Source: Candidatus Omnitrophota bacterium
GTDB lineage: Bacteria; Omnitrophota; Gorgyraeia; Gygaellales; Profunditerraquicolaceae
DNA: 64,000 bases
Direction of reading: 5' to 3'
NCBI GenBank assembly: GCA_041651035.1
Contig: JBAZKC010000002.1
Coordinates: 120,697 to 184,696 of the forward strand
Numbering within the stretch: the stretch's first letter is position 1; the number at the start of each line of letters is the position of its first letter. The translations under genes were made by a program, and so were the position numbers. The notes below the pieces were generated by a model that did no database searches, had not been told where the DNA came from, and worked only from the letters and a program-made list of their open reading frames with translations. Positions 1 through 64,000 of the stretch are shown one piece after another.

Positions 1-999
1 TCCAGGAACAGGGATTTTCCGGAAATAAAGGTTATTGATATGAGGTCTGTATACCGCGCGCCAAAGCAAAAAGGCCTGGTTTTATCAAGATATTTAGAGG
101 ACGCTATAGCCGCAAGCATTAATTCAGGCGGCAAGGCGCTCCTTTTCTTAGACCGCAAGGGTTTTGCTACTTTTGCCTCCTGTTCTACCTGCGGGAAAAC
201 CCTTAAATGCCCGCGCTGTGATATTAATTTAGTTTATCATTTTGATATTAATTCGTTGAATTGCCATTATTGTAATTTCAAATCTGAAGCGCCCAAGATT
301 TGCCCTGAATGTAACTCGGGTTACATCCGGTTCTTTGGGGCGGGCACAGAAAAGATAGAAAGCGAATTGTCCAGGATATTTGTAAAAGCGGTGGTAAAAA
401 GATTAGAATCCCGGGAGGATATGGATATTAAATCTGGCGATATATTCGTGGCAACCAGCGCTGTAATTAAACACGCAAACTATAATTTTGATATTGTGGG
501 TGTGCTGGGTATAGATAATTCCCTAAACCGCATTGATTTGCGCTCAAGCGAAAAAGCCTTTGCCTCCTTATTAGGCCTGTTAGGATTGACTGAACGCAAG
601 TTTATAATTCAAACAGCCCTGCCCATGAATAACTGTTTTCAGGCGCTGGTAAAGAAAGATATCGGTATATTTTACAAAGAGGAACTAAAACAAAGAAAGC
701 AGCTTGGTTTCCCTCCGTATAAACATATGGTTTTGGTAAAATTGCGGGGTAAATATGAGGACAAGGTTAAACAGGCAAGCCTTTCTTTGTCCGAAAGATT
801 AAATACTCATAATAAAAGCAAGGATATACGGATCCTTTCGGTTAATCCGGGCTATCCATCTAAATTACGGGGTAATTTCTATTGGCAAATATTAATTTCT
901 TCCGGCAATCCTAAAAAGGTAAGTGAGTTCTTAAAAACGTGCTTAAAATCTTTTTCGTCTTCTGGTATAATAGTCACCGTAGATGTTGACCCGTTGTAG
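1..999 (+). CDS. priA: Primosomal protein N' (PriA), C-terminal fragment. The ORF is open to the window start.
   Basis: Cys-rich zinc-binding region (CSTCGKTLKCPRCD...CHYCNF...CPEC) typical of the PriA C-terminal domain. The reading frame is open from base 1. Confidence 0.7.
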   Translation, partial: SRNRDFPEIKVIDMRSVYRAPKQKGLVLSRYLEDAIAASINSGGKALLFLDRKGFATFASCSTCGKTLKCPRCDINLVYHFDINSLNCHYCNFKSEAPKICPECNSGYIRFFGAGTEKIESELSRIFVKAVVKRLESREDMDIKSGDIFVATSAVIKHANYNFDIVGVLGIDNSLNRIDLRSSEKAFASLLGLLGLTERKFIIQTALPMNNCFQALVKKDIGIFYKEELKQRKQLGFPPYKHMVLVKLRGKYEDKVKQASLSLSERLNTHNKSKDIRILSVNPGYPSKLRGNFYWQILISSGNPKKVSEFLKTCLKSFSSSGIIVTVDVDPL

Positions 1000-1034
1000 A
1001 TAGTAGGTAGTAGATAGTAGGTGGTAGATAGGGA
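996..1034. repeat. Tandem repeat of about 2.5 copies of a 14-nt unit tagatagtaggt(a/g)g, followed by tagggagaag carrying an SD-like GGGAG.
   Basis: Direct reading: gtagatagtaggtagtagatagtaggtggtagataggg. A related copy lies at 31043-31086 and an inverted copy at 1412-1438. Confidence 0.8.
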
Positions 1035-1042
1035 GAAGTAAA

Positions 1043-1423
1043 GTGGCTAAAATACAAAGTTTTGAAGATTTAACTGTTTGGCAAAAAAGCCATGCGTTAG
1101 CCTTGGAGATTTATAAAATTACAAAGCATTTTCCATCAGAAGAAAAATTTGGATTGGTTTCGCAAATGAGAAGAGCGTCGGTTTCGGTTGCCGCGAATAT
1201 TGCGGAAGGGTTTAAAAGAAGAGGAAAAAGAGATAAAATAAATTTTTACAATATATCGCAAGGTTCGTTAACAGAGTTGGATTATTATTTAATTTTAGTT
1301 AAAGATTTAAAATATTTAGATTCTGATTCTGTCGGTAAGCTTAAACTTGTTGTAGATGAAGTTGGGAAGATGTTAAATGGCTTAATTTCAGCCATTGAAT
1401 TATCCCTAACCCCTGTCTACTAA
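1043..1423 (+). CDS. Four-helix-bundle protein (TIGR02436, the '23S rRNA intervening-sequence protein' family); GTG start
   Basis: Sequence WQKSHALALEIYKITKHFPSEEKFGLVSQMRRASVSVAANIAEGF is the hallmark of this family. Flanked by inverted TAGTAGGTAG repeats. Confidence 0.8.
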   Translation: MAKIQSFEDLTVWQKSHALALEIYKITKHFPSEEKFGLVSQMRRASVSVAANIAEGFKRRGKRDKINFYNISQGSLTELDYYLILVKDLKYLDSDSVGKLKLVVDEVGKMLNGLISAIELSLTPVY

Positions 1424-1438
1424 CTACTACCTACTGGC
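1412..1438. repeat. Inverted copy (cctgtctactaactactacctactgg) of the upstream TAGTAGGTAG repeat
   Basis: Its reverse complement, ccagtaggtagtagttagtagacagg, matches the repeat at 996-1034. Together they bracket the four-helix-bundle gene. Confidence 0.7.
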
Positions 1439-1439
1439 T

Positions 1440-2390
1440 ATGAAAATTATCTTTTTCGGAAGTTCACAATTCGCGGTTCCTTCACTGGAAGCGTTGTTGG
1501 CATCCGGCCATAAAGTTTCCTGCGTAGTCACGCAGCCGGACAGGAAGAAAGGCAGGGGATTCCATTTAGAAGGAACGCTGGTTAAGGCTCTGGCTTCTAA
1601 GTCCGGCATCGCGGTTTATCAACCCGAGGTAATTAATACCAAAGAATCAATCAAGTTCCTAAAAGACTTAAGCCCTGATTTATTTATAGTTGTCTCCTAT
1701 GGGCAGATATTATCACGGGAAATACTAGAGATCCCAAAAATATTTTCCCTAAATGCCCATGCTTCGCTATTGCCTAAATACCGCGGGGCAGCCCCCATAA
1801 GCAGGGCAATAATTAACGGAGATAAGTCCAGCGGGGTCACTATTATGAAAATGGCTGAAAAGATGGATGCCGGGCCGATAATTTTGCAGGAGGCAGTGGA
1901 TATTGAGGATGATGATACAACCCTTACATTAGAAGGCAAGTTGTCAAAGAGGGCAGCGAAGCTATTGATCGATTCTCTTAAATTAATAGAGAATAAAACT
2001 TATAATTTAACCGCGCAGGAAGAAGATAAGGTGAGTTTGGCGCCGAAACTTAAGAAAGAAACCGGATTGATCAATTGGGAGATGCCGGCGCAAGATATCA
2101 ATAATGTAGTGCGCGGGTGCGTGGGTTGGCCGGGAGCCTTTACTTATTACAACGGCAAATTATTAAAGATATATAAAGCAAGGGTTATCCCTTCTGTTTC
2201 CGGATCATCAAATTCATCTCCGGGAGAAATAATAAAAGCGGATAAGGAAAATATAATTGCCGCCGCGGGAAAAGATAATTTAGTAATCGAGGAATTACAG
2301 ATAGAGGGCAAGAGGAGAATGAGAGCCGAAGAATTTATCGCGGGGCATAAAATTAAGCCGGGAGAGCAGTTTGGTTGTCCCACCTCGTAA
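1440..2390 (+). CDS. fmt: Methionyl-tRNA formyltransferase
   Basis: N-terminal MKIIFFGS...VVTQPDRKKGRG and the SLNAHASLLPKYRGAAPI motif. Confidence 0.9.
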   Translation: MKIIFFGSSQFAVPSLEALLASGHKVSCVVTQPDRKKGRGFHLEGTLVKALASKSGIAVYQPEVINTKESIKFLKDLSPDLFIVVSYGQILSREILEIPKIFSLNAHASLLPKYRGAAPISRAIINGDKSSGVTIMKMAEKMDAGPIILQEAVDIEDDDTTLTLEGKLSKRAAKLLIDSLKLIENKTYNLTAQEEDKVSLAPKLKKETGLINWEMPAQDINNVVRGCVGWPGAFTYYNGKLLKIYKARVIPSVSGSSNSSPGEIIKADKENIIAAAGKDNLVIEELQIEGKRRMRAEEFIAGHKIKPGEQFGCPTS

Positions 2391-2455
2391 GATATGCTAA
2401 AATTTCCTTTGCATAATAAATTTAGTATGATATAATTTTAAGATATGCCAGAATT
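2384..2455. repeat. Two direct copies of the AAGATATGCYARAATT element. The second copy spans the GalT-like start codon. A TATAAT lies at 2431-2436.
   Basis: cctcgtaagatatgctaaaatt at 2384-2405 and taattttaagatatgccagaatt at 2432-2455. The same 22-mer recurs at 41765 and, inverted, at 44684. Confidence 0.7.
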
Positions 2456-3473
2456 AAGAAAAGATCCGATCATAGGTAGATGGGTAATTATTGCCACTGA
2501 GCGCGCCAGGCGGCCTGATCAATTCAGCGGCCAGCCGCAGGAGGTTGTGCCTGAGGGGGAGGTTTGCCCTTTTTGTGAGGGTAATGAATCCAAGACTCCT
2601 CCGGAAATATACGCGCTCAGGCCCGGGCATTCAGCTGCAAATACCCCTGGATGGGAATTAAGGGTTGTGCCCAGTATCGCGCCGTTCTTAAGGATAGAAG
2701 GCAGCCTTGACCGCAGGGGCAATGGCTTGTATGACCTGATGAATGGTGTTGGGGCCCATGAGATCGTCATCGAGACAAATCAGCACATAGCCAACATGGC
2801 GGATTTAAGTGAGGAGCAGATAGCCAAAGTCCTCACTTGTTATACAGACAGGATCACGGATCTGGAAAAGGACAAGCGTTTCAAATACGTCTTAGTATTT
2901 AAAAACTATGGTTGGACAGCCGGCGGCGGAAGTGTTAAGCATTCAAGGTCTCAGTTGATCGCTACCCCGGTTAACCCTAAACGAGTTAAGGAAGAATTAG
3001 TAGGTGCTAAGGCGTATTATGAGTATCATGAAAGATGCGTATTCTGCGATCTGATAAGGCAGGAGATAGCATCCAAGGACAGGCTTATATTGGATATCGA
3101 CGGTTTTATAGCGATAACGCCTTTTGCCGCAAGGTTCCCTTTTGAAGTCTGGATCCTGCCAAAGAAACATTCCCCTGATTTTACCAGCCTGGAAATGTCC
3201 ATGCGCCTTGACCTTGGCCGGGTAATAAAGAAAGTCCTGGCTAAATTGAAAAAGGGATTAAATGATCCGCCTTACAATTATGTCCTGCACACAGCTCCTT
3301 TCAGGCGCCAGGAGGTGGGTTATTGGAAAAGTATAGATAATGATTACCACTGGCATATTGAAATTATGCCCCGGCTTACCCGTGTAGCGGGTTTTGAGTG
3401 GGGCACCGGATTTTATATCTGCCCTTTGCCGCCTGAAGACGCGGCAAAGTTTTTAAGAGAGGTTGAAGTTTAA
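2445..3473 (+). CDS. GalT/HIT-family hexose-1-phosphate nucleotidyltransferase-like paralog 1. The catalytic His-Pro-His is replaced by His-Ser-Arg.
   Basis: CPFCEGNE zinc motif and GalT-like C-terminal HWHIEI motif. KHSRSQLIATP aligns with EHPHIQTIALP of the downstream paralog. Confidence 0.7.
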   Translation: MPELRKDPIIGRWVIIATERARRPDQFSGQPQEVVPEGEVCPFCEGNESKTPPEIYALRPGHSAANTPGWELRVVPSIAPFLRIEGSLDRRGNGLYDLMNGVGAHEIVIETNQHIANMADLSEEQIAKVLTCYTDRITDLEKDKRFKYVLVFKNYGWTAGGGSVKHSRSQLIATPVNPKRVKEELVGAKAYYEYHERCVFCDLIRQEIASKDRLILDIDGFIAITPFAARFPFEVWILPKKHSPDFTSLEMSMRLDLGRVIKKVLAKLKKGLNDPPYNYVLHTAPFRRQEVGYWKSIDNDYHWHIEIMPRLTRVAGFEWGTGFYICPLPPEDAAKFLREVEV

Positions 3474-4474
3474 TGTCAGAATTAAGAAGAGACCCTATTG
3501 TAGGAAGATGGGTGATAGTAGATACGGATCACCCCAGCAAGCCGGAAGATTTCCAGCATGAGCCTCATACCTGGCGGGGAGGGACGTGCCCCTTCTGTTA
3601 CGGTAACGAGCTATTGACCCCGCCGGAAATAGATTCGACCAGGGATCCTAATACCAGGCCTAATACATCCGGCTGGCAGGTCCGTGTGGTCCCGAATAAA
3701 TTCCCCGCGCTCCAGATCGAAGGCGATATAGACAGGCGGGCATTGGGTATTTATGATATGTCCAACGGCGTTGGAGCGCATGAGGTGCTGATCGATTCGC
3801 CCTACCATAATAAAAACCTTCCGGACCTGTTAAACAGCGAGATAGAGTGTATTATCTCTATGCTTTGCCGCAGAGCCATAGATCTTACCAAAGACCATCG
3901 TTTTAAATATTTAATGATCTTTAAAAACTATGGACCCGCGGCAGGGGCTTCATTAGAGCATCCGCATATCCAGACCATCGCTCTTCCTATGGTTCCTAAG
4001 AACGTCTTAGAAGAGATACACGGCTCAAGTAACTATTTTAAATACCGCGAACGCTGCATATTCTGCGATATGGTAAGGCAGGAGGAACAGGAAAAGGAAA
4101 GAATAGTCCTGGAAAACAAATATTTTCTTTCTTTTTGCCCGTTTGTCTCGCGGTTTCCTTTTGAGATCTGGATAATTCCCAAGAAGCACAGCAGCCATTT
4201 TTGTTATATACATCCTGAAGAGATCCCGTCGCTGGCGGAAATAATAAAAGATACTTTATCTAAATTAAGAAATGTTTTTCCTGACCCGGCGTATAATTTT
4301 ATTATTCATTCCTTGCCGATAAACGGCGATGCCGGGGCCGGCGTAGGTTATTATCATTGGCATATTGAGATTATGCCGAAATTAACACGCGTTGCTGGTT
4401 TTGAGTGGGGATCGGGTTTTTATGTTGTTTCAACCCCGCCGGAACTGGCCGCTAAATATTTAAGAGAAAAATAA
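3473..4474 (+). CDS. galT: Galactose-1-phosphate uridylyltransferase-family protein (class I GalT-like) with a canonical HPH active site
   Basis: CPFCYGNE motif, EHPHIQ motif and HWHIEIMPKLTRVAGFEWG motif. TAATG overlap with the upstream paralog. Confidence 0.75.
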   Translation: MSELRRDPIVGRWVIVDTDHPSKPEDFQHEPHTWRGGTCPFCYGNELLTPPEIDSTRDPNTRPNTSGWQVRVVPNKFPALQIEGDIDRRALGIYDMSNGVGAHEVLIDSPYHNKNLPDLLNSEIECIISMLCRRAIDLTKDHRFKYLMIFKNYGPAAGASLEHPHIQTIALPMVPKNVLEEIHGSSNYFKYRERCIFCDMVRQEEQEKERIVLENKYFLSFCPFVSRFPFEIWIIPKKHSSHFCYIHPEEIPSLAEIIKDTLSKLRNVFPDPAYNFIIHSLPINGDAGAGVGYYHWHIEIMPKLTRVAGFEWGSGFYVVSTPPELAAKYLREK

Positions 4475-5509
<1,035 letters not shown>

Positions 5510-5532
5510 TTTTTTAGAAGTTTATCTGCTGG

Positions 5533-5570
5533 AAAAGGAGCGACAGAAATGTCGCTCCTTTTTTGTTTTA
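5533..5570 (+). terminator. Rho-independent terminator after gap
   Basis: Hairpin ggagcgaca-gaaa-tgtcgctcc followed by ttttttg. Confidence 0.8.
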
Positions 5571-5577
5571 TCATGAC

Positions 5578-5640
5578 AGGGACTGTCCCCGCAGTCGGCT
5601 ATAGCGTAGCAAACTAAAGGGGACTGTCCCTAAGATAAAA
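5578..5640. repeat. Two copies of the GGGACTGTCCC palindrome (GGGGAC-N-GTCCCC family) separated by about 30 nt
   Basis: Direct reading: gggactgtcccc ... ggggactgtccctaag. The arms GGGAC and GTCCC are reverse complements. Confidence 0.8.
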
Positions 5641-5707
5641 ATCAGGTATAACTCTTTTCGTTAGAAAATAAGAGTTCCTGCGTCTATTATAAGTGAGGGC
5701 ATAAATT

Positions 5708-6403
5708 ATGGAGCTTAAAAAGCGTATACCTATAAACAACTGGCCTAAGGAAGACCGGCCCAGGGAGAAGCTATTAGAGAATGGCGAGCATACTTTAAGC
5801 GATTCCGAGCTGCTGGCGATCATTTTGAGGACAGGAGTAAAGGGAGAAAGCGCCTTGGATCTGGCAAGGAGGATTTTACGGAAATTTAAGACTTTTCGTA
5901 AAATGGGGCAGGCGGATCCGCATCACTGGAAGGAATTAAAGGGCCTGGGTGACGCGAAGCTTGCCCAGATAAAAGCATCCATCGAGATAGCAAGAAGATA
6001 CCAGGAAGAAAAACTTAAGGAGAGCCGTCCTAAAGTAGAGTCTTCAAAAGATGTGGTTGGTATCCTCAGGCCCCGGATGCAGGATTTAAAAAAAGAGGTA
6101 TTTAAGGTTTTGTTCTTAAATTCACAAAACAGGATTATAGATATAATTGAGATAGAGGAAGGAAGCGTGGATCAGGCAAGGCCTATAATAAGAGAGGTTT
6201 TTCAAGAGGCCCTAAAGCAGTTTGCTTCTTTTCTGATCTGTGTCCACAATCATCCTTCCGGAGATCCTAAGCCTAGCGAAGAAGACAAAGAGTTCACGCG
6301 GGCATTAGCTACCGCAGGAGACGCGCTGCTTATAAAATGCCTGGATCATATAATTATCGGAAACGGGAGTTATTTCAGTTTTTGTGATGAGAAGCTTATT
6401 TAA
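5708..6403 (+). CDS. radC: DNA repair protein RadC (JAMM/MPN-domain, UPF0758)
   Basis: C-terminal HNHPSGDPKPSEED JAMM-like motif. N-terminal helix-hairpin-helix-like region. Confidence 0.85.
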   Translation: MELKKRIPINNWPKEDRPREKLLENGEHTLSDSELLAIILRTGVKGESALDLARRILRKFKTFRKMGQADPHHWKELKGLGDAKLAQIKASIEIARRYQEEKLKESRPKVESSKDVVGILRPRMQDLKKEVFKVLFLNSQNRIIDIIEIEEGSVDQARPIIREVFQEALKQFASFLICVHNHPSGDPKPSEEDKEFTRALATAGDALLIKCLDHIIIGNGSYFSFCDEKLI

Positions 6404-6621
6404 GGAAGGAAGTCCTGAAGTTTCTTTTTATAGATCGCCGCGAATTCTTTTAATTGGACGGTGTCAATGCGGCGCTGTCCGGCTTCTAATTTGGAGATGT
6501 AGGATTGCGTCCTGCCTAATTTTTTAGCCGCGTCTACCTGCCTGAGTTTTGCCGCTTTACGCGCTTTAATCAGCTTACCGACTAAATCCTTATGGCTCTT
6601 TGTAAAAATAGTTTTATCCAT
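6400..6621 (-). CDS. XRE-family helix-turn-helix transcriptional regulator of 74 aa. The ORF track over-extends upstream; the start is taken at MDKTIF.
   Basis: KLRQVDAAKKLGRTQSYISKLEAGQRRIDTVQL is a canonical HTH_3 (XRE) motif. Confidence 0.7.
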   Translation of the reverse strand: MDKTIFTKSHKDLVGKLIKARKAAKLRQVDAAKKLGRTQSYISKLEAGQRRIDTVQLKEFAAIYKKKLQDFLP

Positions 6622-6666
6622 TTCGCTTGACACCTCAGGATTCCTATAATATACTAATCTTGTTAA

Positions 6667-6685
6667 TATTCCAAAATGGAATATA
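6667..6685. promoter_or_regulatory. Perfect inverted repeat atattcca-aaa-tggaatat upstream of the XRE regulator gene; candidate operator
   Basis: Direct reading. It sits in the divergent promoter region between the xre gene and the secreted-protein gene. Confidence 0.4.
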
Positions 6686-6829
6686 GATATTAGGCAGATT
6701 AGGATGAAACACCCTGCGCTTATCGTGCCCGGAGCATAACAGGTATTGCGCCGGGTATAACCCAATAAGTTACACCCAAACATATCGGATTGTTTGGTGT
6801 GGCCTTTCTGGCCAAGGAGGGTTTAATCT

Positions 6830-7321
6830 ATGCGAAAATTAGGGTTTTTAGTTGTTTTTATCTTGGGTTTATTTAATTTATGCCTTGCCGCGGAGGAATC
6901 CATTACCATTACTACGTATTATCCGTCACCTTATGGAAGCTATAACCAAGTAGAGGTGCACCGCAGCGTTACTTATAAACCGGTAGATAAGAATACGCTT
7001 GATGATCCTAAAGAAGGGGAGTTGGTTTATAATTCTTCTGATGATTCGTTATATCTTTACAACGGCTCTACCTGGGTAAAGCAAGGAGGAGGGAGTACCT
7101 GCGTCGTCACCTACAATAGTGTTGTTGGTAGCTGTAGTTGTCCCAGTGGTTGGACTCTTAAACTAGATCTCGGTCCCTGGGGCTACTGCTACAGCACCTA
7201 CTACCGCCCCGCCTTTTTCCGCCCGCCGGGCGGAGGCTGCCCCAGCGACAGCAACTGGGGGGGGAGCGGCACCAATATCGGCGCCTCTCTCGGTGAGGGT
7301 TGTTTTTGTTGCCAAAACTAA
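6830..7321 (+). CDS. Secreted hypothetical protein with a signal peptide and a C-terminal domain containing 10 Cys
   Basis: N-terminal MRKLGFLVVFILGLFNLCLA signal peptide. C-terminal CSCPSGW...CYSTYY...GGGCPSD...GCFCCQN. SD aaggaggg upstream. Confidence 0.6.
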   Translation: MRKLGFLVVFILGLFNLCLAAEESITITTYYPSPYGSYNQVEVHRSVTYKPVDKNTLDDPKEGELVYNSSDDSLYLYNGSTWVKQGGGSTCVVTYNSVVGSCSCPSGWTLKLDLGPWGYCYSTYYRPAFFRPPGGGCPSDSNWGGSGTNIGASLGEGCFCCQN

Positions 7322-8092
7322 ATGATTCGTAGGGGAAACTGGTTATTTATTACACTTTTCTTTTGCTCCAACACTTTTGCTTACGATATTAAACCTTATT
7401 TAAACCAATCTCCTTGCGAGGACGAAAAACTTAACTTGGTTTTTTGTTCTTTAAATTACCAAAATAAAGAAGATTCCTTAGAAGATACAAAGATACTTAT
7501 CCGAAGGCTAAAGGGAACCAATCCTTTTGATGAATTCAGGAACCTTGGATTTTGGTATATAGCCCTATCTAAAGAGGAAGAGAGGGAGATCTTCAAGCCA
7601 GCGCCAAGTTTTCCTCCCTGGCAAGTCCCTCAAGGCTTCATAAACAGTATCTCCAAACGCATTAAATCTGTTTACAAGTTAATCATAATTGACGCAAGAG
7701 GATATGTCTCATGTTCGGAGTTATCTTCTCTTGCTAAAACTTCTTTGATCATGTTAGGTAAGGCACGATATAAAGATGAAAACAGTTTTACTAAAGGGTT
7801 TTTGCATGAGTTGGGCCATTCTTTAGGCCTGCGTGATGAGAGTCCGCAGGGTGAAGCAATGCTTTGTTTACCCGGGCCGCCAAATTGCGCCGTTACCAGG
7901 CAGGAAGCAGAGAGGCTTTGGGGTGATCTAGTAGGAAAAGATTCAAGAGCAAATTATATTTCCGGCTGCTGCGGGAATAAGAATTATATCCGGCCAACCA
8001 TTGCTTCTTTGATGAATGATCCGGATAAGGCAGAGGATTTTGGTCCGGTGAATGAGAGGTATTTGCGCCATGTTTTAGGGATAGGCCCCTAA
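7322..8092 (+). CDS. Putative secreted zinc metallopeptidase with an HExxHxxGxxDE motif (M64-like)
   Basis: Hydrophobic N-terminus, HELGHSLGLRDES motif and a Cys-rich C-terminus. The start abuts the stop of the upstream gene. Confidence 0.5.
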   Translation: MIRRGNWLFITLFFCSNTFAYDIKPYLNQSPCEDEKLNLVFCSLNYQNKEDSLEDTKILIRRLKGTNPFDEFRNLGFWYIALSKEEEREIFKPAPSFPPWQVPQGFINSISKRIKSVYKLIIIDARGYVSCSELSSLAKTSLIMLGKARYKDENSFTKGFLHELGHSLGLRDESPQGEAMLCLPGPPNCAVTRQEAERLWGDLVGKDSRANYISGCCGNKNYIRPTIASLMNDPDKAEDFGPVNERYLRHVLGIGP

Positions 8093-8146
8093 GATCGATT
8101 CTCCGAGAACCACCTATCGGGGTCAGTCCCCTGGATTTAAAAATCT

Positions 8147-8176
8147 TGACATTGTATATCATTATGATATACTTTA
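8147..8176 (+). promoter_or_regulatory. Sigma70-like promoter for the toxin-antitoxin operon: TTGACA-N16-TATACT
   Basis: Direct reading: cttgacattgtatatcattatgatatact, followed by the SD ggaggtg. Confidence 0.55.
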
Positions 8177-8192
8177 AGCGGAGGTGATAAAG

Positions 8193-8426
8193 ATGTCCGC
8201 GATGATGAATAAAGAATTGTTGATAAGGATGCCATCTTCTCTTTATGAACAAACGATTAAACTCTCCAGGAAAAGATACATGACCATTTCTTCTTTTATC
8301 CGGGAATTGATTATCGAACAGGTAGAAAGCTCTCTATCCGCGGAAGAAGAAAAGATTGTCGCGCAGGCCGAGAGGCAGTATCTAAAAGGAAGAGGCGTTA
8401 ACTGGAGAAAAGTGAAGCGTGGTTAA
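8193..8426 (+). CDS. Ribbon-helix-helix (CopG-like) antitoxin
   Basis: Small protein directly upstream of, and overlapping, a RelE/ParE toxin gene. SD ggaggtg upstream. The ORF track begins at a GTG at 8184. Confidence 0.6.
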   Translation: MSAMMNKELLIRMPSSLYEQTIKLSRKRYMTISSFIRELIIEQVESSLSAEEEKIVAQAERQYLKGRGVNWRKVKRG

Positions 8427-8691
8427 CTTTGAAGTCCTTTTAATGCCTCAAGCGCTTAAATTCTATAAAACCTGTCCGGAAGAACTCGCCGGCAGGCTAA
8501 ATAAGTGCTTTGAAGAGCTAGAAGGCAATCCTTTCTTCGGGCCGAATATTAAAATATTGAAAGGCGAAAAGAGGCGTTATAGATATCGTATAGGTACCTA
8601 TCGGGTAATTTACGGCATTGACAAAGAAAGCAATAAGGTTATTATTACTTTAATTGCTCCCCGCCATTCTGTATATCGAAATATAAGTTAA
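8419..8691 (+). CDS. RelE/ParE-family type II toxin. Start is either GTG at 8419 or ATG at 8443.
   Basis: YRYRIGTYRVIYGIDKESNKVIITLIAPRHSVY is the typical RelE/ParE C-terminal region. 8-nt overlap with the antitoxin. Confidence 0.7.
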   Translation: MVNFEVLLMPQALKFYKTCPEELAGRLNKCFEELEGNPFFGPNIKILKGEKRRYRYRIGTYRVIYGIDKESNKVIITLIAPRHSVYRNIS

Positions 8692-8708
8692 CGAATAAAT
8701 CTTTCCGC

Positions 8709-8790
8709 AGGGGCTGTCCCTTAACTTCGGCTTAGGGACAGGCTCCTAAGACCAGCCCTTAGGGGACTACATTTCGGACCCAGTCCCTGT
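8709..8790. repeat. Cluster of GGGGAC-N-GTCCCC family palindromes
   Basis: Copies: aggggctgtccctta, cttagggacaggctcctaag, cccttaggggactac...cagtccctg. Confidence 0.7.
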
Positions 8791-8812
8791 TTTTTATGCT
8801 ATAATCCCGCTT

Positions 8813-11068
8813 ATGAACTATCTAACCGTACTGGTTATAGGCTTAAGTGGGATAGTCGTGCAGGTTTTGCTTTTGCGCGAACTGCTGGTGAGTTTCTACG
8901 GCAATGAATTAACCTTAGGGATAATTCTGGCTAATTGGATTCTCGCGGAAGCTTCGGGCGTATTTATCTCCGGGAAGTTTATTGAAAGGGTTAAAAATAA
9001 AGCAAACGTATTTATTATACTACAGGTATTATTTTCCATACTATTGCCTGTATCTATTTATTTGTCCCGCACCTTTAAGAGCCTGATAGGCATTCCTTTT
9101 GGCGAAGGAGTGGGATTATACACCATATTTTATGCTTCTTTCTTGATAATCCTTCCGGTGGGGTTCTGCCACGGTGCATTATTCAGCTCTCTGTGCAAGA
9201 TATGCTCTATAAAGATTAAAGATTTGGCCGGCGCGATAGGCAAAGTATATGCGTGGGAGACGATCGGCACAATCTGCGGCGGAATAATCCTTACCTATCT
9301 ATTCATACCATATCTGAATTCTTTTCAAATAGTTTTCATCCTATCCGTAATTAATCTTGCGGCTTGTTTATTTTTCTTTAAAGATACGGCTAAGGTTTTG
9401 AAATATATTGTTTTGGTTTTGATATTTACGGCAAGTATTTTTTCTTTGCAAGGCGGGATAAAATACCTGAACAAGCTTTCTATCAATAAACAATGGAAGC
9501 AGCAGGAAATCCTGGATTACCGGAATTCTAATTACGGCAATATTGTCGTAACCAAAAGAGAGGGGCAATACACGTTTTTTTATAACGGCATACCTGTAAT
9601 AACTACTCCGTATCCGGACAAGCAATTCGTCCAGGAATTCGGGAATTTGCCTTTGTTATTTTCTAAAAGCCCTAAAGAGGTACTGGTAATAAGCGCCGGG
9701 GCAGGCGGCCTGATAAACGAGATCTTGAAACACCCTGTAAAAAAGATTGATTACGCGGAACTTGATCCTTTACTCATAGAAATGTTAAGGCAATATCCGT
9801 CAGAACTCACGCAAAAGGAATTAACCGATCCGCGGGTTAATATTATGAATTTAGACGGCAGGTTTTTCGTTAAGAATACGCCTAATAAATATGATGTAAT
9901 TTTGATCGGCCTATCTAAGCCGTCGGATTTAAGCGCAAACCGCCTGTTTACCCGCGAATTCTTTTTTTTGGCTAAAGAGAGGCTAAATCCGGATGGGATA
10001 GTAGCGTTAACTTTACCCGGTTCCCTGACTTATCTAAGCCGGGAATTAAAAGACATTAATGCCTGCGTATTGAATGGGCTTAAAGATAGCTATGCTTATG
10101 TCCGTGTTATCCCCGGAGATTACAATATGTTCTTGGCTTCTAACAGTAGAGATATACTGGAAATCACTCCGGATATAATTACGCGAAAGATAGAGCGGAA
10201 AAATATAAGAACCGATATTCTGGTACCAGCTTACATAAACTTTAGGCTAAATAAGGCATGGTCGGATTGGTTCCAGCGTTCATTAACAGGGGCAACCGAA
10301 AAAGTTAACCAGGACCTAAGGCCTTTTGCGGTATTCCAGATGCTGATTCTTTGGAATAAGCAGTTTTCTCCGGGGCTTGCGTATATTTTTGGAATGTTGG
10401 GGAATTTGAATACAGGTTTCTTAGCGGTATTAATATTAGGCATAACTTTGATATTATTTTGTATCTTTTGTAGGAAACGAAGCACCAGTCCAGCTATTGT
10501 ATACAGTATTGCTACTACGGGATTATTCGGCATGCTGGCAAATCTGGTCTTGATCTTTAGTTTCCAGGTTTTCTATGGTTATTTATATTATATGATAGGA
10601 ATATTGATCAGTATCTTTATGGCCGGCATAGCGCTGGGCAGTATTTTTATGACAACTGCCCTTAAAAGGATTAAGGATGGCTTAAGGTTATTTATTGAGC
10701 TTGAGGCAGGGATAATCGTATTTTCCTGCATAATGGCAGTAACATTAACCAGATTTATGTGGTCAGCTCGCCATATCCCATTGATTTTTGCCACACTGCT
10801 TTTTATTTCCGGGTTATTTCTAGGATTGGAATTTCCTCTGGCAAGTAGAATATATCCGGGAAGAAAGGAAGAGGCGGGTAATACTGTAGGAGTGCTTTAT
10901 AGCGCTGACCTGATAGGCGGCTGGGTTGCTGGTGTATTGGGGAGCATTATATTGCTGCCTGTTTTAGGGCTTTTTAATACCTGCCTGGTTATAATTATGT
11001 TTAAACTAAGCAGCCTCTTTCTATTAGGGACACCCAATCTGCTAAAGCCGAGGGTGTCCCCTAAATAA
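8813..11068 (+). CDS. Polytopic membrane protein fused to a spermidine-synthase-like (aminopropyltransferase/methyltransferase fold) domain
   Basis: Multi-transmembrane N-terminus. Central region VLVISAGAGGLINEIL...NIMNLDGRFF...YDVILIG matches the spermidine synthase fold. A TATAAT lies 7 nt upstream of the ATG. Confidence 0.65.
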   Translation: MNYLTVLVIGLSGIVVQVLLLRELLVSFYGNELTLGIILANWILAEASGVFISGKFIERVKNKANVFIILQVLFSILLPVSIYLSRTFKSLIGIPFGEGVGLYTIFYASFLIILPVGFCHGALFSSLCKICSIKIKDLAGAIGKVYAWETIGTICGGIILTYLFIPYLNSFQIVFILSVINLAACLFFFKDTAKVLKYIVLVLIFTASIFSLQGGIKYLNKLSINKQWKQQEILDYRNSNYGNIVVTKREGQYTFFYNGIPVITTPYPDKQFVQEFGNLPLLFSKSPKEVLVISAGAGGLINEILKHPVKKIDYAELDPLLIEMLRQYPSELTQKELTDPRVNIMNLDGRFFVKNTPNKYDVILIGLSKPSDLSANRLFTREFFFLAKERLNPDGIVALTLPGSLTYLSRELKDINACVLNGLKDSYAYVRVIPGDYNMFLASNSRDILEITPDIITRKIERKNIRTDILVPAYINFRLNKAWSDWFQRSLTGATEKVNQDLRPFAVFQMLILWNKQFSPGLAYIFGMLGNLNTGFLAVLILGITLILFCIFCRKRSTSPAIVYSIATTGLFGMLANLVLIFSFQVFYGYLYYMIGILISIFMAGIALGSIFMTTALKRIKDGLRLFIELEAGIIVFSCIMAVTLTRFMWSARHIPLIFATLLFISGLFLGLEFPLASRIYPGRKEEAGNTVGVLYSADLIGGWVAGVLGSIILLPVLGLFNTCLVIIMFKLSSLFLLGTPNLLKPRVSPK

Positions 11069-11146
11069 AAAATAATTCCGGACAGGGGGACACCCTCCCG
11101 ATTGGCTGAAAGGGTGTCCCTCGATTGGCAAGTTGGGTGTCCCTAA
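11026..11146. repeat. Five copies of GGGACACCC / GGGTGTCCC, including a 9-bp-arm hairpin overlapping the CDS end and two direct cgattggcNNNNgggtgtccc units
   Basis: Direct reading: agggacaccc...gagggtgtcccctaa ... gggggacaccctcccgattggctgaaagggtgtccctcgattggcaagttgggtgtccctaa. Confidence 0.8.
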
Positions 11147-11212
11147 AAGGAATTGACAGGAAATATAATTTAATATATATTATAGTCTTAATTAAATAGG
11201 GGGTATTAAGGC

Positions 11213-12394
11213 ATGAGCAAGATGGGTATAAAGGATATGGATTTAAAGGGTAAGACGGTATTGATGCGCGCGGATTTTAATGTGCCGCAGGATGCCAGTT
11301 TAAACATTACCGATGATATACGCATAAGAGGGACATTGCCTACCATAAAATATATATTGCAAAACGGCGCTAAAAAGCTGGTATTAATGAGCCATTTAGG
11401 CAGGCCGGATGGCAAGATTGTGGAAAAATACAGCCTTAAGCCGGTGGCGCTTAGATTAAAGGATTTATTGGGTGAGCCTGTAAGATTCTTGAATGACTGC
11501 GTAGGCGATGATATCAAGAAAGAGATCAGTGAGTCAAAAGAAAGAATAATACTTTTAGAAAATTTAAGGTTTCACGCTGAAGAAGAAGCTAATGATCCCG
11601 GTTTTTCTAAGCAATTAGCTTCTTTAGCGGATGTATTTGTCAATGACGCATTTGGCACAGCCCACCGCGCGCACGCCTCTACAGAGGGCGTTACTCATTA
11701 TCTTAAGTCCGCGGCAGGTTTTCTTTTGGAAAAAGAGATCGAATATTTAGGTAATGCTGTGCAAGATCCTGTCCGGCCGTTTATGGTTATTTTGGGCGGC
11801 GCTAAGGTTTCCGATAAGATAGGGGTTATTGAGAATTTACTTCCAAAATGCGACGCTATTTTGATAGGCGGAGGCATGGCCTACACGTTTCTTAAGGCGC
11901 AGGGAAAAACTATCGGTAATTCTAAGCTGGAGAAAGACAAGCTTGAACTGGCTAAAGGGCTCCTGGATAAGGCAAAGAAATTAAATAAAGAGATTATTTT
12001 ACCCATAGATCACATAGTGGTAGAAAATATTGATCCTAATGCTAAAACAGAGATCGCGGGAGAAAATATCCCCGATGGAAAGATCGCGGTTGATGTCGGG
12101 CCAAAGACCATTTCTTTGTTTAAGGATAAATTGAGATCAGCTAAAACCATTGCCTGGAACGGGCCTTTGGGCATTTTTGAAATGGACGCGTTTAGTAAGG
12201 GTACGCGTGAAGTTGCCGAGTTTATCGCCACTTTAAAGTGCGTTACGATCATCGGAGGCGGAGATACCGCGGCAGCAGTGGCAAAGTTCAAGCTGGAAGA
12301 TAAGATGACCCATATCTCCACCGGCGGCGGAGCGAGTTTGGAGTATCTGGAAGGAAAGGCTTTGCCGGGAATTGCCGCGCTTACGGATAGGTAG
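11213..12394 (+). CDS. pgk: Phosphoglycerate kinase
   Basis: VLMRADFNVP motif and GGGASLE motif. Confidence 0.95.
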   Translation: MSKMGIKDMDLKGKTVLMRADFNVPQDASLNITDDIRIRGTLPTIKYILQNGAKKLVLMSHLGRPDGKIVEKYSLKPVALRLKDLLGEPVRFLNDCVGDDIKKEISESKERIILLENLRFHAEEEANDPGFSKQLASLADVFVNDAFGTAHRAHASTEGVTHYLKSAAGFLLEKEIEYLGNAVQDPVRPFMVILGGAKVSDKIGVIENLLPKCDAILIGGGMAYTFLKAQGKTIGNSKLEKDKLELAKGLLDKAKKLNKEIILPIDHIVVENIDPNAKTEIAGENIPDGKIAVDVGPKTISLFKDKLRSAKTIAWNGPLGIFEMDAFSKGTREVAEFIATLKCVTIIGGGDTAAAVAKFKLEDKMTHISTGGGASLEYLEGKALPGIAALTDR

Positions 12395-12411
12395 CTAAAA
12401 CCATAAATAAA

Positions 12412-13185
12412 ATGAGAAAAACTATTATTGCCGGAAACTGGAAGATGTATAAAACCATAACAGAAGCCATAGAATTGGTTACTGGCCTAAAGAGAGAATT
12501 GTATAAATTGGATAACCAGGCCGTAGAAGTAGTGGTCTGTCCGCCGTTTACGGCGTTAAGCGAGGTTTCCGAGGTAACGGATGATTCGATAATCCAATTA
12601 GGCGCTCAAAATGTTTACTGGCAGGATGAGGGCGCTTTTACGGGTGAGATATCTCCTAAGATGCTAAAGGACGCCGGATGTAAATTTGTAATTATCGGGC
12701 ATTCCGAACGCAGGCAGAATTTCGGAGAAACAAGTGAAACAGTAAACAAAAAAATAAAGGCGGCTTTAGCGGCCGATCTTACGCCGATAGTTTGCGTGGG
12801 TGAAACTTTAAAAGAAAGAGAAGGCGGTTTGACCTTTAAAGTCCTGGATGAACACGTTGGTAACGGCCTTAAAGGGCTATCCGAAGATGATGCCTTGAAA
12901 ATAGTTATTGCTTATGAGCCGGTATGGGCGATAGGCACGGGTAAGACCGCTACTCCGCAGCAAGCTCAAGAAGTGCATAAATATATTCGCGATTTATTAA
13001 AAAAAGAGTATAATGAAGACACGGCTAATAGTATAAGGATACAGTATGGCGGAAGCGTAAAGCCGGAGAATATTATCGAGCTCATGAAACAGCCGGATGT
13101 CGACGGAGCTTTGGTCGGCGGGGCAAGTTTAGCGGTTGAATCGTTTGTTCAAATAGTAAAGAAATCCTGCGAGGTCCTAAAATGA
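12412..13185 (+). CDS. tpiA: Triosephosphate isomerase
   Basis: AGNWKMYKT motif and IIGHSERR motif. Confidence 0.95.
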   Translation: MRKTIIAGNWKMYKTITEAIELVTGLKRELYKLDNQAVEVVVCPPFTALSEVSEVTDDSIIQLGAQNVYWQDEGAFTGEISPKMLKDAGCKFVIIGHSERRQNFGETSETVNKKIKAALAADLTPIVCVGETLKEREGGLTFKVLDEHVGNGLKGLSEDDALKIVIAYEPVWAIGTGKTATPQQAQEVHKYIRDLLKKEYNEDTANSIRIQYGGSVKPENIIELMKQPDVDGALVGGASLAVESFVQIVKKSCEVLK

Positions 13186-13538
13186 CATTTATAATTATTC
13201 TTCATGTAATAATATGCGCGGCTTTGATCATACTGGTTTTAATTCAAAGAGGCAGGGGGAGCGGGTTGGTTGAAAGTTTTTCAGGGGTAGAATCGATGTT
13301 CGGCACCAAGACTAACGAGTTCCTTACGCGCACCACTACCATATTGTCCATTTTGTTCTTTTTGACCTGCTTAAGCCTGGCAGTTTTATCCGTAAGGCAA
13401 AGCAAGTCCTTAATGAGAAACGTCAAGCCTCCCCAGGCAGAACAAAAGGCTAAAAATGATGCCGCTCCCGCGGCTCAAGCACCGATAGCGGCTGCCGCGC
13501 AACAGGAGAAAACCCCAGAGGTACCCAAGACTGAATAA
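13182..13538 (+). CDS. secG: Preprotein translocase subunit SecG, with an Ala/Pro-rich C-terminal tail
   Basis: LVLIQRGRGSG motif, position after tpiA, ATGA overlap. Confidence 0.8.
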   Translation: MTFIIILHVIICAALIILVLIQRGRGSGLVESFSGVESMFGTKTNEFLTRTTTILSILFFLTCLSLAVLSVRQSKSLMRNVKPPQAEQKAKNDAAPAAQAPIAAAAQQEKTPEVPKTE

Positions 13539-13560
13539 AAAAATATTCTGGATCTTCGCT

Positions 13561-14724
13561 TTGAACAGCGCGGTTTATTTCGCGCAAGGAATACAAGCCC
13601 TTCCTTCTCAAGGGCTTTTTTATTATTTAAAAGAGGGCCTTAATTTCTCCGCAGAAAAAATAATGCTTATTAACAGCATTATTATATTCGCCTGGGTGGT
13701 AAAGCCTGTAATAGGATATACCATAGATAATTTCTTTAATAAAAAAGCCTGGATTTTTATCGCGCTATTATCAGATATAATCATAGTTTTGATATTAGGA
13801 TTAACACAACTGCCCATTTTTACGCTGGTGGCTTTATTATTGGTAAATTCCACTAATGCCGCTTTCAGGGATGTGAGCGTAGACGGGATAATGTGCGTAG
13901 AAGGCAAGAAATACGGCCTGACGGGCAGGATCCAGAGTATCCAATGGATAGCTCTTTCTATAGCAGGCCTGCTTACGGGCGTCTTAGGCGGATACATCGC
14001 CCAGAGCTCAGGATACAGGCTGGGTTTCTTATGCCTCCTGCCTGTCTATTTAATGGTGGGGTTGGCCGCGTTCTTTTATAAAGAAAGCAAAAACCCCAAA
14101 GAAGGATATCCTGCCAGGTATTTATTTACGGAATTAAAGAAATTATTAATGGATAAAAAACTGCTGATCATCTGCGTATTTATTTTTCTTTATAAATATT
14201 CTCCTTCTTTCGGGACCCCGCTTTTTTTTATTCAAAGGGATAGTTTTAAATGGGGTAAGGTATGGATAGGTACGCTGGCTACGATCTCTACTGTCTTCCA
14301 GATAGCCGGGGCCCTGCTATATTATAAATTCAGCCAGAGAATAAATCTTAAGAAATGGCTGTTGATATCCGTATTTTTAGGAGCTGTTACTACCCTAAGC
14401 TATCTTTATTATACGCCTGTGACAGCGGTTGTTTATGATATCCTGTATAGCCTTATCGGAATGTTTATCTTTATAATGGTTATGGACTTTATGGCAAGGA
14501 GCACTGTCAGCGGGCTTGAGGCTACTTCATTTGCCCTGCTTGCCAGTATAAGCAACCTGGCTTTGGTTTCCAGCAATGTTTCCGGGGCTTTTTTATTGCC
14601 GAAGCTAGGCCTAAAATGGCTTATTGTTGTATCCGCGCTTACCAGTTTCCTGTGCCTTCCATTGATCAATAGAATAGACTTCTCCAAGAACAAATTAATG
14701 CTTGAAGGGGTAAAAGAAGAGTAG
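13561..14724 (+). CDS. MFS-type membrane transporter, possibly of the folate-biopterin transporter family. Start uncertain.
   Basis: 12 predicted transmembrane segments. In-frame upstream translation LNKKIFWIFALNSA looks like a native N-terminus but has no ATG. The ORF track uses a TTG at 13561. Confidence 0.6.
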   Translation: MNSAVYFAQGIQALPSQGLFYYLKEGLNFSAEKIMLINSIIIFAWVVKPVIGYTIDNFFNKKAWIFIALLSDIIIVLILGLTQLPIFTLVALLLVNSTNAAFRDVSVDGIMCVEGKKYGLTGRIQSIQWIALSIAGLLTGVLGGYIAQSSGYRLGFLCLLPVYLMVGLAAFFYKESKNPKEGYPARYLFTELKKLLMDKKLLIICVFIFLYKYSPSFGTPLFFIQRDSFKWGKVWIGTLATISTVFQIAGALLYYKFSQRINLKKWLLISVFLGAVTTLSYLYYTPVTAVVYDILYSLIGMFIFIMVMDFMARSTVSGLEATSFALLASISNLALVSSNVSGAFLLPKLGLKWLIVVSALTSFLCLPLINRIDFSKNKLMLEGVKEE

Positions 14725-14738
14725 TATAATTATTTCCT

Positions 14739-15338
14739 ATGCTAAAACTATTTGAGCCTTATATGCTTGCCTTTATACCCATATTTGTGGCAGTAGATGC
14801 CATAGGCAATATTCCTGTGTTTGTTTCTATTGTTGAGGGGGTAAACAAGAAGCAGAAACGCAGGATCATCCTGGAATCAGTTATCACCGCGACCGCTTTA
14901 GCGGTCCTTTTTATGTTCGTCGGTAAATGGGTATTAGGGGCTATCGGCGTAACCATACCGGATTTTCAGATCGCCGGAGGAATACTTTTATTCGTGATAG
15001 CTGTGCGGCTTTTATTACCCGGTTCGCATAAGGCTCTTTTGTCCAATGGCCGGGATAAAGACGCGGGCGTCTTTCCTTTGGGAACACCTTTGATCACCGG
15101 GCCGGCGGTGCTAACTACGGCGTTGATGATACGGGATAGTTTCGGTATCGCGCCCGCGTTTGTTTCTTTGGTCCTGAATATGCTGATCACCTGGTTGACG
15201 CTCATGCAGGCGGATTTTATTATAAAATTTATGGGCTCCAGCGGCACGCGCGCTTTTTCCAAGATCATGTATATTTTATTGGCTGCAATAGCCGTAATGA
15301 TGGTGAGGCGCGGTATGTTAGGCGTAATGCTAAGATGA
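14739..15338 (+). CDS. MarC-family (UPF0056) integral membrane protein
   Basis: Sequence IPIFVAVDAIGNIPVF and overall MarC-like topology. Confidence 0.7.
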   Translation: MLKLFEPYMLAFIPIFVAVDAIGNIPVFVSIVEGVNKKQKRRIILESVITATALAVLFMFVGKWVLGAIGVTIPDFQIAGGILLFVIAVRLLLPGSHKALLSNGRDKDAGVFPLGTPLITGPAVLTTALMIRDSFGIAPAFVSLVLNMLITWLTLMQADFIIKFMGSSGTRAFSKIMYILLAAIAVMMVRRGMLGVMLR

Positions 15339-16561
15339 TGCGCAGTGTCTTAACATTTATAATGGCAGGCGGTAAAGGAGAGCGGCTGTATCCTTTAACT
15401 AAAGACAGGGCCAAGCCGGCAGTGCCGTTTGGCGGCATATACAGGATCATAGACTTTACTTTAAGTAACTGCATAAATTCAGGCCTGCGCAAGATTTATC
15501 TTCTTACCCAGTATAAATCCGCCTCTTTACAAAGGCATATACGGCTTGGCTGGAATATTTTACCGTCTGAGTTAGGCCAATTCATCGAGATACTTCCCGC
15601 CCAACAGAGGGTCGGCGAATCCTGGTATTTGGGGACTGCCGACGCGATCTATCAAAATCTTTACACCTTAGAGATTGATTATCCTGATGAAGTCCTGATA
15701 CTGGCCGGAGATCATATTTATAAAATGAATTACTATACCATGATAGACTATCATCGGGAACAGGACGCGGATTTGACGGTGGGGGTGGTAGAGGTAGATA
15801 AGGACAAGGCCGCTCATTTAGGCGTAGTAGAGGTAGATAATGCCGGCAAGGTAATAGGATTTGAAGAGAAACCCGCCAAGCCTAAAACAATACCCTATCA
15901 GCCGGATAAGATATACGCGTCTATGGGCATATATGTTTTTAAGCATCCCATCCTTGAGCAGGAGCTTCAGGAGGACGCCAAGAAACGCAGCTCTACCCAT
16001 GATTTTGGCAAGGACATAATCCCGCAGATGCTTAAGAAGGGCTTAAAGGTGGCTGTCTTTAACTTTATCGACGAGAATAAGAAAGAGGCGCAATATTGGC
16101 GGGATATCGGGACTATGGATGCCTATTATGAAGCGAATATGGATTTAGTGCAGGTTGATCCCGTATTTAATCTTTATGACAAAAACTGGCCCATAAGAAC
16201 CCTTCAGGAACAATTTCCTTCAGCTAAAACAGTATTCTCCGGTGAAGAAGTTACCGGCAGGGTGGGTTTAGTGCTTGATTCTGTAGTTTCTAACGGCTGC
16301 ATCGTAAGCGGCGGCAGGGTCCAGCGTTCAATACTTTCTCCGAATGTCAGGGTGAATAGTTACTGCCAGGTTTACGATTCTATCCTTATGGAAGGCGTGA
16401 ATGTGGCTAGATACGCGAAAATAAAGAAGGCAATAATTGATAAAGATGTAAGTATCCCCCAGGGCGTAGTGATCGGATATGACCCGGAAGAAGACAAAAA
16501 AAGGTTTTATGTGACTGAATCAGGGATAGTCGTAGTGGCGAAAGGGACGGAGATTAAATGA
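15335..16561 (+). CDS. glgC: Glucose-1-phosphate adenylyltransferase
   Basis: N-terminal AGGKGERLYPLTKDRAKPAVPFGG motif. C-terminal left-handed beta-helix region. Confidence 0.9.
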   Translation: MMRSVLTFIMAGGKGERLYPLTKDRAKPAVPFGGIYRIIDFTLSNCINSGLRKIYLLTQYKSASLQRHIRLGWNILPSELGQFIEILPAQQRVGESWYLGTADAIYQNLYTLEIDYPDEVLILAGDHIYKMNYYTMIDYHREQDADLTVGVVEVDKDKAAHLGVVEVDNAGKVIGFEEKPAKPKTIPYQPDKIYASMGIYVFKHPILEQELQEDAKKRSSTHDFGKDIIPQMLKKGLKVAVFNFIDENKKEAQYWRDIGTMDAYYEANMDLVQVDPVFNLYDKNWPIRTLQEQFPSAKTVFSGEEVTGRVGLVLDSVVSNGCIVSGGRVQRSILSPNVRVNSYCQVYDSILMEGVNVARYAKIKKAIIDKDVSIPQGVVIGYDPEEDKKRFYVTESGIVVVAKGTEIK

Positions 16562-17007
16562 TCCGTAAAGCCAGGATAGAAGACATAAAAGAGATACAAG
16601 GCTTAATCCAGTATTTTGCTAAGCTGGACTTGATGCTGCCGCGTTCTTTGAATGAGCTGTATGAGAATTTAAGGGATTTCTGGGTATGCGAAGAAAACAA
16701 TAAGATCGTGGGCTGCGCCGCTGTGCATATTTCCTGGGATGATTTAGTAGAAATAAAATCTGTAGCCGTAGCAAAGACAAGGCAAGGCAAGGGAATAGGC
16801 AAAGAATTAATATCCACATGCCTGAATGAGGCCAAGCATCTTGGAGCCAAGAGAATATTCGTGCTCACCTATAAGCCGGATTATTTTAAAAAATTCGGGT
16901 TCAAGAGAGTAAAAACTTCCGACTTGCCCCATAAAGTCTGGGCGGAATGCATTAATTGCTGCAAATTCCCGGACTGCCAGGAAATCGCCCTTCTAAAACA
17001 ATTGTAA
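16558..17007 (+). CDS. GNAT-family N-acetyltransferase (N-acetylglutamate-synthase-like)
   Basis: Acetyl-CoA-binding motif VAKTRQGKGIGKELI. Confidence 0.7.
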   Translation: MIRKARIEDIKEIQGLIQYFAKLDLMLPRSLNELYENLRDFWVCEENNKIVGCAAVHISWDDLVEIKSVAVAKTRQGKGIGKELISTCLNEAKHLGAKRIFVLTYKPDYFKKFGFKRVKTSDLPHKVWAECINCCKFPDCQEIALLKQL

Positions 17008-17064
17008 AAATAGATTATTATGGTATAATCGCACTTTCACTGTCCCTATATTAAGGAGGAAGAT

Positions 17065-18216
17065 ATGGATTATTTATTCTCTGAAGAAACTAAAATGGTC
17101 AAGGACTTAGCGCACAAAATTGCCGAAGAGAAAATCCGGCCGGTTGCCGCTAAATATGACCAGAGCGAAGAATACCCCTGGGATATTATCAAGGTAATCG
17201 CGGATGCGGGACTTTTTGGCTTGTTTATTCCGGAAGAATACGGTGGAATGCATGTAAATGTTTTAAACCTCTGCTTAGCTACCGAAGAGATGTCCCGCGC
17301 CTGCGGCGGTATAGCCGTATGTTACGCGGCTTCGGCATTAGGGACTTTCCCGATAGTGCTATTCGGAAACGATGAACAAAAGAAGAAATATCTTCCTGAT
17401 CTGGCAAGCGGAAAAAAGGTAGCCGCGTTCGCGGTTACGGAGCCGGAAGCGGGTTCTGATGCTTCGGCGATCAAGACCACCGCTAAAAAAGAAGGCGATT
17501 ACTATGTTTTAAACGGTTTAAAGCATTTTATTACCAACGGCGGGGACGCGGAAACATATGTTGTCATCGCCATGACCGATAAAACAAAAGGCGCTAGAGG
17601 GGCTTCCGCGTTTATTGTGGAAAAAGGGACTCCGGGTTTTACGTTCGGCAAGAAAGAAGATAAATTCGGGATCCGCGCATCTTCAACCAGGGAGTTGATT
17701 TTTACTGATTGCAAGGTTCCTAAAGCTAACCTCTTGTCGAAAGAGGGAATGGGTTTTATCGTGACTATGAGGACTTTTGATATGTCCCGTCCGGGCGTAG
17801 CCGCGCAGGCGCTCGGTATCGCGCAGGGTGCGTTGGAATTAGCGGTAAAGTACGCCAGAGAAAGAGTGCAGTTTGGAAAATCCATATCCAGTTTCCAGGG
17901 GATACAGTGGATGCTTGCTGATATGGCTACCGGAGTAGAATCGGCAAGGGCATTGGTTTATGCCACCGCCAGAATGGTTGATGCCGGCATTAAAGACGTG
18001 GCAAAGGAATCCGCGATGGCGAAGATGTATGCCTCTGACGTTGCCATGAAAGTTACTGTTGACGCCTTGCAGATATTCGGCGGTTACGGTTACATGAAAG
18101 ATTATCCGATAGAAAAATACGTGCGTGACGCGAAAATCACCCAGATCTACGAAGGCACTAACCAGATCCAGCGCAGTATAATCGCGTTGCAGTTGATCAA
18201 GGAAATGGCTAAATAG
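17065..18216 (+). CDS. Acyl-CoA dehydrogenase (butyryl-CoA dehydrogenase-like)
   Basis: FAD/acyl-CoA DH motifs: AFAVTEPEAGSD and the C-terminal YEGTNQIQ. Confidence 0.9.
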   Translation: MDYLFSEETKMVKDLAHKIAEEKIRPVAAKYDQSEEYPWDIIKVIADAGLFGLFIPEEYGGMHVNVLNLCLATEEMSRACGGIAVCYAASALGTFPIVLFGNDEQKKKYLPDLASGKKVAAFAVTEPEAGSDASAIKTTAKKEGDYYVLNGLKHFITNGGDAETYVVIAMTDKTKGARGASAFIVEKGTPGFTFGKKEDKFGIRASSTRELIFTDCKVPKANLLSKEGMGFIVTMRTFDMSRPGVAAQALGIAQGALELAVKYARERVQFGKSISSFQGIQWMLADMATGVESARALVYATARMVDAGIKDVAKESAMAKMYASDVAMKVTVDALQIFGGYGYMKDYPIEKYVRDAKITQIYEGTNQIQRSIIALQLIKEMAK

Positions 18217-18223
18217 GGAATAT

Positions 18224-19006
18224 ATGAATATTATTGTCTGCATAAAACAGGTTCCAGAGACTACGGAAGTCAGGATCAATCCTGAAACTAATACCTTGAT
18301 CCGTGAAGGGGTTAAATCCATAATCAATCCTTTTGATATGTATGCTATTGAAGAAGCGATAAGGCTTAAGGAAAGGTTTGGAGGCAAAGTTAGCGTTGTC
18401 ACTATGGGGCCTCCTCAGGCTGATAACGCTTTAAGAGAAGCAATTTCTCTTGGAGCGGATGAAGGGTTCCTGGTTTGCGATCGGGCTTTTGCCGGAAGCG
18501 ATACCTGGGCAACCAGTTATACTTTAGCCGGGGCAATTAAAAAAGTAGGAAGCTTTGACCTGATACTCTGCGGAAAACAGGCTTCCGACGGAGATACCGC
18601 CCAGGTTGGGCCGGGAATATCTACGCATTTGGATATACCCCAGGTGACTTACGTAAAGAAAATAGAAGAAGTAAGGGATAATATAATGCGTGTTGAAAGA
18701 ATGATGGAGGAAGGTTTTGAGATCATTGAAACGCCCTTACCGGTATTATTGACGGTTGTTAAAGAAATAAATGAACCGCGCCTGCCTTCGTTAAAAGGAA
18801 TAATGAGATCAAAGAGCGCTAAAATCACCATATTGACCCAGAAAGAGCTGGATCTTGATACGCAGAGCATTGGGCTTTGTGGTTCTCCTACGCAGGTTGT
18901 TAAAATTTTTACTCCTCCTCAGAGAGCAGGCGGCCAGATGCTTACAGGGGAAATCTCTGAGATAGTAACAAAACTAGTAGAGTTAGTCAAAGGCGAGGTC
19001 CACTAA
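18224..19006 (+). CDS. etfB: Electron transfer flavoprotein, beta subunit
   Basis: MNIIVCIKQVPE N-terminus; EtfB fold. Confidence 0.9.
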   Translation: MNIIVCIKQVPETTEVRINPETNTLIREGVKSIINPFDMYAIEEAIRLKERFGGKVSVVTMGPPQADNALREAISLGADEGFLVCDRAFAGSDTWATSYTLAGAIKKVGSFDLILCGKQASDGDTAQVGPGISTHLDIPQVTYVKKIEEVRDNIMRVERMMEEGFEIIETPLPVLLTVVKEINEPRLPSLKGIMRSKSAKITILTQKELDLDTQSIGLCGSPTQVVKIFTPPQRAGGQMLTGEISEIVTKLVELVKGEVH

Positions 19007-19007
19007 T

Positions 19008-20231
19008 ATGCCTATCACTATAATCGTAGAAAAATGCACCGGTTGCGCGCTTTGTATGAAGGCCTGCCCTTTTGATGCCATACGTATGGTGGAGAAAAAA
19101 GGCCTGCCTGCCGGCAGGCAGGCGGTAATAGATTTGAATAAGTGCAATCTCTGCGGCGCATGCCTAGATGCCTGTAAATTCAAGGCGGTTTTACTTGAGA
19201 AAGACGTTAATAAATGCGCTTTACCCGATATTAAAGATCATAAAGGAATTTGGGTTTTTATAGAGCAGAAGAACGGGAAAATCCAGTCGATTTCCTATGA
19301 GCTTTTAGGAAAAGCCCAGGAGCTCTCCCAGAAATTAGGCTGCCAGGTCAGCGGCGTCCTGATCGGTAATAACCTTACCGACCAATTGGATGAAGTCATT
19401 TGGCACGGCGCGGATAATATTTATCTGGTTGAGGCGCCGGAAATCGCTAATTTTCAGGATGAACCCTACACCAATATACTGGTTGAATTGATCAGGAAAT
19501 ACAAGCCTGAGATCTTCTTATGCGGGGCAACTGCCATCGGCCGTTCTTTGATCTCCCGCGTGGCGATTAAGATCAAGGCAGGGCTTACCGCGGATTGCAC
19601 GGGCCTGGATATTGATCCTGCCAGGAAAATACTTTTACAGACCCGCCCCGCGTTCGGCGGAAATATTATGGCTACCATCATCAGCCCGAATTACCGTCCG
19701 CAGATGGCAACAGTGCGCCATAAAGTAATGCAGCCGATGGAGCCTGATAAAAAGAGGAAGGGCAAGATCATCAGAGAAAAATTTGACGCTAAAGTATATT
19801 TCTCGCGCACGAAACTTCTGGATATTGTTGAAGAAGTGGAGTCTTTGGTAAATATTGCCGAAGCGGATATTATTGTTTCCGGCGGCCGAGGTATGGGAGG
19901 CCCTGAAAATTTCAAACTCTTAGAGGATCTGGCGCATGTATTAGGAGCCGCGGTTGGCGCTTCCCGGGCGGCTGTAGATTCCGGCTGGAAGCCTTATTCC
20001 CATCAAGTAGGCCAGACCGGCAGGACAGTCGCTCCTAAAATGTACATTGCCTGCGGTATCTCGGGCCAGATCCAGCACTTAGTCGGTATGCAGTCATCCA
20101 AGATCATCGTGGCTATTAATAAAGACCCCGATGCCCCTATTTTTAAAGTAGCTACCTATGGTATTGTCGGGGATCTTTTTACGGTCATACCGGCCTTAAC
20201 CAAAAAGTTTAAAGAAGTTCTCAGGAAATAA
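19008..20231 (+). CDS. etfA: Electron transfer flavoprotein alpha subunit with an N-terminal 2x[4Fe-4S] ferredoxin domain (CarE/FixB-like)
   Basis: [12 protein letters not shown] and [11 protein letters not shown] cluster motifs, then an EtfA domain with an FAD-binding C-terminus. Confidence 0.85.
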
Positions 20232-20233
20232 TT

Positions 20234-20256
20234 AGCGCTTGAAAGCGCTTTCTTAA
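20234..20256 (+). terminator. Rho-independent terminator after etfA
   Basis: Hairpin agcgct-tgaa-agcgct followed by a T-run. Confidence 0.6.
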
Positions 20257-20338
20257 TAGCAAGATTTACCCTTGAAAGTATAAAGAAAATAAGGCAAAAT
20301 TAAGATAGGGGTTATCCATGTATTAACGGGGGAAAGGT

Positions 20339-20689
20339 ATGTCAAGCATATCCTTTGAAGAAAAAAGGTCGTTTCCCAGATTTCCTATCAAGATCCCATT
20401 AGTATGCCTAGACGAAAATTCTAATAAGGACTTGGAAGCCGCCGAGGTGTTTGATATAAGCGCGCAAGGGATAGGTATAATTACAAATGAAGAGTTATCT
20501 TTGGGTGTACGCCTAAATATAACCTTGAAGATGCCTGATAACGGAGAGCAGGTCTCCCGTAAAGGCAAGGTTATCTGGATAAGAAAGATCCAGCCCGTAA
20601 AATACAGGACAGGCGTCAAATTAGAAGAGCCAAAAATAAAACCGATCCCGCTGGTGCTAAGAATCATAAATTTTCAAAGGAAATATTAA
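20339..20689 (+). CDS. PilZ-domain protein (c-di-GMP binding)
   Basis: RxxxR motif (RSFPR) and DxSxxG motif (DISAQG). Confidence 0.75.
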   Translation: MSSISFEEKRSFPRFPIKIPLVCLDENSNKDLEAAEVFDISAQGIGIITNEELSLGVRLNITLKMPDNGEQVSRKGKVIWIRKIQPVKYRTGVKLEEPKIKPIPLVLRIINFQRKY

Positions 20690-20712
20690 TCTTGCCAGCC
20701 ATTTACCCACTT

Positions 20713-20752
20713 AATCTCGCTAAATGTCTTAAATAGCGAGATTTCTTATTTT
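20713..20752 (+). terminator. Palindrome aatctcgcta-N11-tagcgagatt followed by a T-rich tract; putative terminator
   Basis: Direct reading. Confidence 0.5.
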
Positions 20753-20861
20753 CACATCTTTCAACACTATAACCACCCTTTATGTATATATATGTCAAAG
20801 AATGTTAAAATTCTCCTTGACAAAAAATATTTTTCCGGTATAGTAAATTCAAGCGTTATTT

Positions 20862-21053
20862 ATGATGGAAAGGAAAGCTATGAACGGCGGATTAATGACC
20901 ATAGAAGACCTATCAGATTACCTGAAAGTTACACGCAGGACAATTTATGACTGGGTAAAACACAATAAGATCCCCGCGGTTAAGTTGGTTGGCCAGTGGA
21001 GATTTAAAAAAGATAAGATTGATGCCTGGATTGAGAACAGGTCGCTACATTAA
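20862..21053 (+). CDS. Small HTH_17 (excisionase/MerR-like) DNA-binding protein. The start is possibly the ATG at 20880, which follows SD aaggaaag.
   Basis: MTIEDLSDYLKVTRRTIYDWVKHNKIPAVKLVGQWRFKKDKIDAWI fits the HTH_17 pattern. Confidence 0.65.
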   Translation: MMERKAMNGGLMTIEDLSDYLKVTRRTIYDWVKHNKIPAVKLVGQWRFKKDKIDAWIENRSLH

Positions 21054-21067
21054 AGGGAGAAAAGTAT

Positions 21068-24000
21068 ATGTATTTTAAAAAATTGGAATTAATCGGTTTT
21101 AAATCCTTTTGTGATAAAACGGTTTTACATTTTGAGCCGGGTATTACCGCGGTTGTCGGGCCAAACGGCTGCGGAAAAAGCAATATCTTTGATTCTATAC
21201 GCTGGGTCCTGGGGGAGCAGTCAGCCAAATCCCTGCGCGGTTCAGAAATGCAGGACGTAATTTTTAACGGTACGGATTCAAAAGAAGGAGTAGGATTAGC
21301 TGAAGTCAGCTTGACTTTTGATAATGAAAAAAGGTTTTTTAATATAGATCATCCTGAGGTATCTATAACCAGGAGGCTTTTCCGCTCGGGAGAGAGCGAG
21401 TATCTGTTGAATAAAACCCCCGTGCGCTTAAAGGATATCCTGGACCTGCTTATGGGCACCGGTATCGGGGCGGAAAGTTATTCTATAGTAGCACAGGGTA
21501 AAATTGACATGGTATTAAGCTCCCGGCCTGAAGACAGGCGTTTGGTTTTTGATGAGGCAGCCGGTATTACCAAATACAAATCGCAGAAAAGAGAGACATT
21601 GAGGAGGCTGGAAGAAACCGAGCAGAACCTCTTGCGGGTTAACGACATTATTACGGAAGTAAAACGCCAGATAGGAAGCCTTGAGCGGCAGGCAAATAAG
21701 GCGCGTAAATATAAAGAAGTATTCGAAGAGTTGAAGTCCAGGGAAATAAGTCTATCGGTTTTAGAAAAGCAGGGGCTTTTTAAGCAGAAAGAAGAGATCA
21801 TCAGCCAATTAAAAGAGTTAGAGCTTAATGAGGCCGCTTTATTAAGCGCGATTCGCCAGCAGGAATCCAGTGTGGCGGGGCGCCAGGCAGAACTAAAACA
21901 ACAGGAAGAAAACTCGATAGCCATAAGAAATCAAATATTAAGCCTGGAGAACCTCATAGTAAGGAATAATGAACACGTAAGTTACAATAAAGAGAAGGTT
22001 GTGGAATTAACCCAGAATTTAGAGCATTTAGAAAACCAGATAGGGCAAGTAAGAAACAGGATTATTCTAGACGAAGAGAAACTGGCCCAGGTTAAAGACG
22101 CCTATGGGAACGTAAAGAAAAACATTGAAGCAAAATCGCTAGTGCTCGCGGAAAAAGAGAACCAGATCAATATCCTGGCGTCTTCCATTAAGAATTCGCT
22201 GGAAACCATAGCCAATTCCAAGAAACAGATCATGGATTTCGCTAATAAGATCGCTAACGCTAAGAATGAGATCTCCGATTTTAGCGCCAAAGAACAGATA
22301 TATCTGGCGCGCAAGAAAAGGCTGGAGATAGAAAAGGCAAAGGTTTTTGAAGAGAAATCCGTGACAGAGGAGAGTTTGACCGTTGTTACCCAAGAGGTAG
22401 AGTCTTTAAAGAAGGTAGTAGAAAGTATTAACCTTAAGACCTCCGGCATAAAAAATGATCTGGAGCAAGAAGGGTTAGTCTTAACCAATATCAATGCGGA
22501 TATTCTGGGTGTAGAGAGGCAGAGGCTGGCCCTGGAGTCCCAGAAGGAATTCCTGGAAAAACTAAAGAGTAAATACGAAGATATAGGAGAGGCGCTTAAC
22601 GCGGTTATCTATCTGGATAAGCTGCCTTCTGAGAATATGAGCGGCCTGGTGGTCAAGGTGAGGGACCAGGTCAATTTAAGCGATGAAGATAAGGTTATTT
22701 TAAAACCGGCAAATTTTAAATTGTCAGGAGAAGCCAAGCCCATTGAATTAGATACCCAGAAAATAGATGAAAAGATAAGCCATCTCCAGGATAAACTGGG
22801 AGTCCTAAAGAATGAAAAGGCCGCCAAGGAAGCCCGGGTTGAAGAATTAAATAATGCCATTCTTCTGCTTCAGCAGGATTTACGCAATCAAGAGATCGCG
22901 CTGGCAAATAAAGATACCTCGCGCCTGACTATATTGGAACAGTTTAATAAGATAGAGGAAGAAGAAGATATCATAGTCATGGAACTCCAGGACGTCGGAA
23001 ACGAGATCTCCGTCTTAGAAAAGAATATAGAAGTTTCCCAGTCGCGTTTATCCGAGTTAAATAAAGAGCAGCACCAGATAGAAGGGCTGATCTTACAAGA
23101 AGAAGATAATATATCCGAAAATAGCGGATTAAGGGAAGAGGTGCTGGTGGTCATCACCCAGACAAAGACCGAACTGGAAAATCTTAATAAAAGTATAATT
23201 TCCGACGAGTCTACTCTCAGGATACTCGAAGGTACCTATAAGCAGGACTTAGAGAGCCTGGCGAATATAGAGAAACAGATTTGCGACGGGGGAGCTAAAA
23301 AAGAATCACTCGCGCTGGAGATCGCGGATGCCGAAACAAAGGTCATTCGTTTTAATAAAGAGATAGAAGAGCAGAACAATTTGCTAAAAGAAGCGGAAGC
23401 TAAATACCGCCAGGATACGGAAGGCGCAAGCGGAATGCTTGGTAAAATAGAATCGGACAGGGCAGAACTTGATACCATAAAGAATAAGTTGTATGAATTG
23501 CAGATGCGCGATAAAGATATAGATTATAAGTACAGGAGCATAAAAGACAGGCTGCTGCAGGCTTATAAAATAGATTTGGAGAGCCTGGATAATACCGCTA
23601 CCCCTGAGGATATGAATACGGTTTCGCAGGAAATAGAAAAACTAAAAGAAAAATTAGATTCTTATGGAACGGTAAACCTTGTGGCTATTGAGGAATACGA
23701 CGAATTAAAAAAACGTTATGATTTCCTGGTCCATCAGCAGAACGACCTTTTATCCGCCAAGGAGTCCCTGCACCAGGCGATACTTAAAATAAATCGCACT
23801 ACCAAGCAAATGTTCCTGGAGACCTTTGAGAAAGTGCGCGAGGAGTTCCGTAATTATTTCAGGCTGCTTTTTAACGGCGGGGACGCGCAGGTATTCTTGG
23901 TTGATGAGCAGGATCCTTTGGAGTCGGGGATCGAGATTATCTGCAGGCCTCCGGGTAAGAAATTGCAGAATGTTTTATTGCTTTCCGGTGGAGAAAAATC

Positions 24001-24307
24001 GCTTTCCGCGATAGCGCTTATATTTGCTATTTTTAAGGTGAAGCCGTCGCCATTCTGCATATTAGACGAGATAGACGCGGCCCTTGATGAAGCAAACGTA
24101 ACCAGGTTTTCAGGGATGCTGCAGGAGTTTACTAAAACCTCACAGTTTATAGTGATCACACATAATAAGAAGACAATTATCAACGCGAACGTGATGTATG
24201 GTATTACCATGCAGGAATCAGGCGTGTCTAAGATCGTATCGGTTAAATTTGCCAAGCAGGAAGCCGCGCCCGTGCCTGATCCCGTGCCTGAGCCGGAACC
24301 TGTTTAG
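21068..24307 (+). CDS. smc: Chromosome segregation protein SMC, 1079 aa, apparently lacking a canonical hinge domain
   Basis: Canonical N-terminal head (GPNGCGKSN Walker A, RWVLGEQSAK) and C-terminal head (LSGGEKSLSAIALIFA, ILDEIDAALD). Two ~330-aa coiled-coil arms are joined by a ~55-aa segment. No GRATFLPL or GG-rich hinge motif is seen. Confidence 0.8.
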   Translation: MYFKKLELIGFKSFCDKTVLHFEPGITAVVGPNGCGKSNIFDSIRWVLGEQSAKSLRGSEMQDVIFNGTDSKEGVGLAEVSLTFDNEKRFFNIDHPEVSITRRLFRSGESEYLLNKTPVRLKDILDLLMGTGIGAESYSIVAQGKIDMVLSSRPEDRRLVFDEAAGITKYKSQKRETLRRLEETEQNLLRVNDIITEVKRQIGSLERQANKARKYKEVFEELKSREISLSVLEKQGLFKQKEEIISQLKELELNEAALLSAIRQQESSVAGRQAELKQQEENSIAIRNQILSLENLIVRNNEHVSYNKEKVVELTQNLEHLENQIGQVRNRIILDEEKLAQVKDAYGNVKKNIEAKSLVLAEKENQINILASSIKNSLETIANSKKQIMDFANKIANAKNEISDFSAKEQIYLARKKRLEIEKAKVFEEKSVTEESLTVVTQEVESLKKVVESINLKTSGIKNDLEQEGLVLTNINADILGVERQRLALESQKEFLEKLKSKYEDIGEALNAVIYLDKLPSENMSGLVVKVRDQVNLSDEDKVILKPANFKLSGEAKPIELDTQKIDEKISHLQDKLGVLKNEKAAKEARVEELNNAILLLQQDLRNQEIALANKDTSRLTILEQFNKIEEEEDIIVMELQDVGNEISVLEKNIEVSQSRLSELNKEQHQIEGLILQEEDNISENSGLREEVLVVITQTKTELENLNKSIISDESTLRILEGTYKQDLESLANIEKQICDGGAKKESLALEIADAETKVIRFNKEIEEQNNLLKEAEAKYRQDTEGASGMLGKIESDRAELDTIKNKLYELQMRDKDIDYKYRSIKDRLLQAYKIDLESLDNTATPEDMNTVSQEIEKLKEKLDSYGTVNLVAIEEYDELKKRYDFLVHQQNDLLSAKESLHQAILKINRTTKQMFLETFEKVREEFRNYFRLLFNGGDAQVFLVDEQDPLESGIEIICRPPGKKLQNVLLLSGGEKSLSAIALIFAIFKVKPSPFCILDEIDAALDEANVTRFSGMLQEFTKTSQFIVITHNKKTIINANVMYGITMQESGVSKIVSVKFAKQEAAPVPDPVPEPEPV

Positions 24308-25485
24308 CAACAGGTGCTATTTTTGCCTTTACGTTTCGCCTGATAGAGGGTTTTGTCGGAAGCGGTGATTAATTCGGAAGGACTGTATCCATCACCTGGA
24401 AAACTCGCCAGGCCCAGGCTTGCGGTTAATTTCTTCTGGGGCAGTATTTCTTCATGAGTAAACGCGTGTTTTTCAATATCCGCCCTTAAGCGCTCAGCAA
24501 TTAAAAAAGCCTCTTTCTTATCTGTCACGGGCAGAATAATAGTAAATTCCTCCCCTCCGTAACGGCAGACAAAATCCATTTTTCGCGATTGATTCTTAAG
24601 CAATGTAGCCAGTTCTTTTAATATTTTATCTCCGGCCTGGTGGCCCAGCGTGTCGTTATAGACCTTAAAATCATCGATATCCAGCATGATCAGGCTTAAG
24701 GGGGATCCTGTTATTTTAGACTTTTCCATTTCCGCCTGGAGCAGGTATTGAAAATAGCCGTGATTCCATAGGTCGGTAAGAGGATCCATATGCGCCAGCA
24801 TGACTGTTTTTTCGTAAAGCTGGGAATTTTCTATTGCCAACCCTGCCTGGTTGGAAAGCATAATGAGCATACGCAGGTCATCTTTAGTGATAGGTTTCTT
24901 GGTAATGAAATTATCGGCCGCTATTATGCCTTTTACTTTATCTTTTGCCCGTAATGGCGTTAAAACCATCTCCTCGCTGTTTAGCATCTGCACTATTGAG
25001 GAGTTTTTATAATTTTGTATGGTTTCTTTAGTTAAATGCAGGGGCATTCCTTCCAGTGCCACCAAAGTCAATAAATCTTCATTTTTCTCCTGCAGGGAAA
25101 ATCTTAAGTGCTGGGTTTGCCGGTTAAAACCGGATTCAAATACCTTGTTGGAGAATTTGTAAGCGTTGATCAAATCCTCCAGGTCCATTTTCTCCTGCTC
25201 TATTTGAGTCCAGATACGGTTCGCTTCTTCCCCTGTTTCCGGGCCGATGCCCATTTTACCTTCGATTATGCCGTCTTTCTCGTTAACCAGAAACAACAGC
25301 GCCCGGTTAAAACCCAACGCTGTGTGCGCGGTTACGCCGGTGAGGATAATATAGAGGATCTCATCGAGCTTTAAAGTGGTGCGCATGGCATTGGATATCT
25401 CGTATAGAATGCCCAGCTCGGTTTTTGTCCGTTCAAGATCCTGTTTAAGCGCGGCTATGTTTTCCATAATCATAGACTTTAACAT
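24304..25485 (-). CDS. GAF-GGDEF diguanylate cyclase
   Basis: N-terminal GAF-like domain. RYGGEEF active-site motif. Confidence 0.8.
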   Translation of the reverse strand: MLKSMIMENIAALKQDLERTKTELGILYEISNAMRTTLKLDEILYIILTGVTAHTALGFNRALLFLVNEKDGIIEGKMGIGPETGEEANRIWTQIEQEKMDLEDLINAYKFSNKVFESGFNRQTQHLRFSLQEKNEDLLTLVALEGMPLHLTKETIQNYKNSSIVQMLNSEEMVLTPLRAKDKVKGIIAADNFITKKPITKDDLRMLIMLSNQAGLAIENSQLYEKTVMLAHMDPLTDLWNHGYFQYLLQAEMEKSKITGSPLSLIMLDIDDFKVYNDTLGHQAGDKILKELATLLKNQSRKMDFVCRYGGEEFTIILPVTDKKEAFLIAERLRADIEKHAFTHEEILPQKKLTASLGLASFPGDGYSPSELITASDKTLYQAKRKGKNSTCC

Positions 25486-25606
25486 ATTTTAGCGGCCGTG
25501 TCAAGGCAGGGGGAGATAAAACAGAACCGTTCCCTTATCTTTTGTTAGATTTCCTTTCCGGCTGCGTCTATTAATATAGAAAGGAGGCAAAAGGGGGATT
25601 TTTAGT

Positions 25607-25635
25607 TTGACAGGCACGTATTGCTGGGTTATAAT
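25607..25635 (+). promoter_or_regulatory. Consensus sigma70 promoter for recA: TTGACA-N17-TATAAT
   Basis: Direct reading: ttgacaggcacgtattgctgggttataat. Confidence 0.6.
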
Positions 25636-25666
25636 ATTTTTTCTAAAACAAGTTAAAGGAGGTAAT

Positions 25667-26698
25667 ATGGCTATCGCAGAAAAGAAACCATTAAAGGAAG
25701 AATCCCGTAATATTTCAGACAAGCAAAAAGCCCTGGAATTGGCTCTTTCCCAGATTGAAAAGCAGTTTGGTAAAGGCTCGATCATGAAATTAGGCGGTGA
25801 GGTAAAGGTGAACGTAGAAACAATTCCTACGGGTGCCCTTACTTTGGATATAGCTTTAGGCGTGGGAGGCTTGCCCCGAGGCAGGGTTATTGAGATATTC
25901 GGGCCGGAGGCTTCAGGCAAGACCACTATTTCTTTAACCGCGACAAGGGAGATCCAGAAGAAGGGCGGGGTAGCCGCGTTTATTGACGCGGAACATGCCT
26001 TTGACCCTACTTTTGCTAAAATAATCGGGGTCAATTTAGATGAATTATTGATATCCCAGCCGGATACAGGAGAGCAGGCTTTAGAAATAGCTGAAACATT
26101 AGTGCGCTCAAACGCGGTGGACCTGGTGATAATTGATTCCGTGGCAGCACTTACTCCCCGCGCGGAGATAGAAGGAGAAATGGGGGACTCGCATGTAGGT
26201 TTACAGGCCCGGCTTATGTCTCAAGCATTACGTAAGCTGACTGGAGCAATAAGCAAATCGCGCACCTCGGTTATTTTTATCAACCAGCTCAGGGAGAAAA
26301 TAGGCGTTATGTTCGGTTCTCCTGAAACTACTCCCGGAGGAAGGGCGCTTAAGTTTTACTCATCAGTGAGATTAGACGTAAGAAGGATCGCTACTTTAAA
26401 AGAAGGCGATATTGTCATTGGCAACCATGTAAGGGTAAAAGTGGTAAAGAATAAAGTTGCTCCTCCATTCAGAGAGGCGGAGTTTGATATATTGCATAAA
26501 GAGGGTATCTCTAAGGCAGGCGCGGTTTTGGATGCCGCGGTTAACCTGGGTATTATCGAGAAATCAGGTACATGGCTGTCTTTTCAGAATGAGAAATTGG
26601 GCCAGGGCAGGGATAGTGCTATAAAATCCTTAAAAGAAAAACCCAAATTACAGGAAGAAATAGAAAAAGAGGCCAGGAAGAAGCTTGGGACGAATTAG
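25667..26698 (+). CDS. recA: Recombinase RecA. The ORF track is over-extended; the start is at MAIAEKK after SD aaaggagg.
   Basis: GPEASGKTT Walker A motif and overall RecA sequence. Confidence 0.95.
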
Positions 26699-27146
26699 CA
26701 AGGGGACGCTTCAGGATGCAAGGGATTACGCGTTTTTGCTGCTTAAGTTCAGGCTGCGCAGTGAAAAAGAACTTTGTGAGCGCCTGAAGAAAAAAGGTTT
26801 TGAGAGCGGCACAATAAGAGAGGTTGCGGGGTCCTTAAAGAGCAAAGGGTTTATTGACGATAGGCTTTTTGCCAAAGCATGGATCAAATCGCGGCTAGGA
26901 AGGTCTTTAGGTTTAAGAAGAATAAGACAAGAGCTAAACTTAAAAGGCATAGATAAAGAGATCACGGATACTTATCTCAACGAAGTAAAGAAGGTTTATT
27001 CCGAGCAGGACGTAGTTAAAAATATCGCCCAAGAGAGGCTTGAGAAATTAAAGGGCGTTGAGCCACGCTGCGCCAGGAGGCGCGTATATGCCTATCTGTT
27101 GCGCCGCGGTTTCTCTCCCGAGATCGTTATTGACGCGTTAAACTAA
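26685..27146 (+). CDS. recX: Regulatory protein RecX (TTG start, overlaps the recA end)
   Basis: Three-repeat helical RecX-like sequence; position downstream of recA. Confidence 0.7.
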
Positions 27147-27150
27147 TATT

Positions 27151-29820
27151 ATGCAGGCAGATACCCTAAGAAAGAAATTCCTGGATTTTTTCAAATCCAA
27201 AAAACACAAGATCGTAGATAGCGACAGCCTGGCTCCTAAAGATGACCCGACCGTGTTGTTTACTCCGGCAGGGATGAACCAGTTTAAAAAGCAGTTCCTG
27301 GGCCACTTGACCGGCTTCTCCCGCGCCGCTACCAGCCAGAGATGTTTGCGCACAGATGACTTAGATAAAGTCGGCAAAACCCCCAGCCACCATACGTTCT
27401 TTGAAATGCTGGGAAATTTTTCTTTCGGGGATTATTTTAAAGAAGAGGCGATTGCCTGGGCCTGGGAATTCCTGACCAAAGAACTTAAGATCAATGAAGG
27501 CAAGCTTTGGGTTTCCGTATACAAAGACGATGATGAATCGTATAAGATATGGAAGGATAAGATAAAGGTGCCGGCAAATAAAATTGTAAAGTTAGGCGAT
27601 AAAGAAAACTTCTGGCCGTCTGAAGCAAAAGAAAAGGGGCCTAATGGCCCGTGCGGGCCGTGTTCCGAGATATTTTATGACCAGGGCGGAGGTTGTGGTA
27701 AGCCTGATTGCGGCCCTGCCTGCAGCTGCGGGAGGTTCCCGGAGATCTGGAATCTTGTATTTACGCAGTTTAACCGCAAAGCAGACGGGAAATTAGAGCC
27801 TTTGCCTAAAAAGAATATAGATACCGGTATGGGCCTGGAGAGGCTGGCGGCGGTTATGCAGGGTATGTCTAATAATTTTGAGACGGACCTGTTTAGGCCG
27901 ATAATCAAAGAAATTCTTTCTAGCGCAAAGAATAAGTCCGCTAATGATGTAGTTTATCCGGTAGCCGATCATATTCGCGCAATCGTCTTTGCTGTGTATG
28001 ATGGCGTATTACCTTCTAACGAAGGCCGCGGTTATGTGGTAAGAAAATTAATCCGTAAGTCTGTGCTTGCTTTGCGTCAATTAGGCATAGAGAAACCGTT
28101 CTTATATAAATTGGTGCCTGTATTAGCTGAAGTTATGAAGGCTCCTTATCCTGAATTATCCGGGCAAAAAGAGAATATCGCGCAGATTATCCTGGTGGAA
28201 GAAAATAATTTCATTCAAACCTTGAATTCTAGTGACGATATTATAAGAGAAAAAAATAAGCCTGTGCTAGATATGGCTAAAAATGATGGTGTTGATGCTG
28301 GCTATATTATAGCCAGCATACCTACAACAGGAACCGCAGCCATTACTGCTGTTAAGCTCTATGATACTTATGGTATACCCCTTGATTTAACAAGAGACTG
28401 GTGGGAAGAGAATATAAAAATAAAGTTTATTGAAAATGTATATACGGATAGCCTTGTTAAAGAATTAGAAAAGCATAAAGCACTCTCAAAGTCCCGCAGC
28501 GCGATGAAAGGCGATGTTTTTGATTTTAAAGATTTACATATAACGGCTACCAAGACTAATTTTTCCGGGTATGCAAAATACGAAACCAAAGCCAAGGTTT
28601 TAAAGATTATCAAAGATAGCGCGCCAGTTAAGAAGATAACTAAAGGCGAAGAAGCCCAGGTGATCTTAGATAAAACCGTATTTTACCCGGAATCAGGCGG
28701 GCAGGTAGGAGATACAGGCGAACTTATTAAAGGAAAAAATATTTTTCAGGTTACGGATACGCAAAAGTTTGATAAGGTTATTGTGCATAAAGGCGTAGTC
28801 AGAGAAGGCAGCTTTAAGAATGCGGATGAATTAAAAGCCTGTGTGGATATTGAGCGCAGGTTGTCTATAGGAAGAAACCATACTGCTACCCATCTTTTGC
28901 AGGCAGCCTTAAGGGAAGTTTTAGGCGCCCATGTGCAGCAGCAAGGATCTCTTGTCGCGGAAGATAAATTAAGGTTTGATTTTACGCATTTTAAGGCCTT
29001 AACCTCCGAACAGGTAGGCCGCGTAGAACAGATAGTCAATGAGCACATAATGAATAACGAAAGTTTGTCTATGAAGGAAATGTCTTTATCTCTGGCTAAA
29101 AAAACAGGGGCATTAGCTTTTTTTGGCGAAAAATACGAAGGTAAGGTGCGTGTAGTTTCAATCGGAAAAGTTTCTAAGGAGTTTTGCGGCGGCACACATC
29201 TGGATTCAACAGGACAGATCGGCTTATTTAAAATTATCCAGGAAGGTTCAGTCGCATCCGGAGTCAGAAGGATAGAGGCAGCAACAGGAAGGGCGGCCTA
29301 TAAGATCGCTAAAGAAGAAAAAGATATCGTAGCTGAGGCGGCTTCTCTTTTGGGGGTGCCCAAAGATAAGATACTTCAGGAGTTAGATAAACGTTTAGTT
29401 AAGGTTAAAGACCTGGAAAAGCGTTTAAGTTCGCAAATATTGGATATTGCCAGGTCTAACATAGACGAGTTGATAGAAAAAGCGCAAATAATAAACGGCA
29501 CAAAGGTCATAGCCGCTATGTTAGAAGGTTTAAATATGGATCTATTAAGAAAAAACGTGGACTTGATTAAAGAAAAAACGAATAACGCGGTTATAGCTTT
29601 AGGTTCTAATATTGAAGGCAGGGTGTTTTTGGTAATAGGTATAACTCCTGATTTAATTATAAAAGGATTAGATGCCTCAGTATTGATACGCGATATTGCC
29701 AAACTGATCGGAGGCAGCGGCGGCGGGAGAAAAGATTTCGCGCAGGCCGGCGGCAATAAACCGGAGAATTATCAAGAGGCCATAGAGAAACTAAAAGACA
29801 CTCTTGGGAAAACACTATGA
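27151..29820 (+). CDS. alaS: Alanine--tRNA ligase
   Basis: Class II motifs, HxxxH...CxxxH editing domain, C-terminal DHHA1 domain. Confidence 0.95.
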   Translation: MQADTLRKKFLDFFKSKKHKIVDSDSLAPKDDPTVLFTPAGMNQFKKQFLGHLTGFSRAATSQRCLRTDDLDKVGKTPSHHTFFEMLGNFSFGDYFKEEAIAWAWEFLTKELKINEGKLWVSVYKDDDESYKIWKDKIKVPANKIVKLGDKENFWPSEAKEKGPNGPCGPCSEIFYDQGGGCGKPDCGPACSCGRFPEIWNLVFTQFNRKADGKLEPLPKKNIDTGMGLERLAAVMQGMSNNFETDLFRPIIKEILSSAKNKSANDVVYPVADHIRAIVFAVYDGVLPSNEGRGYVVRKLIRKSVLALRQLGIEKPFLYKLVPVLAEVMKAPYPELSGQKENIAQIILVEENNFIQTLNSSDDIIREKNKPVLDMAKNDGVDAGYIIASIPTTGTAAITAVKLYDTYGIPLDLTRDWWEENIKIKFIENVYTDSLVKELEKHKALSKSRSAMKGDVFDFKDLHITATKTNFSGYAKYETKAKVLKIIKDSAPVKKITKGEEAQVILDKTVFYPESGGQVGDTGELIKGKNIFQVTDTQKFDKVIVHKGVVREGSFKNADELKACVDIERRLSIGRNHTATHLLQAALREVLGAHVQQQGSLVAEDKLRFDFTHFKALTSEQVGRVEQIVNEHIMNNESLSMKEMSLSLAKKTGALAFFGEKYEGKVRVVSIGKVSKEFCGGTHLDSTGQIGLFKIIQEGSVASGVRRIEAATGRAAYKIAKEEKDIVAEAASLLGVPKDKILQELDKRLVKVKDLEKRLSSQILDIARSNIDELIEKAQIINGTKVIAAMLEGLNMDLLRKNVDLIKEKTNNAVIALGSNIEGRVFLVIGITPDLIIKGLDASVLIRDIAKLIGGSGGGRKDFAQAGGNKPENYQEAIEKLKDTLGKTL

Positions 29821-31049
29821 AAATAATCCGTTTTACGAGCAAGAAGCTGGAGAAGATCTATAACCGCGGAGTTATAAGGCAGAGCCGCATTGAAGAAAAG
29901 GTCAGGAAGATCATTGAAGACGTGCGCTTATTTGGCGATGAAGCGGCCATAAAATACACTAAGAAATTTGATGGAGTTAAATTATCCCCGAGGCAGTTAA
30001 AGGTCTCTGAAATAGAGATCAGCGGCGCTTATCAAAATATCAGCCCTAATTTTGTCTCAAGCCTGAAGGTTGTTATTGATAATGTAAACAGGTTTTACCG
30101 CAAGACAATAAGAAAATCCTGGAGGATGAAGGATGCTGACGGAGTTGTGTTAGGAGAAAACTACGCGCCTTTAGAAAGGGTGGGCGTATATATCCCAGCG
30201 GGAACTGCGCCGCTTGTTTCTACTGTCTATATGACCGTCCTGCCGGCTAAGATCGCCGGCGTAAAGAATATAGCTTTGATCAGCCCTCCTGATAAAAATG
30301 GTTTTATAAACCCGCACATACTGGTTGTGGCTGATCTTTTAAAAGTAGATGAGATCTACCGGTTAGGCGGGGCCCAGGGGATCGCTGCCCTTGCTTACGG
30401 GACAAAAACAATACCCCGCGTGGATAAGATCGTTGGCCCGGGCAATATTTATGTAAGTGAAGCAAAAAGGCAGGTTTTTGGCGTTGTGGATATTGATATG
30501 ATCGCCGGGCCTACGGAACTGGTGATCATCGCCAACCGTTACAGTGATCCGGAATTTATTATCGCCGATCTACGCGCGCAGGGTGAACACGCTAAAGGCC
30601 TGGCTATCCTGATCACCAATTCCAAGGCCTTGGCTAAAGAAGTAAAGTCGCGGCTTGACGGCAATAACGGGCTTATTGTCCTGACTAAAAATTTAGAGCA
30701 GGCAGTGGAAATATCCAATAAGATAGCACCCGAGCACTTAGAGATCATGGTTAAGAATTCCCAGAGGTTAGTTAAAGGGATAAAGAACGCAGGAGCCGTA
30801 TTCTTAGGCCCTTACAGCCCGACAGCTGTAGGAGACTATGTCGCAGGGCCCAGCCATGTCCTGCCAACACTCGGGACCGCGAGATTCTTCTCGGGATTAT
30901 CAGTATTTGACTTTATGAAAAGTAACCATATAATAAGTTATTCTAAAAAGGCCCTAGAGAAGATACGGGAGCCGTTAGAGAAGATCGCCGGTATTGAAGG
31001 TTTAAGCAAACACGCTGATTCTGTAAAAGCCAGGTTTAAAACACAGTAG
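29817..31049 (+). CDS. hisD: Histidinol dehydrogenase
   Basis: Conserved stretch MIAGPTELVIIAN...AQGEHA. Confidence 0.9.
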   Translation: MKIIRFTSKKLEKIYNRGVIRQSRIEEKVRKIIEDVRLFGDEAAIKYTKKFDGVKLSPRQLKVSEIEISGAYQNISPNFVSSLKVVIDNVNRFYRKTIRKSWRMKDADGVVLGENYAPLERVGVYIPAGTAPLVSTVYMTVLPAKIAGVKNIALISPPDKNGFINPHILVVADLLKVDEIYRLGGAQGIAALAYGTKTIPRVDKIVGPGNIYVSEAKRQVFGVVDIDMIAGPTELVIIANRYSDPEFIIADLRAQGEHAKGLAILITNSKALAKEVKSRLDGNNGLIVLTKNLEQAVEISNKIAPEHLEIMVKNSQRLVKGIKNAGAVFLGPYSPTAVGDYVAGPSHVLPTLGTARFFSGLSVFDFMKSNHIISYSKKALEKIREPLEKIAGIEGLSKHADSVKARFKTQ

Positions 31050-31086
31050 GTAGTAATTAGTAGGTAGGGGTTAGGGAGAATAAAAT
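31043..31086. repeat. Copy of the TAGTAGGTAG repeat plus the TAGGGAGAA RBS module immediately upstream of hisB
   Basis: Direct reading: cagtaggtagtaattagtaggtaggggttagggagaataaaatATG. Compare with 996-1042. Confidence 0.7.
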
Positions 31087-31701
31087 ATGAGAAAAGCCAT
31101 TATAAAAAGAAAGACCAAAGAGACTGATATAGCAGTTGAATTGAATATAGACGGTTCCGGTGAATACGAGATAGAAACAGGCATAGGGTTCTTAGATCAT
31201 ATGCTGGAGCTATTTTCTTTTTGGGGGCATTTTGATTTAAAGGTAAAAGTCAATAAAGGTGACTTCAAAATTGATATTCATCACACAAATGAAGACGTGG
31301 GAATACTTTTAGGCCAGGTTTTTAAGGAGGCATTAGGCGATAAACAGGGGATTAAAAGGATAGGTTCCGCGTCTGTCCCTATGGAAGAAGTGACTGCAAG
31401 TGTCTCAGTGGATATCAGCGGCAGAGGATCATATAAATTAAACTTACCAATACTTGAATTAAATATAGCGGTTAGCCCTGAGGCGCAAGAAGGGTATGAA
31501 TTAAAATATGCGGAGCACTTCTTTGATGCTTTAGCTAAACAGCTAGGTATGAATCTTAATATAACAATTGAAAATATGAGTAGAGATTTACATGCTACTT
31601 TAGAGCCGGTATTTAAAGCTTTAGGTATCGCTTTAGATCAGGCCACGCAAATAGACCCGCGCAGAAAAGGAATTCCTTCTACCAAGGGAGTTATTGATTA
31701 A
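31087..31701 (+). CDS. hisB: Imidazoleglycerol-phosphate dehydratase
   Basis: IGPD motifs: GFLDHML and HH...E. Confidence 0.9.
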   Translation: MRKAIIKRKTKETDIAVELNIDGSGEYEIETGIGFLDHMLELFSFWGHFDLKVKVNKGDFKIDIHHTNEDVGILLGQVFKEALGDKQGIKRIGSASVPMEEVTASVSVDISGRGSYKLNLPILELNIAVSPEAQEGYELKYAEHFFDALAKQLGMNLNITIENMSRDLHATLEPVFKALGIALDQATQIDPRRKGIPSTKGVID

Positions 31702-32328
31702 ATGATCGCGAGAATTTCAGGGAAGGTAATTGAAAAAGGGGATAATTATCTTATCCTTGATACGGGTGGTATCTGTTATGAGGTGTTTATTCCGCAAACA
31801 GTTATGCAGCGCCTGGAAGAGAATATAAAGGACGGCTGCGCGTTGACCTTAAAGACTTTTCATTATTTCCAGGTTGAGCCGTCAAAGACTACTCCGGTAT
31901 TAATAGGGTTCTTAAATGACATTGAGAAAGATTTCTTTGAGATATTTATTACTGTTTCCGGTATAGGGCCGAGGGCGGCGTTAAGGGCGTTAAATAAGCC
32001 CATATCAGAGATCGCGCAGGCCATAGACAGCGGGGACCTGAATTTCTTAAGATCCCTGCCCGGCATAGGTGAACAAAGGGCAAAGGAAATTATCGCGAAG
32101 CTTCAGAATAAAGTTGCTAAATTCGGCCTGATAAAGAACGATAAGATAAAAGAAAAAGCGGGAGAATCCGGAGATACCGCCCAGGAAGTCCTGGCCGTGC
32201 TTATGCAGTTAGGTTATAAGAAACCTGAGGCAGCGGGTATGATAAAAACAGCCCTGGAGAAATCACCCGATATACAAACAACGGAAGAATTACTGAATGT
32301 GGTTTATAAGCAGAGGAAATCAAGGTAG
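31702..32328 (+). CDS. ruvA: Holliday junction DNA helicase subunit RuvA
   Basis: N-terminus MIARISGKV...GICYEV and HhH motifs. Confidence 0.85.
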   Translation: MIARISGKVIEKGDNYLILDTGGICYEVFIPQTVMQRLEENIKDGCALTLKTFHYFQVEPSKTTPVLIGFLNDIEKDFFEIFITVSGIGPRAALRALNKPISEIAQAIDSGDLNFLRSLPGIGEQRAKEIIAKLQNKVAKFGLIKNDKIKEKAGESGDTAQEVLAVLMQLGYKKPEAAGMIKTALEKSPDIQTTEELLNVVYKQRKSR

Positions 32329-32330
32329 AT

Positions 32331-32945
32331 ATGCCGGAAGATAACGTAAAGTCGGTAATAGAAGCATTACTTTTTGCCAGCGATAAGCCCTTGACTATTG
32401 AACAGGCAAAGAATGTTTTAGGCAGCTTGGAAGCCGCTGAAATACGCGCGATACTGGAACAGTTAAAATCAGAATACGAACATTCTAACCGCGGCATACG
32501 CATTGCCGAAATAGCGGGTGGTTTCCAGATGACTACCGCGCCTGATTTTGCTGTTTTCTTAAAGAAGCTGTTTAAAGAACGCCACGCGGATAAATTATCA
32601 AAACCTGCCTTAGAGACTTTGGCTATTGTTGCCTATAAACAGCCGGTAACTAAAGCAGAAATAGAGTCTTTGAGGAATGTGAACGTTGATGGGGTAATGA
32701 GCAGTCTTTTGGATAAAGAGCTTATTCGCATTTCGGGAAGAAAAAAGGTTCCCGGCCGGCCGTTTGTATTCGGCACAACCAGGGAGTTCCTGGAATGTTT
32801 CGGGTTAAGGTCTTTAGACGATCTGCCAAAAAAAGAAGAATTCGGCTCTTTAGCCAAAGAGAATGATGTGGAAGTGATCCCTGAAGAAGAAAACCAGACA
32901 ACGGAGGTAGCTAATGACTCTTGCAAGCCTGCGCAGACAAATTGA
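32331..32945 (+). CDS. scpB: Segregation and condensation protein B
   Basis: VIEALLFAS...P winged-helix ScpB signature. Confidence 0.85.
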   Translation: MPEDNVKSVIEALLFASDKPLTIEQAKNVLGSLEAAEIRAILEQLKSEYEHSNRGIRIAEIAGGFQMTTAPDFAVFLKKLFKERHADKLSKPALETLAIVAYKQPVTKAEIESLRNVNVDGVMSSLLDKELIRISGRKKVPGRPFVFGTTREFLECFGLRSLDDLPKKEEFGSLAKENDVEVIPEEENQTTEVANDSCKPAQTN

Positions 32946-33975
32946 TGTAATCGATAAAAAGATCGTTAAGCTTTTAAATATGCGCGCCGGTATCTCACTG
33001 GGCATTGGCAAATTAAAAGTAAGGGACGGTAAAAGTATTTATTCTCCTGCCCGGGAAGCTGAGGTTTTAAGAAAGGTTGCTCATTTAAGCCGCGGGCCTT
33101 TAAAATCATCCGCCTTAGAAGCGATATACCGCGAGGTCATGTCTTCAAGCCTTTCCCTGGAAAAACACTTAAAGATAGCCTACATGGGGCCGGAGGCGTC
33201 TTTCAGCAACTTAGCGGCTTTAAAGAAATTCGGCTCACAGGTAAACTACGTAGCCTGCGGTAATATTACCGATGTATTCCTGGAGGTGGAAAGAGATGCC
33301 GCGGATTACGGAGTTGTGCCTGTGGAGAATTCTATTGAAGGGGCGGTAACGCATACATTAGATATCCTGGTGGATTCAGACTTAAAGATATGTTCGCAGA
33401 TAATTTTAGACGTTGCCCATAACCTTTTAGCTAATTGCCCGAAAGATAAGGTCAAGCGGGTATATTCTAACCCGCAGGTACTTGGCCAGTGCCGTATATG
33501 GCTGCAGGAAAACTTGCCTCATGTTGAGCAAATTGAAGTTTCCAGCACTACGCGCGCGGCCCAGATCGCCGCGAAAGAAAAGAACAGCGCCTGCATAGCC
33601 TCATTACTGGCAGGGAAGGTTTATAAATTAAAGGTGGTCGCCCGTGATATCGAGGATTCACCGCATAATATTACCAGGTTCTTTGTCGTCGGTAAAAACG
33701 AGGTTGGCCAGACCGGGCACGACAGGACATCGATCCTGTTTTCTATCAAAGACAGGGTAGGCGCCCTCTATGATATGCTTTTGCCTTTTAAGAAATACAA
33801 GATCAACCTTACTAAGATCGAGTCAAGGCCGTCAAAGAAGAAAGCCTGGGATTATTATTTCTTCATGGACTTAGAAGGGCATCTGCGTGATCCGCGCGTT
33901 AATAAAGCGCTCCTGGAGTTGGAAAATAAATGCACGTTCTTAAAAATATTAGGTTCTTATCCCGTAGGTGAATAA
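32914..33975 (+). CDS. pheA: Bifunctional chorismate mutase / prephenate dehydratase
   Basis: CM domain (LRRQIDVIDKKIVKLLNMRA), PDT domain and C-terminal ACT domain. Confidence 0.85.
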   Translation: MTLASLRRQIDVIDKKIVKLLNMRAGISLGIGKLKVRDGKSIYSPAREAEVLRKVAHLSRGPLKSSALEAIYREVMSSSLSLEKHLKIAYMGPEASFSNLAALKKFGSQVNYVACGNITDVFLEVERDAADYGVVPVENSIEGAVTHTLDILVDSDLKICSQIILDVAHNLLANCPKDKVKRVYSNPQVLGQCRIWLQENLPHVEQIEVSSTTRAAQIAAKEKNSACIASLLAGKVYKLKVVARDIEDSPHNITRFFVVGKNEVGQTGHDRTSILFSIKDRVGALYDMLLPFKKYKINLTKIESRPSKKKAWDYYFFMDLEGHLRDPRVNKALLELENKCTFLKILGSYPVGE

Positions 33976-35057
33976 TGACAAGCTTAGCCAGAAAGAATAT
34001 ACTGAATATAAACCCTTATATAGCCGGTAAACCCATAGAAGAAACTAAGAGGCAGCTGGGCTTAAAGAAGGTTTATAAACTTGCTTCTAACGAAAATCCT
34101 TTGGGCCCCAGCCCTAAAGCGCTTGAGGCCATCAGGAAGAATTTGTCCGGGATCAACCGTTATCCGGATAGCTGCGGATTCTACTTAAAAAAGAAACTCA
34201 GCAGGTATTTAAATATCGGGCAATCTAACCTTATTCTGGGCAATGGTTCGGATGAGCTTATTGATATTATTATAAAGACCTTTGTAGAAGAGGATGAGTC
34301 TGTCTTGACCGCCGATACGACATTCCTGGAATACAGGATCATATCCGAGGCATTTGCCCGTAAGGTTACTACGGTCCCGTTGAGATATTTTAAATATGAT
34401 CTAGAGTCTATTGGAAAAAGGATCGACAAAAAGACCAAGCTGATTTTCATCTCAAACCCTAATAACCCAACAGGCACTTATCTTACGAAATATGAGCTGG
34501 AGAATTTTATGAGCGGCTTGCCTGATAATGTCGTCTTGGTCTTAGATGAGGCTTATGATACATTTATCGATGTTAATGATTTCCCGAATAGTTTAAAATA
34601 TACCGGCAATAAGAACGTCATAGTTTTAAAGACGTTTTCTAAAGCGTATGGTTTAGCCGGGTTAAGGATAGGTTATGCTGTGGCGCGCCCGGGGCTGATT
34701 TCCTGCATGGAAAAGGCAAGGTTGCCTTTTAATGTTAATGTTTTAGCGCAGGTGGCAGCAACTGCTGCTTTGGATGATAATAAGTTTTTGTTGAAGACGC
34801 GAAAATTGATTCTAGAAGGCAAGCGTTACCTTTACAGCTGCCTTACGGGCTTAGGTATAGCTTATGTGCCAACCGTTACTAATTTTATCCTTATTGATTG
34901 CGGCAGGGACGGCGCGGAAGTATTCCGCGATATGCTTAAATACGGGGTAATTGTGCGCGATATGAAGCAATATGGGCTCAAGAATTTTATCAGGGTTAGT
35001 ATCGGAACAAAAAGAGAGAATGAAAGATTTATTAAGGTGTTCAAAAAGATCCTTTAA
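33975..35057 (+). CDS. hisC: Histidinol-phosphate aminotransferase
   Basis: Class II aminotransferase with PLP lysine motif KTFSKAYGLAGLRIGY. Confidence 0.9.
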   Translation: MTSLARKNILNINPYIAGKPIEETKRQLGLKKVYKLASNENPLGPSPKALEAIRKNLSGINRYPDSCGFYLKKKLSRYLNIGQSNLILGNGSDELIDIIIKTFVEEDESVLTADTTFLEYRIISEAFARKVTTVPLRYFKYDLESIGKRIDKKTKLIFISNPNNPTGTYLTKYELENFMSGLPDNVVLVLDEAYDTFIDVNDFPNSLKYTGNKNVIVLKTFSKAYGLAGLRIGYAVARPGLISCMEKARLPFNVNVLAQVAATAALDDNKFLLKTRKLILEGKRYLYSCLTGLGIAYVPTVTNFILIDCGRDGAEVFRDMLKYGVIVRDMKQYGLKNFIRVSIGTKRENERFIKVFKKIL

Positions 35058-35069
35058 GGAGGTAATAGG

Positions 35070-36086
35070 ATGATCATAGTTTTAAAACCGGAGGCTACGG
35101 AAGAACAGATAAACCATATTATTGATAAGGTCAAGAAGCTGGGGCTTACCCCGCATGTGTCAAAAGGAACAGAACGTACTATAATCGGTGTCATCGGGCC
35201 TGAAGATATCCTGCGGGTTACCCCTTTAGAGGCTTTCCCGGGAGTTGAAAAGGCTATTCCGGTTTTATCTCCCTACAAACTGGTTTCGCGTGAATTTAAG
35301 CATGAGGATTCAGTGATCGATCTAGGCAAGGGTGTCGCGATCGGGGCTAAAAAGTTAGTTATCATGGCCGGGCCTTGCGCGATTGAAAATCAGGAGACTT
35401 TATACGAAATTGCTTCTGAGGTAAAAAAGGCCGGCGCGACAGTCTTGCGCGGCGGGGCATTTAAGCCGCGCACTTCGCCATACAGTTTTCAAGGGTTAGG
35501 GGAAAAGGGGTTAAAATATTTAAATAAAGTTGGCAACGATCTGGGTTTGGTCACGATCAGCGAAGTAATGGACCCTCGCGATGTAGAACTGGTTGCCAGT
35601 TACGTGGATATGCTGCAAATCGGAGCCCGCAATATGCAGAATTTTAACCTTTTAAAAGAAGTAGGGCTTACTAAGAAGCCTGTTCTTCTTAAGCGGGGCA
35701 TGTCTTCTACCGTAAAAGAATTGCTGATGTCGGCGGAATACATATTATCAGGCGGGAATTTTAACGTGATACTCTGCGAACGCGGGATCAGGACGTTTGA
35801 AGATTCAACGCGCAATACTTTGGATGTAAGCGCGGTACCTACGGTTAAACAGCTTTCGCATTTGCCTATAATCATTGATCCGTCACACGCGGCCGGTAAA
35901 TGGGGATTGGTCAGCCCATTGTCTAAAGCAGCTATAGCCGGCGGGGCTGACGGCCTGATCATTGAAGTGCATAGCCATCCTGAAGATGCCATGTCTGATG
36001 GAGCGCAGTCTTTAAAACCATCTAATTTCGCTAATTTAATGCAGGAATTAAAAGCATTAGCCAAAGTGGTAGGAAGGGATATTTGA
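35070..36086 (+). CDS. 3-deoxy-7-phosphoheptulonate (DAHP) synthase, type I-beta, with an N-terminal ferredoxin-like regulatory domain
   Basis: Core [11 protein letters not shown]...GARNMQN motifs. N-terminal ~70-aa extension as in Thermotoga-type DAHPS. Confidence 0.8.
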
Positions 36087-36916
36087 TGCGGTTATTTAAT
36101 AAAATAGCGATTGTAGGCACGGGTTTAATTGGCGGCTCAATAGCTTTGGCGATAAAAAAGAACCGGCTTGCTGATAAAGTTATAGGGGTCAGCCGCCATA
36201 AAGAGAGCTTATTATTAGCAAAAAGAAAAGGGGCCATAGATATAGGTTCCTGTGATTTAGGCATTATTAAAGATGCCCAGCTGGTAATTTTAGCAATGCC
36301 TGTAGACGCGATAATAAAATTAGCGCCTAAGATCTCTGCTATTGTCTCTAAAGATTGCATAGTTACTGATGTGGGCAGCACAAAAGAGGATATCGTTTCA
36401 CGCCTAAAAGGCGTATTTACTAATTACGTGGGAAGCCATCCTTTGGCCGGTTCAGAAAAAAGAGGTATCGCTAACGCGCGTCCGGACCTGTTTAAAAACT
36501 CCTTGTGCATATTGACGCCTGCGCGGGATACAAATAATAAGGCATTAAAGAAACTACAGGTTTTATGGGGCCGCTTAGGCGCTAAGACGGCTTTGCTTTC
36601 TCCCTCTGGACATGATAAAGCTTTGTCTTTTGTAAGCCATCTGCCTCATGTTGTCGCTTTTTCCTTGATCGGTATTATGCCGAAACAATATTTAAGATTT
36701 GCTTCAACCGGGCTAAAAGATACCACTCGTATCGCCGCTTCAGAAAGCGAACTCTGGGCTGCCATATTATTAAGTAACCGCAAGAATATCATACAGGCCA
36801 TGGAGTTGTTGCGGGTTAACATGTCCAGGATCAAGTCTGCCCTCCAGAAGAAAGACCTGGATCTATTGACGTTAATTGTAAAGCAGGCAAAAGCTAAAAG
36901 AGAATTATTGGGATGA
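36086..36916 (+). CDS. tyrA: Prephenate dehydrogenase. The ORF track begins at a TTG at 36083; the ATG at 36086 overlaps the upstream TGA.
   Basis: Rossmann motif IAIVGTGLIGGS. Confidence 0.85.
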   Translation: MRLFNKIAIVGTGLIGGSIALAIKKNRLADKVIGVSRHKESLLLAKRKGAIDIGSCDLGIIKDAQLVILAMPVDAIIKLAPKISAIVSKDCIVTDVGSTKEDIVSRLKGVFTNYVGSHPLAGSEKRGIANARPDLFKNSLCILTPARDTNNKALKKLQVLWGRLGAKTALLSPSGHDKALSFVSHLPHVVAFSLIGIMPKQYLRFASTGLKDTTRIAASESELWAAILLSNRKNIIQAMELLRVNMSRIKSALQKKDLDLLTLIVKQAKAKRELLG

Positions 36917-37572
36917 TCATTGCTGTTGACGGCCCAGCCGGAGCGGGCAAGAGTACGGTTGCTAAGATATTAGCCCTGAAGCTGGGTTTTCTTTATATTG
37001 ACACCGGAGCGATGTACCGGGCATTGACTTTAAAGGTTTTGGAAGAAGAAATAGATATTAAAGATACGGCTAAGATTATCGCACTTGCCTCGCAGACCAG
37101 CATTGACTTAATAAACAATCAGGGCGGCCCCTTAAAAGTTTTACTGGACGGCCGCGATGTAACTTCCCAGATACGCCAACCGCGGATAACTAAATTTGTT
37201 TCCGATATTGCCAGGATAAAAGGCGTCCGGGATATCATGCTGGAATTACAGAGAAAGCTTGGCAAGCAGGGGGATTGTGTTTTAGACGGGCGTGATATCG
37301 GTACAGTTATTTTTCCCGGCGCGGATAAGAAATTCTTTATCGACGCGGATCCTAAGGAAAGGACCGCGCGCCGTTATAAAGAATTAAAGGGCCTGGGGCA
37401 AGAGGTAAGCTTAACTGATGTTCAGTCCGATATAGCTAACCGTGATACCATTGATTCTACGCGGGAGTTCGCCCCTCTTAAGAAAGCCGATGACGCTGTT
37501 TATATAGATACAACTGATATGTCTATTGAGCAAGTAGTAAACGCGCTTCTAAAAAATATTCAAAAGTCTTAA
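36913..37572 (+). CDS. cmk: Cytidylate kinase
   Basis: IIAVDGPAGAGKST P-loop. Confidence 0.9.
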   Translation: MIIAVDGPAGAGKSTVAKILALKLGFLYIDTGAMYRALTLKVLEEEIDIKDTAKIIALASQTSIDLINNQGGPLKVLLDGRDVTSQIRQPRITKFVSDIARIKGVRDIMLELQRKLGKQGDCVLDGRDIGTVIFPGADKKFFIDADPKERTARRYKELKGLGQEVSLTDVQSDIANRDTIDSTREFAPLKKADDAVYIDTTDMSIEQVVNALLKNIQKS

Positions 37573-37574
37573 TA

Positions 37575-39371
37575 ATGGATAAATCTTTAATACGTAATTT
37601 TAGTATAATCGCCCACATCGACCATGGTAAATCCACTCTGGCAGACAGGATACTGGAGTTGACTGGCGCGGTGGATAAAAGGCATAAAGGTAACCAGCTC
37701 TTAGATGATATGGACCTGGAAAAAGAGCGGGGTATTACTATTAAAGCCTCGATGGTAAGGTTGGCGTATCGTTCTAGGAAAGATAATAAGGAGTACGTAT
37801 TAAACCTTATTGATACGCCCGGGCACGTAGATTTTACCTACGAAGTGTCCAAATCTTTGGCAGCCTGCGAGGGCGCGGTTTTAGTGATAGACGCCGGACA
37901 GGGTATTGAAGCGCAAACTGTAGCTAATTATTATCTGGCCAGAGACAACAAACTGACGGTTATCCCGGTGATAAACAAGATCGACCTTACCAGCATCGAT
38001 ATCCCGCGCATAGAGAAACAGATCACCGATGTTTTGGGCTTTGCTAAAGAAGACATATTGCGGGCTTCCGCTAAGGAAGGTATCGGTATTGAGGATATCT
38101 TAGAAAGGATCATTGAGGCCGTGCCGGAGCCTAAAGGCGAGATCGCCCGCCCCTTAAAAGCGCTGGTTTTTGATTGCCGTTTTGACCCTTTTAAAGGAGT
38201 GGTGGTTTTTGTCAGGGTAGTAGACGGTAATATAGATATAAATACGCAGCTTAAAATGATGCACTCGGGTAAAATTTATAAAATGGAAGAACTGGGAGTT
38301 TTAAAGAACCTTAAATATTCCCAGGTTTTGAGCCTTTCGGCAGGAGAAGTCGGATACTTTACCGCCAATATGAGGGACCCCAGAGAGATCGTTATCGGAG
38401 ACACTATTACCGATAATAAGAATCCCTGCCTGGGAGCCTTGCCGGGGTATAAGACTTTAAAGCCGCTGGTATTTTGCGGCATATATCCGGTTAATTCCGG
38501 GGATTTTCCCCGCCTGCGCGACGCGATGGATAAACTTAAGTTGTCAGACGCGTCTTTTTGTTTTGAACCGGAGAATTCCCAGTCGTTCGGTTTTGGATTC
38601 AGGTGCGGTTTCCTGGGGCTGCTGCATATGGAAATAGTCCAGGAACGGCTGGAAAGAGAATATAACCTTAATTTGATATTAACTGTCCCCAATGTCGTAT
38701 ACAAAGTAAAGAAAAGAAACGGCGAGTTTATAGAAATGGATACTCCCGCGAAGTTCTCCGGGCAGGACATAGAGGAAGCATATGAACCATACGTGAGCCT
38801 GTTGATAATTATTCCTGTTGAGGTGATCGACCCGGTATGTGAATTGGCAAAAGCGCGCCGGGGAGTCTTTTGTTCCAGCGACTATCTCGGTGATGACAGG
38901 GTAAAATTAACCTTTAATATACCTCTTTCAGAGATCATCGTGGATTTTTATGACCGGATGAAATCTTTAAGTAAGGGGTACGGCTCCCTGGATTATGAAT
39001 TCAAGGATTATTTTCCCACGAAGCTGGTCAGGATGGATATACTGCTGAATGGCACGCCCTGCGACGCCTTTTCTTCCTTGATGCACAAAGATAAAGCCAC
39101 GCATAAAGCGCACGCCCTGGTGGATAAATTGCAGGAACTTATCCCGCGGCAGGTCTTTGAAGTAACTATTCAGGCAGCGGTAGGCAGCCAGATCCTGGCA
39201 TCCGCTAAAGTCCGTCCCTTAACAAAGCATGTTACCAGTAAATGTTACGGCGGCGATATCACCCGTAAGCGCAAGCTTTGGGATAAACAGAAAGAAGGAA
39301 AGAAGAGGCTTAAGACATTTGGGAGAGTAGAAATTCCTCAAGAGGCATTCCTGGAGGTACTTAAAATATGA
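37575..39371 (+). CDS. lepA: Elongation factor 4
   Basis: GTPase motifs AHIDHGKST and DTPGHVDF; LepA-specific C-terminus. Confidence 0.95.
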   Translation: MDKSLIRNFSIIAHIDHGKSTLADRILELTGAVDKRHKGNQLLDDMDLEKERGITIKASMVRLAYRSRKDNKEYVLNLIDTPGHVDFTYEVSKSLAACEGAVLVIDAGQGIEAQTVANYYLARDNKLTVIPVINKIDLTSIDIPRIEKQITDVLGFAKEDILRASAKEGIGIEDILERIIEAVPEPKGEIARPLKALVFDCRFDPFKGVVVFVRVVDGNIDINTQLKMMHSGKIYKMEELGVLKNLKYSQVLSLSAGEVGYFTANMRDPREIVIGDTITDNKNPCLGALPGYKTLKPLVFCGIYPVNSGDFPRLRDAMDKLKLSDASFCFEPENSQSFGFGFRCGFLGLLHMEIVQERLEREYNLNLILTVPNVVYKVKKRNGEFIEMDTPAKFSGQDIEEAYEPYVSLLIIIPVEVIDPVCELAKARRGVFCSSDYLGDDRVKLTFNIPLSEIIVDFYDRMKSLSKGYGSLDYEFKDYFPTKLVRMDILLNGTPCDAFSSLMHKDKATHKAHALVDKLQELIPRQVFEVTIQAAVGSQILASAKVRPLTKHVTSKCYGGDITRKRKLWDKQKEGKKRLKTFGRVEIPQEAFLEVLKI

Positions 39372-39964
39372 GCGATAAAATTAAAAGTTCAGGAGTCATG
39401 AAGAAGTCCGTAGTGCGCGAGTGGGCTGAATCAATTATTATTGCTTTTATACTGGCAATGATCATCCGCGCGTTCCTGGCGCAGGCGTTTAAGATCCCCA
39501 CTGGCTCTATGCGGTCTACGCTCCTGGAGGGGGATTTGATCTTGGTGAATAAATTAATCTACGGAGCCAAAGTTCCTTTTACCGATCTAACATTGCCCGC
39601 GCTGGCGCAGCCTAAGAGAGGGGATGTGGTTGTCTTCATCTATCCTGAAGACCCTAAAAAAGACTTCGTAAAAAGGCTTGTTGCTTTACCCGGAGAAACG
39701 GTGGAGATAAAGAGCGGGTCCATATACATAAATGATGTACCGTTATTAAGCCCTGTATTTAACCAAAGGTATTATTATAACCGGGGAGATTTTGCCGAGG
39801 AAGGAAAAAAAATAGTCGTGCCTGAGGGCAGCTTCTTCGTTTTGGGAGACAATTCCGCTTCTTCAAAAGACAGCCGGTATTGGGGGTTTGTCCCGCGGAA
39901 AAATATTTTAGGCAAGGCGATGGTAATTTATTGGCCGCCTCAACGCATAAGGATAATACGATGA
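39368..39964 (+). CDS. lepB: Signal peptidase I
   Basis: Catalytic Ser motif SMRSTL and the GDNSASSKDSRYWG box. Confidence 0.9.
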   Translation: MSDKIKSSGVMKKSVVREWAESIIIAFILAMIIRAFLAQAFKIPTGSMRSTLLEGDLILVNKLIYGAKVPFTDLTLPALAQPKRGDVVVFIYPEDPKKDFVKRLVALPGETVEIKSGSIYINDVPLLSPVFNQRYYYNRGDFAEEGKKIVVPEGSFFVLGDNSASSKDSRYWGFVPRKNILGKAMVIYWPPQRIRIIR

Positions 39965-40524
39965 ACTTCGCGAATAAGATCTCTACATTCAGGATATTGA
40001 TCGTCCCGTTTTTTATTGCCAGTTTAATTTATTACTCTCCGCAAAGAGACTATCTTAGGTTTGTCGCCTTAGTCATATTTATTTTAGCGGTTATTTCCGA
40101 CGCGGTGGATGGGTATGTTGCCAGAAAATCAAAACAAATGTCTAAGGCGGGAGTTGTCCTGGACCCTCTGGGAGATAAATTGCTGCTGATGAGCGCTTTT
40201 ATTTGTTTGACCGTAGTCAAGGAATTCCCTTTAAAGTTCCCTTTGTGGGTTACTTTTGTGGTAATAAGCAGGGACGCGATCATCTTGTTAGGGACGATAG
40301 TGATCTATATGGTTAAACAAAGCATAGATATCTATCCGTCAAGATGGGGCAAGCTTTCCACTACTTTTCAGATGCTTTCAGTTATTTTTGTCCTTATGCA
40401 AGACAGGCACGCCTATATTATTTGGTGGTTAGCCGTAATTTTTACAATTATTTCAGGGGTATATTACACAAAGAAAGGGTTTAAGGCTTTATATGCTGTT
40501 GATAATTTCAGGGGCATTCGTTAG
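39961..40524 (+). CDS. pgsA: CDP-diacylglycerol--glycerol-3-phosphate 3-phosphatidyltransferase. The ORF track is over-extended; the start is at MNFANK.
   Basis: CDP-alcohol phosphatidyltransferase motif DAVDGYVAR...G...D...D. Confidence 0.8.
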   Translation: MNFANKISTFRILIVPFFIASLIYYSPQRDYLRFVALVIFILAVISDAVDGYVARKSKQMSKAGVVLDPLGDKLLLMSAFICLTVVKEFPLKFPLWVTFVVISRDAIILLGTIVIYMVKQSIDIYPSRWGKLSTTFQMLSVIFVLMQDRHAYIIWWLAVIFTIISGVYYTKKGFKALYAVDNFRGIR

Positions 40525-41128
40525 CTATCTTATCGGATCTATTCCTACAGCTTATATATTCGGCAGGCTGCTAAAAGGAATAGATATCCGTAATTTCGGT
40601 TCAGGTAATATCGGCGCGACTAACGCGTTACGCGTATTAGGCAAGCGCGCGGGAATAACGGTACTGGTTTTAGACGTACTTAAAGGTTTTATAGCGGTAG
40701 TTTTCCTGGGTAACCTTATAGCTTCTAAAACCGCCTTTATCCCGGAGGGCACTCTCCGGCTGATATTGGGATTATGCTGTATCTGCGGGCATAACTGGAC
40801 GATATTTCTGAAATTCAAGGGCGGCAAAGGCATAGCTACGACATTCGGCGTATTATTGGGTTTATCGGTTAAGATAGCAGGTTTAAAGCTGGTATTAGTT
40901 TTAATAATATTAACCTGGGTTTTGACTTTCATTATCACCAGGATCGTATCCGTAGCTTCGATCGTAACAGGTATTTCTCTGCCCTTGTATATGCTTGTAT
41001 TTAAACAGTCAAAAATGCTGCTGTATTTAAGCCTTTTACTCTGTGTTTTTGTCATACTGCGCCACAAATCCAACCTTAAAAGGATCCTTAAGGGGAAAGA
41101 ACCCCGTCTCAACTTAACAAGTAAATAG
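40493..41128 (+). CDS. plsY: Glycerol-3-phosphate acyltransferase PlsY
   Basis: GSGNIGATN motif. Confidence 0.9.
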   Translation: MLLIISGAFVSYLIGSIPTAYIFGRLLKGIDIRNFGSGNIGATNALRVLGKRAGITVLVLDVLKGFIAVVFLGNLIASKTAFIPEGTLRLILGLCCICGHNWTIFLKFKGGKGIATTFGVLLGLSVKIAGLKLVLVLIILTWVLTFIITRIVSVASIVTGISLPLYMLVFKQSKMLLYLSLLLCVFVILRHKSNLKRILKGKEPRLNLTSK

Positions 41129-41245
41129 TCCGTTTAGCACTCCTGAAAACGCTTTCTTTTAACGCTCCTATCATCTTGAAAAGCATTGATTTTAGATGGT
41201 ATACTTGACTTGTAATCGGACATATTTTAGGATGAGGAATAAAAT

Positions 41246-41602
41246 ATGAGAGACTTACTATTCAAAAATCTAACTTCGGTAGACAGAAAGCGTAAGGTAG
41301 TGTCCACCTCCGAAACTATGGAGAATCAGGGCATTAGAAGCGTAATACGCCGTCATTTTGTTTGTATGATGAAAGAGGTTATGGCCGAGGATATGGAAAA
41401 AAAGCCTTCGCCGTATCTTTATGTTTTAAAGATCCGCAATGCCAAAGAGCAAAAAGAGAAGTTTTTCTGCAGGATAAAAGGAAGCGTGTACGCGATAAAT
41501 AAGGGCAGGATATTCCTTATTGTTTTCGCGCATTCTTTAAAAGTTGATCTTGCGGCTACGACTCATGATCTGGCAGGATATAAGGAGGATAATAGTACCT
41601 AA
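41246..41602 (+). CDS. Hypothetical protein of 118 aa
   Basis: ORF with upstream SD gaggaat; no family recognised. Confidence 0.4.
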   Translation: MRDLLFKNLTSVDRKRKVVSTSETMENQGIRSVIRRHFVCMMKEVMAEDMEKKPSPYLYVLKIRNAKEQKEKFFCRIKGSVYAINKGRIFLIVFAHSLKVDLAATTHDLAGYKEDNST

Positions 41603-41662
41603 CTCTTTGGGGCATAAAGAGTTTTATCTCTGATTATTGTTAGGAATACGCGGAAAATCTAG

Positions 41663-41698
41663 GGGACGGTTCTAGAATAGAACCGTCCCCTTGTTTTT
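41663..41698 (+). terminator. Perfect 13-bp-arm palindrome ggggacggttcta-gaa-tagaaccgtcccc followed by a T-run. It is a terminator and a member of the GGGGAC/GTCCCC family.
   Basis: Direct reading. Confidence 0.75.
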
Positions 41699-41762
41699 AC
41701 CTGTCTTAACTTAGTTTCTTAGCAGCTTTCGCGGCGGCAAGATGCTTTATAATCCCTTCGTT

Positions 41763-41869
41763 ATCCCGCCTCGTAAGATATGCCAAAATTCTCTTCGTTA
41801 CCTTCGGTAACTTTGATAATTTTGGCATACTCGGCGGGATATCTTTGCGCATTATAAATGCGCAAAGAT
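41763..41869. repeat. Composite structured element: the 22-mer cccgcctcgtaagatatgccaaaatt, an inner hairpin gttacc-ttcg-ggtaac, an inverted partial copy aattttggcatactcggcggg, and the perfect palindrome atctttgcgcatt-ata-aatgcgcaaagat
   Basis: Direct reading. The 22-mer is identical to 2384-2405 apart from one substitution. Confidence 0.75.
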
Positions 41870-41879
41870 TAAATTTTTA

Positions 41880-41908
41880 TTGACACATTCGGAAAAAATA
41901 TATAAAAT
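41880..41908 (+). promoter_or_regulatory. Consensus sigma70 promoter TTGACA-N17-TAAAAT ending 6 nt before the ATG at 41915, implying a leaderless or near-leaderless transcript
   Basis: Direct reading: ttgacacattcggaaaaaatatataaaat aacgta ATG. Confidence 0.55.
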
Positions 41909-41914
41909 AACGTA

Positions 41915-44659
41915 ATGCAAAAACAGCCCACCAGGGTATTATCAATCTGTATAATTCTATTTTTATGCCTGACTACCAGTTCGGCTTTTGCCGCGTCTCA
42001 GGCAGCGCAGTATCTTTCTGAATTCGGCGCCACATTTTATCGCATGGGTAAGTTTGATGATGCCTTAGGCGAGTTTGAAAAAGTGCTCATGATTGAGCCT
42101 GATAACCAAGAGGCAAAAGCCTATATCAGGCTTATTTTTCAGAAGGAAGCGGCAGTACGCGCTCAAGCTCAAGTTAATCCCCTGGCAAAATCTTCAATAG
42201 GCGGGGCACCGGATGTAGATAATGTTAAACCAAGCCGGGAAGACGCGATCTCGAATACTTTAAACCAATTAGACAGTGAAAGTTCTTATGGGAAAAAACC
42301 AGGCACATCTTTAAATAAAGGCATAGTAATAAGCGGAGAAGCAATGCTGAGCCTGGGCGTTACGCCTCATGATGTGATCTGGAAACGGGCTAATTTTGAC
42401 TTAAACGAGGAATATCAAAGCTGGCGCAGGAATTCCACCGCGGTTTTTAACCGTGGTTTTAATACTTATGACCCGAGGGTTTATGATTCGCTGGTTATAA
42501 ACGCGGATACTCAAAATAAAGAAGGCTTCAATTTCCATACCAATATTACGATAGATCCCTGGAGTTTTGTAGGTAAGAGCGACAAGATCACGGTTACCGG
42601 TTCCAACGGCGATACCGCCCAGTTGCAGCTGTATTACTGGTCCAACACCGGTTATGTGGTAAATGACACGGCATATACTTCCTCTAAGGGGGATAGTTTC
42701 GGGATCCCCGAAGTAAAAGTAAAAAATGGAATATCCGATGGTTTTACTTCCACTTCTTACCGCTTAGGCGCCACTTACGATGTCCCCGCCATGAAGATCA
42801 AGCGGGAGTTCCAGCCGTTGCGCGAGTTATGGCTGAATTATAATAATGACCAGCTGAAATTCAGGGCGTTTCCCATGTCTTATCAGGACCAGGCTTATTC
42901 TTCAGATGATCCCATGGGGATAACTAATCACGGTATATGGTGGAACGAAAGTAAGTGGCTGCGCCAGTATACGCCAGGCAATTATAACTCCGGGGATACG
43001 ACACCCAGTTATACTAAGGGCTATTGGAATGACGCTCTTTCTTCCTTAAGTAAAGATTCTACCGGCAAATATTTAACCGCTTTAAGAGGTTTCTCTTTCA
43101 CCATCCAGCCGCAGGAACAGGTTTCTTTTGACACTACTATTGCCACGCCTAAAAACCTCTGGCAGGATTATGGACAGGTAGATAACATTATTTCCGCCAG
43201 CCGCCTTAAATATAAGCCGAAAGATAACTTTATGCTGGGCAGTACCTTTACCAGCCGCACGGGATTTATAACCGAAAAAAAACAGGAACTAGACAGCCGG
43301 AACTTTGTTGCCGGAGTGGATCTAGGATATGAGATAGCTGATGGGATAAAAGCCCAGGCAGAAGCATTGGGTTCTAAGTCATACTATGATGAGAGCAATT
43401 CTAACTACAGGACACAAGACCAGGGTAACGCCTACTATTTTTCTTTAATTACCCGCTACCCCAGAGAAAGCATCATGGACTTAAAATACGGCTATGATGA
43501 AATAGGCATGAAGAAAGGGGAAACTTTCCTGACCAAAAGCAAGTTTTACGCCGCGCGCATGGATAACGGTTTTGATTCAGCGCTTTCTGATTTCCATAAT
43601 ACGCGCCAGGATGTGTTCTGGTCAAGGCATATACATTTTCGCATGCCTTTGAAATATTACAGTTCCGGGCTATATGGCAACAGGACAAATTGGGATGAGT
43701 TAAACGCTACTAAGATAGGCGACGGCATCGATATCGGCCGTAATGTTTTAGGCTACCGTTTTGAAACATTCTTAGAAAATAAATTCTATAACCTTTTTGA
43801 CGTGCGTAACGTGCACAATGTAAAAGGAAAATTCGTGGAAAACGTAGTGCGGGACGAGGCCACTATTAAAGTAACTGATAAATTGACTGCCAAGGTACTG
43901 GGAATTTACCAGAAATTACCCCGGACTACGGGCGGAGTAGACCCTTTTATATACGATGGGGTAACAGGCGATTTTTTCCTTAACTCGGCAGTCCCTGACG
44001 GAGAGGATCCTTCTATTAAAACAGGTTCCTTTGGCTTAAATTATGATTTCTTTGATTGGTTGAGTATAAATGGTATATATGAACGCACGAATGATTATAG
44101 CCTGGCGTATGGCGGTTTCCCTCAGGATGTATATATAAACAATACTACCTTGTACGGGACCTATTACCAGAATGACAAACTCTACCGCGCTATTCAGTCT
44201 TTTCTTTACAACCAGCAGTATTATCCGCAGGCGCCTTATCCTTACTACAACGTGGCTAAGGCCGGGTTAAGGTTGGCCCCGTTTAAGAATATGGAGATGT
44301 ATATTGACTATGCTTATAACGAATTCAAGGCTGCCTCCATGAATTCCGACGGCATGAACCACGTAGGCTTTGAAGTAGCCTATATGCCGACCAGCAAATT
44401 CGGCATGGCTTTAAAATATATTTTCTCGCGTTCTCAGGATATGGATCATTTACTGGCAGGTGACGACAATATGATAGGGCACCATAACTTTTTTGGAGAA
44501 TTCAGGTATCTTCCTTCTAAAGACGATGAGCTTATCCTGCAGTACGGAGAAGGCAATAGCAGCGCTATCGGCAATATGGTTTTGGACCCTTACGGTGGCA
44601 GCATGCTTACCTTAGACACGCAGCATATTTTCCGCGCTTATTATCGTAGAAAATTTTAA
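41915..44659 (+). CDS. Large secreted protein of 914 aa: signal peptide, N-terminal TPR-like segment, aromatic/Asn/Gly-rich body and C-terminal Phe. Putative outer-membrane beta-barrel.
   Basis: Signal peptide MQKQPTRVLSICIILFLCLTTSSAFAAS; TPR-like YRMGKFDDALGEFEKVLMIEPDN; terminal ...YYRRKF. Confidence 0.55.
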   Translation: MQKQPTRVLSICIILFLCLTTSSAFAASQAAQYLSEFGATFYRMGKFDDALGEFEKVLMIEPDNQEAKAYIRLIFQKEAAVRAQAQVNPLAKSSIGGAPDVDNVKPSREDAISNTLNQLDSESSYGKKPGTSLNKGIVISGEAMLSLGVTPHDVIWKRANFDLNEEYQSWRRNSTAVFNRGFNTYDPRVYDSLVINADTQNKEGFNFHTNITIDPWSFVGKSDKITVTGSNGDTAQLQLYYWSNTGYVVNDTAYTSSKGDSFGIPEVKVKNGISDGFTSTSYRLGATYDVPAMKIKREFQPLRELWLNYNNDQLKFRAFPMSYQDQAYSSDDPMGITNHGIWWNESKWLRQYTPGNYNSGDTTPSYTKGYWNDALSSLSKDSTGKYLTALRGFSFTIQPQEQVSFDTTIATPKNLWQDYGQVDNIISASRLKYKPKDNFMLGSTFTSRTGFITEKKQELDSRNFVAGVDLGYEIADGIKAQAEALGSKSYYDESNSNYRTQDQGNAYYFSLITRYPRESIMDLKYGYDEIGMKKGETFLTKSKFYAARMDNGFDSALSDFHNTRQDVFWSRHIHFRMPLKYYSSGLYGNRTNWDELNATKIGDGIDIGRNVLGYRFETFLENKFYNLFDVRNVHNVKGKFVENVVRDEATIKVTDKLTAKVLGIYQKLPRTTGGVDPFIYDGVTGDFFLNSAVPDGEDPSIKTGSFGLNYDFFDWLSINGIYERTNDYSLAYGGFPQDVYINNTTLYGTYYQNDKLYRAIQSFLYNQQYYPQAPYPYYNVAKAGLRLAPFKNMEMYIDYAYNEFKAASMNSDGMNHVGFEVAYMPTSKFGMALKYIFSRSQDMDHLLAGDDNMIGHHNFFGEFRYLPSKDDELILQYGEGNSSAIGNMVLDPYGGSMLTLDTQHIFRAYYRRKF

Positions 44660-44705
44660 TCTCGCGCATTGCAAATGCGCGAGATTTTGCCATATCTTAG
44701 GAGTC
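44658..44705. terminator. Bidirectional terminator palindrome aatctcgcgcatt-gca-aatgcgcgagatt between convergent genes, fused to an inverted copy of the CTCNTAAGATATGSCAAAA element
   Basis: Direct reading. The palindrome belongs to the same family as 41841-41869. Confidence 0.7.
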
Positions 44706-44713
44706 GGCGAAAC

Positions 44714-47700
44714 TCACTTCCCCAAATAAATATCTATAAAATTAACCTGGCCTGATCTTATTTGTTGAGCATAGGGTGCGGGTATGATGTTAGAGGGTAT
44801 TTCAACAGGGTTGCCGCCTGCGTCATTGAATAATATCTTTTTGCAGGTAACTTTATCCTTGCCAAAGGTATCCTTGCGGAGGGAATTATAGTAGGTCACT
44901 TGTATTTTACCCAAGAAATTAAAGGTATAGGTTTTTTCTTTCTTACGGAACAGCCATCCGGCTAATAAGGGTTCAATCTTTAAGTTTAGCTCGCCCTGTT
45001 CGTTTAGAAAAAACGGGCAGGAGCCGATGTTCATGGTAAGCCAGATCTCCAGGAATTCAGCTGTCGAGCCGGACAGCCTCGCCACAAAGCCGTTGCCATG
45101 CAGATGTTTATCAGGAAAAGCGCTGCTGACTAAGAATGAGGAGTTTTCCAGTGTGCTGCGCCCGTATTGGACGGGGTCCTGAAAAGGTATAAGCACATTC
45201 TTAAAATCTTCATAGAATTCTTTATACAGGCCCTGTTTTAATATTTCTAACAGATATTTATATTCCATGTGCAGCCATATAGATTCGTTTTCCAGCCATC
45301 CCGGCGTAAATACGCGGCACCTGCCGATCTCTTCAGGCTGGCTGATAAGCGGAGCGGTTACTTTATACATCTTAAGCTTTTTATCGTAAAGTTCTCCCAG
45401 CCTTATCGCCCGGTATAAGGATCTTGCCGTGTTTATGTCTTTACAAAGTCTTAAGGCGTGCATTTGGCCTTCCAGGAAGAAGGGGAGCCTTTTCTGGATA
45501 AATTTAGTGGGTTTCACAAAGGGTTCTTTTAAGGGCTCATATTCTACCACTTCGTTTATAAAATAGGCATAATAAGTATTTCTTTTTTTATCCAGGGACC
45601 TGTCGATCCCTGTATTTACTTTCTCCAGCGCGGCATTTAAAATATCTTTTAGCTGGTTGGTTTCCATTTCTATTTCTTTACCGCTAAAGCCAAGCCGGGT
45701 TTTATGGTTATAGCCTTCTTTAAGGGAATGGCTTTTATCCCAATATTGGTAATCCGCGTCTGCCGCTTGCGAGGCATTAAAATATTCTTTTGTTAAGGAG
45801 TTTAAGCCGATAAGAAAGTTGTGGATTTCTTCGGTAACGCGCACTTTTCCTGAGTCAGCCCTGCCCAGGGCCCGCGTAATCAGCAGGATCAATCTTTTTA
45901 GCTCAAAGGTTTCGCAGAGAGAAGAGCCGAACAGGGAGGGCAGGCCATTTAAAGCATCGAACCAATTAGGCTTATCCGCTTCCATTTCGATGCCGCAGCC
46001 AAAAGGATCCAGTGAGGCCAGTTTAGTTGCCAACAGGCATAACAATTTATTAATTAGGGTAGTTTGGTATATTTCTCCCAGCCCGTACTGAGTCCTGACG
46101 ACATGAGCCTGGGTTGTTCTTTTCCGGATCATTTCTTTCTTGGCGTTGTCAGACACCAATGAATGCAGCTGCCTTACCTTACCGTACCTAAGCAGGTATT
46201 TTTCCTGCCGCGGCTTAACAGTTTCGATATTGTCGTAAAAGGTAAAAACCCTCTTATCAAAGAATATCTCCCGGTATTTTTCAGGGTAAAGGCTTAAAAA
46301 GCTATCCAGCAAATCAAGGTTATACGCCCAATGGTCTGTCCAGAATCCTTCGCCATGCTCTGCTTCCTGTAATTTCAGGGAATTAGATATAAGCAATCCT
46401 ATGAATTCATCGTATGCCGCGTTAAGTTTTATTTTATTTTCTTCGATAAAAAAGATCAGTTCCCCGGGGGTAAATCCCGTCAAGTAGCGTTTATCCTGGG
46501 GCGCGGATTTATCAGGCGGGGCATCCAGTTTATCCAGGAATGAAGCGATCTTTAAAATATCTTCTTCTCCCGCCAAACCCTTTAAGAGTATTCTTAAATC
46601 CGTTCCTTCTTTTAGTTTAAAGCTCGTGCCTTTGATTATTAAAGGATTAAAGCCGTCTGCCTGCAGAAGATTAAAGAAATAGATCAGGTTCTCGTCTTTT
46701 ATACCAGGGTTAAACCAGGCATCGCTTCTGCGGTTTTGATTCATATCGCGGTAATTACCGTTACCTTGCGAAAAATAAGCGGGCTGTAATTGGAATTTAT
46801 TATAATCTCTTTCTAGGTCTCCGTGTTTCCGGGAATAGAGATAGAACACAGAATCAGAAAGCGTGAGCGGGTAGCCGCCGCGCATAACATTGTCTAGGTA
46901 TGTCTGCTTAGCGTAGAGATCAAAGTGCCTGGAACTAGAGACTGTGGCTATATCGGACTCTATGCCGCTGATAATATTTTTATTTTCTTCTTTTTTCCGC
47001 GCGAGGTATCCGGCAGCGGTAATTTTATTAAGGGATGTATTCAGCATTTCCACGCTACTCATGGAACCTGCCACAGAGCAGAATACTTTTTCTTCGCAGT
47101 CGGATAATTCAAAGTTAAAGAGCAGGAAGGCGCAAGGGGTCTTACTTTTGGTTATTTGTTCTTTAGGATACCGAAAATTATTCGCGGCCAGGAATTCATG
47201 AGGCAAAGAGAAATCGGCAGGCGGGCCGAATATACACTGGGGATCTACTATAGGTTTTATGATCTTCGGCTTTTCCGGTCCGGGGAGAAAACCCAGGTAG
47301 AAATTACCTTCTTTTATATGAATGACTTCCGGCCTGTCTGAAGGGTCAACATCCAGTTTATAGAAAGGAGCACCTTTATCAAGGTTTTCCACGTTCATCC
47401 ATGCTTCTATGGTGCGGCTCATTTTCTTGAGGAAGAAGTTATTGACACCGTATGGCACGATTTGAGGCAGGCCGTCAAGTAATTGTATTTTCTTAGCGGA
47501 ACGCCCGGAATTTTTAATAGTTACTATTCTGGCTAGGCCGGCATAAGAATCATTGGGAATGTTGAAATATTCTACCTTTACTTTAAGGCCCAGGGATATA
47601 TTATCCTCTTCCAGCGTTAAGCCGGATGAAGAGACGCGCATTGAGTTGGCAATATTGAATCCTGAATTTACGGATCCATTCTGAAACGGCTCATAAAATA

Positions 47701-48001
47701 TCGTTTTCTTCCCTCGGGGGGATACTTTAATAAAAGTGCGGAAGCCCTGGGAGGAAGCCATCTGCCAGGCTTTGTTGGCAGGAAAAAATTCTAATATGGA
47801 GTGATCCTTGTCTTTTATACCGAAACTGGATATGGCTTGCCCGCGGTTAACGTAGAATACCCACATGGGTATGCCGTATTTACCGGCGATACCGGGGAAA
47901 AAGTTGGCGAATGGCTTAGAAGAGTTGTAGTTCTCTATAACGAACTCTCCCTCTTCGTTAAGGTAATATTTTGGTTTCTTATCTTTTGGATTTTTAACCA
48001 T
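44714..48001 (-). CDS. Large cytoplasmic GH94-like glycoside phosphorylase-family protein of 1095 aa, possibly 1,2-beta-oligoglucan/cellobiose phosphorylase-like
   Basis: The N-terminal pattern EFVIENYNSSKPFANFFPG...GFRTFIKV resembles the GH94 N-terminal domain (E[YF]VI..P..W.NY.G...YFYI). The size is similar to ~1080-aa GH94 oligoglucan phosphorylases. Recalled by pattern only. Confidence 0.4.
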   Translation of the reverse strand: MVKNPKDKKPKYYLNEEGEFVIENYNSSKPFANFFPGIAGKYGIPMWVFYVNRGQAISSFGIKDKDHSILEFFPANKAWQMASSQGFRTFIKVSPRGKKTIFYEPFQNGSVNSGFNIANSMRVSSSGLTLEEDNISLGLKVKVEYFNIPNDSYAGLARIVTIKNSGRSAKKIQLLDGLPQIVPYGVNNFFLKKMSRTIEAWMNVENLDKGAPFYKLDVDPSDRPEVIHIKEGNFYLGFLPGPEKPKIIKPIVDPQCIFGPPADFSLPHEFLAANNFRYPKEQITKSKTPCAFLLFNFELSDCEEKVFCSVAGSMSSVEMLNTSLNKITAAGYLARKKEENKNIISGIESDIATVSSSRHFDLYAKQTYLDNVMRGGYPLTLSDSVFYLYSRKHGDLERDYNKFQLQPAYFSQGNGNYRDMNQNRRSDAWFNPGIKDENLIYFFNLLQADGFNPLIIKGTSFKLKEGTDLRILLKGLAGEEDILKIASFLDKLDAPPDKSAPQDKRYLTGFTPGELIFFIEENKIKLNAAYDEFIGLLISNSLKLQEAEHGEGFWTDHWAYNLDLLDSFLSLYPEKYREIFFDKRVFTFYDNIETVKPRQEKYLLRYGKVRQLHSLVSDNAKKEMIRKRTTQAHVVRTQYGLGEIYQTTLINKLLCLLATKLASLDPFGCGIEMEADKPNWFDALNGLPSLFGSSLCETFELKRLILLITRALGRADSGKVRVTEEIHNFLIGLNSLTKEYFNASQAADADYQYWDKSHSLKEGYNHKTRLGFSGKEIEMETNQLKDILNAALEKVNTGIDRSLDKKRNTYYAYFINEVVEYEPLKEPFVKPTKFIQKRLPFFLEGQMHALRLCKDINTARSLYRAIRLGELYDKKLKMYKVTAPLISQPEEIGRCRVFTPGWLENESIWLHMEYKYLLEILKQGLYKEFYEDFKNVLIPFQDPVQYGRSTLENSSFLVSSAFPDKHLHGNGFVARLSGSTAEFLEIWLTMNIGSCPFFLNEQGELNLKIEPLLAGWLFRKKEKTYTFNFLGKIQVTYYNSLRKDTFGKDKVTCKKILFNDAGGNPVEIPSNIIPAPYAQQIRSGQVNFIDIYLGK

Positions 48002-48160
48002 AATCTTCCCCGTTGATTAATTAAGTTATTTTACACATTCTACGGGTTTTGTCTATAAGAATTTAATCGAAGCGCAGAAATTCCCGGGATTTTGGATTGT
48101 GTTTGACTTTTCAGGCAGGGAATGTTAATATAACAAGTTAAATATAAGGGAGGAGCGGTT

Positions 48161-48448
48161 ATGGCGATAACCAAGGAAACTGTAGAATACGTGGCGCATT
48201 TAGCGCGTATGGAATTGGAACCCAAGGAGTTAGAGAAACTCTCCAGGCAGCTAGAGGGTATATTGGATTTTATTGATAAGCTAAAAGCAATAAATATAGA
48301 TAATATAGTTCCCACGAGCCATATCTTACCAGTCAGCAATGTATTAAGAGAGGATAACCTTAAAGAATCTTTGCCTCCCGAGAAAGCGTTAATGAATGCT
48401 CCTGCTCGTGAAGGCAATTTCTTTGCCGTCCCCAAGGTAATAGAATAA
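48161..48448 (+). CDS. gatC: Asp/Glu-tRNA(Asn/Gln) amidotransferase subunit C
   Basis: Family signature and position upstream of gatA. Confidence 0.85.
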   Translation: MAITKETVEYVAHLARMELEPKELEKLSRQLEGILDFIDKLKAINIDNIVPTSHILPVSNVLREDNLKESLPPEKALMNAPAREGNFFAVPKVIE

Positions 48449-48460
48449 CTAAATTACAAA

Positions 48461-49903
48461 ATGGAACTTTACAACTTAACCGCGCATGAACTCTTAGGGA
48501 AAATAAAGAATAAGGAAGTATCTCCTGAAGAGATATTTCTGGCGCTTAAAAAAAGAATTAAAGAAGTCGATTGTAAAGTCAGGGCCTATGTGCGGGCTGA
48601 TAAATCAGAGGAAAGAATTCGTGAATCCAAGAACCCGAAGACGGGTTTATTAGAAGGCATCCCCGTTTCTATCAAAGACAATATCTGCACTGACAACTGC
48701 AATACCGAATGTTGTTCCAGGATACTGGAAGGATTTAAGCCGCCGTACGACGCTACCGTGATCAAAAAGCTTAAAGAAGCAGGCGCGGTAATACTGGGTT
48801 TTAAAACCAATATGGATGAGTTTGCCTTCGGGTCTTCTACTGAGAATTCATTCTTTGGTTCCACGCGCAATCCCTGGGACCTGGAACGCGTGCCGGGAGG
48901 TTCATCAGGAGGTTCCGCGGCAGCAGTGGCAGCTAATGAAGCCATTTTAGCCTTAGGCTCTGATACTGGAGGCTCAATACGCCAGCCGGCTTCTTTTTGC
49001 GGAGTGGTGGGGCTTAAGCCAACGTATGGCAGGGTTTCCCGTTATGGCTTAATTGCTTTTGCCTCCAGCTTAGACCAAATTGGGCCTATTACTAAAGATG
49101 TGCGAGACAATGCCCTCCTTATGAATTGTATTTCCGGATATGATCCTATGGATTCTACGTCTGTAGACACAAATGTCCCTGATTATACCCAGGCATTAGT
49201 CAACGATATAAAAGGCATTAAAATAGGGATACCTGAAGAATATTTTGTCGCGGGGCTTGATCCTGAAGTAAGAAGCGTGCTGGAAGAGTCTATCCATAAA
49301 TTAAAAGCCCTGGGGGCTGATTTTAAAGAAATTTCTTTGCCGCATACTGAATACGCGGTTCCGGTTTATTATATTATCGCCACTGCCGAGGCCAGTTCTA
49401 ACCTGGCCAGGTTTGATGGTGTCCAGTATGGGCTTAGGGTAGACAAGACGCGTAATCTTATCGATATGTATAAGAATACGCGCGCGGAAGGATTCGGCGA
49501 AGAGGCAAAACGAAGGATAATCCTGGGGACGTTCGCGCTCTCTCATGGCTATTATGATGCCTATTATCTGCGCGCGTTAAAAGTCAGGACGCTTATAAAG
49601 CAGGATTTTGACGCGGCATTTAAAGAGCTTGACTGCATCCTTACCCCTACTTCTCCTACGCCGGCATTTAAGATCGGAGAAAAAACAGCAGACCCGTTAA
49701 AAATGTACCTTTCTGATATCTATACCATATCCGTTAACCTGGCGGGGATCCCGGCAATATCTGTTCCTTGCGGCTTTACTAAAAAAGGCCTGCCTGTGGG
49801 GTTACAGATCTTAGCCAGGCCCTTTGCCGAAGAAATGCTTTTCAGGGTTGCTCATACATATGAGCAGAATACCTGCTGGCACAAAATGGAACCGAAGATC
49901 TAA
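48461..49903 (+). CDS. gatA: Asp/Glu-tRNA(Asn/Gln) amidotransferase subunit A
   Basis: Amidase signature [13 protein letters not shown]. Confidence 0.95.
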
Positions 49904-49904
49904 G

Positions 49905-51344
49905 ATGGATTATGAAGTTGTCATAGGATTGGAAGTGCATTTACACCTGAATACCAGGACAAAGGCGTTCTGCGGATGTTCTACGGAATTCGGCAAAGAG
50001 CCGAACTCTGGAGCCTGCCCTGTCTGCCTTGGTTTTCCCGGGTCTTTGCCTGTTTTGAATAAAACTGCCCTGGATTACGCGATTAAAGTCGCCCTTGCCT
50101 TAAATTGTAAAGTGCAAGAGTATACCAAGTTCGACCGGAAAAATTATTTCTATCCGGACCTGCCCAAAGACTATCAGGTCTCGCAATATGACCTGCCTTT
50201 ATCCAGGGACGGTTTTCTGGATATTTATTTACCCGATGCCAGGGTCAAACGCGTGGGGATACATCGCGTGCATATGGAAGAAGACGCCGGTAAACTTATA
50301 CATAAAGACACAGTAAGCCTGGTAGATTTTAACCGGGCCGGCGTGCCATTGCTGGAGATAGTGAGTGAACCACAGATGAATTCCGCGCAGGAAGCTTACG
50401 AATACCTGACTGTTTTAAAAAGCATCATTCAATACTTAGACGTTTCTGATTGCGATATGGAAAAGGGGTCTTTACGCTGCGACGCCAATATTTCCTTAAG
50501 GAAAAAAGGGGCTTTAGAATTAGGCACTAAAACAGAATTGAAGAATATGAATTCTTTTAAGGCGATAAAAGAGGCGCTTGTTTTTGAAATAGAGCGGCAA
50601 GGCGGGCTGCTTGATTCCGGAAAACAGATCATCCAGGAAACAAGATTATGGGACCCCAAGGAATTAAAGACCATTTCGATGCGCACAAAAGAGGAAGCGA
50701 AGGATTACCGTTATTTTCCTGAGCCTGACCTGCCGCCGTTTATAATCAAACCCGATAAGATCAATGAGATTAAAAAGGCTATTCCGGAATTACCCAGAGA
50801 GAAAATGCTGCGTTTTATAAAAGATTACGGGATACCGGAATATGATGCCAAGATCCTGGTTTCTTCCAAAAAAGATGCTGATTTCGCTGAAAAATGCCTG
50901 AAAGAATTCCCTGATACAAATAAGAAGCCGGTTGCCAACTGGTTGATCGGGCCGTTGGCTGGGGCAGCAGGCAATAGGGCCTGCGCGATCTCTGAACTGC
51001 GGATCTCACCCGCCGACCTTATCGGATTGATCGATCTGGTAGAAAAGAAACAGGCTATCTCTAATCTTACCGGCAAGTCGGTATTAGAAGATATGCTTGA
51101 TACCGGGGAGCCGGCCCAGAAAATAATTACAGAAAAAAACTTGGCCCAGATCTCAGATTCCGGAAGCTTGAATTTAATTGTTGAAGAAACGATCAAGGAA
51201 AATCCCGCCTCAGTAAATGATTACAGGTGCGGAAAGGTTAATGCCCTGATGTTTTTAGTGGGCCAGGCAATGAAAAAGAGCCGGGGTAAGGCAAATCCTA
51301 AAGCAGTCCAGGAGATATTAAAGCGGAGGCTAGCTGATGCGTAG
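49905..51344 (+). CDS. gatB: Asp/Glu-tRNA(Asn/Gln) amidotransferase subunit B. The ORF track is over-extended; the start is at MDYEVVIGLEVH.
   Basis: GatB N-terminal motif VIGLEVHLHLNT and C-terminal YqeY-like domain. Confidence 0.9.
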   Translation: MDYEVVIGLEVHLHLNTRTKAFCGCSTEFGKEPNSGACPVCLGFPGSLPVLNKTALDYAIKVALALNCKVQEYTKFDRKNYFYPDLPKDYQVSQYDLPLSRDGFLDIYLPDARVKRVGIHRVHMEEDAGKLIHKDTVSLVDFNRAGVPLLEIVSEPQMNSAQEAYEYLTVLKSIIQYLDVSDCDMEKGSLRCDANISLRKKGALELGTKTELKNMNSFKAIKEALVFEIERQGGLLDSGKQIIQETRLWDPKELKTISMRTKEEAKDYRYFPEPDLPPFIIKPDKINEIKKAIPELPREKMLRFIKDYGIPEYDAKILVSSKKDADFAEKCLKEFPDTNKKPVANWLIGPLAGAAGNRACAISELRISPADLIGLIDLVEKKQAISNLTGKSVLEDMLDTGEPAQKIITEKNLAQISDSGSLNLIVEETIKENPASVNDYRCGKVNALMFLVGQAMKKSRGKANPKAVQEILKRRLADA

Positions 51345-52620
51345 AAAACTTATTATTATTTTAGCTTTATGCCTTGCCGGGGTAGCTGTCTTCTCGCTGG
51401 CAAATTCAGGCGTAGATAAAAAAAACAGGGACGCGTTGTACAGGCAGGTTGAGCTCTTTTCGGATTCATTAGCCATCGTGCAATCGGAATATGTCGATGA
51501 GGCAAAACCCAAAGACTTAATATACGGGGCATTAAAAGGAATGATCTCTTCTTTGGACCCGCATAGCCAATTTCTTGATCCGGATACGTATAACGAACTA
51601 AAGGTTGATACGGAAGGAAAATTCGGCGGTTTAGGCATAGAGATCACCATAAAAGACAGCCTTTTGACGGTAGTGACGCCCATAGAAGACACGCCTGCCT
51701 GGAGAGCGGGGATAAAAACCAACGACAGGATAGTTAAGATCAATAATGAACTGACCCGCGACATGACTCTTGCCGACGCGGTAAAGAAAATGAGGGGTAA
51801 GCCCGGAGAAGCGGTGAACATCTCTGTCTTAAGGGAATCGGAAAAGAAGATCCTGGAATTCAAGATCGTGCGGGATATTATTAAGATAAAGGATGTAAAA
51901 GAGGCGCGGATACTGGAAGACGGGATTGGATATATCCGCTTGGTTGAGTTTAGGGAAAATACCTCCCAGGATTTAAATACGGCTTTAGAAAAACTAAGCA
52001 AAGCCGGCATGAACGCCCTTATTTTGGATCTGCGTAATAATCCGGGAGGATTGTTGGATGTAGCGGTCAAGGTATCTGAAAAATTCATACCTAATGGCAA
52101 GTTGATTGTCTACACCAAAGGCAGGCAATCTTCTCAAAACCTGGAATTTTCCTCTCATTCGAATCATCCTATTATAAATATGCCCATGGCAGTGTTGATC
52201 AACGAGGGCTCTGCTTCGGGAAGCGAAATAGTCGCGGGCTGCCTCAAGGATTATAAGCGCGCCATAATCGTAGGTGCTAAGTCATTCGGCAAAGGCTCTA
52301 TACAGACAGTTATACCTTTAAGCGATGGTTCAGCGCTAAGGCTGACTACGAGTAAATACTTCACACCGCTCGGTCAGATAATACACAATAAGGGTGTCCA
52401 GCCGGATATCGTCGTGGAAGAACCCCAAAAGGAGATTACCGCGGGTCAGGAACAGAAAACAGGAAAACCGGAAGAAATATTCGAAGAAATAGAAAAAAAG
52501 GTGAGGGCGGGAAAGCCCAATAAACCCGACAAACCCTTTGATTATAAATCCGATAATCAACTTATGCGTGCCGTGGATATTCTAAAGGCCGCTAAATTCT
52601 ACAAAGATACTAAAAGCTAG
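51337..52620 (+). CDS. ctpA: Carboxyl-terminal processing protease (S41)
   Basis: PDZ domain and S41 catalytic region GSASGSEI...K. Confidence 0.85.
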   Translation: MRRKLIIILALCLAGVAVFSLANSGVDKKNRDALYRQVELFSDSLAIVQSEYVDEAKPKDLIYGALKGMISSLDPHSQFLDPDTYNELKVDTEGKFGGLGIEITIKDSLLTVVTPIEDTPAWRAGIKTNDRIVKINNELTRDMTLADAVKKMRGKPGEAVNISVLRESEKKILEFKIVRDIIKIKDVKEARILEDGIGYIRLVEFRENTSQDLNTALEKLSKAGMNALILDLRNNPGGLLDVAVKVSEKFIPNGKLIVYTKGRQSSQNLEFSSHSNHPIINMPMAVLINEGSASGSEIVAGCLKDYKRAIIVGAKSFGKGSIQTVIPLSDGSALRLTTSKYFTPLGQIIHNKGVQPDIVVEEPQKEITAGQEQKTGKPEEIFEEIEKKVRAGKPNKPDKPFDYKSDNQLMRAVDILKAAKFYKDTKS

Positions 52621-52629
52621 CGCGCCGTT

Positions 52630-53433
52630 ATGAAAAAAGACTCAAAATACAAGATCGCTGTAGGGATCCTGATACTTATCATTATTGTATTGGGATTTTT
52701 TCTCGTCTCTAAGCCTAAAAAAGCAGCCGTAAGGGTCCCTGCTGTTGTAAAAGGAAGGATCGCCATTATTATTGATGATTTAGGCTATAACTTGAATAAC
52801 CTGCGCGTATTAGAGCAGATCAGGCGCCCCTTGACCTGTTCGGTATTGCCGAATTTAGAGTATTCGCGCAGGGCTGCTGAAGAGCTGCACGCGCGGGGAT
52901 ATCACGTGATCCTGCATTTGCCGATGGAGCCACAGGAGAAATACGGGTTGGAAAAAAATACCATTTTAACCAGCATGGATGAAGAAACTATCAGAAGTAT
53001 CCTCAGGCAGGATCTATCCAGCATTGTTTATGCCGAAGGGGTTTCAAATCATATGGGTTCGCGTGCCACAGAAGACCCGGCCACGATGGAGGCGATATTT
53101 AAGGAATTAAAGAAGAGGCGCCTTTATTTTTTGGATAGCTATGTATCTTCCAAATCTGTTTGTTCTCAATTAGCCGCTAAAATAAGCCTGGGCTTTGCCA
53201 AAAGAGACGTGTTTTTGGATAATAAAAGCGAACCTGCTTATATAAAACAGCAGATCTATAAATTAAAATCCAGGGCCGGATTTTACGGCTATGCCATTGG
53301 CATTGGCCATGACCGGAAGGCCACTTTAGAGGTATTAAAAGAAATGATCCCGGAATTAGAAAAAGAGGGCTACAGGATGGTTTTTGTTTCAGACGTAATT
53401 AAACAGGGTGCTCCTAAGAGGTTGAAGAGATGA
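52630..53433 (+). CDS. Divergent polysaccharide deacetylase family protein (YibQ-like)
   Basis: RIAIIIDDLGYN...VLPNL...HLPMEP motifs. Confidence 0.7.
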   Translation: MKKDSKYKIAVGILILIIIVLGFFLVSKPKKAAVRVPAVVKGRIAIIIDDLGYNLNNLRVLEQIRRPLTCSVLPNLEYSRRAAEELHARGYHVILHLPMEPQEKYGLEKNTILTSMDEETIRSILRQDLSSIVYAEGVSNHMGSRATEDPATMEAIFKELKKRRLYFLDSYVSSKSVCSQLAAKISLGFAKRDVFLDNKSEPAYIKQQIYKLKSRAGFYGYAIGIGHDRKATLEVLKEMIPELEKEGYRMVFVSDVIKQGAPKRLKR

Positions 53434-54413
53434 ACGTATTGGGGATTGAAACATCTTGCGACGAAACTTCAGTATCGGTAGTAGAGAATGGCAGGAAAGT
53501 CCTTTCTAATAAGGTAAGCTCAAGCCTGGCATTTCATAAGAAATATGGCGGGGTTGTCCCGGAAATAGCTTCCCGCATGCAATTGGAAACGATAACAGAA
53601 GTAGCTGAGGCGGCCGTAAAAGAATCGGGGGTCACTTTAAAAGGTATCGGCATGGTCAGCGTTACCAGCGGCCCTGGCCTTTTAGGTTCTCTATTAACGG
53701 GGATATCATTTGCGAAGTCCGTAAGCCTGTCTTTAGGCGTCCCTTTGCTGGGAGTTAATCATGTTTACAGCCATATATACGCTAATTTTCTAAACAGGCA
53801 GGCTATAATGTTTCCTTTTGTAGCGTTGGTTGTATCAGGGGGGCATACGAGTTTATTCTGTGTAAAGGATTTTGATAAGATGGAAACCCTGGGAGAGGCT
53901 CGGGATGACGCCTGCGGGGAGGCGTTTGATAAAGTGGCTAAGATCTTAGGGCTGGGGTATCCGGGCGGCCCCATTATCGAGAAATTAGCCAAAGAAGGGG
54001 ATAGTAATAAAATAAAATTCCGTTGTTCAGGCACCGAAGGAGAATTGGATTTCAGTTTTAGTGGAATAAAAACCGCGGTATTATATTTAACTAAAGGCAG
54101 GCAATTAAGCCTCGCGGATAAAAAAGACATTGCCGCTTCTTTTCAGAAAGCAGTCGTAGATGCGCTTATTAGAAAGTCTTTATTGGCCTGTAAAATAAAA
54201 AAAGTAAACAAGATAGTTGTCGGCGGAGGGGTGGCGGCGAATAATAAATTAAGAGAAACGCTCCGGGAGGCGGCTAAAGACGCGGGCAGGGAATGTTACT
54301 TTCCTTCCAAAGAATTATGCATGGATAACGCGGCAATGGTAGCGGGGCTCGGCTATCAATTATTCAAGAAAGGTTTCAGGTCGGGTTTGGGCTTGACCGC
54401 CCAGTTAGACTAA
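53430..54413 (+). CDS. tsaD: tRNA N6-adenosine threonylcarbamoyltransferase
   Basis: MNVLGIETSCDETSV N-terminus; Kae1/TsaD family. Confidence 0.9.
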   Translation: MNVLGIETSCDETSVSVVENGRKVLSNKVSSSLAFHKKYGGVVPEIASRMQLETITEVAEAAVKESGVTLKGIGMVSVTSGPGLLGSLLTGISFAKSVSLSLGVPLLGVNHVYSHIYANFLNRQAIMFPFVALVVSGGHTSLFCVKDFDKMETLGEARDDACGEAFDKVAKILGLGYPGGPIIEKLAKEGDSNKIKFRCSGTEGELDFSFSGIKTAVLYLTKGRQLSLADKKDIAASFQKAVVDALIRKSLLACKIKKVNKIVVGGGVAANNKLRETLREAAKDAGRECYFPSKELCMDNAAMVAGLGYQLFKKGFRSGLGLTAQLD

Positions 54414-54448
54414 AATATACTTCGCCTTAAGGAAGATCGGAGGTAAAC

Positions 54449-54892
54449 ATGCTTACGGACAATCAGATAATCTTACGCTTAACGTTATCTGTGCTCTTAA
54501 GCGGGCTTATCGGCATTGAACGCCAATGGCACCGCCGCACCGCGGGACTGCGCACCCATATTCTGGTTTGTCTCGGGTCTTGCCTTATCATGTTGACATC
54601 GTTGTATCTTTTTGATATATATAAAGATCAGGTCCCTCTGGATCCCGCGCGTATCGCTGCCGGAGTCATTACCGGTATCGGCTTTCTGGGAGCAGGCGCG
54701 ATCATCAGGGCAAGAGAAGGCGTAAAAGGGCTTACTACTGCCGCCAGCCTTTGGGTGGTCGCCGGGATTGGTTTAGCCATAGGATGCGGATTCTGGAAAG
54801 CGGGAGTTTTTACTGCCATACTGTCTTTGGTTGTTCTTCTGTTTTTAGGGCACATAGAAACAAGGATGTTCGGCAAAGAAGAAAGGTGGTGA
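54449..54892 (+). CDS. mgtC: MgtC/SapB-family membrane protein
   Basis: RLTLSVLLSGLIGIERQWHRRTAGLRTH signature. Confidence 0.8.
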   Translation: MLTDNQIILRLTLSVLLSGLIGIERQWHRRTAGLRTHILVCLGSCLIMLTSLYLFDIYKDQVPLDPARIAAGVITGIGFLGAGAIIRAREGVKGLTTAASLWVVAGIGLAIGCGFWKAGVFTAILSLVVLLFLGHIETRMFGKEERW

Positions 54893-54896
54893 TACC

Positions 54897-55400
54897 ATGG
54901 CTTTTAAGAAGAAATCGGAAGAGAAGATTCTTGATGTTGATGCTGCGATGCAGGGAAGCCTGGTTTTTAAGGATCCGGTAAGCATACGTATCAACGGCAA
55001 ATTTGAAGGAGACCTGGAAACCAGGGGTAATTTAACCATCAGTGCTACGGCAATAGTAGTGGCCGATATTGTAGGCGACAATATCATTATCGGAGGCAAG
55101 GTCAAGGGAAGAGTGACTGCCAAAGAAAGGCTGACCCTTTTACCTACGGCGGTAGTTGAAGGCGATGTGTATCCGGCGAAATTGAATATTGCCGAAGGCG
55201 CTATACTGGAAGGCAACTGTTTGATGCTCCATGATTTCTTAAACCCTGAAGAACTGGCCAGATACCTGGAGGTAGATTTGAATTCTATTATGGAATGGGC
55301 TAATTCAGGCAAGATGCCGGGGAATAAAGAAGGGAGCAACTGGAAGTTTGAAAGAAAGGCTATTGATTCCTGGGTTGCCTCCGGCAAGATAGAAAAATAG
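54897..55400 (+). CDS. Bactofilin-domain protein fused to a C-terminal HTH_17 DNA-binding domain
   Basis: Bactofilin beta-helix repeats (RINGKFEGDLETRGNLTISATAIVVADIVGDNIIIGGKVKGRVTA...). The C-terminus NPEELARYLEVDLNSIMEWANSGKMPGNKEGSNWKFERKAIDSWV fits HTH_17. Confidence 0.65.
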   Translation: MAFKKKSEEKILDVDAAMQGSLVFKDPVSIRINGKFEGDLETRGNLTISATAIVVADIVGDNIIIGGKVKGRVTAKERLTLLPTAVVEGDVYPAKLNIAEGAILEGNCLMLHDFLNPEELARYLEVDLNSIMEWANSGKMPGNKEGSNWKFERKAIDSWVASGKIEK

Positions 55401-55427
55401 CTAATAGGCGGCTGATAAGATAAACTT

Positions 55428-55739
55428 ATGAGAGAAGAAAAACTTTTAACCGTAAGGGATGTTTCTTTGATTTTAGGCATTTCAGAAAAAGAGGTCTTAG
55501 ACTTAGCTGAAAGCGGAGCTATCCCCGCGTATAAGATCGGCGGGATATATTTAAGGTTCAAAAAGAATCAGGTACAGGAATACAAATCATCAGGCAAAGC
55601 CTCTTTACATAAAGCCGATACCCCTCTAAGATACCCGCTTAAAGACAAGCTAAGCGACTTCTGCTATTTTAATGATTTTTATATTTTAACCAGCCTGATA
55701 ATAATTTTACTGTTAGCCGTCATATTCTGGGGGTACTAA
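55428..55739 (+). CDS. HTH_17 DNA-binding protein with a C-terminal transmembrane helix
   Basis: HTH_17 region LTVRDVSLILGISEKEVLDLAESGAIPAYKIGGIYLRFKKNQVQEY. C-terminal transmembrane helix ILTSLIIILLLAVIFWGY. Confidence 0.6.
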   Translation: MREEKLLTVRDVSLILGISEKEVLDLAESGAIPAYKIGGIYLRFKKNQVQEYKSSGKASLHKADTPLRYPLKDKLSDFCYFNDFYILTSLIIILLLAVIFWGY

Positions 55740-55740
55740 G

Positions 55741-56409
55741 ATTTCTAATAAAGGTTTCTGCGACTTAGGCTTTGCCAAGGTCGATACAGACAGGCAAAAA
55801 CGTAAAGGGCAGGCAGAGGTAATATATTGCCCGGGTAAATCCAGGGAGCATCTTAAGAAAATATCCCTGGAATTACTAAAGAATAAACAGGATTTATTGC
55901 TTACCAGGTTAAGCAAGGATAACTTCGCGTATCTTAAGAAATTGATCCCCCGGTTAAAATATAACGTTTTGGCCCGGATAGGCTATTATTTACAAAGAAA
56001 AAAAGAGCTAAAGAAAGGCCTGGTTATAGTTATGTGCGCGGGGACATCGGATATACCCGTAGCTGAAGAGGCGTTTGTCACGTTAGAAATAATGGGTAAC
56101 CGCGCGATAAAACTTTACGACGTCGGAGTGGCAGGCGTACACCGCCTTATGAAGAATATGGACATGCTGAAAAAAGCGCATGTGGTTATTGTGGCCGCGG
56201 GGATGGAGGGGGCTTTAGCGAGTTTGGTAAGCGGGCTGGTAAGCTGCCCTGTGGTCGCGGTGCCTACGAGCTGCGGTTATGGCGCTAATTTCGGCGGACT
56301 CTCCGCGTTATTGACCATGCTTAACAGCTGCTCTCCGGGAGTAGCGACGGTAAATATCGATAACGGATTCGGCGCGGGGTATCTGGCGAGCCTGATCAAT
56401 AATAAATAA
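55741..56409 (+). CDS. larB: LarB-like protein (PurE/AIR-carboxylase fold, COG1691). The true start is unresolved: no ATG/GTG/TTG precedes the conserved N-terminal motif.
   Basis: In-frame translation from 55741 gives ISNKGFCDLGFAKVDTDRAKRKGQAEVIYCPGKSREHL, a LarB-type N-terminal motif. It is followed by the PurE-like core GLVIVMCAGTSDIPVAEEA...VVIVAAGMEGALASLVSG. The ORF track begins only at a TTG at 55897. An in-frame stop lies at 55714-55716. Confidence 0.6.
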   Translation: MSNKGFCDLGFAKVDTDRQKRKGQAEVIYCPGKSREHLKKISLELLKNKQDLLLTRLSKDNFAYLKKLIPRLKYNVLARIGYYLQRKKELKKGLVIVMCAGTSDIPVAEEAFVTLEIMGNRAIKLYDVGVAGVHRLMKNMDMLKKAHVVIVAAGMEGALASLVSGLVSCPVVAVPTSCGYGANFGGLSALLTMLNSCSPGVATVNIDNGFGAGYLASLINNK

Positions 56410-56413
56410 TACG

Positions 56414-56818
56414 ATGAAGAGTGGAATAACCTTAAAAGAAGCGATAAAGTTTCATGGGCACTTAGGGCCATATCTGGTTTTAGGTATTTTAGCCGGCCTC
56501 CTGGCCTTAAAGAAATTAAGATGCAAGAAATATTTCGGTTTAAAAGTAATAGTCCAGGGGGCTCTTAAGAAACCAAAATCCTGCCTTATCGACGGCTTGC
56601 AGCTATCCACAGGAGCAACTTACGGCAAAGGAAATATTAGAAAATTGGATGGGCGCGAAATAAAAATAGATTTCCGAGGCCCTGCCGGATATAAAAAAGT
56701 TACCCTTAAGTTAAGAAAAGCCCTTATACAGAGGTTAGAAAAAACCCAAACCCATAAAGATTCGGAATTATTAGCAAAACAGTTATATAATACTGACCCC
56801 TTAAAACTGTTTATATAA
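56414..56818 (+). CDS. FmdE/FwdE-family domain protein
   Basis: FHGHLGPYLVLG (HGH motif with the usual Cys replaced by Gly) and CLIDGLQLSTGATYGKGN match the FmdE fold signature. Confidence 0.6.
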   Translation: MKSGITLKEAIKFHGHLGPYLVLGILAGLLALKKLRCKKYFGLKVIVQGALKKPKSCLIDGLQLSTGATYGKGNIRKLDGREIKIDFRGPAGYKKVTLKLRKALIQRLEKTQTHKDSELLAKQLYNTDPLKLFI

Positions 56819-56820
56819 AC

Positions 56821-58149
56821 ATGGCGCTTTCAGGATTAGATATTTATAAGTTATTGCCTAAAACTAATTGCCGCGAATGCGGATTCGCGACCTGCCTTGC
56901 TTTTGCCATGGCCTTGGCTAAAAAAACGGTAAATATTGACAAGTGCCCTTTTTTAAGCGCGGAGGCGAAGAAAATATTAGAGGCATCCAGCCTTCCGCCT
57001 ATAAAGTTAGTTTCTGTCGGCGCGGGAGAAAATAAGTTAGAGATCGGCAGTGAAACTGTAATGTTCCGCCACGAAGAGAAATTCTATCACCCCAGCGGCC
57101 TGGGTTTTATTATTGAAGACAGCTTAAGAGACCTGGAAATAAAACAGAGGTTGGAAAGAATAAACAACCTGCGATTTGAACGCATAGGGCAATTTCTTAA
57201 TGTGGATCTTGTGGCGATAAGGCAGAACAAGGGGGTAAAAAGATTTGTTGAAGCGGTAAAGTTAGTTTCAGATAATACTTCCTTAGCGCTTGTTTTGATG
57301 AGTGATGATCTGGAAGGGTTGAGGCAGGCGTTAGAAATAACCAAACATAGGAGGCCGTTAATTTACCGCGCGACTAAAGATAATGCCGCTTTAATTGCCG
57401 GCCTGGCAAGCGCCTATAATGTGCCGTTGGTAGTTTCAGGGGAAGACCTGGAAACAATTTCTAATCTTACCCAAGAGTTAAATAAACAAGGAGTAAACGA
57501 GTTGGTCCTGGATACGGGATTAAAGCCTATTCCGGAGAAAATCCGGGATTTAACTCAAATAAGAAGGCAGGCTCTTAAGAAATCAAACCGCAGCCTGGGG
57601 TATCCGGCTTTGGTAATAGTAGGCAGGCAAGACCCTTACACGGAGGCGATGGAGGCCGCTACTTATATTTCAAAATACGCCGGGATTGTTTTAATGGAAG
57701 GAATAGAGGCCTGGCAGGTTTTGTCGCTTTTGACCTTAAGGCAGAATATCTATACTGACCCGCAGAAACCATTGCAGATCGAACCGAAACTTTATCCTGT
57801 CGGACAGGCAAATGAAAGATCTCCCGTATTAGTTACCACTAATTTCTCCCTTACTTATTATACTGTCTTAGGCGAGGTAGAAGCAAGCAAGGTGCCCGCG
57901 CATATCTTAACTATTGATACAGAAGGCATGTCAGTGCTTACTGCCTGGGCAGCGGAGAAGTTTACTCCGGATAAAATCACCGATTTTATAAATAAATCCG
58001 GGATCGGCAGCTCGGTTTCGCACAAAAGGCTGATCATTCCCGGATATGTAGCGGTAATGAGCGGAGACCTGGAAGAAAAATCCGGCTGGCAAGTAACTGT
58101 CGGACCTAAAGAGGCGGCCGGCATACCGGCGTTCTTGAAGAATTTGTAA
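56821..58149 (+). CDS. acsC: Corrinoid iron-sulfur protein large subunit (acetyl-CoA decarbonylase/synthase gamma subunit)
   Basis: N-terminal [4Fe-4S] domain LPKTNCRECGFATCLAFAMALA...CPF; length of about 440 aa. Confidence 0.85.
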   Translation: MALSGLDIYKLLPKTNCRECGFATCLAFAMALAKKTVNIDKCPFLSAEAKKILEASSLPPIKLVSVGAGENKLEIGSETVMFRHEEKFYHPSGLGFIIEDSLRDLEIKQRLERINNLRFERIGQFLNVDLVAIRQNKGVKRFVEAVKLVSDNTSLALVLMSDDLEGLRQALEITKHRRPLIYRATKDNAALIAGLASAYNVPLVVSGEDLETISNLTQELNKQGVNELVLDTGLKPIPEKIRDLTQIRRQALKKSNRSLGYPALVIVGRQDPYTEAMEAATYISKYAGIVLMEGIEAWQVLSLLTLRQNIYTDPQKPLQIEPKLYPVGQANERSPVLVTTNFSLTYYTVLGEVEASKVPAHILTIDTEGMSVLTAWAAEKFTPDKITDFINKSGIGSSVSHKRLIIPGYVAVMSGDLEEKSGWQVTVGPKEAAGIPAFLKNL

Positions 58150-58150
58150 C

Positions 58151-60076
58151 ATGGAAAAATTCAAGGTTACATTTTATCCGGATAATAAAAGTATAACGGT
58201 AGAGAAGGATACGGCTATTCTTTCTGCCGCCATTTCCTGTGGAGTTTATATAAATGCCGTTTGCGGAGGAGATGGCGTCTGCGGCAAATGCAAAGTTATC
58301 GTTAAGAAAGGTAAGGTTATTACCCAGCCAAACGTTTCCGTAACCCAGGAAGAGAAAAATAATCATGTTTATCTTTCCTGCCTGACAACCATACATAGTG
58401 ATCTGGAAGTAGAAATCCCTCCGCAATCGAGATTAACTTTTGGTTCGATAAGCCCGGAGGAATTGGAAAAAAGGCTTAAAGGCCTATATTCCGAAGCCGA
58501 AGAAATTGATCCGGTCTCACCCAAAGAAACAGGAGGCTTTACCCATTCTCCATTGGCTACAAAACTTTATCTGGAAATTCCCCAACCGGACCTTAATGAT
58601 AGAATAAGCGACCTGGAGAGATTATACCGCGAGATCCGTAAAACCGTAGACATACCGTCTATGCAGACAGGATTAAGCAATATCAGGCAGCTTGGCGAAT
58701 TATTAAGAGACTCTGACTGGAAAGTCACGGTTACTTTAGGCAAAAGAAACGATACGGTAGAGATCGTCTTTATTGAACCGGCGGATACATCAGGCAATAA
58801 TCTCGGCCTTGCTTTTGATATCGGCACTACCACAATTTCAGGGCAGTTGATAGACTTAAATAACAAAAAGATCCTGGGGACAAAGGCAGCTTACAACAAA
58901 CAGGCAAGTTTCGGCAGTGATGTAATTACGCGGATCATCTATGCCAAAGAAGAAAACGGCCTGGATAAACTGCATAATGCCGTAACCTACACGATGAACC
59001 AGATAATAATGGAATTGACGCGGGAGCACAGTGTAGACCTCAAGGATGTTGCCTGCGTATTATGCGCGGGTAATACTACGATGATCCACCTTCTGTTGAA
59101 TATTGACCCGACATATATCAGAAGGGAACCTTATGTGCCTACGGGTAATTTTCTGCCTGTTGTTCGCGCCGCGGAAGCAGGCATAAATATAAACCCCCGT
59201 GGGCTTTTATCATGTGTCCCGGGGGTCTCCAGCTATATTGGAGGAGACACAACCGCCGGGGTGTTGTCAAGCGGCCTGTATAAGGAAGAAGACCTAAGTA
59301 TCCTGATAGACATAGGGACAAACGGGGAGATCGTATTGGGAAATAAAGATTTCTTTGTGGCTGCCGCCGCTTCTGCCGGCCCCGCTTTTGAAGGAAGCGG
59401 GCTTACCTGCGGCATGCGCGCCAGCCGCGGAGCGATCCAGAAGATAAAAATTCATCCTAAGGACCTTAGCGTAGATTTCAACACGATCGAAGGAGCTAAA
59501 CCGCGAGGAATATGTGGTTCGGGGTATATTGAGATGCTGGCTTCGATGTTATCCTGCGGCTTACTTGACAAGAACGGTAAAATAAAAGGAATAGGGCATA
59601 AGCGCGTCCGCGGCGGGAAGGAAAACAGGGAATTCGTGGCCGTGTTTAAAGAAGAATCCGGGACAGATGCCGATATAGTTATTACAGAAGCTGACATTGA
59701 AAACTTAAAGTGCGCTAAAGCCGCTATTTATTCCGCGGTCTCTATATTGGCTAAGCGCATGGATCTGAACTTATCCCAAATAAAGAAATTCTTCATCGCC
59801 GGAGGATTTGGAACTTATCTGGATATAAGCAGCGCGATTAGAATAGGATTACTTCCGGACCTAGACAGGACAAGGTTCTTTTTTATCGGTAACAGCGCTC
59901 TAGCGGGAGCGCGCGCGATGCTTATTTCTAACCAGGCGATGAAAGAAGCGGAAAGAATAGCAGGGAAGATCACTTATCTGGAATTATCAGTTGAGCCGGG
60001 ATACATGGATGAGTATGTGGCGGCCCTGTTTTTTCCGCACACGGACTTATCGCGTTTTCCCAGCGTTGATCTTTAA
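58151..60076 (+). CDS. Reductive activator of the corrinoid iron-sulfur protein (RACo; 2Fe-2S ferredoxin + ASKHA ATPase, DUF4445)
   Basis: N-terminal plant-type ferredoxin motif CGGDGVCGKC...C. About 640 aa with a C-terminal ASKHA-like domain. Sits between acsC and cooC. Confidence 0.75.
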   Translation: MEKFKVTFYPDNKSITVEKDTAILSAAISCGVYINAVCGGDGVCGKCKVIVKKGKVITQPNVSVTQEEKNNHVYLSCLTTIHSDLEVEIPPQSRLTFGSISPEELEKRLKGLYSEAEEIDPVSPKETGGFTHSPLATKLYLEIPQPDLNDRISDLERLYREIRKTVDIPSMQTGLSNIRQLGELLRDSDWKVTVTLGKRNDTVEIVFIEPADTSGNNLGLAFDIGTTTISGQLIDLNNKKILGTKAAYNKQASFGSDVITRIIYAKEENGLDKLHNAVTYTMNQIIMELTREHSVDLKDVACVLCAGNTTMIHLLLNIDPTYIRREPYVPTGNFLPVVRAAEAGININPRGLLSCVPGVSSYIGGDTTAGVLSSGLYKEEDLSILIDIGTNGEIVLGNKDFFVAAAASAGPAFEGSGLTCGMRASRGAIQKIKIHPKDLSVDFNTIEGAKPRGICGSGYIEMLASMLSCGLLDKNGKIKGIGHKRVRGGKENREFVAVFKEESGTDADIVITEADIENLKCAKAAIYSAVSILAKRMDLNLSQIKKFFIAGGFGTYLDISSAIRIGLLPDLDRTRFFFIGNSALAGARAMLISNQAMKEAERIAGKITYLELSVEPGYMDEYVAALFFPHTDLSRFPSVDL

Positions 60077-60828
60077 TGGGATACGTTATTGCCTTAGCTG
60101 GTAAAGGCGGCACCGGCAAGACTACGATTGCCGCGTTATTGGTAAGGATAATTAAAGAAAAAAAACTGGGTTCTATATTAGCGGTGGATGCTGACCCCAA
60201 TAGTAATCTTTGTGAATCGCTGGGGTTGGAATCAAAAGAAACTATAGGAAGCATTTTAGACGATATTACCGCTCATCCGGAGAAAATACCCTCCGGCATG
60301 CCTAAGGACAGGTTCATTGAATACCAGGTCCAGACTACGATCATAGAAGGCAATGGTTTTGATGTCTTAACCATGGGCAGGCCGGAAGGCCCGGGCTGCT
60401 ATTGCTATGTCAATAATATTTTAAGAAATATACTGGGTAAATTGATCAATGATTACCAGTATATTATCGTGGATAATGAAGCGGGGCTTGAACATTTTTC
60501 CCGGCGCACCACAAAAAGCGCCGATGCTTTAGTAGTTATTTCCAGCCCTACGTACGCGGGGTTAAGGGCGGCGGAGAGAATAAGCGGGTTAGCCAAAGAA
60601 TTAGGCATTAAAACCAAAAAGAACCTTTTGATCGTAAATTGTTGTGATAAGGAAATTGAGAGAGAAAGAATAAAAAGCCTGGATTTGGATTATTTAGGGC
60701 TCCTGCCGCTGGATAAGCATATAGAGCAGGCCGGTATAAGCGGGAATTCATTGCTGGAGCTGAAAGAAAACTCGCCAAGCTTGATAGCTCTTCGTAAAAT
60801 AGGAGATAAGATATGGCAATGCAATTAG
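60076..60828 (+). CDS. cooC: CooC/AcsF-family nickel-insertion accessory ATPase (MinD/ParA fold)
   Basis: Deviant Walker A AGKGGTGKTT and a conserved CxC (GCYCY) motif. Confidence 0.8.
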   Translation: MGYVIALAGKGGTGKTTIAALLVRIIKEKKLGSILAVDADPNSNLCESLGLESKETIGSILDDITAHPEKIPSGMPKDRFIEYQVQTTIIEGNGFDVLTMGRPEGPGCYCYVNNILRNILGKLINDYQYIIVDNEAGLEHFSRRTTKSADALVVISSPTYAGLRAAERISGLAKELGIKTKKNLLIVNCCDKEIERERIKSLDLDYLGLLPLDKHIEQAGISGNSLLELKENSPSLIALRKIGDKIWQCN

Positions 60829-61775
60829 CGTTAGAAAAATGGCCTGGCCGGGTCTATGAAGTAACCATAGGTGCTACTAAAGAAGAAGGGGGCAGCCGAA
60901 CGCATACCGTTAAGATCGGCGGCGCGCAGGCGCTGCCTTTCTTGTTTGACGAAGGCGCCATACCGAATAAGCCTTCTATCGCCTTTGAGATCTGTGATAT
61001 TCCGCCTGCTGATTGGCCGCAGGAATTAGTAAAGTGGTACGGCTCAGCCTTAAATGACCCGCTGGCCTTAGCGGAAAAATGCGTTAAGGAATACAAAGCG
61101 CAGATCTTATGCTTAAGGTTGCAGGGAGCGCATTCCGATTTCGGGGATAAAAGCCCTGAAGCGGAAGCAAAACTGGTAAGCCAATTATTAAAAAAAGTAA
61201 GTGTGCCCCTAATTATCCTCGGCAGCGGAGATGACGCTAAAGATAATCTGGTATTGCCTGCCTGCTGTGAAGCGGCTAAAGGAGAAAGATGTTTAGTTGG
61301 CAGCGCTGTACAGGATAATTATAAAACACTGGCTGCAGCGGTATTAGCGGACGGCCACAATATTATCGCTGAATCGCCTATAGATATAAATATTGCCAAG
61401 CAGTTGAATATCCTGATCTCAGATATGGACCTGCCTCTGGAGCGTATTGTAATAAACCCCACTATCGGCGCCTTAGGTTATGGCCTGGAGTACGCATATT
61501 CCATAATGGAGCGGGCTAGGCTTGCGGCATTATCAGGAGATAAAACAGTGGCCTCTCCGTTTATATGTTTTACCGGACAGGAAAGCTGGCGAGCCAAAGA
61601 AGCCAAGGCGGCTCAAGAAGAATTCCCCTCCTGGGGCCCTGAATCAGAGCGCGGCATAATATGGGAGACAATTACTTCGGTTGCCTTAATTCAGGCAGGA
61701 GCGGAGTTATTGGTTATGCGCCACCCCAAAGCAATCCAAAAAGTTAATGAGTATATAGATAAATTAATGAAATAG
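60813..61775 (+). CDS. acsD: Corrinoid iron-sulfur protein small subunit (acetyl-CoA decarbonylase/synthase delta subunit)
   Basis: TIM-barrel AcsD/CdhD-like sequence of about 320 aa; genomic context. Confidence 0.8.
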   Translation: MAMQLALEKWPGRVYEVTIGATKEEGGSRTHTVKIGGAQALPFLFDEGAIPNKPSIAFEICDIPPADWPQELVKWYGSALNDPLALAEKCVKEYKAQILCLRLQGAHSDFGDKSPEAEAKLVSQLLKKVSVPLIILGSGDDAKDNLVLPACCEAAKGERCLVGSAVQDNYKTLAAAVLADGHNIIAESPIDINIAKQLNILISDMDLPLERIVINPTIGALGYGLEYAYSIMERARLAALSGDKTVASPFICFTGQESWRAKEAKAAQEEFPSWGPESERGIIWETITSVALIQAGAELLVMRHPKAIQKVNEYIDKLMK

Positions 61776-61786
61776 GGGATTTAAAA

Positions 61787-62572
61787 ATGTTTATAATCGG
61801 CGAATTGATCAATGGTATGTATCAAAATATCGGCAAGGCGATAAAGGAACGGGATAAATCCGTTATCCAGAAGTGCGCGCTTCTCCAGGTTAAATCAGGC
61901 GCTGACGCTTTAGATATAAATTGCGGGCCTGCTTCCCGGCAGCCGGATTCCGATATCCAATGGTTAGTTGAGGTTATACAGGAAGTAACGGATAAACCCT
62001 TGGCCCTGGATTCCAGTAAACCGCAGGTCATTGAATCCGGGTTTAAGGTTGCCAGGAATAAAGTAATTATTAATTCTACCACTGCCGATGCGGATAAACT
62101 GGATATTTTAGTGCCTATGGCAAGAGAACATAATGCCAGGCTCATAGGATTGACCATAAGTGCTAAAGGCATACCTCAGAATAAAGACCAACGCCTGGAA
62201 TTGGCTGCTACGATCGTAGCCAGCTGTATTGATAAAGGTTTTCCCGTTGAAGACCTCTACCTTGACCCTATAGTATTACCGGTAAATGTCGCCCAGGCAC
62301 AGATGAAGGACATTTTGGAATCCATACGCGAATTTAAGATTATCTCTGATCCTTCCCCTAAAACTATAGTCGGCTTAAGTAATGTTTCACAAGGCGCCTG
62401 CCTGAGGAGCCTGATCAACCGCACGTTTCTTACCTTAGCGGCCGGCTTTGGCCTGGACGCGGCGATATTAGACCCTCTGGATCAGGCTTTAATGGACGCC
62501 TTAATTACCTCTGAACTGATTTTAAATAAACACATATACTGTGATTCGTATTTAGAGGCATACAAAAAATGA
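61787..62572 (+). CDS. acsE: Methyltetrahydrofolate:corrinoid/iron-sulfur protein methyltransferase (pterin-binding MeTr)
   Basis: 261 aa; pterin-binding-domain motifs GADALDIN...D and SNVS.G; genomic context. Confidence 0.8.
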   Translation: MFIIGELINGMYQNIGKAIKERDKSVIQKCALLQVKSGADALDINCGPASRQPDSDIQWLVEVIQEVTDKPLALDSSKPQVIESGFKVARNKVIINSTTADADKLDILVPMAREHNARLIGLTISAKGIPQNKDQRLELAATIVASCIDKGFPVEDLYLDPIVLPVNVAQAQMKDILESIREFKIISDPSPKTIVGLSNVSQGACLRSLINRTFLTLAAGFGLDAAILDPLDQALMDALITSELILNKHIYCDSYLEAYKK

Positions 62573-62955
62573 CACGCAGAAAGATCTTGAGGCATATTTT
62601 TAAATTCCACGGCATAGCAGAAAGCCTCCAATTTGCCGTAAAGGGGATCATTTATTTATTCTTATTTCATCGCAATATGCGCATAATCTTCATATTCGGG
62701 GCAGCGACATTCATCCTGGGGCTATGTTTTCATTTGGAAGGGATCCAACTCGTCTGTCTCTCTATTACTATAACCATGGTTTTCATGGCAGAGATATTTA
62801 ATACTTCTATTGAGATGCTGATGAATATGTTCACCACTAAATACCGCACCAGGATAAAGCTGATAAAGGATATCGCCGCAGCCGTGGTGTTGTTGACTTG
62901 TTTAAACGCTTTAGTTGTAGGATACGCGCTTTTCGTAAAAAAGTTGTTTAATTAA
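62569..62955 (+). CDS. dgkA: Diacylglycerol kinase (prokaryotic DgkA family membrane protein)
   Basis: About 125 aa with 3 transmembrane segments. The AEIFNTSIEMLMN motif matches the DgkA E..N(S/T).IE signature. Confidence 0.7.
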   Translation: MTRRKILRHIFKFHGIAESLQFAVKGIIYLFLFHRNMRIIFIFGAATFILGLCFHLEGIQLVCLSITITMVFMAEIFNTSIEMLMNMFTTKYRTRIKLIKDIAAAVVLLTCLNALVVGYALFVKKLFN

Positions 62956-63012
62956 AAGGCGATAAGCTTGCTTTTTAACTGTTTTATGCTAATATAAATC
63001 TTCGGTTGGCGA

Positions 63013-63090
63013 CGGCGGAGTAGCTCAGCCTGATAGAGCACGCGGCTCATACCCGCTTGGTCGGTGGTTTAAATCCACTCTCCGCCACCA
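63013..63090 (+). tRNA. tRNA with CAT anticodon (elongator Met or lysidine-modified Ile2), with a genomically encoded CCA
   Basis: Cloverleaf read by hand: acceptor ggcggag/ctccgcc; D-arm tagctcagcctgatagagc; anticodon loop ctCATac; T-arm ggtggtttaaatccacc; 3' acca. The anticodon stem lacks the three G-C pairs of initiator tRNA. Confidence 0.8.
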
Positions 63091-63117
63091 CTTTATCTTA
63101 TTAGAGAGGAGAAAAAA

Positions 63118-63549
63118 ATGGCGAATTCAGCTAAAACAGGGGTTTTATTTTTCTATATTATTCTATTTAGTTGTATCAACGCGTTTGCGCAGCAAAATGT
63201 TGGTTTTATGGCTCCTGAAGAAATACGGGAGCAGCAGATAAAAGCGAAGTTCCAGGAAATAGATACTGATAAGGACGGTTTCATAACTCCCGACGAAATG
63301 GAGGCGGAAAAGGAGAAATTCTTTAACCGGCTAGATAAGGATCAAAACGGGCTACTTGATGCGGAAGAAATGAAAGCGGATAATACGCCAATGTCGGAAG
63401 AAGCGGATAAGGATAAGGATCAAGTAGTTACTCCGGAAGAAGCCGATGCACAATTCAAAAAATACCTTAACGAGGTAGATACCGATAAGGACGGCAAGGT
63501 TTCAGAAGACGAATATACCGATTATTGGAAGTTGAGGATAAAATTCTAA
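63118..63549 (+). CDS. Secreted EF-hand calcium-binding protein
   Basis: Signal peptide plus three canonical EF loops: DTDKDGFITPDE, DKDQNGLLDAEE and DTDKDGKVSEDE. Confidence 0.75.
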   Translation: MANSAKTGVLFFYIILFSCINAFAQQNVGFMAPEEIREQQIKAKFQEIDTDKDGFITPDEMEAEKEKFFNRLDKDQNGLLDAEEMKADNTPMSEEADKDKDQVVTPEEADAQFKKYLNEVDTDKDGKVSEDEYTDYWKLRIKF

Positions 63550-63567
63550 CAAAAAGAGTAAAACGTT

Positions 63568-64000
63568 ATGGAGAATAAAGATAAAAGCAAAGAAGACCTT
63601 TTGTCAGAATTGCTCTTGGCGCATAAGTATATCGCGGACCTAGAAGCTTTGAAGGCGAGCGAAGAGAGATATAGGCAGATAGTAGAGAACGCCAACAGTA
63701 TTATCCTGCTCATGGATACTAAAGGGGATATTACTTTCTTCAACCGGTTTGCCCAAAGATTCTTTGGTTTTCGAGAAGGGGACGTCCTGGGTAAGAACGT
63801 TATCGGAACGATCGTCTCAGAAAAAGACCTGTCCGGATCAGACTTAGTAAGCACCATAAAAGACATTGTGAATAATCCGGAGCAGCATTCCGCAAATGAG
63901 AACGAGAATATGCGCAGTAACGGCGAACGCGTGCGTATCTTATGGACGAATAAAGCCATTATCGGCGATGATGGAAACGTTAAGGAAATCCTGTGTATTG
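63568..64000 (+). CDS. PAS-domain sensor protein, N-terminal fragment that continues past the window end
   Basis: Plus-strand translation: MENKDKSKEDLLSELL...YRQIVENANSIILLMDTKGDITFFNRFAQRFFGFREGDVLGKNV...NGERVRILWTNKAI is a typical PAS fold. It is missing from the ORF track because no stop codon falls inside the window. Confidence 0.7.
   Translation, partial: MENKDKSKEDLLSELLLAHKYIADLEALKASEERYRQIVENANSIILLMDTKGDITFFNRFAQRFFGFREGDVLGKNVIGTIVSEKDLSGSDLVSTIKDIVNNPEQHSANENENMRSNGERVRILWTNKAIIGDDGNVKEILCI

What the first reader, a model, noticed from the sequence alone, without database searches (positions are those of the whole stretch)
21068..24307. SMC with canonical ATPase heads but an apparently missing or miniaturised hinge domain
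The protein is 1079 aa, about 100 aa shorter than typical bacterial SMC. Both head halves are clearly SMC. The two predicted coiled-coil arms of roughly 330 aa each are joined by only about 55 residues (GEALNAVIYLDKLPSENMSGLVVKVRDQVNLSDEDKVILKPANFKLSGEAKPIEL). This segment lacks the conserved hinge Gly motifs such as GRATFLPL. A hinge-less or mini-hinge SMC would be mechanistically unusual, because the hinge mediates dimerisation and DNA gating. The partner gene scpB is present at 32331.
Basis: partly seen in the sequence, partly recalled or inferred. Interest (0 to 1): 0.55.

Follow-up and report, generated by a model that had tools for sequence, protein, structure and literature searches.

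The report
SMC with a miniature replacement hinge
This is the normal chromosome-organising SMC ATPase of an Omnitrophota bacterium, but its roughly 175-residue hinge domain has been replaced by a conserved module of about 55 residues built around a beta-hairpin, showing that nature can swap out a part usually regarded as a hallmark of SMC proteins.

Summary
ORF 21068-24307 (+) encodes an intact 1079-aa SMC. It passes the bacterial SMC model TIGR02168 (869 bits, cutoff 567) and all ATPase motifs are intact. It has no Pfam SMC_hinge match even at E<=10. Only 48-73 residues join the two arms, against 172-191 in canonical relatives, and the arm lengths are unchanged (334 and about 315 aa). This is not an assembly artefact. 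More than 115 clusters at 90% identity and about 27 clusters at 50% identity, named Candidatus Omnitrophota where a name exists, share the architecture, and the linker is strongly conserved. Canonical-hinge and mini-hinge SMCs of this group occupy the same conserved locus (ETF-HTH_17-smc-GGDEF), so they are positional orthologs and the hinge was exchanged in place. AlphaFold (pLDDT 91) models the linker as an extended segment plus a long beta-hairpin between the arm helices. Neither profile nor fold searches link it to any known hinge, hook or other fold. The most likely function, which is inferred, is a minimal dimerisation module. A "hinge-less" SMC clade was reported in marine Actinobacteria in 2025; I found nothing for Omnitrophota. 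Not tested: dimerisation, and whether a second SMC is absent from the same genome.

The parts
21068..24307 (+). smc gene, 1079 aa, mini-hinge type
   Evidence: ORF; TIGR02168 869 bits against cutoff 567; SMC_N 2.5e-76; B. subtilis Smc head 3zgx 1.8e-141
21068..21577 (+). N-terminal half of the ATPase head (residues 1-170), with Walker A GPNGCGKSN at 31-39 and Q-loop Q143
   Evidence: Motifs read and invariant across 38 short and canonical relatives; PDB alignment
21578..22579 (+). N-terminal coiled-coil arm (residues 171-504). The junction motif SQKEFLEKLKSKYE at its end is shared with canonical SMCs
   Evidence: Arm length is 334 residues in the S1 and canonical classes and 334-335 in S2. AF2 helix 461-504 has pLDDT >90 except near the hinge junction. 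hhalign shows flank homology
22580..22753 (+). Mini-hinge (residues 505-562): conserved extended segment NAVIYLDKLP, beta-strand 526-536, short helix 539-544, beta-strand 550-559 (GEAKPIELD)
   Evidence: Conservation. AF2 with diverse alignment gives mean pLDDT 90.9 and 82-91 in this region. No PF06470 hit. hhalign against canonical hinge core gives probability 1.9%. S1 against S2 cores gives probability 91%, E 1e-6
22643..22675 (+). Beta-strand 1 of the hairpin (residues 526-536, GLVVKVRDQVN). L527, V528 and V531 are hydrophobic in 95-100% of sequences and V529 in 81%; K530 is basic in 90%
22715..22744 (+). Beta-strand 2 of the hairpin (residues 550-559, FKLSGEAKPI). K557 is basic in 100% of 59 diverse sequences and K551 in 81%
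22754..23707 (+). C-terminal coiled-coil arm (residues 563-880)
   Evidence: About 315 residues in all classes. AF2 helix 563-620 has pLDDT >90 except at its ends
23708..24256 (+). C-terminal half of the ATPase head (residues 881-1063): signature LSGGEK 972-977, Walker B CILDE 997-1001, D-loop, H-loop H1032
20862..21053 (+). Small HTH_17 gene (63 aa) ending 14 bp before smc. This is a conserved upstream neighbour of both mini-hinge and canonical smc in this group
   Evidence: PF12728 7e-18. The same gene is present in loci L025, L026, L028, L111 and L113
24304..25485 (-). Convergent GAF-GGDEF gene overlapping the smc stop codon by 4 nt. It serves as a synteny anchor shared with canonical-hinge smc loci
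   Evidence: ORF. It is 49% identical (E 2e-127) to the gene next to canonical smc P0146. The same neighbour appears
18224..20231 (+). ETF beta and Fer4-ETF alpha genes, upstream synteny anchors
   Evidence: The same genes lie upstream of smc in S1, S2, P0139 and canonical P0166 loci
32331..32945 (+). scpB (kite subunit of Smc-ScpAB)
   Evidence: PF04079 1.6e-56

Best explanation
This is the housekeeping Smc of an Omnitrophota bacterium, the ortholog of canonical bacterial Smc, which works with ScpB and presumably ScpA. The ancestral doughnut-forming hinge of about 175 residues has been replaced in place by a conserved module of about 55 residues. Shown: the heads, all ATPase motifs, the N-terminal arm/hinge junction and both arm lengths are unchanged, and only the inter-arm module differs. 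Shown at the level of a structure prediction: the module is an extended hydrophobic segment (AVIYL) followed by a long two-stranded beta-hairpin with a short helix at its tip, placed between the two antiparallel arm helices. Inferred: two such modules pair through their hydrophobic strands into a small intermolecular beta-sheet or barrel, much as prefoldin subunits are held together. This would give a constitutive Smc dimer whose arms can still zip into a rod and whose heads and kleisin close the ring. Under this reading the complex loads onto and translocates along DNA as ordinary Smc-ScpAB does. That would make the canonical hinge fold dispensable, as it is in the engineered B. subtilis Smc-zinc-hook chimera. 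The conserved lysines K530, K551 and K557 may retain a DNA contact, but this is speculative.
For: It is a real gene and a true SMC. The hinge is absent: there is no PF06470 hit while the controls are positive, the inter-arm segment is 48-73 aa against 172-191 aa, and the arms are constant at 334 and about 315 aa. The feature is lineage-wide and under selection: all listed relatives at 64-78% identity lack PF06470, 115 of them are 1066-1096 aa (the other five carry an intein), and linker residues are near-invariant. About 27 clusters at 50% identity, down to 36% identity, share the architecture. S1 and S2 mini-hinges are mutually homologous (hhalign 91%, E 1e-6). Orthology is supported by shared position: mini-hinge (S1, S2, P0139) and canonical-hinge (P0146, P0143, P0166) genes sit in the same block, ACAD-ETFb-ETFa-(PilZ)-HTH_17-smc-GAF/GGDEF-(ColV-NIF3-dnaG-rpoD), and the GGDEF neighbour is 49% identical, E 2e-127. 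The structure model has mean pLDDT 90.9 and places a beta-hairpin between the arm helices. Hydrophobic positions 512-516, 527-529, 531, 550, 552, 556, 559 and 561 are conserved across 59 diverse sequences; two strands alone could hardly bury this much hydrophobic surface, which points to a partner surface. Plausibility from the literature: B. subtilis Smc with a Rad50 zinc hook in place of the hinge supports normal growth on rich medium (PMC5344682). scpB is present in the window.
Confidence: 0.6

Rival explanations
1. It is a specialised SMC paralog that coexists with a canonical Smc in the same genome and performs a different task, such as defence or repair, so the loss of the hinge says nothing about housekeeping Smc function.
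For: Canonical-hinge SMCs named Candidatus Omnitrophota exist at 40-45% identity. NJ trees do not resolve the short class as one clade. Same-genome absence of a canonical copy was not tested (one search failed).
Against: Short and canonical genes occupy the same conserved chromosomal position with orthologous neighbours. No second SMC lies within 10 kb of any inspected locus or anywhere in the 64-kb window. The protein scores above the TIGR02168 equivalog cutoff, its branch lengths are similar to those of canonical relatives, and its arm lengths are identical. PMC12153180 states that no SMC duplication is known in any prokaryote.
Confidence: 0.1
2. The mini-module does not dimerise on its own. 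The linker merely caps the folded-back coiled coil, and the two Smc chains are held together only by arm-arm contacts, head engagement and the kleisin, or the protein acts as a single-armed ATPase.
For: No dimer evidence was obtainable. AF2 folds the module confidently as a monomer. PMC12153180 describes an actinobacterial clade whose models simply lack a hinge.
Against: Purifying selection is strong on many hydrophobic positions of a very small beta element. Two strands plus a short segment can hardly bury these positions in a monomer. The module length of 48-73 aa is retained across lineages that have diverged to 30% identity, rather than shrinking to a tight turn. Every characterised SMC-like ATPase has some apical dimerisation device (general knowledge of hinges, the MukB hinge and the Rad50 hook).
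Confidence: 0.2
3. The module is a highly diverged remnant of the canonical hinge, an internal deletion that kept the first and last strands, and is not a new element. It would then dimerise through the same strand-exchange logic as one half-interface of the canonical hinge.
For: Homology runs uninterrupted through the N-terminal junction into the start of the module (hhalign global 96.5%). A positional echo exists between sGLVVKV and the first hinge strand G.lAdLIe. Both the module and the end of canonical hinges contain a G-E dipeptide after a hydrophobic strand (alignment).
Confidence: 0.3
4. It is an artefact: a mis-assembly, a collapsed repeat or a decaying pseudogene.
For: None beyond the short length.
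Against: There are no Ns and the frame is intact. More than 140 independent clusters from NCBI, JGI, ENA and Logan assemblies share the architecture. The module itself is conserved.
Confidence: 0.01

Closest known systems
Canonical bacterial Smc of Smc-ScpAB (B. subtilis / T. maritima type; TIGR02168)
   Same: ATPase head and all motifs, the N-terminal arm/hinge junction motif, arm lengths identical to those of canonical relatives, ScpB encoded nearby, and the same chromosomal locus as canonical Omnitrophota smc.
   Different: The PF06470 hinge domain and its glycine-rich dimer interface are absent. A beta-hairpin module of about 55 aa stands in their place.
'Hinge-less' SMC clade of marine Actinobacteria (PMC12153180, 2025)
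   Same: Natural SMC homologues with a normal head and coiled coil, no canonical hinge and no CXXC zinc hook. The authors judged them unlikely to be paralogs.
   Different: They come from a different phylum and are described as simply lacking a hinge. Here a conserved, structured mini-domain is present, canonical orthologs exist at the same locus in relatives, and the arm length is unchanged. Any relationship between the two clades was not tested.
Engineered B. subtilis Smc(Zh) chimera with the P. furiosus Rad50 zinc hook in place of the hinge (PMC5344682)
   Same: An SMC with native heads and arms and a small, unrelated apical module. The chimera supports normal growth on rich medium, which shows the principle is viable.
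   Different: That protein is artificial and zinc-dependent, with a CXXC motif. The Omnitrophota module is natural, and no sequence examined has a CXXC motif (some have a single cysteine).
Prefoldin subunits (for example 1FXK)
   Same: The topology is helix, beta-hairpin, helix, with the two helices forming an antiparallel coiled coil. In prefoldin the hairpins assemble into a beta-barrel that holds the oligomer together. Prefoldin is the only recurring hit with this topology.
MukB, RecN and Rad50/SbcC (other SMC-like ATPases with non-canonical apices)
   Same: Long antiparallel coiled coils with a small or different apical dimerisation element.
   Different: The heads here are true Smc. Rad50 and RecN models score far below their cutoffs (63 against 700 bits and 43 against 408 bits), no MukB family is hit, and there is no zinc hook.

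Membership tests
Bacterial Smc (TIGR02168, Smc-ScpAB) | Whole-protein score above the curated equivalog cutoff | tested here: met
   869 bits against cutoff 567
Bacterial Smc (TIGR02168, Smc-ScpAB) | ABC-type head with Walker A, Q-loop, signature motif, Walker B, D-loop and H-loop | tested here: met
   GPNGCGKSN, Q143, LSGGEK, CILDE, DAALD and H1032 are present and invariant in 38 relatives. The head matches 3zgx at 1.8e-141
Bacterial Smc (TIGR02168, Smc-ScpAB) | Two coiled-coil arms of about 300-350 aa that fold back on each other | tested here: met
   Arms of 334 and about 315 aa, identical to those of 40 canonical relatives. The hinge-proximal helices are modelled as an antiparallel pair, largely at pLDDT >90. 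The full arm was not modelled
Bacterial Smc (TIGR02168, Smc-ScpAB) | SMC_hinge domain (PF06470) with conserved glycine-rich dimer interface | tested here: not met
   No hit at E<=10. Controls were positive. hhalign core against core gives probability 1.9%. Only 48-73 residues are available
Bacterial Smc (TIGR02168, Smc-ScpAB) | Partner subunits ScpA (kleisin) and ScpB (kite) | tested here: inconclusive
   ScpB is present (PF04079 1.6e-56). ScpA was not found among about 30 window ORFs. The rest of the genome was not available
Bacterial Smc (TIGR02168, Smc-ScpAB) | Orthology with canonical smc (same locus, single copy) | tested here: inconclusive
   Positional orthology is shown. Single-copy status in the genome was not tested (one search was uninformative)
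Bacterial Smc (TIGR02168, Smc-ScpAB) | Homodimerisation at the apex of the arms | not testable with these tools
   Only monomer structure prediction was available
Rad50/SbcC | CXXC zinc hook at the coiled-coil apex, and a family HMM score above cutoff | tested here: not met
   Residues 505-562 contain no cysteine, and no relative has a CXXC motif. Rad50 models score 63 bits or less against cutoffs of 700 or more
RecN | TIGR00634 score above cutoff | tested here: not met
   43 bits against cutoff 408
Hinge-less SMC clade of marine Actinobacteria (PMC12153180) | SMC head and coiled coil with no hinge and no zinc hook | tested here: met
   The architecture matches in outline. A structured mini-domain is present here
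Hinge-less SMC clade of marine Actinobacteria (PMC12153180) | Phylogenetic membership in that clade | not tested
   Sequences of that clade were not retrieved. All named relatives here are Omnitrophota apart from one protein named Margulisiibacteriota
Prefoldin-like helix-hairpin-helix fold | Significant structural match | tested here: not met

The most novel reading that the evidence does not exclude
The module of about 55 residues is a previously undescribed SMC dimerisation fold, a beta-hairpin 'clasp'. It replaced the canonical hinge in the housekeeping Smc of a large part of the phylum Omnitrophota. It may have moved between lineages as a cassette by recombination: P0139 carries the module although the rest of its protein and its synteny resemble canonical-hinge lineages. 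If so, the canonical hinge, with its proposed DNA-gate and DNA-binding roles, would not be required for Smc-ScpAB function in nature.
Probability: 0.45. Interest if true: 0.75.

Novelty: new variant of a known kind. Interest (0 to 1): 0.62.

Why it matters
The hinge is treated as a defining, universally conserved part of SMC proteins. It has been credited with dimerisation, DNA binding and, in cohesin, a DNA entry gate. This finding offers a natural case of an otherwise ordinary Smc that carries a minimal module unrelated by sequence and fold searches, while close relatives at the same locus keep the canonical hinge. It therefore provides matched natural pairs for asking what the hinge contributes beyond holding two arms together. 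It complements the engineered zinc-hook chimera (PMC5344682) and the recent actinobacterial hinge-less clade (PMC12153180). It also has a practical consequence for annotation: NCBI names these proteins only 'AAA family ATPase' or 'hypothetical protein', so Omnitrophota genomes may wrongly appear to lack SMC.

Tried and rejected

2. A trial on viral contigs served only to show that output is sorted by E-value and truncated.

3. An exact look-up of the window protein found nothing on record.

4. A PDB sequence search with the 100-residue mid-section gave only chance hits (pyruvate kinase, E about 1).

5. The first AF2 run with a shallow alignment (sequences at least 64% identical over their full length) gave a low-confidence module (pLDDT 59-69). 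It was superseded by the run with a diverse alignment.

7. The NJ phylogeny could not settle single versus multiple origin, and no maximum-likelihood software was available.

8. I looked for ScpA in about 30 window ORFs and found none.

9. I considered and rejected these readings:
   - assembly artefact;
   - pseudogene;
   - Rad50/SbcC, RecN or MukB identity;
   - a complete but divergent hinge (too few residues).
Full report
OBSERVATION. The ORF at 21068-24307 (+) is an intact 1079-codon frame. It has a strong ribosome-binding site, and there are no Ns anywhere in the window. Pfam gives SMC_N at 2.5e-76, spanning residues 3-1054, and no SMC_hinge (PF06470) match even at E<=10. NCBIfam's bacterial SMC equivalog TIGR02168 scores 869 bits against a cutoff of 567. 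It does so in two stretches, the first ending at residue 517 of both protein and profile. The Rad50, RecN and archaeal SMC models are all far below their cutoffs. The two head halves match the solved B. subtilis Smc head (3zgx) at 1.8e-141, and no hinge-domain chain matches. Walker A, Q-loop, signature motif, Walker B, D-loop and H-loop are all present and invariant in an alignment of 38 relatives. ScpB at 32331-32945 is confirmed (PF04079, 1.6e-56).

NOT AN ARTEFACT AND NOT PRIVATE TO THIS GENOME. A search of 5.8 billion proteins lists 119 relatives at 64-78% identity besides the protein itself. None has PF06470. 115 of the 120 listed proteins are 1066-1096 aa and five are longer because of an intein. 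Every source name but one gives Candidatus Omnitrophota or Omnitrophica (the exception is noted below), and NCBI calls them only 'AAA family ATPase' or 'hypothetical protein'. Within this family the linker is among the best-conserved stretches of the central region. N511, A512, Y515-L516-D517, P520, G526-L-V, K530 and G554-E-A-K-P-I-E-L-D-T are 90-100% conserved. An exhaustive phmmer search of 1.84 billion cluster representatives at 50% identity splits the top 150 hits cleanly. One group of about 27 full-length proteins (1058-1129 aa) matches the query in one continuous stretch, down to 36% identity. The other group, of 1160-1235 aa, matches in two stretches that break at query residues about 515 and 565. 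In a joint alignment I measured the segment between conserved arm anchors. It is 48-70 residues in clade S1 (18 representatives including the query), 51-58 in clade S2 (8 representatives) and 73 in the singleton P0139. It is 172-191 in 40 canonical relatives. The N arm is 334 residues in S1 and the canonical class (334-335 in S2) and the C arm is about 315 in every class. A Pfam control behaved as expected. Four canonical relatives hit PF06470 at 1e-24 to 1e-26 (residues about 525-638), and four distant short ones do not hit it at E<=1.

RELATION TO THE CANONICAL HINGE. Profile-profile comparison of the short class against the canonical class is significant when the flanks are included (hhalign 96.5%). 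Homology runs through the junction motif S-x-x-E-F-L-E-x-L-x-x-x-Y-E into the start of the module. With the flanks removed, only a 10-column echo of the first hinge strand remains, at 1.9% probability. In contrast, the S1 and S2 modules are homologous to each other over their full length (91%, E 1e-6). The module is thus a distinct, shared element. Whether it is an extreme remnant of the hinge or a new insertion cannot be decided from sequence.

ORTHOLOGY. Named canonical relatives (P0145, P0146) are also Candidatus Omnitrophota, as is a member of S2. Genomic context is decisive.
- Close S1 relatives show ACAD-ETFb-ETFa-PilZ-HTH_17-smc-GAF/GGDEF(-)-recA-htrA-recX-alaS-hisD-hisB, with the order of ETF and PilZ varying. 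This is the window's own order apart from htrA, which is absent between recA and recX here.
- A distant S1 member, P0128, shows ETFb-ETFa-HTH_17-ACP-smc-GGDEF(-)-ColV-NIF3-dnaG-rpoD.
- S2 member P0188 shows ACAD-ETFb-ETFa-smc-GGDEF-NIF3-dnaG-rpoD.
- Canonical P0143 shows HTH_17-smc(PF06470)-GGDEF(-)-ColV-NIF3-dnaG-rpoD.
- Canonical P0166 shows ETFb-UROD-ETFa-smc(PF06470).
- Short P0139 shows ACAD-ETFb-UROD-ETFa-...-smc.
- Canonical P0146 is followed by a convergent GAF-GGDEF gene that is 49% identical to the window's (E 2e-127).

Mini-hinge and canonical smc genes are therefore positional orthologs, and the hinge was exchanged in place. This argues strongly against a specialised paralog. PMC12153180 notes that no SMC duplication is known in prokaryotes.

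ORIGIN. NJ trees on 997 non-hinge columns give S2 88% and S1 52% bootstrap support, and S1+S2 together 46%. P0139 never joins S1 (0 of 100) and sits among canonical sequences. A single origin for S1+S2 is plausible but unresolved. P0139 hints at either a second origin or transfer of the module by recombination.

STRUCTURE. AlphaFold2 on residues 461-620 with a shallow alignment gave confident arms and a weak module (pLDDT 59-69). With a diverse S1+S2 alignment of residues 476-600, the model reaches mean pLDDT 90.9 and pTM 0.71, with 82-91 in the module. The elements are:
- helix 477-503;
- an extended segment 504-525;
- strand 526-536;
- helix 539-544;
- strand 550-559;
- helix 563-599.

MECHANISM (inferred). 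Such a small beta element with this many conserved hydrophobic positions is unlikely to be self-sufficient. The simplest reading is that two modules pair into an intermolecular sheet or small barrel, as prefoldin hairpins do. This would give the constitutive apical dimer that every SMC-like ATPase needs. Because the arm lengths and the N-terminal junction are untouched, the arms can still align as a rod and transmit the ATPase cycle. This is consistent with the finding that arm length and integrity, and not the hinge fold, are critical in B. subtilis, where a Rad50 zinc hook can replace the hinge (PMC5344682). I put about 0.9 on 'true orthologous Smc with a replaced hinge' and about 0.6 on 'the module is the dimerisation device'.

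NOVELTY. Full-text searches found no paper that links Omnitrophota with an SMC hinge. The nearest precedent is an abundant 'hinge-less' SMC clade placed in marine Actinobacteria (PMC12153180). The present case differs in four ways: the phylum, a conserved structured mini-domain, demonstrable positional orthology with canonical-hinge relatives, and unchanged arms. I rate it a new variant of a known kind, of real interest to SMC specialists but not unprecedented.

LIMITS.
- Dimerisation, ScpA partnership and single-copy status are untested.
- The phylogeny is distance-based only.
- Taxonomy rests on source names.
- One close relative, P0109, is named Margulisiibacteriota, which may reflect mis-binning.

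Noticed in passing
window 20862-21053 (+); also L025 9810-9989, L028 7538-7708, L111 1347-1547, L113 9522-9698: A 56-66 aa HTH_17 (PF12728, 7e-18 in the window) gene sits directly upstream of smc, ending 14 bp before its start codon here. It is conserved next to both mini-hinge and canonical-hinge smc in this group. It may be a co-transcribed DNA-binding partner or regulator of Smc.
   Followed up: partly
relatives P0033, P0040, P0044, P0071, P0105, P0121 (1605-1642 aa): Several mini-hinge SMCs carry an intein with a LAGLIDADG homing endonuclease (PF14528, PF14890). In P0121 it is inserted inside Walker A, between K37 and S38 (GPNGCGK|CLQY...AHN|SNIF).
   Followed up: partly
window 24304-25485 (-): A GAF-GGDEF diguanylate cyclase gene converges on smc and overlaps its stop codon by 4 nt. 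The smc-GGDEF adjacency is conserved across S1, S2 and canonical-hinge loci (49% identity to the neighbour of P0146), and a PilZ gene lies just upstream (20339-20689). This is an unexplained stable linkage of c-di-GMP genes with smc.
   Followed up: partly
window 44714-48001 (-): A 1094-aa ORF with no Pfam family at E<=1e-3. The adjacent 914-aa ORF (41915-44659, +) has only sub-threshold TPR matches.
   Followed up: no
window 7322-8092 (+) and 54845-55561 (-): ORFs of 256 aa and 238 aa with no Pfam match. They were checked as possible ScpA candidates and are not ScpA by Pfam.
   Followed up: partly
window 21158-21184 (Walker A codons): The Walker A motif reads GPNGCGK, with Cys where I recall most SMCs having Ser. 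The variant is shared by mini-hinge and canonical relatives and also occurs in SMCs of many other phyla.
   Followed up: partly
protein P0109: A 66%-identical mini-hinge SMC is named Candidatus Margulisiibacteriota by NCBI, while all other named relatives are Omnitrophota. This may be mis-binning or a transfer.
   Followed up: no
window 31702-32945: scpB directly follows ruvA and overlaps the start of a chorismate mutase/prephenate dehydratase gene. No scpA is adjacent, although as I recall scpA-scpB usually form an operon.
   Followed up: partly

Follow-up and report, generated by a model that had tools for sequence, protein, structure and literature searches.

In REP/REPIN-RAYT systems, the RAYT gene (Y1/HUH) is carried by the same genome as the repeats and is often flanked by them. 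MITEs combine terminal inverted repeats and a target-site duplication with a parent IS that has the same ends; integron attC sites are marked by R''/R' boxes (RYYYAAC / GTTRRRY), cassette arrays and a nearby intI; and IS608 uses TTAC for both cleavage and target recognition. The REP unit is a 20-40 bp palindrome, one end of which carries an unpaired tag, GTAG or CGTC (PMC3733652), and is usually present in more than 100 copies per genome (PMC2817692). Two inverted units form one hairpin, the REPIN, and single units are its decayed remnants (PMC3337134, PMC3116915). ERIC (or IRU) is a 127-bp imperfect palindrome of enterobacteria whose RNase E effect depends on orientation (PMC2229807). The element described here comes from a 64,000-nt stretch of a Candidatus Omnitrophota genome (hereafter the window) and is assigned to interspersed palindromic hairpin repeats in general, with no named family. 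With a probability of about 0.65, positions 41762-41869 hold one full copy of a two-hairpin interspersed repeat, made up of a conserved hairpin (H1) and a second hairpin (H2), and the family is a REPIN/ERIC-like, strand-polar interspersed hairpin element that is a passenger at this locus. Omnitrophota are uncultured and we found no description of their non-coding repertoire in the literature; a full-text search found no paper on such repeats in the phylum, and the family is previously undescribed.

The copy lies in a 312-nt spacer between genes for a 118-aa protein (41246-41602) and a 914-aa protein (41915-44659). Compared with shuffles, the whole spacer folds with z = -7.6 (+ strand) and z = -8.9 (- strand). 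The first-pass annotation had read four elements here, a terminator, a long hairpin, a second perfect palindrome and a promoter; all are present at the positions it gave, far beyond chance, with one 1-nt offset in the distant match of its 22-mer. The spacer is composed of three unrelated things, namely a terminator, a promoter and an inserted copy of the two-hairpin repeat. The intrinsic terminator of the upstream 118-aa gene (41661-41701, + strand) stands outside the repeat and shows the expected G+C-rich stem-loop and T run downstream of a gene: a stem-loop at 41661-41691 with 14 bp, eight of them G-C, and the sequence AGGGGACGGTTCTA-GAA-TAGAACCGTCCCCT, followed by the T-rich tail TGTTTTTACC. 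Also outside the repeat is a predicted sigma-70-type promoter (41880-41914, + strand), TTGACA-N17-TAAAAT at 41880-41908, with its -35 at 41880-41885 and its -10 at 41903-41908; it matches 11 of 12 consensus positions, has a spacing within 16-18 nt and ends 6 nt upstream of the ATG at 41915. The predicted transcription start would fall at or next to the A of this ATG, giving a nearly leaderless mRNA.

The protein encoded downstream has a signal peptide, one TPR pair and the C-terminal end ...AYYRRKF, and is plausibly an outer-membrane barrel. It is identical to a protein annotated as hypothetical in a Candidatus Omnitrophota MAG and has hundreds of homologues of 60-69% identity in the phylum; neighbouring genes are lepA, lepB and plsY, with a CDP-alcohol phosphatidyltransferase gene between the latter two. 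Four orthologous loci (L075, L076, L077/78 and L079) with 66-69% protein identity and the same synteny were compared. In each, a terminator of differing sequence follows the small upstream gene at the same place, and TTGACA/TTGACC-N16/17-TATAAT/TAAAAT ends 9-12 nt before the ATG (L075, L076, L077 and L079). H1 and H2 are absent from the same spacer in all four. The terminator and promoter are thus conserved ordinary parts, and the pair of hairpins was either inserted in the window lineage or lost in all others.

This comparison bears directly on the earlier proposal that the hairpins could form a regulatory cassette for the outer-membrane protein gene, which would be an attenuator, operator or leader specific to the locus. 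Their placement just upstream of the promoter, with the H2 palindrome ending 10 nt before the -35, would suit such a role. The four orthologues, however, keep the promoter and the near-leaderless start without H1 or H2, and both hairpins precede the predicted transcription start, hence are not part of the mRNA of the gene. H1 elsewhere stands beside genes without a functional theme, including ribH/nusB, rpmB, trpC/trpF, fabF, tRNA genes and a cytochrome oxidase subunit gene (the contexts cited are those confirmed by translation or Rfam, as ORF-based strand calls are noisy in GC-rich loci). A locus-specific cassette is therefore very improbable, and in annotating the window the hairpins should not be taken as the regulator of the downstream gene. 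The copy would have been inserted, in the window lineage, between an ordinary terminator and a conserved near-leaderless promoter, where H2 with its T-rich tail could act at most as a hairpin barrier shielding the downstream promoter from read-through; its local effect is probably nil, or a modest read-through barrier at most.

H1 occupies 41762-41841 (+ strand as written, with the - strand folding better) and was delineated by cmsearch, covariation and folding. It is the sole full copy in the 64-kb window, matched by the covariance model at 41762-41840 with 82.6 bits (E = 5e-18). Its lower stem pairs 41762-41770 with 41833-41841, an 8-nt segment TCGTAAGA at 41771-41778 faces CTC at 41830-41832, and the upper stem pairs 41779-41790 with 41818-41829. 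The apical region (41791-41817) contains a lineage-specific 18-nt extension hairpin at 41797-41811, where a mini-hairpin GTTACC-TTC-GGTAAC sits in the tip; this extension is identical to that of L059. The long hairpin, with arms at 41765-41790 and 41818-41840, has a folding energy of -37.0 kcal/mol (z = -8.2) for the + strand and of -39.7 kcal/mol (z = -8.7) for the - strand, and 0 of 200 shuffles folded as well. The hairpin proposed earlier is therefore real, but it is not built from two copies of a 22-mer: the right arm lacks the 8-nt TCGTAAGA and has CTC in its place, an asymmetry kept across the family.

H2 (41841-41869, + strand) abuts H1 and is, as first described, perfectly palindromic: it reads ATCTTTGCGCATT-ATA-AATGCGCAAAGAT (13-3-13) and has a T-rich tail like that of a terminator. 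It folds at -16.4 kcal/mol (z = -6.6). At other loci the second hairpin is of unrelated sequence and begins 0-6 nt past H1 in the copies read, its presence being established by reading the sequences and not by automated fold detection. Its sequence and length vary by lineage, for example ATCCGCCG...CGGCGGAT, which encloses up to about 190 nt, and ATAAGTTCGGCC...GGCCTCACTTA. The two hairpins are shared as a unit between loci of one genome (L019/L023 and L008/L021), and H1 and H2 duplicate together. In GC-richer lineages an extra hairpin, ATGGAGC-CCACGGGC...GCCCGTGG-TACC, is found upstream; it is absent from the window lineage.

The extent of the family was established by several searches. A first scan with the 19-mer TCSTAAGATATGSYAAAAT, using one genome per species, returned 46 loci, where a rough estimate gives ~35 by chance; in 14 of the 46 the motif is the left arm of the same hairpin, 12 of these being labelled Omnitrophota and two Planctomycetales MAGs. 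A two-arm pattern search added 27 further metagenome loci. In all, at least 29 copies of H1 were collected from MAGs of Candidatus Omnitrophota and from metagenomes. Trained on 13 copies, a covariance model scored 28 copies at 57-93 bits and one divergent copy at 53 bits. The consensus reads TACCCCGAC-TCGTAAGA-TATGGCAAAATT-CTCTTCGAT (loop)-AATTTTGCCATA-CTC-GTCGGGGT. H1 measures 61 nt, with variants of 79-127 nt in which the extra sequence always lies at the hairpin tip; these tip insertions, of 18-65 nt, are themselves hairpins. The first-pass annotation had named a MITE-like element as one option and had looked to additional copies and to structure kept in homologous spacers as the check. Further copies do occur, both within the window and in Omnitrophota at large, and they covary strongly, which upholds the MITE-like option in spirit; the homologous spacers lack H1 and H2.

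The structural check that had been recommended showed strong covariation. Besides the fold scores above, changes on both sides were found at 10 of 21 base pairs (48 cells), a level that 0 of 500 shuffles reached, and pairing across the 29 copies holds in 96.4% of cells as opposed to 25-51% in shifted registers. Variants of the upper stem, at its two central positions, include GGC/GCC, GCC/GGC, GCT/AGC, GGT/ACC, GAA/TTC, GAC/GTC and GGG/CCC, and the lower-stem CCCCGAC/GTCGGGG covaries to CCCGCC/GGCGGG, CCCGGC/GCCGGG and CCCAAC/GTTGGG. The unpaired bases behave in the opposite way: TCGTAAGA is constant in 27 of 29 copies, CTC in 28 of 29 and most loop bases nearly so, and genomes of 40-58% GC share the same invariant unpaired bases. 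By-eye comparison of the bulge and loop with a sigma-54 promoter, a K-turn, the 11-nt GNRA receptor, boxA and the sarcin-ricin loop found none in register. A bidirectional extended -10 promoter (TGnNAAAAT in both arms) fails to explain the complementary variable positions and the tip insertions of up to 65 nt.

The same substitutions weigh on a coding interpretation, in which the conserved sequence would encode a short peptide such as MAKLSKRILPYLTSRG on the opposite strand. ATG-GCA-AAA occurs in both arms, the loop insertions of the window copy (18 nt) and of L021 (39 nt) keep the frame, and some long ORFs run through the element. Against this, the +1 loop of the L019/L023 variant leads to an immediate stop, the 65-nt insertion of L035 breaks the frame, the sequence past the arm is unrelated between copies, and substitutions covary as base pairs and not as codons, leaving the peptide with a practically negligible probability. 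Rfam placed a single tRNA in the whole window; across 41500-42000 at E up to 10 it yielded chance-level matches far under gathering scores, and at eleven other loci tRNAs and one FMN riboswitch, none over H1. Viral contigs contained no H1 copy: 14 matches to a 17-base core were found, none of which fits the H1 model; they are chance matches, and a phage origin was rejected.

H1 has a pronounced strand polarity. Among core stem mismatches, the 22-mer strand shows 13 A.C or C.A against one T.G, so that the opposite strand carries G.U/G.T wobbles, and this opposite strand has the higher stability in 26 of 29 copies under RNA parameters (mean difference -4.4 kcal/mol) and in all 29 under DNA parameters (mean difference -2.4 kcal/mol). 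As the copies share ancestry, these counts do not represent independent events. The excess of A.C mismatches could partly stem from strand-biased deamination. On the opposite strand, GAG pairs with CUU (one G.U), leaving a 4-nt ACGA bulge and a single bulged U, whereas a large internal loop remains on the 22-mer strand. Tips on the opposite strand read C(GAA)G in 19 copies, with C(GGA)G, C(GCA)G, C(GUAA)G and G(GAA)C also present, a pattern that keeps a G...A frame around a variable middle base. C(GNA)G triloops form exceptionally stable mini-hairpins in DNA. The mismatches, the pairing, the stabilities and the tips together single out the complement of the 22-mer, in the window the - strand, as the one that matters.

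Such features could also point to a functional structured RNA, either a small RNA read off the strand opposite the 22-mer or a protein-binding hairpin in operon transcripts with a part in processing, stability or termination; its spread would then reflect recruitment to many transcripts and not selfish copying. The strong covariation, the invariant bulge and loop bases, the G.U-type wobbles, the GNRA or GNA tips on one strand and the variable hairpin extensions at the tip, as many RNAs have, are all consistent with it. Copies are found within operons and between tRNA genes, where transcription is unavoidable, H1 is retained at the trpC|trpF spacer of two diverged species, and the copies with A.C mismatches lie mostly where local GC skew suggests that the opposite strand is coding. 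The polarity of H1 is fixed, yet about half of the copies run each way relative to the genes, so operons would carry two different RNAs; since the polarity is constant whichever way the neighbouring genes run, a hairpin role in operon mRNA does not explain it. H1 comes with no conserved promoter or U-tailed terminator, several copies are squeezed in so close to genes (5-17 nt in some cases) that neither would fit, and in the window no - strand promoter match adjoins the element; a separate transcript, and with it a free-standing small structured RNA gene, is thus unlikely. No Rfam family was matched, and C(GAA)G, the dominant triloop, is familiar as an unusually stable mini-hairpin of DNA more than as an RNA motif. 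Taken as a whole, we regard the RNA explanation as unlikely. With a separate transcript improbable and the polarity fixed, a single-stranded DNA intermediate becomes the other candidate, as in REP/REPIN-RAYT, IS200/IS605 and attC. Under the preferred repeat reading, the element would persist, and occasionally duplicate, as a single-stranded hairpin, of DNA more probably than of RNA, with its invariant bulge and loop recognised by a putative trans-acting protein.

The genomic distribution is that of a repeat present at low density. H1 is patchy between genomes and yields one or two matches per 10-200 kb contig, usually one per 8-kb locus and one on contigs of 48-200 kb; the 64-kb window holds one full copy and two remnants, and copies per genome probably number in the tens, not hundreds. 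Private variants occur within a genome: L019 equals L023 in the core, including the +1 loop variant, and L020 equals L026. The orientation of copies is about even relative to confirmed neighbour genes and shows no bias against local GC skew (12 to 17), which led us to discard a replication-linked orientation. In one case, a small element bounded by 13-bp inverted ends interrupts the copy (L002/L046). Between trpC and trpF, L019 and L029 both carry H1 and H2 in the same orientation with compensatory differences, their TrpC and TrpF proteins being 75% and 56% identical, respectively, a pattern that speaks for retention over turnover; the L019 copy of H1 nevertheless resembles that of its genome-mate L023 and not that of L029, which suggests concerted evolution or re-insertion.

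The two other sites in the window, 2379-2404 and 44683-44709, are decayed remnants of the H1 family that retain the left arm only, and in both this arm is joined directly to H2-type sequence. Remnant copy 1 (2379-2404, + strand, CCCACCTCGTAAGATATGCTAAAATT) reaches just 18.5 bits in cmsearch and a fold z of 0.02, folding having been lost in its downstream part; the stop codon of fmt is a TAA within it. The distant match of the 22-mer noted earlier is real and has one substitution, but its coordinates are 2383-2404 instead of 2384-2405; 0 of 100 shuffles gave two matches. Remnant copy 3 (44658-44709, - strand) bears out the inverted relative and GCGCATT palindrome of the first-pass annotation: a left arm at 44709-44683 (CGCCGACTCCTAAGATATGGCAAAATC) is fused to an H2-type palindrome at 44686-44658, AATCTCGCGCATT-GCA-AATGCGCGAGATT (44658-44686). 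The palindrome alone folds (-23.4 kcal/mol). This remnant is located in the spacer of the convergent 914-aa and 1095-aa genes, and its palindrome overlaps the TAA of the 914-aa gene. A further candidate element, TAAGATATG at 2439-2454, was set aside as chance, as it runs into the start codon of the following gene and AAGATATG recurs at other gene starts in the window.

Compared with REPINs and REPs, the family shares two inverted arms of ~25 nt that form one long hairpin, with one-arm singlets as decaying remnants (PMC3116915, PMC3337134, PMC2817692, PMC3733652). The window shows this two-unit organization in one two-arm copy (41762-41841) and two left-arm remnants that have lost the ability to fold into H1. 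The copies lie outside genes, with co-directional or convergent neighbours and in both orientations, have an intrinsic strand polarity and form mosaics with other hairpin modules, as in BIMEs. The arms of H1, however, are not themselves palindromes and are not marked by an invariant tag. GTAG is absent, CGTC is confined to copies with a GAC/GTC lower stem and is gone in the GCC/GGC and GGC/GCC variants, and H1, at 61 nt or 79-127 nt, is longer than a REP unit. Two further differences are that H1 probably reaches tens per genome at most, not hundreds, and that species differing widely in GC content share its conserved sequence.

Several of these traits bring H1 closer to ERIC, which is likewise a low-copy imperfect palindrome in probably transcribed intergenic regions in either orientation, is highly conserved in sequence between species while its chromosomal positions differ, and acquires bigger versions via insertions at fixed internal sites (PMC2229807). 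Copies of H1 between ribH and nusB, trpC and trpF, or tRNA genes, in both orientations, follow this type of placement and would be co-transcribed judging from gene arrangement, and all insertions are at the tip. Unlike ERIC, H1 measures 61 nt as opposed to 127 bp, belongs to another phylum and has a variable second hairpin beside it in the copies read; the comparison is one of behaviour and not of sequence. MITEs of the Correia/NEMIS, RUP and BOX kind are also short non-coding units with inverted ends and a long stem-loop (PMC2229807, PMC10969869), lie near gene ends and can supply stop codons, as remnant copy 1 does for fmt. The inverted ends of H1 are the stem itself, but its conserved asymmetric bulge is not needed by simple terminal inverted repeats. 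Among 41 loci, there was no long element bounded by H1 arms and no parent IS, and no consistent flanking target-site duplication was seen among the copies read.

A resemblance to hairpins folded from one DNA strand extends to attC sites and to the end hairpins of IS200/IS605: one strand folds better, conservation extends to the unpaired stem bases, and the tip varies. For IS608, the likeness includes TTAC at the H1 bulge on the better-folding strand. H1 and H2 are, however, not two similar end hairpins, and no TnpA gene was found in 382 kb with an approximate query. An attC-like or other site-specific recombination site would account for the succession of lower stem, asymmetric unpaired spacer, upper stem and variable terminal structure, and GTCGGGG is loosely like GTTRRRY. 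Yet copies form no arrays, being isolated tens of kb apart among housekeeping genes except for one L071 pair 148 nt apart; no integrase gene was noticed when the flanks were read by eye, without a protein-family search; the R box consensus is not matched, as the stem bases covary freely and carry the lower stem away from the boxes; and the sequence of H1 is far more conserved than that of usual attC sites. A recombination site of this kind is accordingly highly unlikely.

Several observations sit uneasily with the repeat reading. A weak test, tblastn of 382 kb of Omnitrophota DNA with approximate YafM and IS200 TnpA queries, found no transposase or RAYT-like gene (best E 0.17). The next homologue of the 914-aa protein is 69% identical and no close empty/filled pair was available; with no target-site duplication either, only the patchy presence speaks for mobility. 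About one full copy per 50-200 kb is unlike classical REPs. The retention of H1 with compensatory changes at trpC|trpF in two diverged species, and the unpaired bases that stay identical whether a genome has 40 or 58% GC, resemble the outcome of purifying selection for a function at the level of the host and not mere selfishness. Compensatory changes in a palindrome can, on the other hand, also arise without selection, via template-switch correction between the arms.

These observations leave room for a more specific proposal, which we put forward tentatively as possible though doubtful: H1 may be the recognition hairpin of a phylum-wide, strand-specific Omnitrophota system with tens of sites per genome under selection, either a REPIN-like, vertically inherited replicator served by a non-RAYT single-strand DNA enzyme or an RNA hairpin bound by a dedicated protein. 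If so, the protein contacts would be the ACGA bulge, the single-U bulge and the C(GNA)G tip. Low copy number, invariant unpaired bases and compensation at a shared site are unusual for selfish repeats, and this mix of traits makes H1 a reasonable test case for REPIN-like elements as long-lived, host-integrated replicators. The analysis provides a repeat family defined by its covariance model, consensus and polarity, and a handle toward a hairpin-recognising protein. H1 can also serve as a marker for assembly breaks, as one short-read contig ends inside H1.

The 914-aa TPR/outer-membrane-like gene downstream of the window's copy of H1, the conserved hairpin of the interspersed repeat, carries a strong sigma-70-type promoter that ends only 6–12 nt short of the ATG in this gene and likewise in its orthologues, with no Shine-Dalgarno sequence (promoter regions: window 41880–41917; orthologous loci L075 2950–3003, L076 2955–3003, L077 2960–3003 and L079 2957–3003). 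This spacing implies a predicted leaderless or nearly leaderless mRNA, an arrangement that is kept in five genomes. The 914-aa protein and its orthologues share an aromatic-rich C-terminus, ...YYRR(K/R)F (window 44640–44659), similar to the signal at the end of outer-membrane barrel proteins. In sequence searches of Pfam and PDB, the N-terminal TPR pair was the only part recognised. On the minus strand, too, a short run of T (AGATTTTCC) comes after the terminator hairpin of the upstream gene (41661–41691), which may therefore stop transcription arriving from either side.

Downstream of the 914-aa gene, the convergent spacer holds a decayed repeat remnant in the window (44658–44709), and the orthologous spacer between the TPR gene and a 1094-aa gene in L076 (5818–5926) contains a different hairpin module, CACATAACTTAGC...GCTAAGTTATAAGTG ... 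CCTCACTTAA, so this spot seems to gather hairpin modules. The L076 module is like the H2 type, the variable hairpin adjoining H1, of L019, L023 and L029, but lacks H1. Six loci from GC-rich lineages (L008, L020, L021, L048, L052 and L058) have a further, distinct hairpin module 5' of H1. This module, ATGGAGC-CCACGGGC-TAAA-GCCCGTGG-TACC, is rich in GC and displays compensatory variants of its own. Similar hairpins recur within H2 of L008, L020 and L021, which suggests that the module is a second repeat family forming mosaics with H1.

In the window, fmt stops at a TAA within a decayed repeat arm (2379–2404; ...CCC ACC TCG TAA), and an upstream ORF of L065 also seems to stop at the same motif TAA; ORFs of L052, L060 and L062 probably do so as well, with inconsistent ORF calls at these three loci. 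Judged from these endings, stop codons of neighbouring genes may thus be supplied by the element.

One H1 copy is interrupted in two overlapping contigs of the same MAG, JACRHP01 (L002 6007–6185 and L046 1–214), where an insert of ~185 nt with 13-bp inverted ends (CCTGACTTCGTCA...TGACGAAGTCAGG) splits the hairpin at its tip. The left half of H1 is directly duplicated, over ~56 nt, in the sequence flanking the insert. The insert could be a small element targeting the hairpin, or an assembly artefact. A short-read Logan contig identical to the window (L074 2364–2555, SRR8542065) stops within H1, at the point matching window 41794, and assemblies are therefore broken by the hairpin repeat.

In L047, an H1 copy (2162–2222, region 2069–2333) lies within the 116-nt spacer separating two tRNA genes, which are on the strand opposite the motif; a tRNA precursor transcript would include the better-folding H1 form. 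In L024, an FMN riboswitch (4605–4872), whose 68 bits narrowly exceed the gathering score (66.2), is found upstream of riboflavin genes, with an H1 copy in the ribH–nusB spacer of the same locus; the riboswitch appears unrelated to the H1 element.

Follow-up and report, generated by a model that had tools for sequence, protein, structure and literature searches.

The window analyzed here, a 64-kb stretch of Candidatus Omnitrophota DNA, encodes an uncharacterized bactofilin architecture, in which a bactofilin beta-helix is fused to a C-terminal HTH_17 domain and is followed by a second HTH_17 protein with a C-terminal transmembrane anchor. We tentatively propose that the fusion and its partner are a conserved, Omnitrophota-specific two-gene module, often extended to three genes by mgtC, that forms a membrane-associated bactofilin scaffold bearing winged HTHs; we regard this reading as plausible but short of probable. 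No prior description of a bactofilin-HTH fusion was found in the literature. To our knowledge, characterized bactofilins have disordered tails and reach DNA-binding machinery only via adaptors (PadC) or separate regulators (BacR), and an HTH-bearing bactofilin would be the first covalent link of this cytoskeletal family to a DNA-binding-type domain.

Both genes lie on the + strand, the fusion at 54897..55400 (167 aa, ATG start) and the partner at 55428..55739 (103 aa, ATG start). The fusion ATG is separated by 4 nt from the stop codon of a gene for an mgtC-like membrane protein (54449..54892, +; 147 aa; Pfam MgtC, PF02308, 143.7 bits against a cut-off of 31.4). The tight spacing of mgtC, fusion, and partner is compatible with a single transcription unit. 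No + strand terminator-like site was found between 54449 and 55897, and a weak candidate for a promoter-like site (TTGACC-17-TATACT, 54393..54421, +; 10 of 12 consensus matches) is located just 5′ of mgtC. A six-frame scan of the window with a profile built from the HTH domains of these proteins matched three ORFs and no others: the fusion, the partner, and a gene linked to smc.

An earlier sequence-only reading of this DNA had assigned a bactofilin and an HTH_17 domain to the first ORF, and both assignments hold, with exact coordinates. The match of the fusion to Pfam PF04519 (DUF583) reaches 83.9 bits (cut-off 27.9, E 9.7e-24) and spans positions 2-97 of the 98-position profile, and the beta-helix domain of the fusion occupies residues 11-108 (54927..55220, +). 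It is preceded by a basic N-terminal peptide, MAFKKKSEEK (54897..54926, +), which resembles the bactofilin membrane-targeting sequence. In the AlphaFold model of the two-domain protein (mean pLDDT 82.9), both the beta-helix and the winged HTH are folded, with residues 11-105 of the beta-helix at pLDDT 84-96; the pTM of 0.61 leaves the placement of the two domains relative to each other uncertain. The right-handed beta-helix fold is supported by both AlphaFold and Foldseek, the latter matching BacA (2n3d; TM 0.80, rmsd 2.3 Å) and the Thermus bactofilin (6ria/6rib). Residue L104 aligns with the polymerization-critical F130 of BacA and F105 of TtBac, in a column that is hydrophobic throughout the family: the close clade has L or M there, and most distant members have F. 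The F130R mutation abolishes BacA assembly (PMC12448750). By homology, the fusion is predicted to polymerize into filaments. Only ~8 residues separate the last strand from the HTH in the window's clade, and given this spacing the fused HTH might disturb the C-terminal polymerization interface.

The consensus for the bactofilin membrane-targeting sequence is MFSKKKK, where F2, K4, and K7 are critical (PMC12448750). The MAFKKK of the fusion has an initial Met, a Phe, and a run of Lys, with an additional Ala, and most of 120 close homologs have MAFKKK or a one-substitution variant. In distant fusions the initial Met is followed by a small or hydrophobic residue and then by a Lys/Arg cluster, in some (MAKKN...) without the aromatic residue. 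Residues 1-8 of the fusion are disordered in the AlphaFold model, with pLDDT below 50. Weak membrane-targeting peptides act by avidity on the polymer, and a membrane-anchored client can replace them (PMC12448750); membrane binding by the fusion is likewise predicted from homology. The Caulobacter BacA-PbpC system (PMC12448750) has an N-terminal peptide acting through polymer avidity, as the peptide of the fusion may do, and a bitopic membrane client, PbpC, whose cytoplasmic tail binds the polymer and strengthens membrane attachment, a role that the partner could share. It differs from the Omnitrophota pair in that PbpC synthesizes cell wall and has a disordered tail, the BacA C-terminus is disordered, and there is no HTH.

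A survey for bactofilin-HTH fusions returned 1,352 matching database clusters, and all of the matches named to an organism were from Omnitrophota without exception. Among the best 120 of the 1,352 clusters, identity is 80-100% and the length is 167 aa in nearly every case; each of them contains both Pfam domains, which are also retained in distant fusions. The full-length fusion is encoded in 68 species-representative genomes, around which the synteny of the pair is fixed, and its mean identity across this clade (77.4%, 68 species) equals that of GatA and exceeds those of GatB, TsaD, and AcsC. Conservation of the fused HTH is similar to that of the beta-helix (0.83 vs 0.84). In the clade, all 66 resolvable loci have the partner gene 3′ of the fusion, with a median gap of 15 nt, and the same order recurs in six further lineages whose flanking genes are unrelated or only partly shared. 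When distinct genomic contexts are counted, seven of ten have an anchored HTH gene after the fusion, and four of ten have mgtC immediately 5′ of it (the window's clade and lineages L071, L163, and L164); three more-divergent fusions occur without an HTH partner. The pair is a useful marker for the phylum Omnitrophota and offers an entry point to the cell biology of ultra-small bacteria.

The C-terminal domain of the fusion (residues 114-163; 55236..55385, +) is an acidic variant of the winged HTH. It matches Pfam HTH_17 (PF12728) with 37.2 bits (cut-off 27, E 3.6e-9) and TIGR01764 with 28.2 bits, just under the 28.8 cut-off. The AlphaFold topology is that of an alpha-alpha-beta-beta-alpha winged helix (a1 117-124, a2 128-137, hairpin 143-152, a3 153-161). 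Streptomyces BldC (PDB 6ama/6amk; PMC5859096) is the best structural match of both the fused and partner HTHs (rmsd 1.1-1.7 Å), the fused HTH giving TM 0.72-0.78 and rmsd ~1.6 Å with the DNA-bound structures and further Foldseek matches to RdfS, Xis, and RacA. MerR proteins are also among the Foldseek matches of the two HTHs, as is CbpM (3ucs), a MerR-like fold that binds protein. The proteins closest in structure to the two HTHs are all DNA-bound, including the chromosome-membrane anchor RacA and the cooperative oligomerizer BldC. The pattern VD..[ST][VI]..WA..GK is common to BldC and the Omnitrophota HTHs, and the BldC head-to-tail interface residues F21, V23, and W31 correspond to L, V, and W (L124, V126, and W134 of the fusion). 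The match to the BldC family model itself, NF033787 (HTH_BldC), is 16.9 bits against a cut-off of 77, which places the domain outside that family.

BldC itself is basic and acts as a stand-alone regulator of 68 aa. The fusion does not conserve its DNA contacts K26, R30, K33, H46, and R47, having N, E, and N in place of the first three. In BldC, the R30A mutation by itself abolishes binding (PMC5859096). The equivalents of BldC T27, W31, K36, R41, and R48 are retained. The net charge of the fused HTH is negative in 71 of 71 genomes (range -1 to -7), with mean charges of -0.9 for the recognition helix, +0.3 for the wing, and -2.6 for the whole domain; on average the recognition helix has 0.2 basic residues. 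The corresponding recognition helix/wing charges are +3/+5 for BldC and +2/+4 for Xis, and a basic DNA-contact surface is lacking in the fused HTH. Only core residues (L124, P141, F151, and W159) are invariant in this domain across the phylum, and no surface residue of the recognition helix is.

The partner proved to have the domain organization expected for it, an HTH_17 domain with a C-terminal transmembrane anchor. Its winged HTH (residues 6-55; 55443..55592, +) matches PF12728 with 39.7 bits (cut-off 27) and TIGR01764 with 33.2 bits, which passes the 28.8 cut-off. The AlphaFold model places helices at 9-16, 20-29, and 46-54 and the hairpin at 34-45, and the best Foldseek matches are the RacA-DNA complex (5i44) and BldC (TM 0.84-0.88, rmsd 1.1-1.2 Å). 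The charge of the recognition helix is -2.75, with E20, E22, and E28 invariant in a 27-sequence alignment, and that of the wing is +3.3; the equivalent of BldC K26 is kept. A juxtamembrane motif and a transmembrane helix (residues 83-102) follow at 55656..55733 (+), as identified by the alignment, AlphaFold, and a Kyte-Doolittle value of 2.36 over residues 85-103. Helices 71-81 and 83-102 are modeled at block-mean pLDDT ~75-94, helix 83-102 at about 85-94. The motif D77-F78-x-x-x-N82-D83-F84-Y85 is invariant in the 27-sequence alignment, and in distant partners it takes the forms DLFYFNDFY, DFWRFNNFY, DFFYYNDFY, and EFIYFNDFY. All partners have the C-terminal helix, and the aromatic motif is kept except in lineage L075 and is degenerate in L078. 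In total, 994 database clusters are homologous to the partner. The partner had been called a paralog of the fused domain, which is correct at the level of the Pfam family but is not borne out by BLASTP, where the two HTHs gave no in-register alignment. The partner HTH is more positive than the fused HTH in 69 of 71 genomes, and no clear correlation between their charges was found across seven lineages.

The third HTH_17 gene (20862..21053, +; 63 aa) encodes a stand-alone basic protein and is in an operon with smc (21068..24307), which begins 14 nt after it, as the sequence-only reading had noted. In 71 of 71 related loci smc lies downstream of this gene, with a modal gap of 14 nt. Its sequence identity to the fused HTH and to the partner HTH is 32% in each case, and the charges of its recognition helix (+2.0) and wing (+4.0) are those of the Xis reference. 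Against phrog_66 it scores 50 bits, compared with 26-28 bits for the other two HTHs, and against generic DNA-binding HTH families 40-50 bits, compared with 20-28 bits for the fusion and partner domains. Judged by sequence, solely the smc-linked HTH of the three looks like a canonical DNA binder. The earlier suggestion that the three genes together make up a module is weakened: the smc-linked HTH belongs to a separate conserved operon and is tied to the pair by domain family alone. The same reading had proposed a direct cytoskeleton-to-DNA or membrane-to-DNA tether, possibly a minimal chromosome-anchoring system. This idea is weakened, because the fused HTH is acidic in all 71 genomes and the BldC DNA-contact residues are replaced, and the acidic recognition helix of the partner weighs in the same direction; DNA binding by the fused HTH is putative.

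In the scaffold that we favor, the beta-helix domain would assemble into filaments, as in other bactofilins, and the basic N-terminal peptide, repeated along the polymer, would keep the filament attached to the cytoplasmic membrane from the inside. Each subunit would carry a folded BldC/excisionase-type HTH in place of the disordered C-terminal tail of ordinary bactofilins, so the filament would display a regular HTH array. The partner, presumably co-transcribed, would hold a second HTH close to the same membrane by means of a single C-terminal transmembrane helix and a flexible ~20-residue linker. Jointly, the two HTH populations could form a membrane-proximal platform tying the scaffold to the nucleoid, with most of any DNA affinity coming from the basic wing of the partner and the acidic fused HTH serving mainly as a docking or oligomerization surface of the BldC head-to-tail type. 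We hypothesize that such a scaffold captures DNA and that its HTHs dock with one another. A link to DNA is favored by the DNA-bound relatives of both HTHs, the basic wing of the partner, the retained BldC head-to-tail interface positions, the operon that a related HTH_17 gene forms with smc, and the divergent fusion that adjoins actin-like and ParA-type genes; BacR with BacE/BacF (PMC13649987) is a precedent for coupling an HTH protein to bactofilins at the membrane. The acidic recognition helices, the absence of invariant surface residues on that of the fused HTH, the short spacer before the fused HTH, and the three divergent fusions without an HTH partner count against the scaffold as a whole. 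At 167 + 103 aa the system is compact, and although Omnitrophota are uncultured, polymerization, membrane avidity, and HTH display are testable in vitro or in E. coli.

The same acidic surfaces could be explained without any DNA. In this alternative, which we consider somewhat unlikely, the HTH_17 domains were exapted as a pure protein-protein module: the acidic array docks onto the HTH of the partner or its basic wing, the partner is the membrane anchor or a client of the filament, and further clients may include mgtC or other membrane proteins. The uniformly acidic fused HTH and the more positive partner would suit such docking, as would the loss of BldC base-contact residues from the fused HTH and the low scores of both domains against generic DNA-binding families compared with those of the smc-linked HTH. 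Recognition-helix surfaces differ among lineages, as expected of co-evolving protein partners, yet the charges of the two HTHs show no clear correlation over the seven lineages compared. Precedents exist in protein-binding MerR-like folds such as CbpM, in the binding of BacR by bactofilins near its HTH (PMC13649987), and in the stabilization of BacA on the membrane by its anchored client PbpC (PMC12448750). Against this explanation, characterized HTH_17, MerR-N, and excisionase domains are nearly all DNA binders, the partner retains a basic wing and the K26 equivalent, and five further BldC positions (T27, W31, K36, R41, and R48) have retained equivalents in the fusion; moreover, a fusion that already has a membrane-targeting-like peptide has no obvious need of a second anchor. 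If the HTHs prove not to bind DNA, the pair would clearly exemplify how an excisionase/MerR-type HTH can be exapted as a protein-docking module.

A more specific form of the favored scaffold, which we think unlikely, is an Omnitrophota chromosome-membrane anchor, in which a membrane-bound, self-assembling bactofilin-wHTH filament and the tail-anchored wHTH would hold the nucleoid through weak, cooperative, BldC-like head-to-tail contacts, possibly in cooperation with the HTH-smc operon. If true, it would be a covalent, minimal counterpart of RacA-DivIVA or BacNOP-PadC-ParB, phylum-wide and conserved at a housekeeping level. In RacA-DivIVA of B. subtilis (PDB 5i44; PMC6593407), a MerR-like winged HTH is similarly tethered to a membrane-associated scaffold. 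However, the HTH of RacA is basic and makes YpG base contacts through an Arg, and RacA also has a coiled coil and binds DivIVA non-covalently during sporulation, whereas the Omnitrophota pair has Glu/Asp at that Arg position, no coiled coil, and a bactofilin or transmembrane helix as the anchor. The BacNOP-PadC-ParB/ParA system of Myxococcus xanthus (PMC5703909; bioRxiv 10.1101/2020.06.17.156356) resembles the proposed anchor in that a bactofilin polymer organizes chromosome-associated DNA-binding machinery, and in its functional relation to SMC. There, the DNA link is indirect and non-covalent, the PadC adaptor with its ParB-like domain recruiting ParA and ParB-parS, whereas in the Omnitrophota fusion a wHTH is covalently part of each bactofilin subunit, there is no ParB-like domain, and DNA binding is only putative.

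Regulation rather than anchoring is suggested by the BacR (YhbD, DUF4004)-BacE/BacF system of Bacillus subtilis (PMC13649987), where an HTH protein encoded in a bactofilin operon is bound near its HTH and brought to the membrane; the bactofilins stop its DNA binding and retain it there. By analogy, the partner or both HTHs could act as a membrane-tethered transcription factor whose access to DNA is set by bactofilin sequestration or membrane release, coupling envelope state to expression. We consider this switch improbable. The basic wing of the partner and its fold, which is that of DNA-bound regulators, speak for it, and PDZ/Ctp-type protease genes that recur near the pair could in principle process a tail-anchored factor, although that link is positional only. 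The recognition helices are acidic, however; a dedicated regulatory region is absent, the fusion starting 4 nt after mgtC within a long string of housekeeping genes; and housekeeping-level conservation of a 167-aa structural protein would be unusual for a niche regulator. BacR itself is a soluble, separate DNA-binding polypeptide of ~210 aa (PF13171) that controls the operon encoding it, whereas in Omnitrophota one HTH is part of the bactofilin polypeptide and the other has a membrane tail anchor, and the systems belong to different phyla. Pfam gave no match to DUF4004 in the fusion or the partner at E <= 1.

That the fusion is a mobile-element excisionase or an anti-phage component (MADS MAD1-like) joined by chance, or an artefact of assembly or gene calling, is scarcely credible: HTH_17 is typical of excisionases and there are weak matches to NCBIfam MADS1, PADLOC mad1, and PHROG excisionase families, but all are far below cut-offs (MADS MAD1, NF047737 / PDLC04133, 42.8 and 32.5 bits against 80, and ~20 bits in PADLOC), the neighbors are housekeeping genes with no integrase or defense gene within +/-6 kb of the pair, the identical 167-aa architecture comes from over a thousand independent assemblies, and distant fusions keep both domains. 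The excisionase and defense-system readings were rejected because of these sub-threshold matches, the lack of an integrase, and the fixed synteny across 68 species. A link to magnetosomes, raised by a weak MamR match of the partner (NF040990, 17.8 bits against a cut-off of 100) and a MamF_MmsF/Volactin context in lineage L074, was also rejected, as Mam profiles are far below cut-offs; there are no Mam genes in the window, and the sole L074 match is to MamK, with 21 bits where the cut-off is 400.

Pfam calls of the flanking genes confirmed that the pair is located between mgtC and the CFeSP operon. Its neighbors include gatA, gatB, ctp, tsaD, mgtC, larB, and acs genes. On the 3′ side in the window, a LarB-like AIRC gene and FmdE precede the CFeSP genes, which are ordered as large subunit (CdhD+FeS), RACo, CooC-like ATPase, small subunit, and pterin-binding methyltransferase. 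Of the genes that adjoin it in the window, the pair keeps mgtC or none in other lineages, and LarB/CFeSP genes adjoin it in none of them. A functional link to LarB, FmdE, or CFeSP was therefore rejected, since the adjacency is confined to the window's clade, where it is clade-specific and incidental. A Ctp S41/PDZ gene is found two to three genes 5′ of the pair in the window's clade, L163, and L164, and L071 and L075 have, next to the pair, a gene for a homologous secreted TPR-PDZ protein. One divergent fusion adjoins actin-like and ParA-type genes.

The fusion and its partner make up a genuine module that is under strong selection and amenable to experiment; the function that draws attention to it, DNA tethering, is uncertain. 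The fusion gene ORF1 (54897..55400, + strand, 167 aa) and the partner gene ORF2 (55428..55739, + strand, 103 aa) lie exactly where the sequence-only reading had placed them. Pfam assigned residues 11-108 of the fusion to Bactofilin (PF04519; 83.9 bits, cut-off 27.9) and residues 114-163 to HTH_17 (PF12728; 37.2 bits, cut-off 27), and the HTH_17 domain and C-terminal membrane anchor claimed for the next gene were likewise recovered (residues 6-55, 39.7 bits; Kyte-Doolittle 2.36 over residues 85-103, strongly hydrophobic). An NCBIfam excisionase-domain model scored the partner at 33.2 bits, above its cut-off of 28.8, and the fusion slightly under it at 28.2 bits. In a six-frame scan of the 64-kb window, a profile made from these HTH domains identified only the fusion, the partner and the HTH gene linked to smc. 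A 238-aa antisense ORF over the fusion gene (54845..55561, - strand) is without support, a shadow ORF cast by the conserved gene on the + strand.

AlphaFold modelled the fusion as two folded domains, with a mean pLDDT of 82.9 from a 35-sequence alignment. Residues 1-8 are disordered, residues 11-105 form a beta-helix (pLDDT 84-96), and the C-domain has an alpha-alpha-beta-beta-alpha topology with helices at 117-124, 128-137 and 153-161 and a hairpin at 143-152 (pLDDT 73-80); at a pTM of 0.61, the placement of one domain against the other is unreliable. Foldseek searches of the PDB matched the N-domain to BacA (2n3d; TM 0.80, rmsd 2.3 A) and to the Thermus bactofilin, and the C-domain to BldC-DNA complexes (TM 0.72-0.78, rmsd ~1.6 A), with further matches to RdfS, Xis proteins, RacA and MerR regulators. 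ORF1 is a bona fide bactofilin with a bona fide HTH_17 fold. The partner model comprises an HTH (residues 9-54), a disordered linker (55-70), a juxtamembrane helix (71-81) and a transmembrane helix (83-102), and its best Foldseek matches are RacA-DNA and BldC (TM 0.84-0.88, rmsd 1.1-1.2 A). Membership in the BldC, BacR, MamR and MAD1 families was rejected, since each profile was below its cut-off or absent.

ORF1 has 1,352 homologous clusters, and among the best 120 of these, identity is 80-100 %, nearly all members are 167 aa long and all have both Pfam domains. The full-length fusion is encoded in 68 species-representative genomes. Searched exhaustively with HMMER, 1.8 billion representatives yielded approximately 25 further 50 %-level clusters matching the fusion end to end at 36-55 % identity, and both domains exceeded the Pfam cut-offs in 9/9 distant fusions checked. 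A profile built from distant members only retrieved approximately 75 more fusion clusters, after which the score dropped abruptly from 153 to 97 bits to single-domain proteins, namely plain bactofilins from other phyla and a few HTH_17-only proteins. Since its named-organism matches were all Omnitrophota/Omnitrophica (names exist for a minority of matches) and were followed by this abrupt drop, the bactofilin-HTH architecture is, within the reach of these searches, phylum-specific yet phylum-wide. In the syntenic clade of the window, mean identity of the fusion (77.4 %) is close to that of GatA (78.1 %) and higher than that of GatB (67.0 %), TsaD (64.2 %), AcsC (67.9 %), MgtC (72.5 %) and the partner (59.0 %), and the HTH and beta-helix are equally conserved (mean column identity 0.83 and 0.84). 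Public databases already hold the fusion under the automatic names 'polymer-forming cytoskeletal protein' and 'excisionase family DNA binding protein'; the literature searched contained no account of the architecture. P0162 is a fusion variant with a hydrophobic signal/TM-like N-terminal segment in place of the first beta-helix turns, and P0176 (231 aa) consists of three tandem HTH_17 domains (122 bits).

The flanks proposed for the pair are both present: mgtC (143.7 bits) ends 4 nt ahead of ORF1, and a LarB-like AIRC gene, FmdE and the CFeSP large subunit follow ORF2 in order, and then RACo, a CooC-like ATPase, the CFeSP small subunit and a pterin-binding methyltransferase. On the upstream side lie gatA, gatB, a Ctp-type S41/PDZ protease, a polysaccharide deacetylase and tsaD, and the whole gatA to acs block is syntenic in the clade. 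The proposal of one long transcription unit is compatible with the tight packing, including a LarB ATG within ~10 nt of the partner's stop in relatives, and with a scan by consensus matches only that found no + strand terminator-like site between 54449 and 55897. The partner directly follows the fusion in 66/66 resolvable clade loci (median gap 15 nt), a co-occurrence that, inside a syntenic clade, is weak evidence taken alone. More telling are lineages whose flanks differ: there the fusion is preceded by BatD, TPR and mgtC (L071), SPOR and TPR-PDZ (L075), DnaE and a response-regulator/ATPase gene (L078), a giant protein (L162), or gatB, ctp, tsaD and mgtC (L163 and L164), and the partner is followed by a PDZ protein and PolA, small ORFs, a chorismate-binding enzyme, ACPS and YdjC, DUF6485, and a tRNA-binding gene, respectively. 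In 6/6 of these lineages the gene after the fusion encodes an HTH_17 protein (97-114 aa) that ends in one hydrophobic helix, preceded in five by an aromatic motif of the type [DE]F.[YR][FY]N[DN]FY (degenerate in L078), which is invariant among close-clade partners (D77, F78, N82-Y85). Three of the more divergent fusions (L080, L074/L161, L165; the first two 25-39 % identical to the window fusion) have a different membrane protein or two-component system in the partner's place. Among the ten contexts compared, mgtC is immediately upstream in four. The LarB, FmdE and CFeSP adjacency is incidental, being confined to the window's clade.

The divergent fusion of L074:1290-6567 and L161:1194-6471 (25 % identity to that of the window) lies at the end of a cluster encoding an actin-like Volactin-family protein, a ParA/MinD-type ATPase carrying an AMPK1_CBM domain at its C-terminus, and several hypothetical proteins; a MamF_MmsF Pfam match in a truncated ORF beside it received no support from NCBIfam. 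Homologous secreted TPR-PDZ proteins (L071:6767-7768 and L075:3975-4946; 25 % identity over full length, E ~1e-29) adjoin the pair in two unrelated contexts, once downstream and once upstream, with no copy in the window, and in L163, L164 and the window clade a Ctp-type S41/PDZ protease is encoded two to three genes upstream. The conserved N-terminal 53 residues of the LarB-like protein (GFCDLGFAKVD.DR..R.G..EVIYCPGK) are in frame in the window at 55717..55899, preceding the first canonical start, TTG 55897. An ATG lies exactly 53 codons upstream in 49/58 relatives; the window equivalent is AAG (55738-55740), which overlaps the partner's stop codon and is followed by ATT, and could mean that the gene starts at a non-canonical codon or is truncated, or that the sequence contains an error.

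Residues 11-110 of the fusion align by HMMER to BacA 41-136 and TtBac 18-110. Assembly is abolished by F130R in BacA (PMC12448750) and F105R in TtBac (PDB 6ria); the fusion counterpart is L104, in a column occupied by L or M within the close clade and usually by F in distant members. The global bactofilin membrane-targeting consensus is MFSKKKK, with F2, K4 and K7 critical (PMC12448750), which the fusion N-terminus, MAFKKK, resembles. In distant fusions the N-terminal Met is likewise followed by a small or hydrophobic residue and then a cluster of Lys/Arg; the branch that diverges most (M[KR]FF..KRKK) comes nearest to the canonical motif. It is therefore plausible that the fusion polymerises and binds the membrane peripherally, judging from the hydrophobic assembly column and the targeting-like N-terminus.

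BldC, the best fold match of the HTH domains, contacts bases through K26 and R30, phosphates through T27, T29, K33 and W31, and the minor groove through H46, R47 and R48; R30A, H46E or G44E abolishes binding, the last showing that the GG turn is essential (PMC5859096). Two alignments served to compare these positions, one from HMMER and one profile-based with 140 fusion, 123 partner and 81 smc-linked sequences. The fusion HTH has N for K26, E for R30 (124/140), N for K33 and S for T27, keeps W31, and has a mean of 0.2 basic residues in the recognition helix; the partner keeps K26 and the GG turn and has D for R30, E for K33 and E for T27; the smc-linked HTH has R for K26 and D/E for R30, keeps K33, and additionally retains R25, T27 and W31. 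Charges, counted from sequence and not electrostatic surface calculations, are helix -0.9, wing +0.3 and domain -2.6 for the fusion, -2.75, +3.3 and +1.1 for the partner, and +2.0, +4.0 and +3.8 for the smc-linked HTH, with helix +3 and wing +5 in BldC and +2 and +4 in Pukovnik Xis. The fused HTH is negative in 71/71 genomes (-1 to -7), and the partner HTH is more positive in 69/71. Generic DNA-binding/excisionase profiles score the smc-linked HTH at 40-50 bits and the other two at 20-28 bits. Phylum-wide invariant residues of the fused HTH are core only (L124, P141, F151, W159), and its recognition-helix surface varies between lineages. The hydrophobic residues of the BldC head-to-tail interface, F21, V23 and W31, are retained as L124, V126 and W134, and three basic wing/turn residues remain in the fusion (K139, K144, K150). 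Base contact can still occur when a recognition helix contains a Glu. On these residue comparisons the fused HTH is unlikely to bind DNA canonically and on its own; it may bind weakly through avidity, bind with the partner's help, or serve protein-protein contacts alone. The direct cytoskeleton-to-DNA tether is the weakest part of the sequence-only reading, the fused HTH being acidic in every genome compared and its counterparts of BldC K26, R30 and K33 replaced.

Our best-supported reading, though somewhat less likely than not, is a membrane-proximal, nucleoid-linked platform in which a membrane-associated bactofilin filament would display an HTH array and act jointly with the partner and its tail-anchored HTH. 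The partner's basic wing would provide most of whatever affinity for DNA there is, and the acidic fused HTH would serve chiefly for docking or oligomerisation. Published structures show bactofilin filaments to be non-polar (PMC12448750); C-terminal HTHs would accordingly emerge as two-fold-related pairs at every tail-to-tail junction, the bactofilin interface taking the role that the coiled coil has in MerR dimers. Among comparable known systems, RacA-DivIVA tethers a MerR-like HTH to a scaffold, BacA-PbpC combines a membrane-targeting peptide with a membrane-anchored client, and in BacNOP-PadC-ParB, one of the two closest, the DNA link is indirect, via an adaptor. A rival reading as a docking module free of DNA is rather unlikely. 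The other of the two closest systems, BacR-BacEF, pairs bactofilins with a separate DUF4004 regulator, which they bind at the membrane, and a comparable sequestration switch controlling a membrane-tethered regulator is improbable here. A mobile-element, defence or artefact origin of the fusion was rejected as exceedingly remote, because every such match falls below threshold, there is no integrase nearby and >1,000 assemblies contain the fusion.

The third HTH_17 gene is present upstream of smc as described (20862..21053, 63 aa, 14 nt ahead of smc), but its proposed inclusion in the tethering module was not supported: only the domain family is in common, and no functional tie to the pair was found. 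Its HTH is 32 % identical to that of the fusion and likewise to that of the partner, and BLASTP gave no in-register alignment of the latter two. In Myxococcus xanthus, SMC and a bactofilin scaffold can overlap in role (bioRxiv 10.1101/2020.06.17.156356). The HTH gene is adjacent to smc in 71/71 related metagenome loci, as direct neighbours in 61 (modal gap 14 nt) and with a gap of ~400 nt in L096, and the protein is 76-96 % identical across metagenomes (window 20862..24307; L081-L160). The 63-aa basic HTH_17 gene and smc are a conserved Omnitrophota operon, in which the HTH protein looks like a conventional DNA binder and could be an smc regulator or loader. An intein interrupts smc in 9/71 loci (L092, L093, L100, L112, L120, L125, L150, L153, L160; relatives of window 21068..24307), four confirmed by translation and five inferred from the same tblastn pattern. 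It is inserted at the Walker-A P-loop, GPNGCGK/CLS...(about 290-560 aa)...IVHN/SNIFD, and the window smc is without it (GPNGCGKSNIFD). Upstream of the HTH-smc pair is a PilZ-domain gene (window 20339..20689, 48.3 bits), which occupies the same position in 26/65 related loci.
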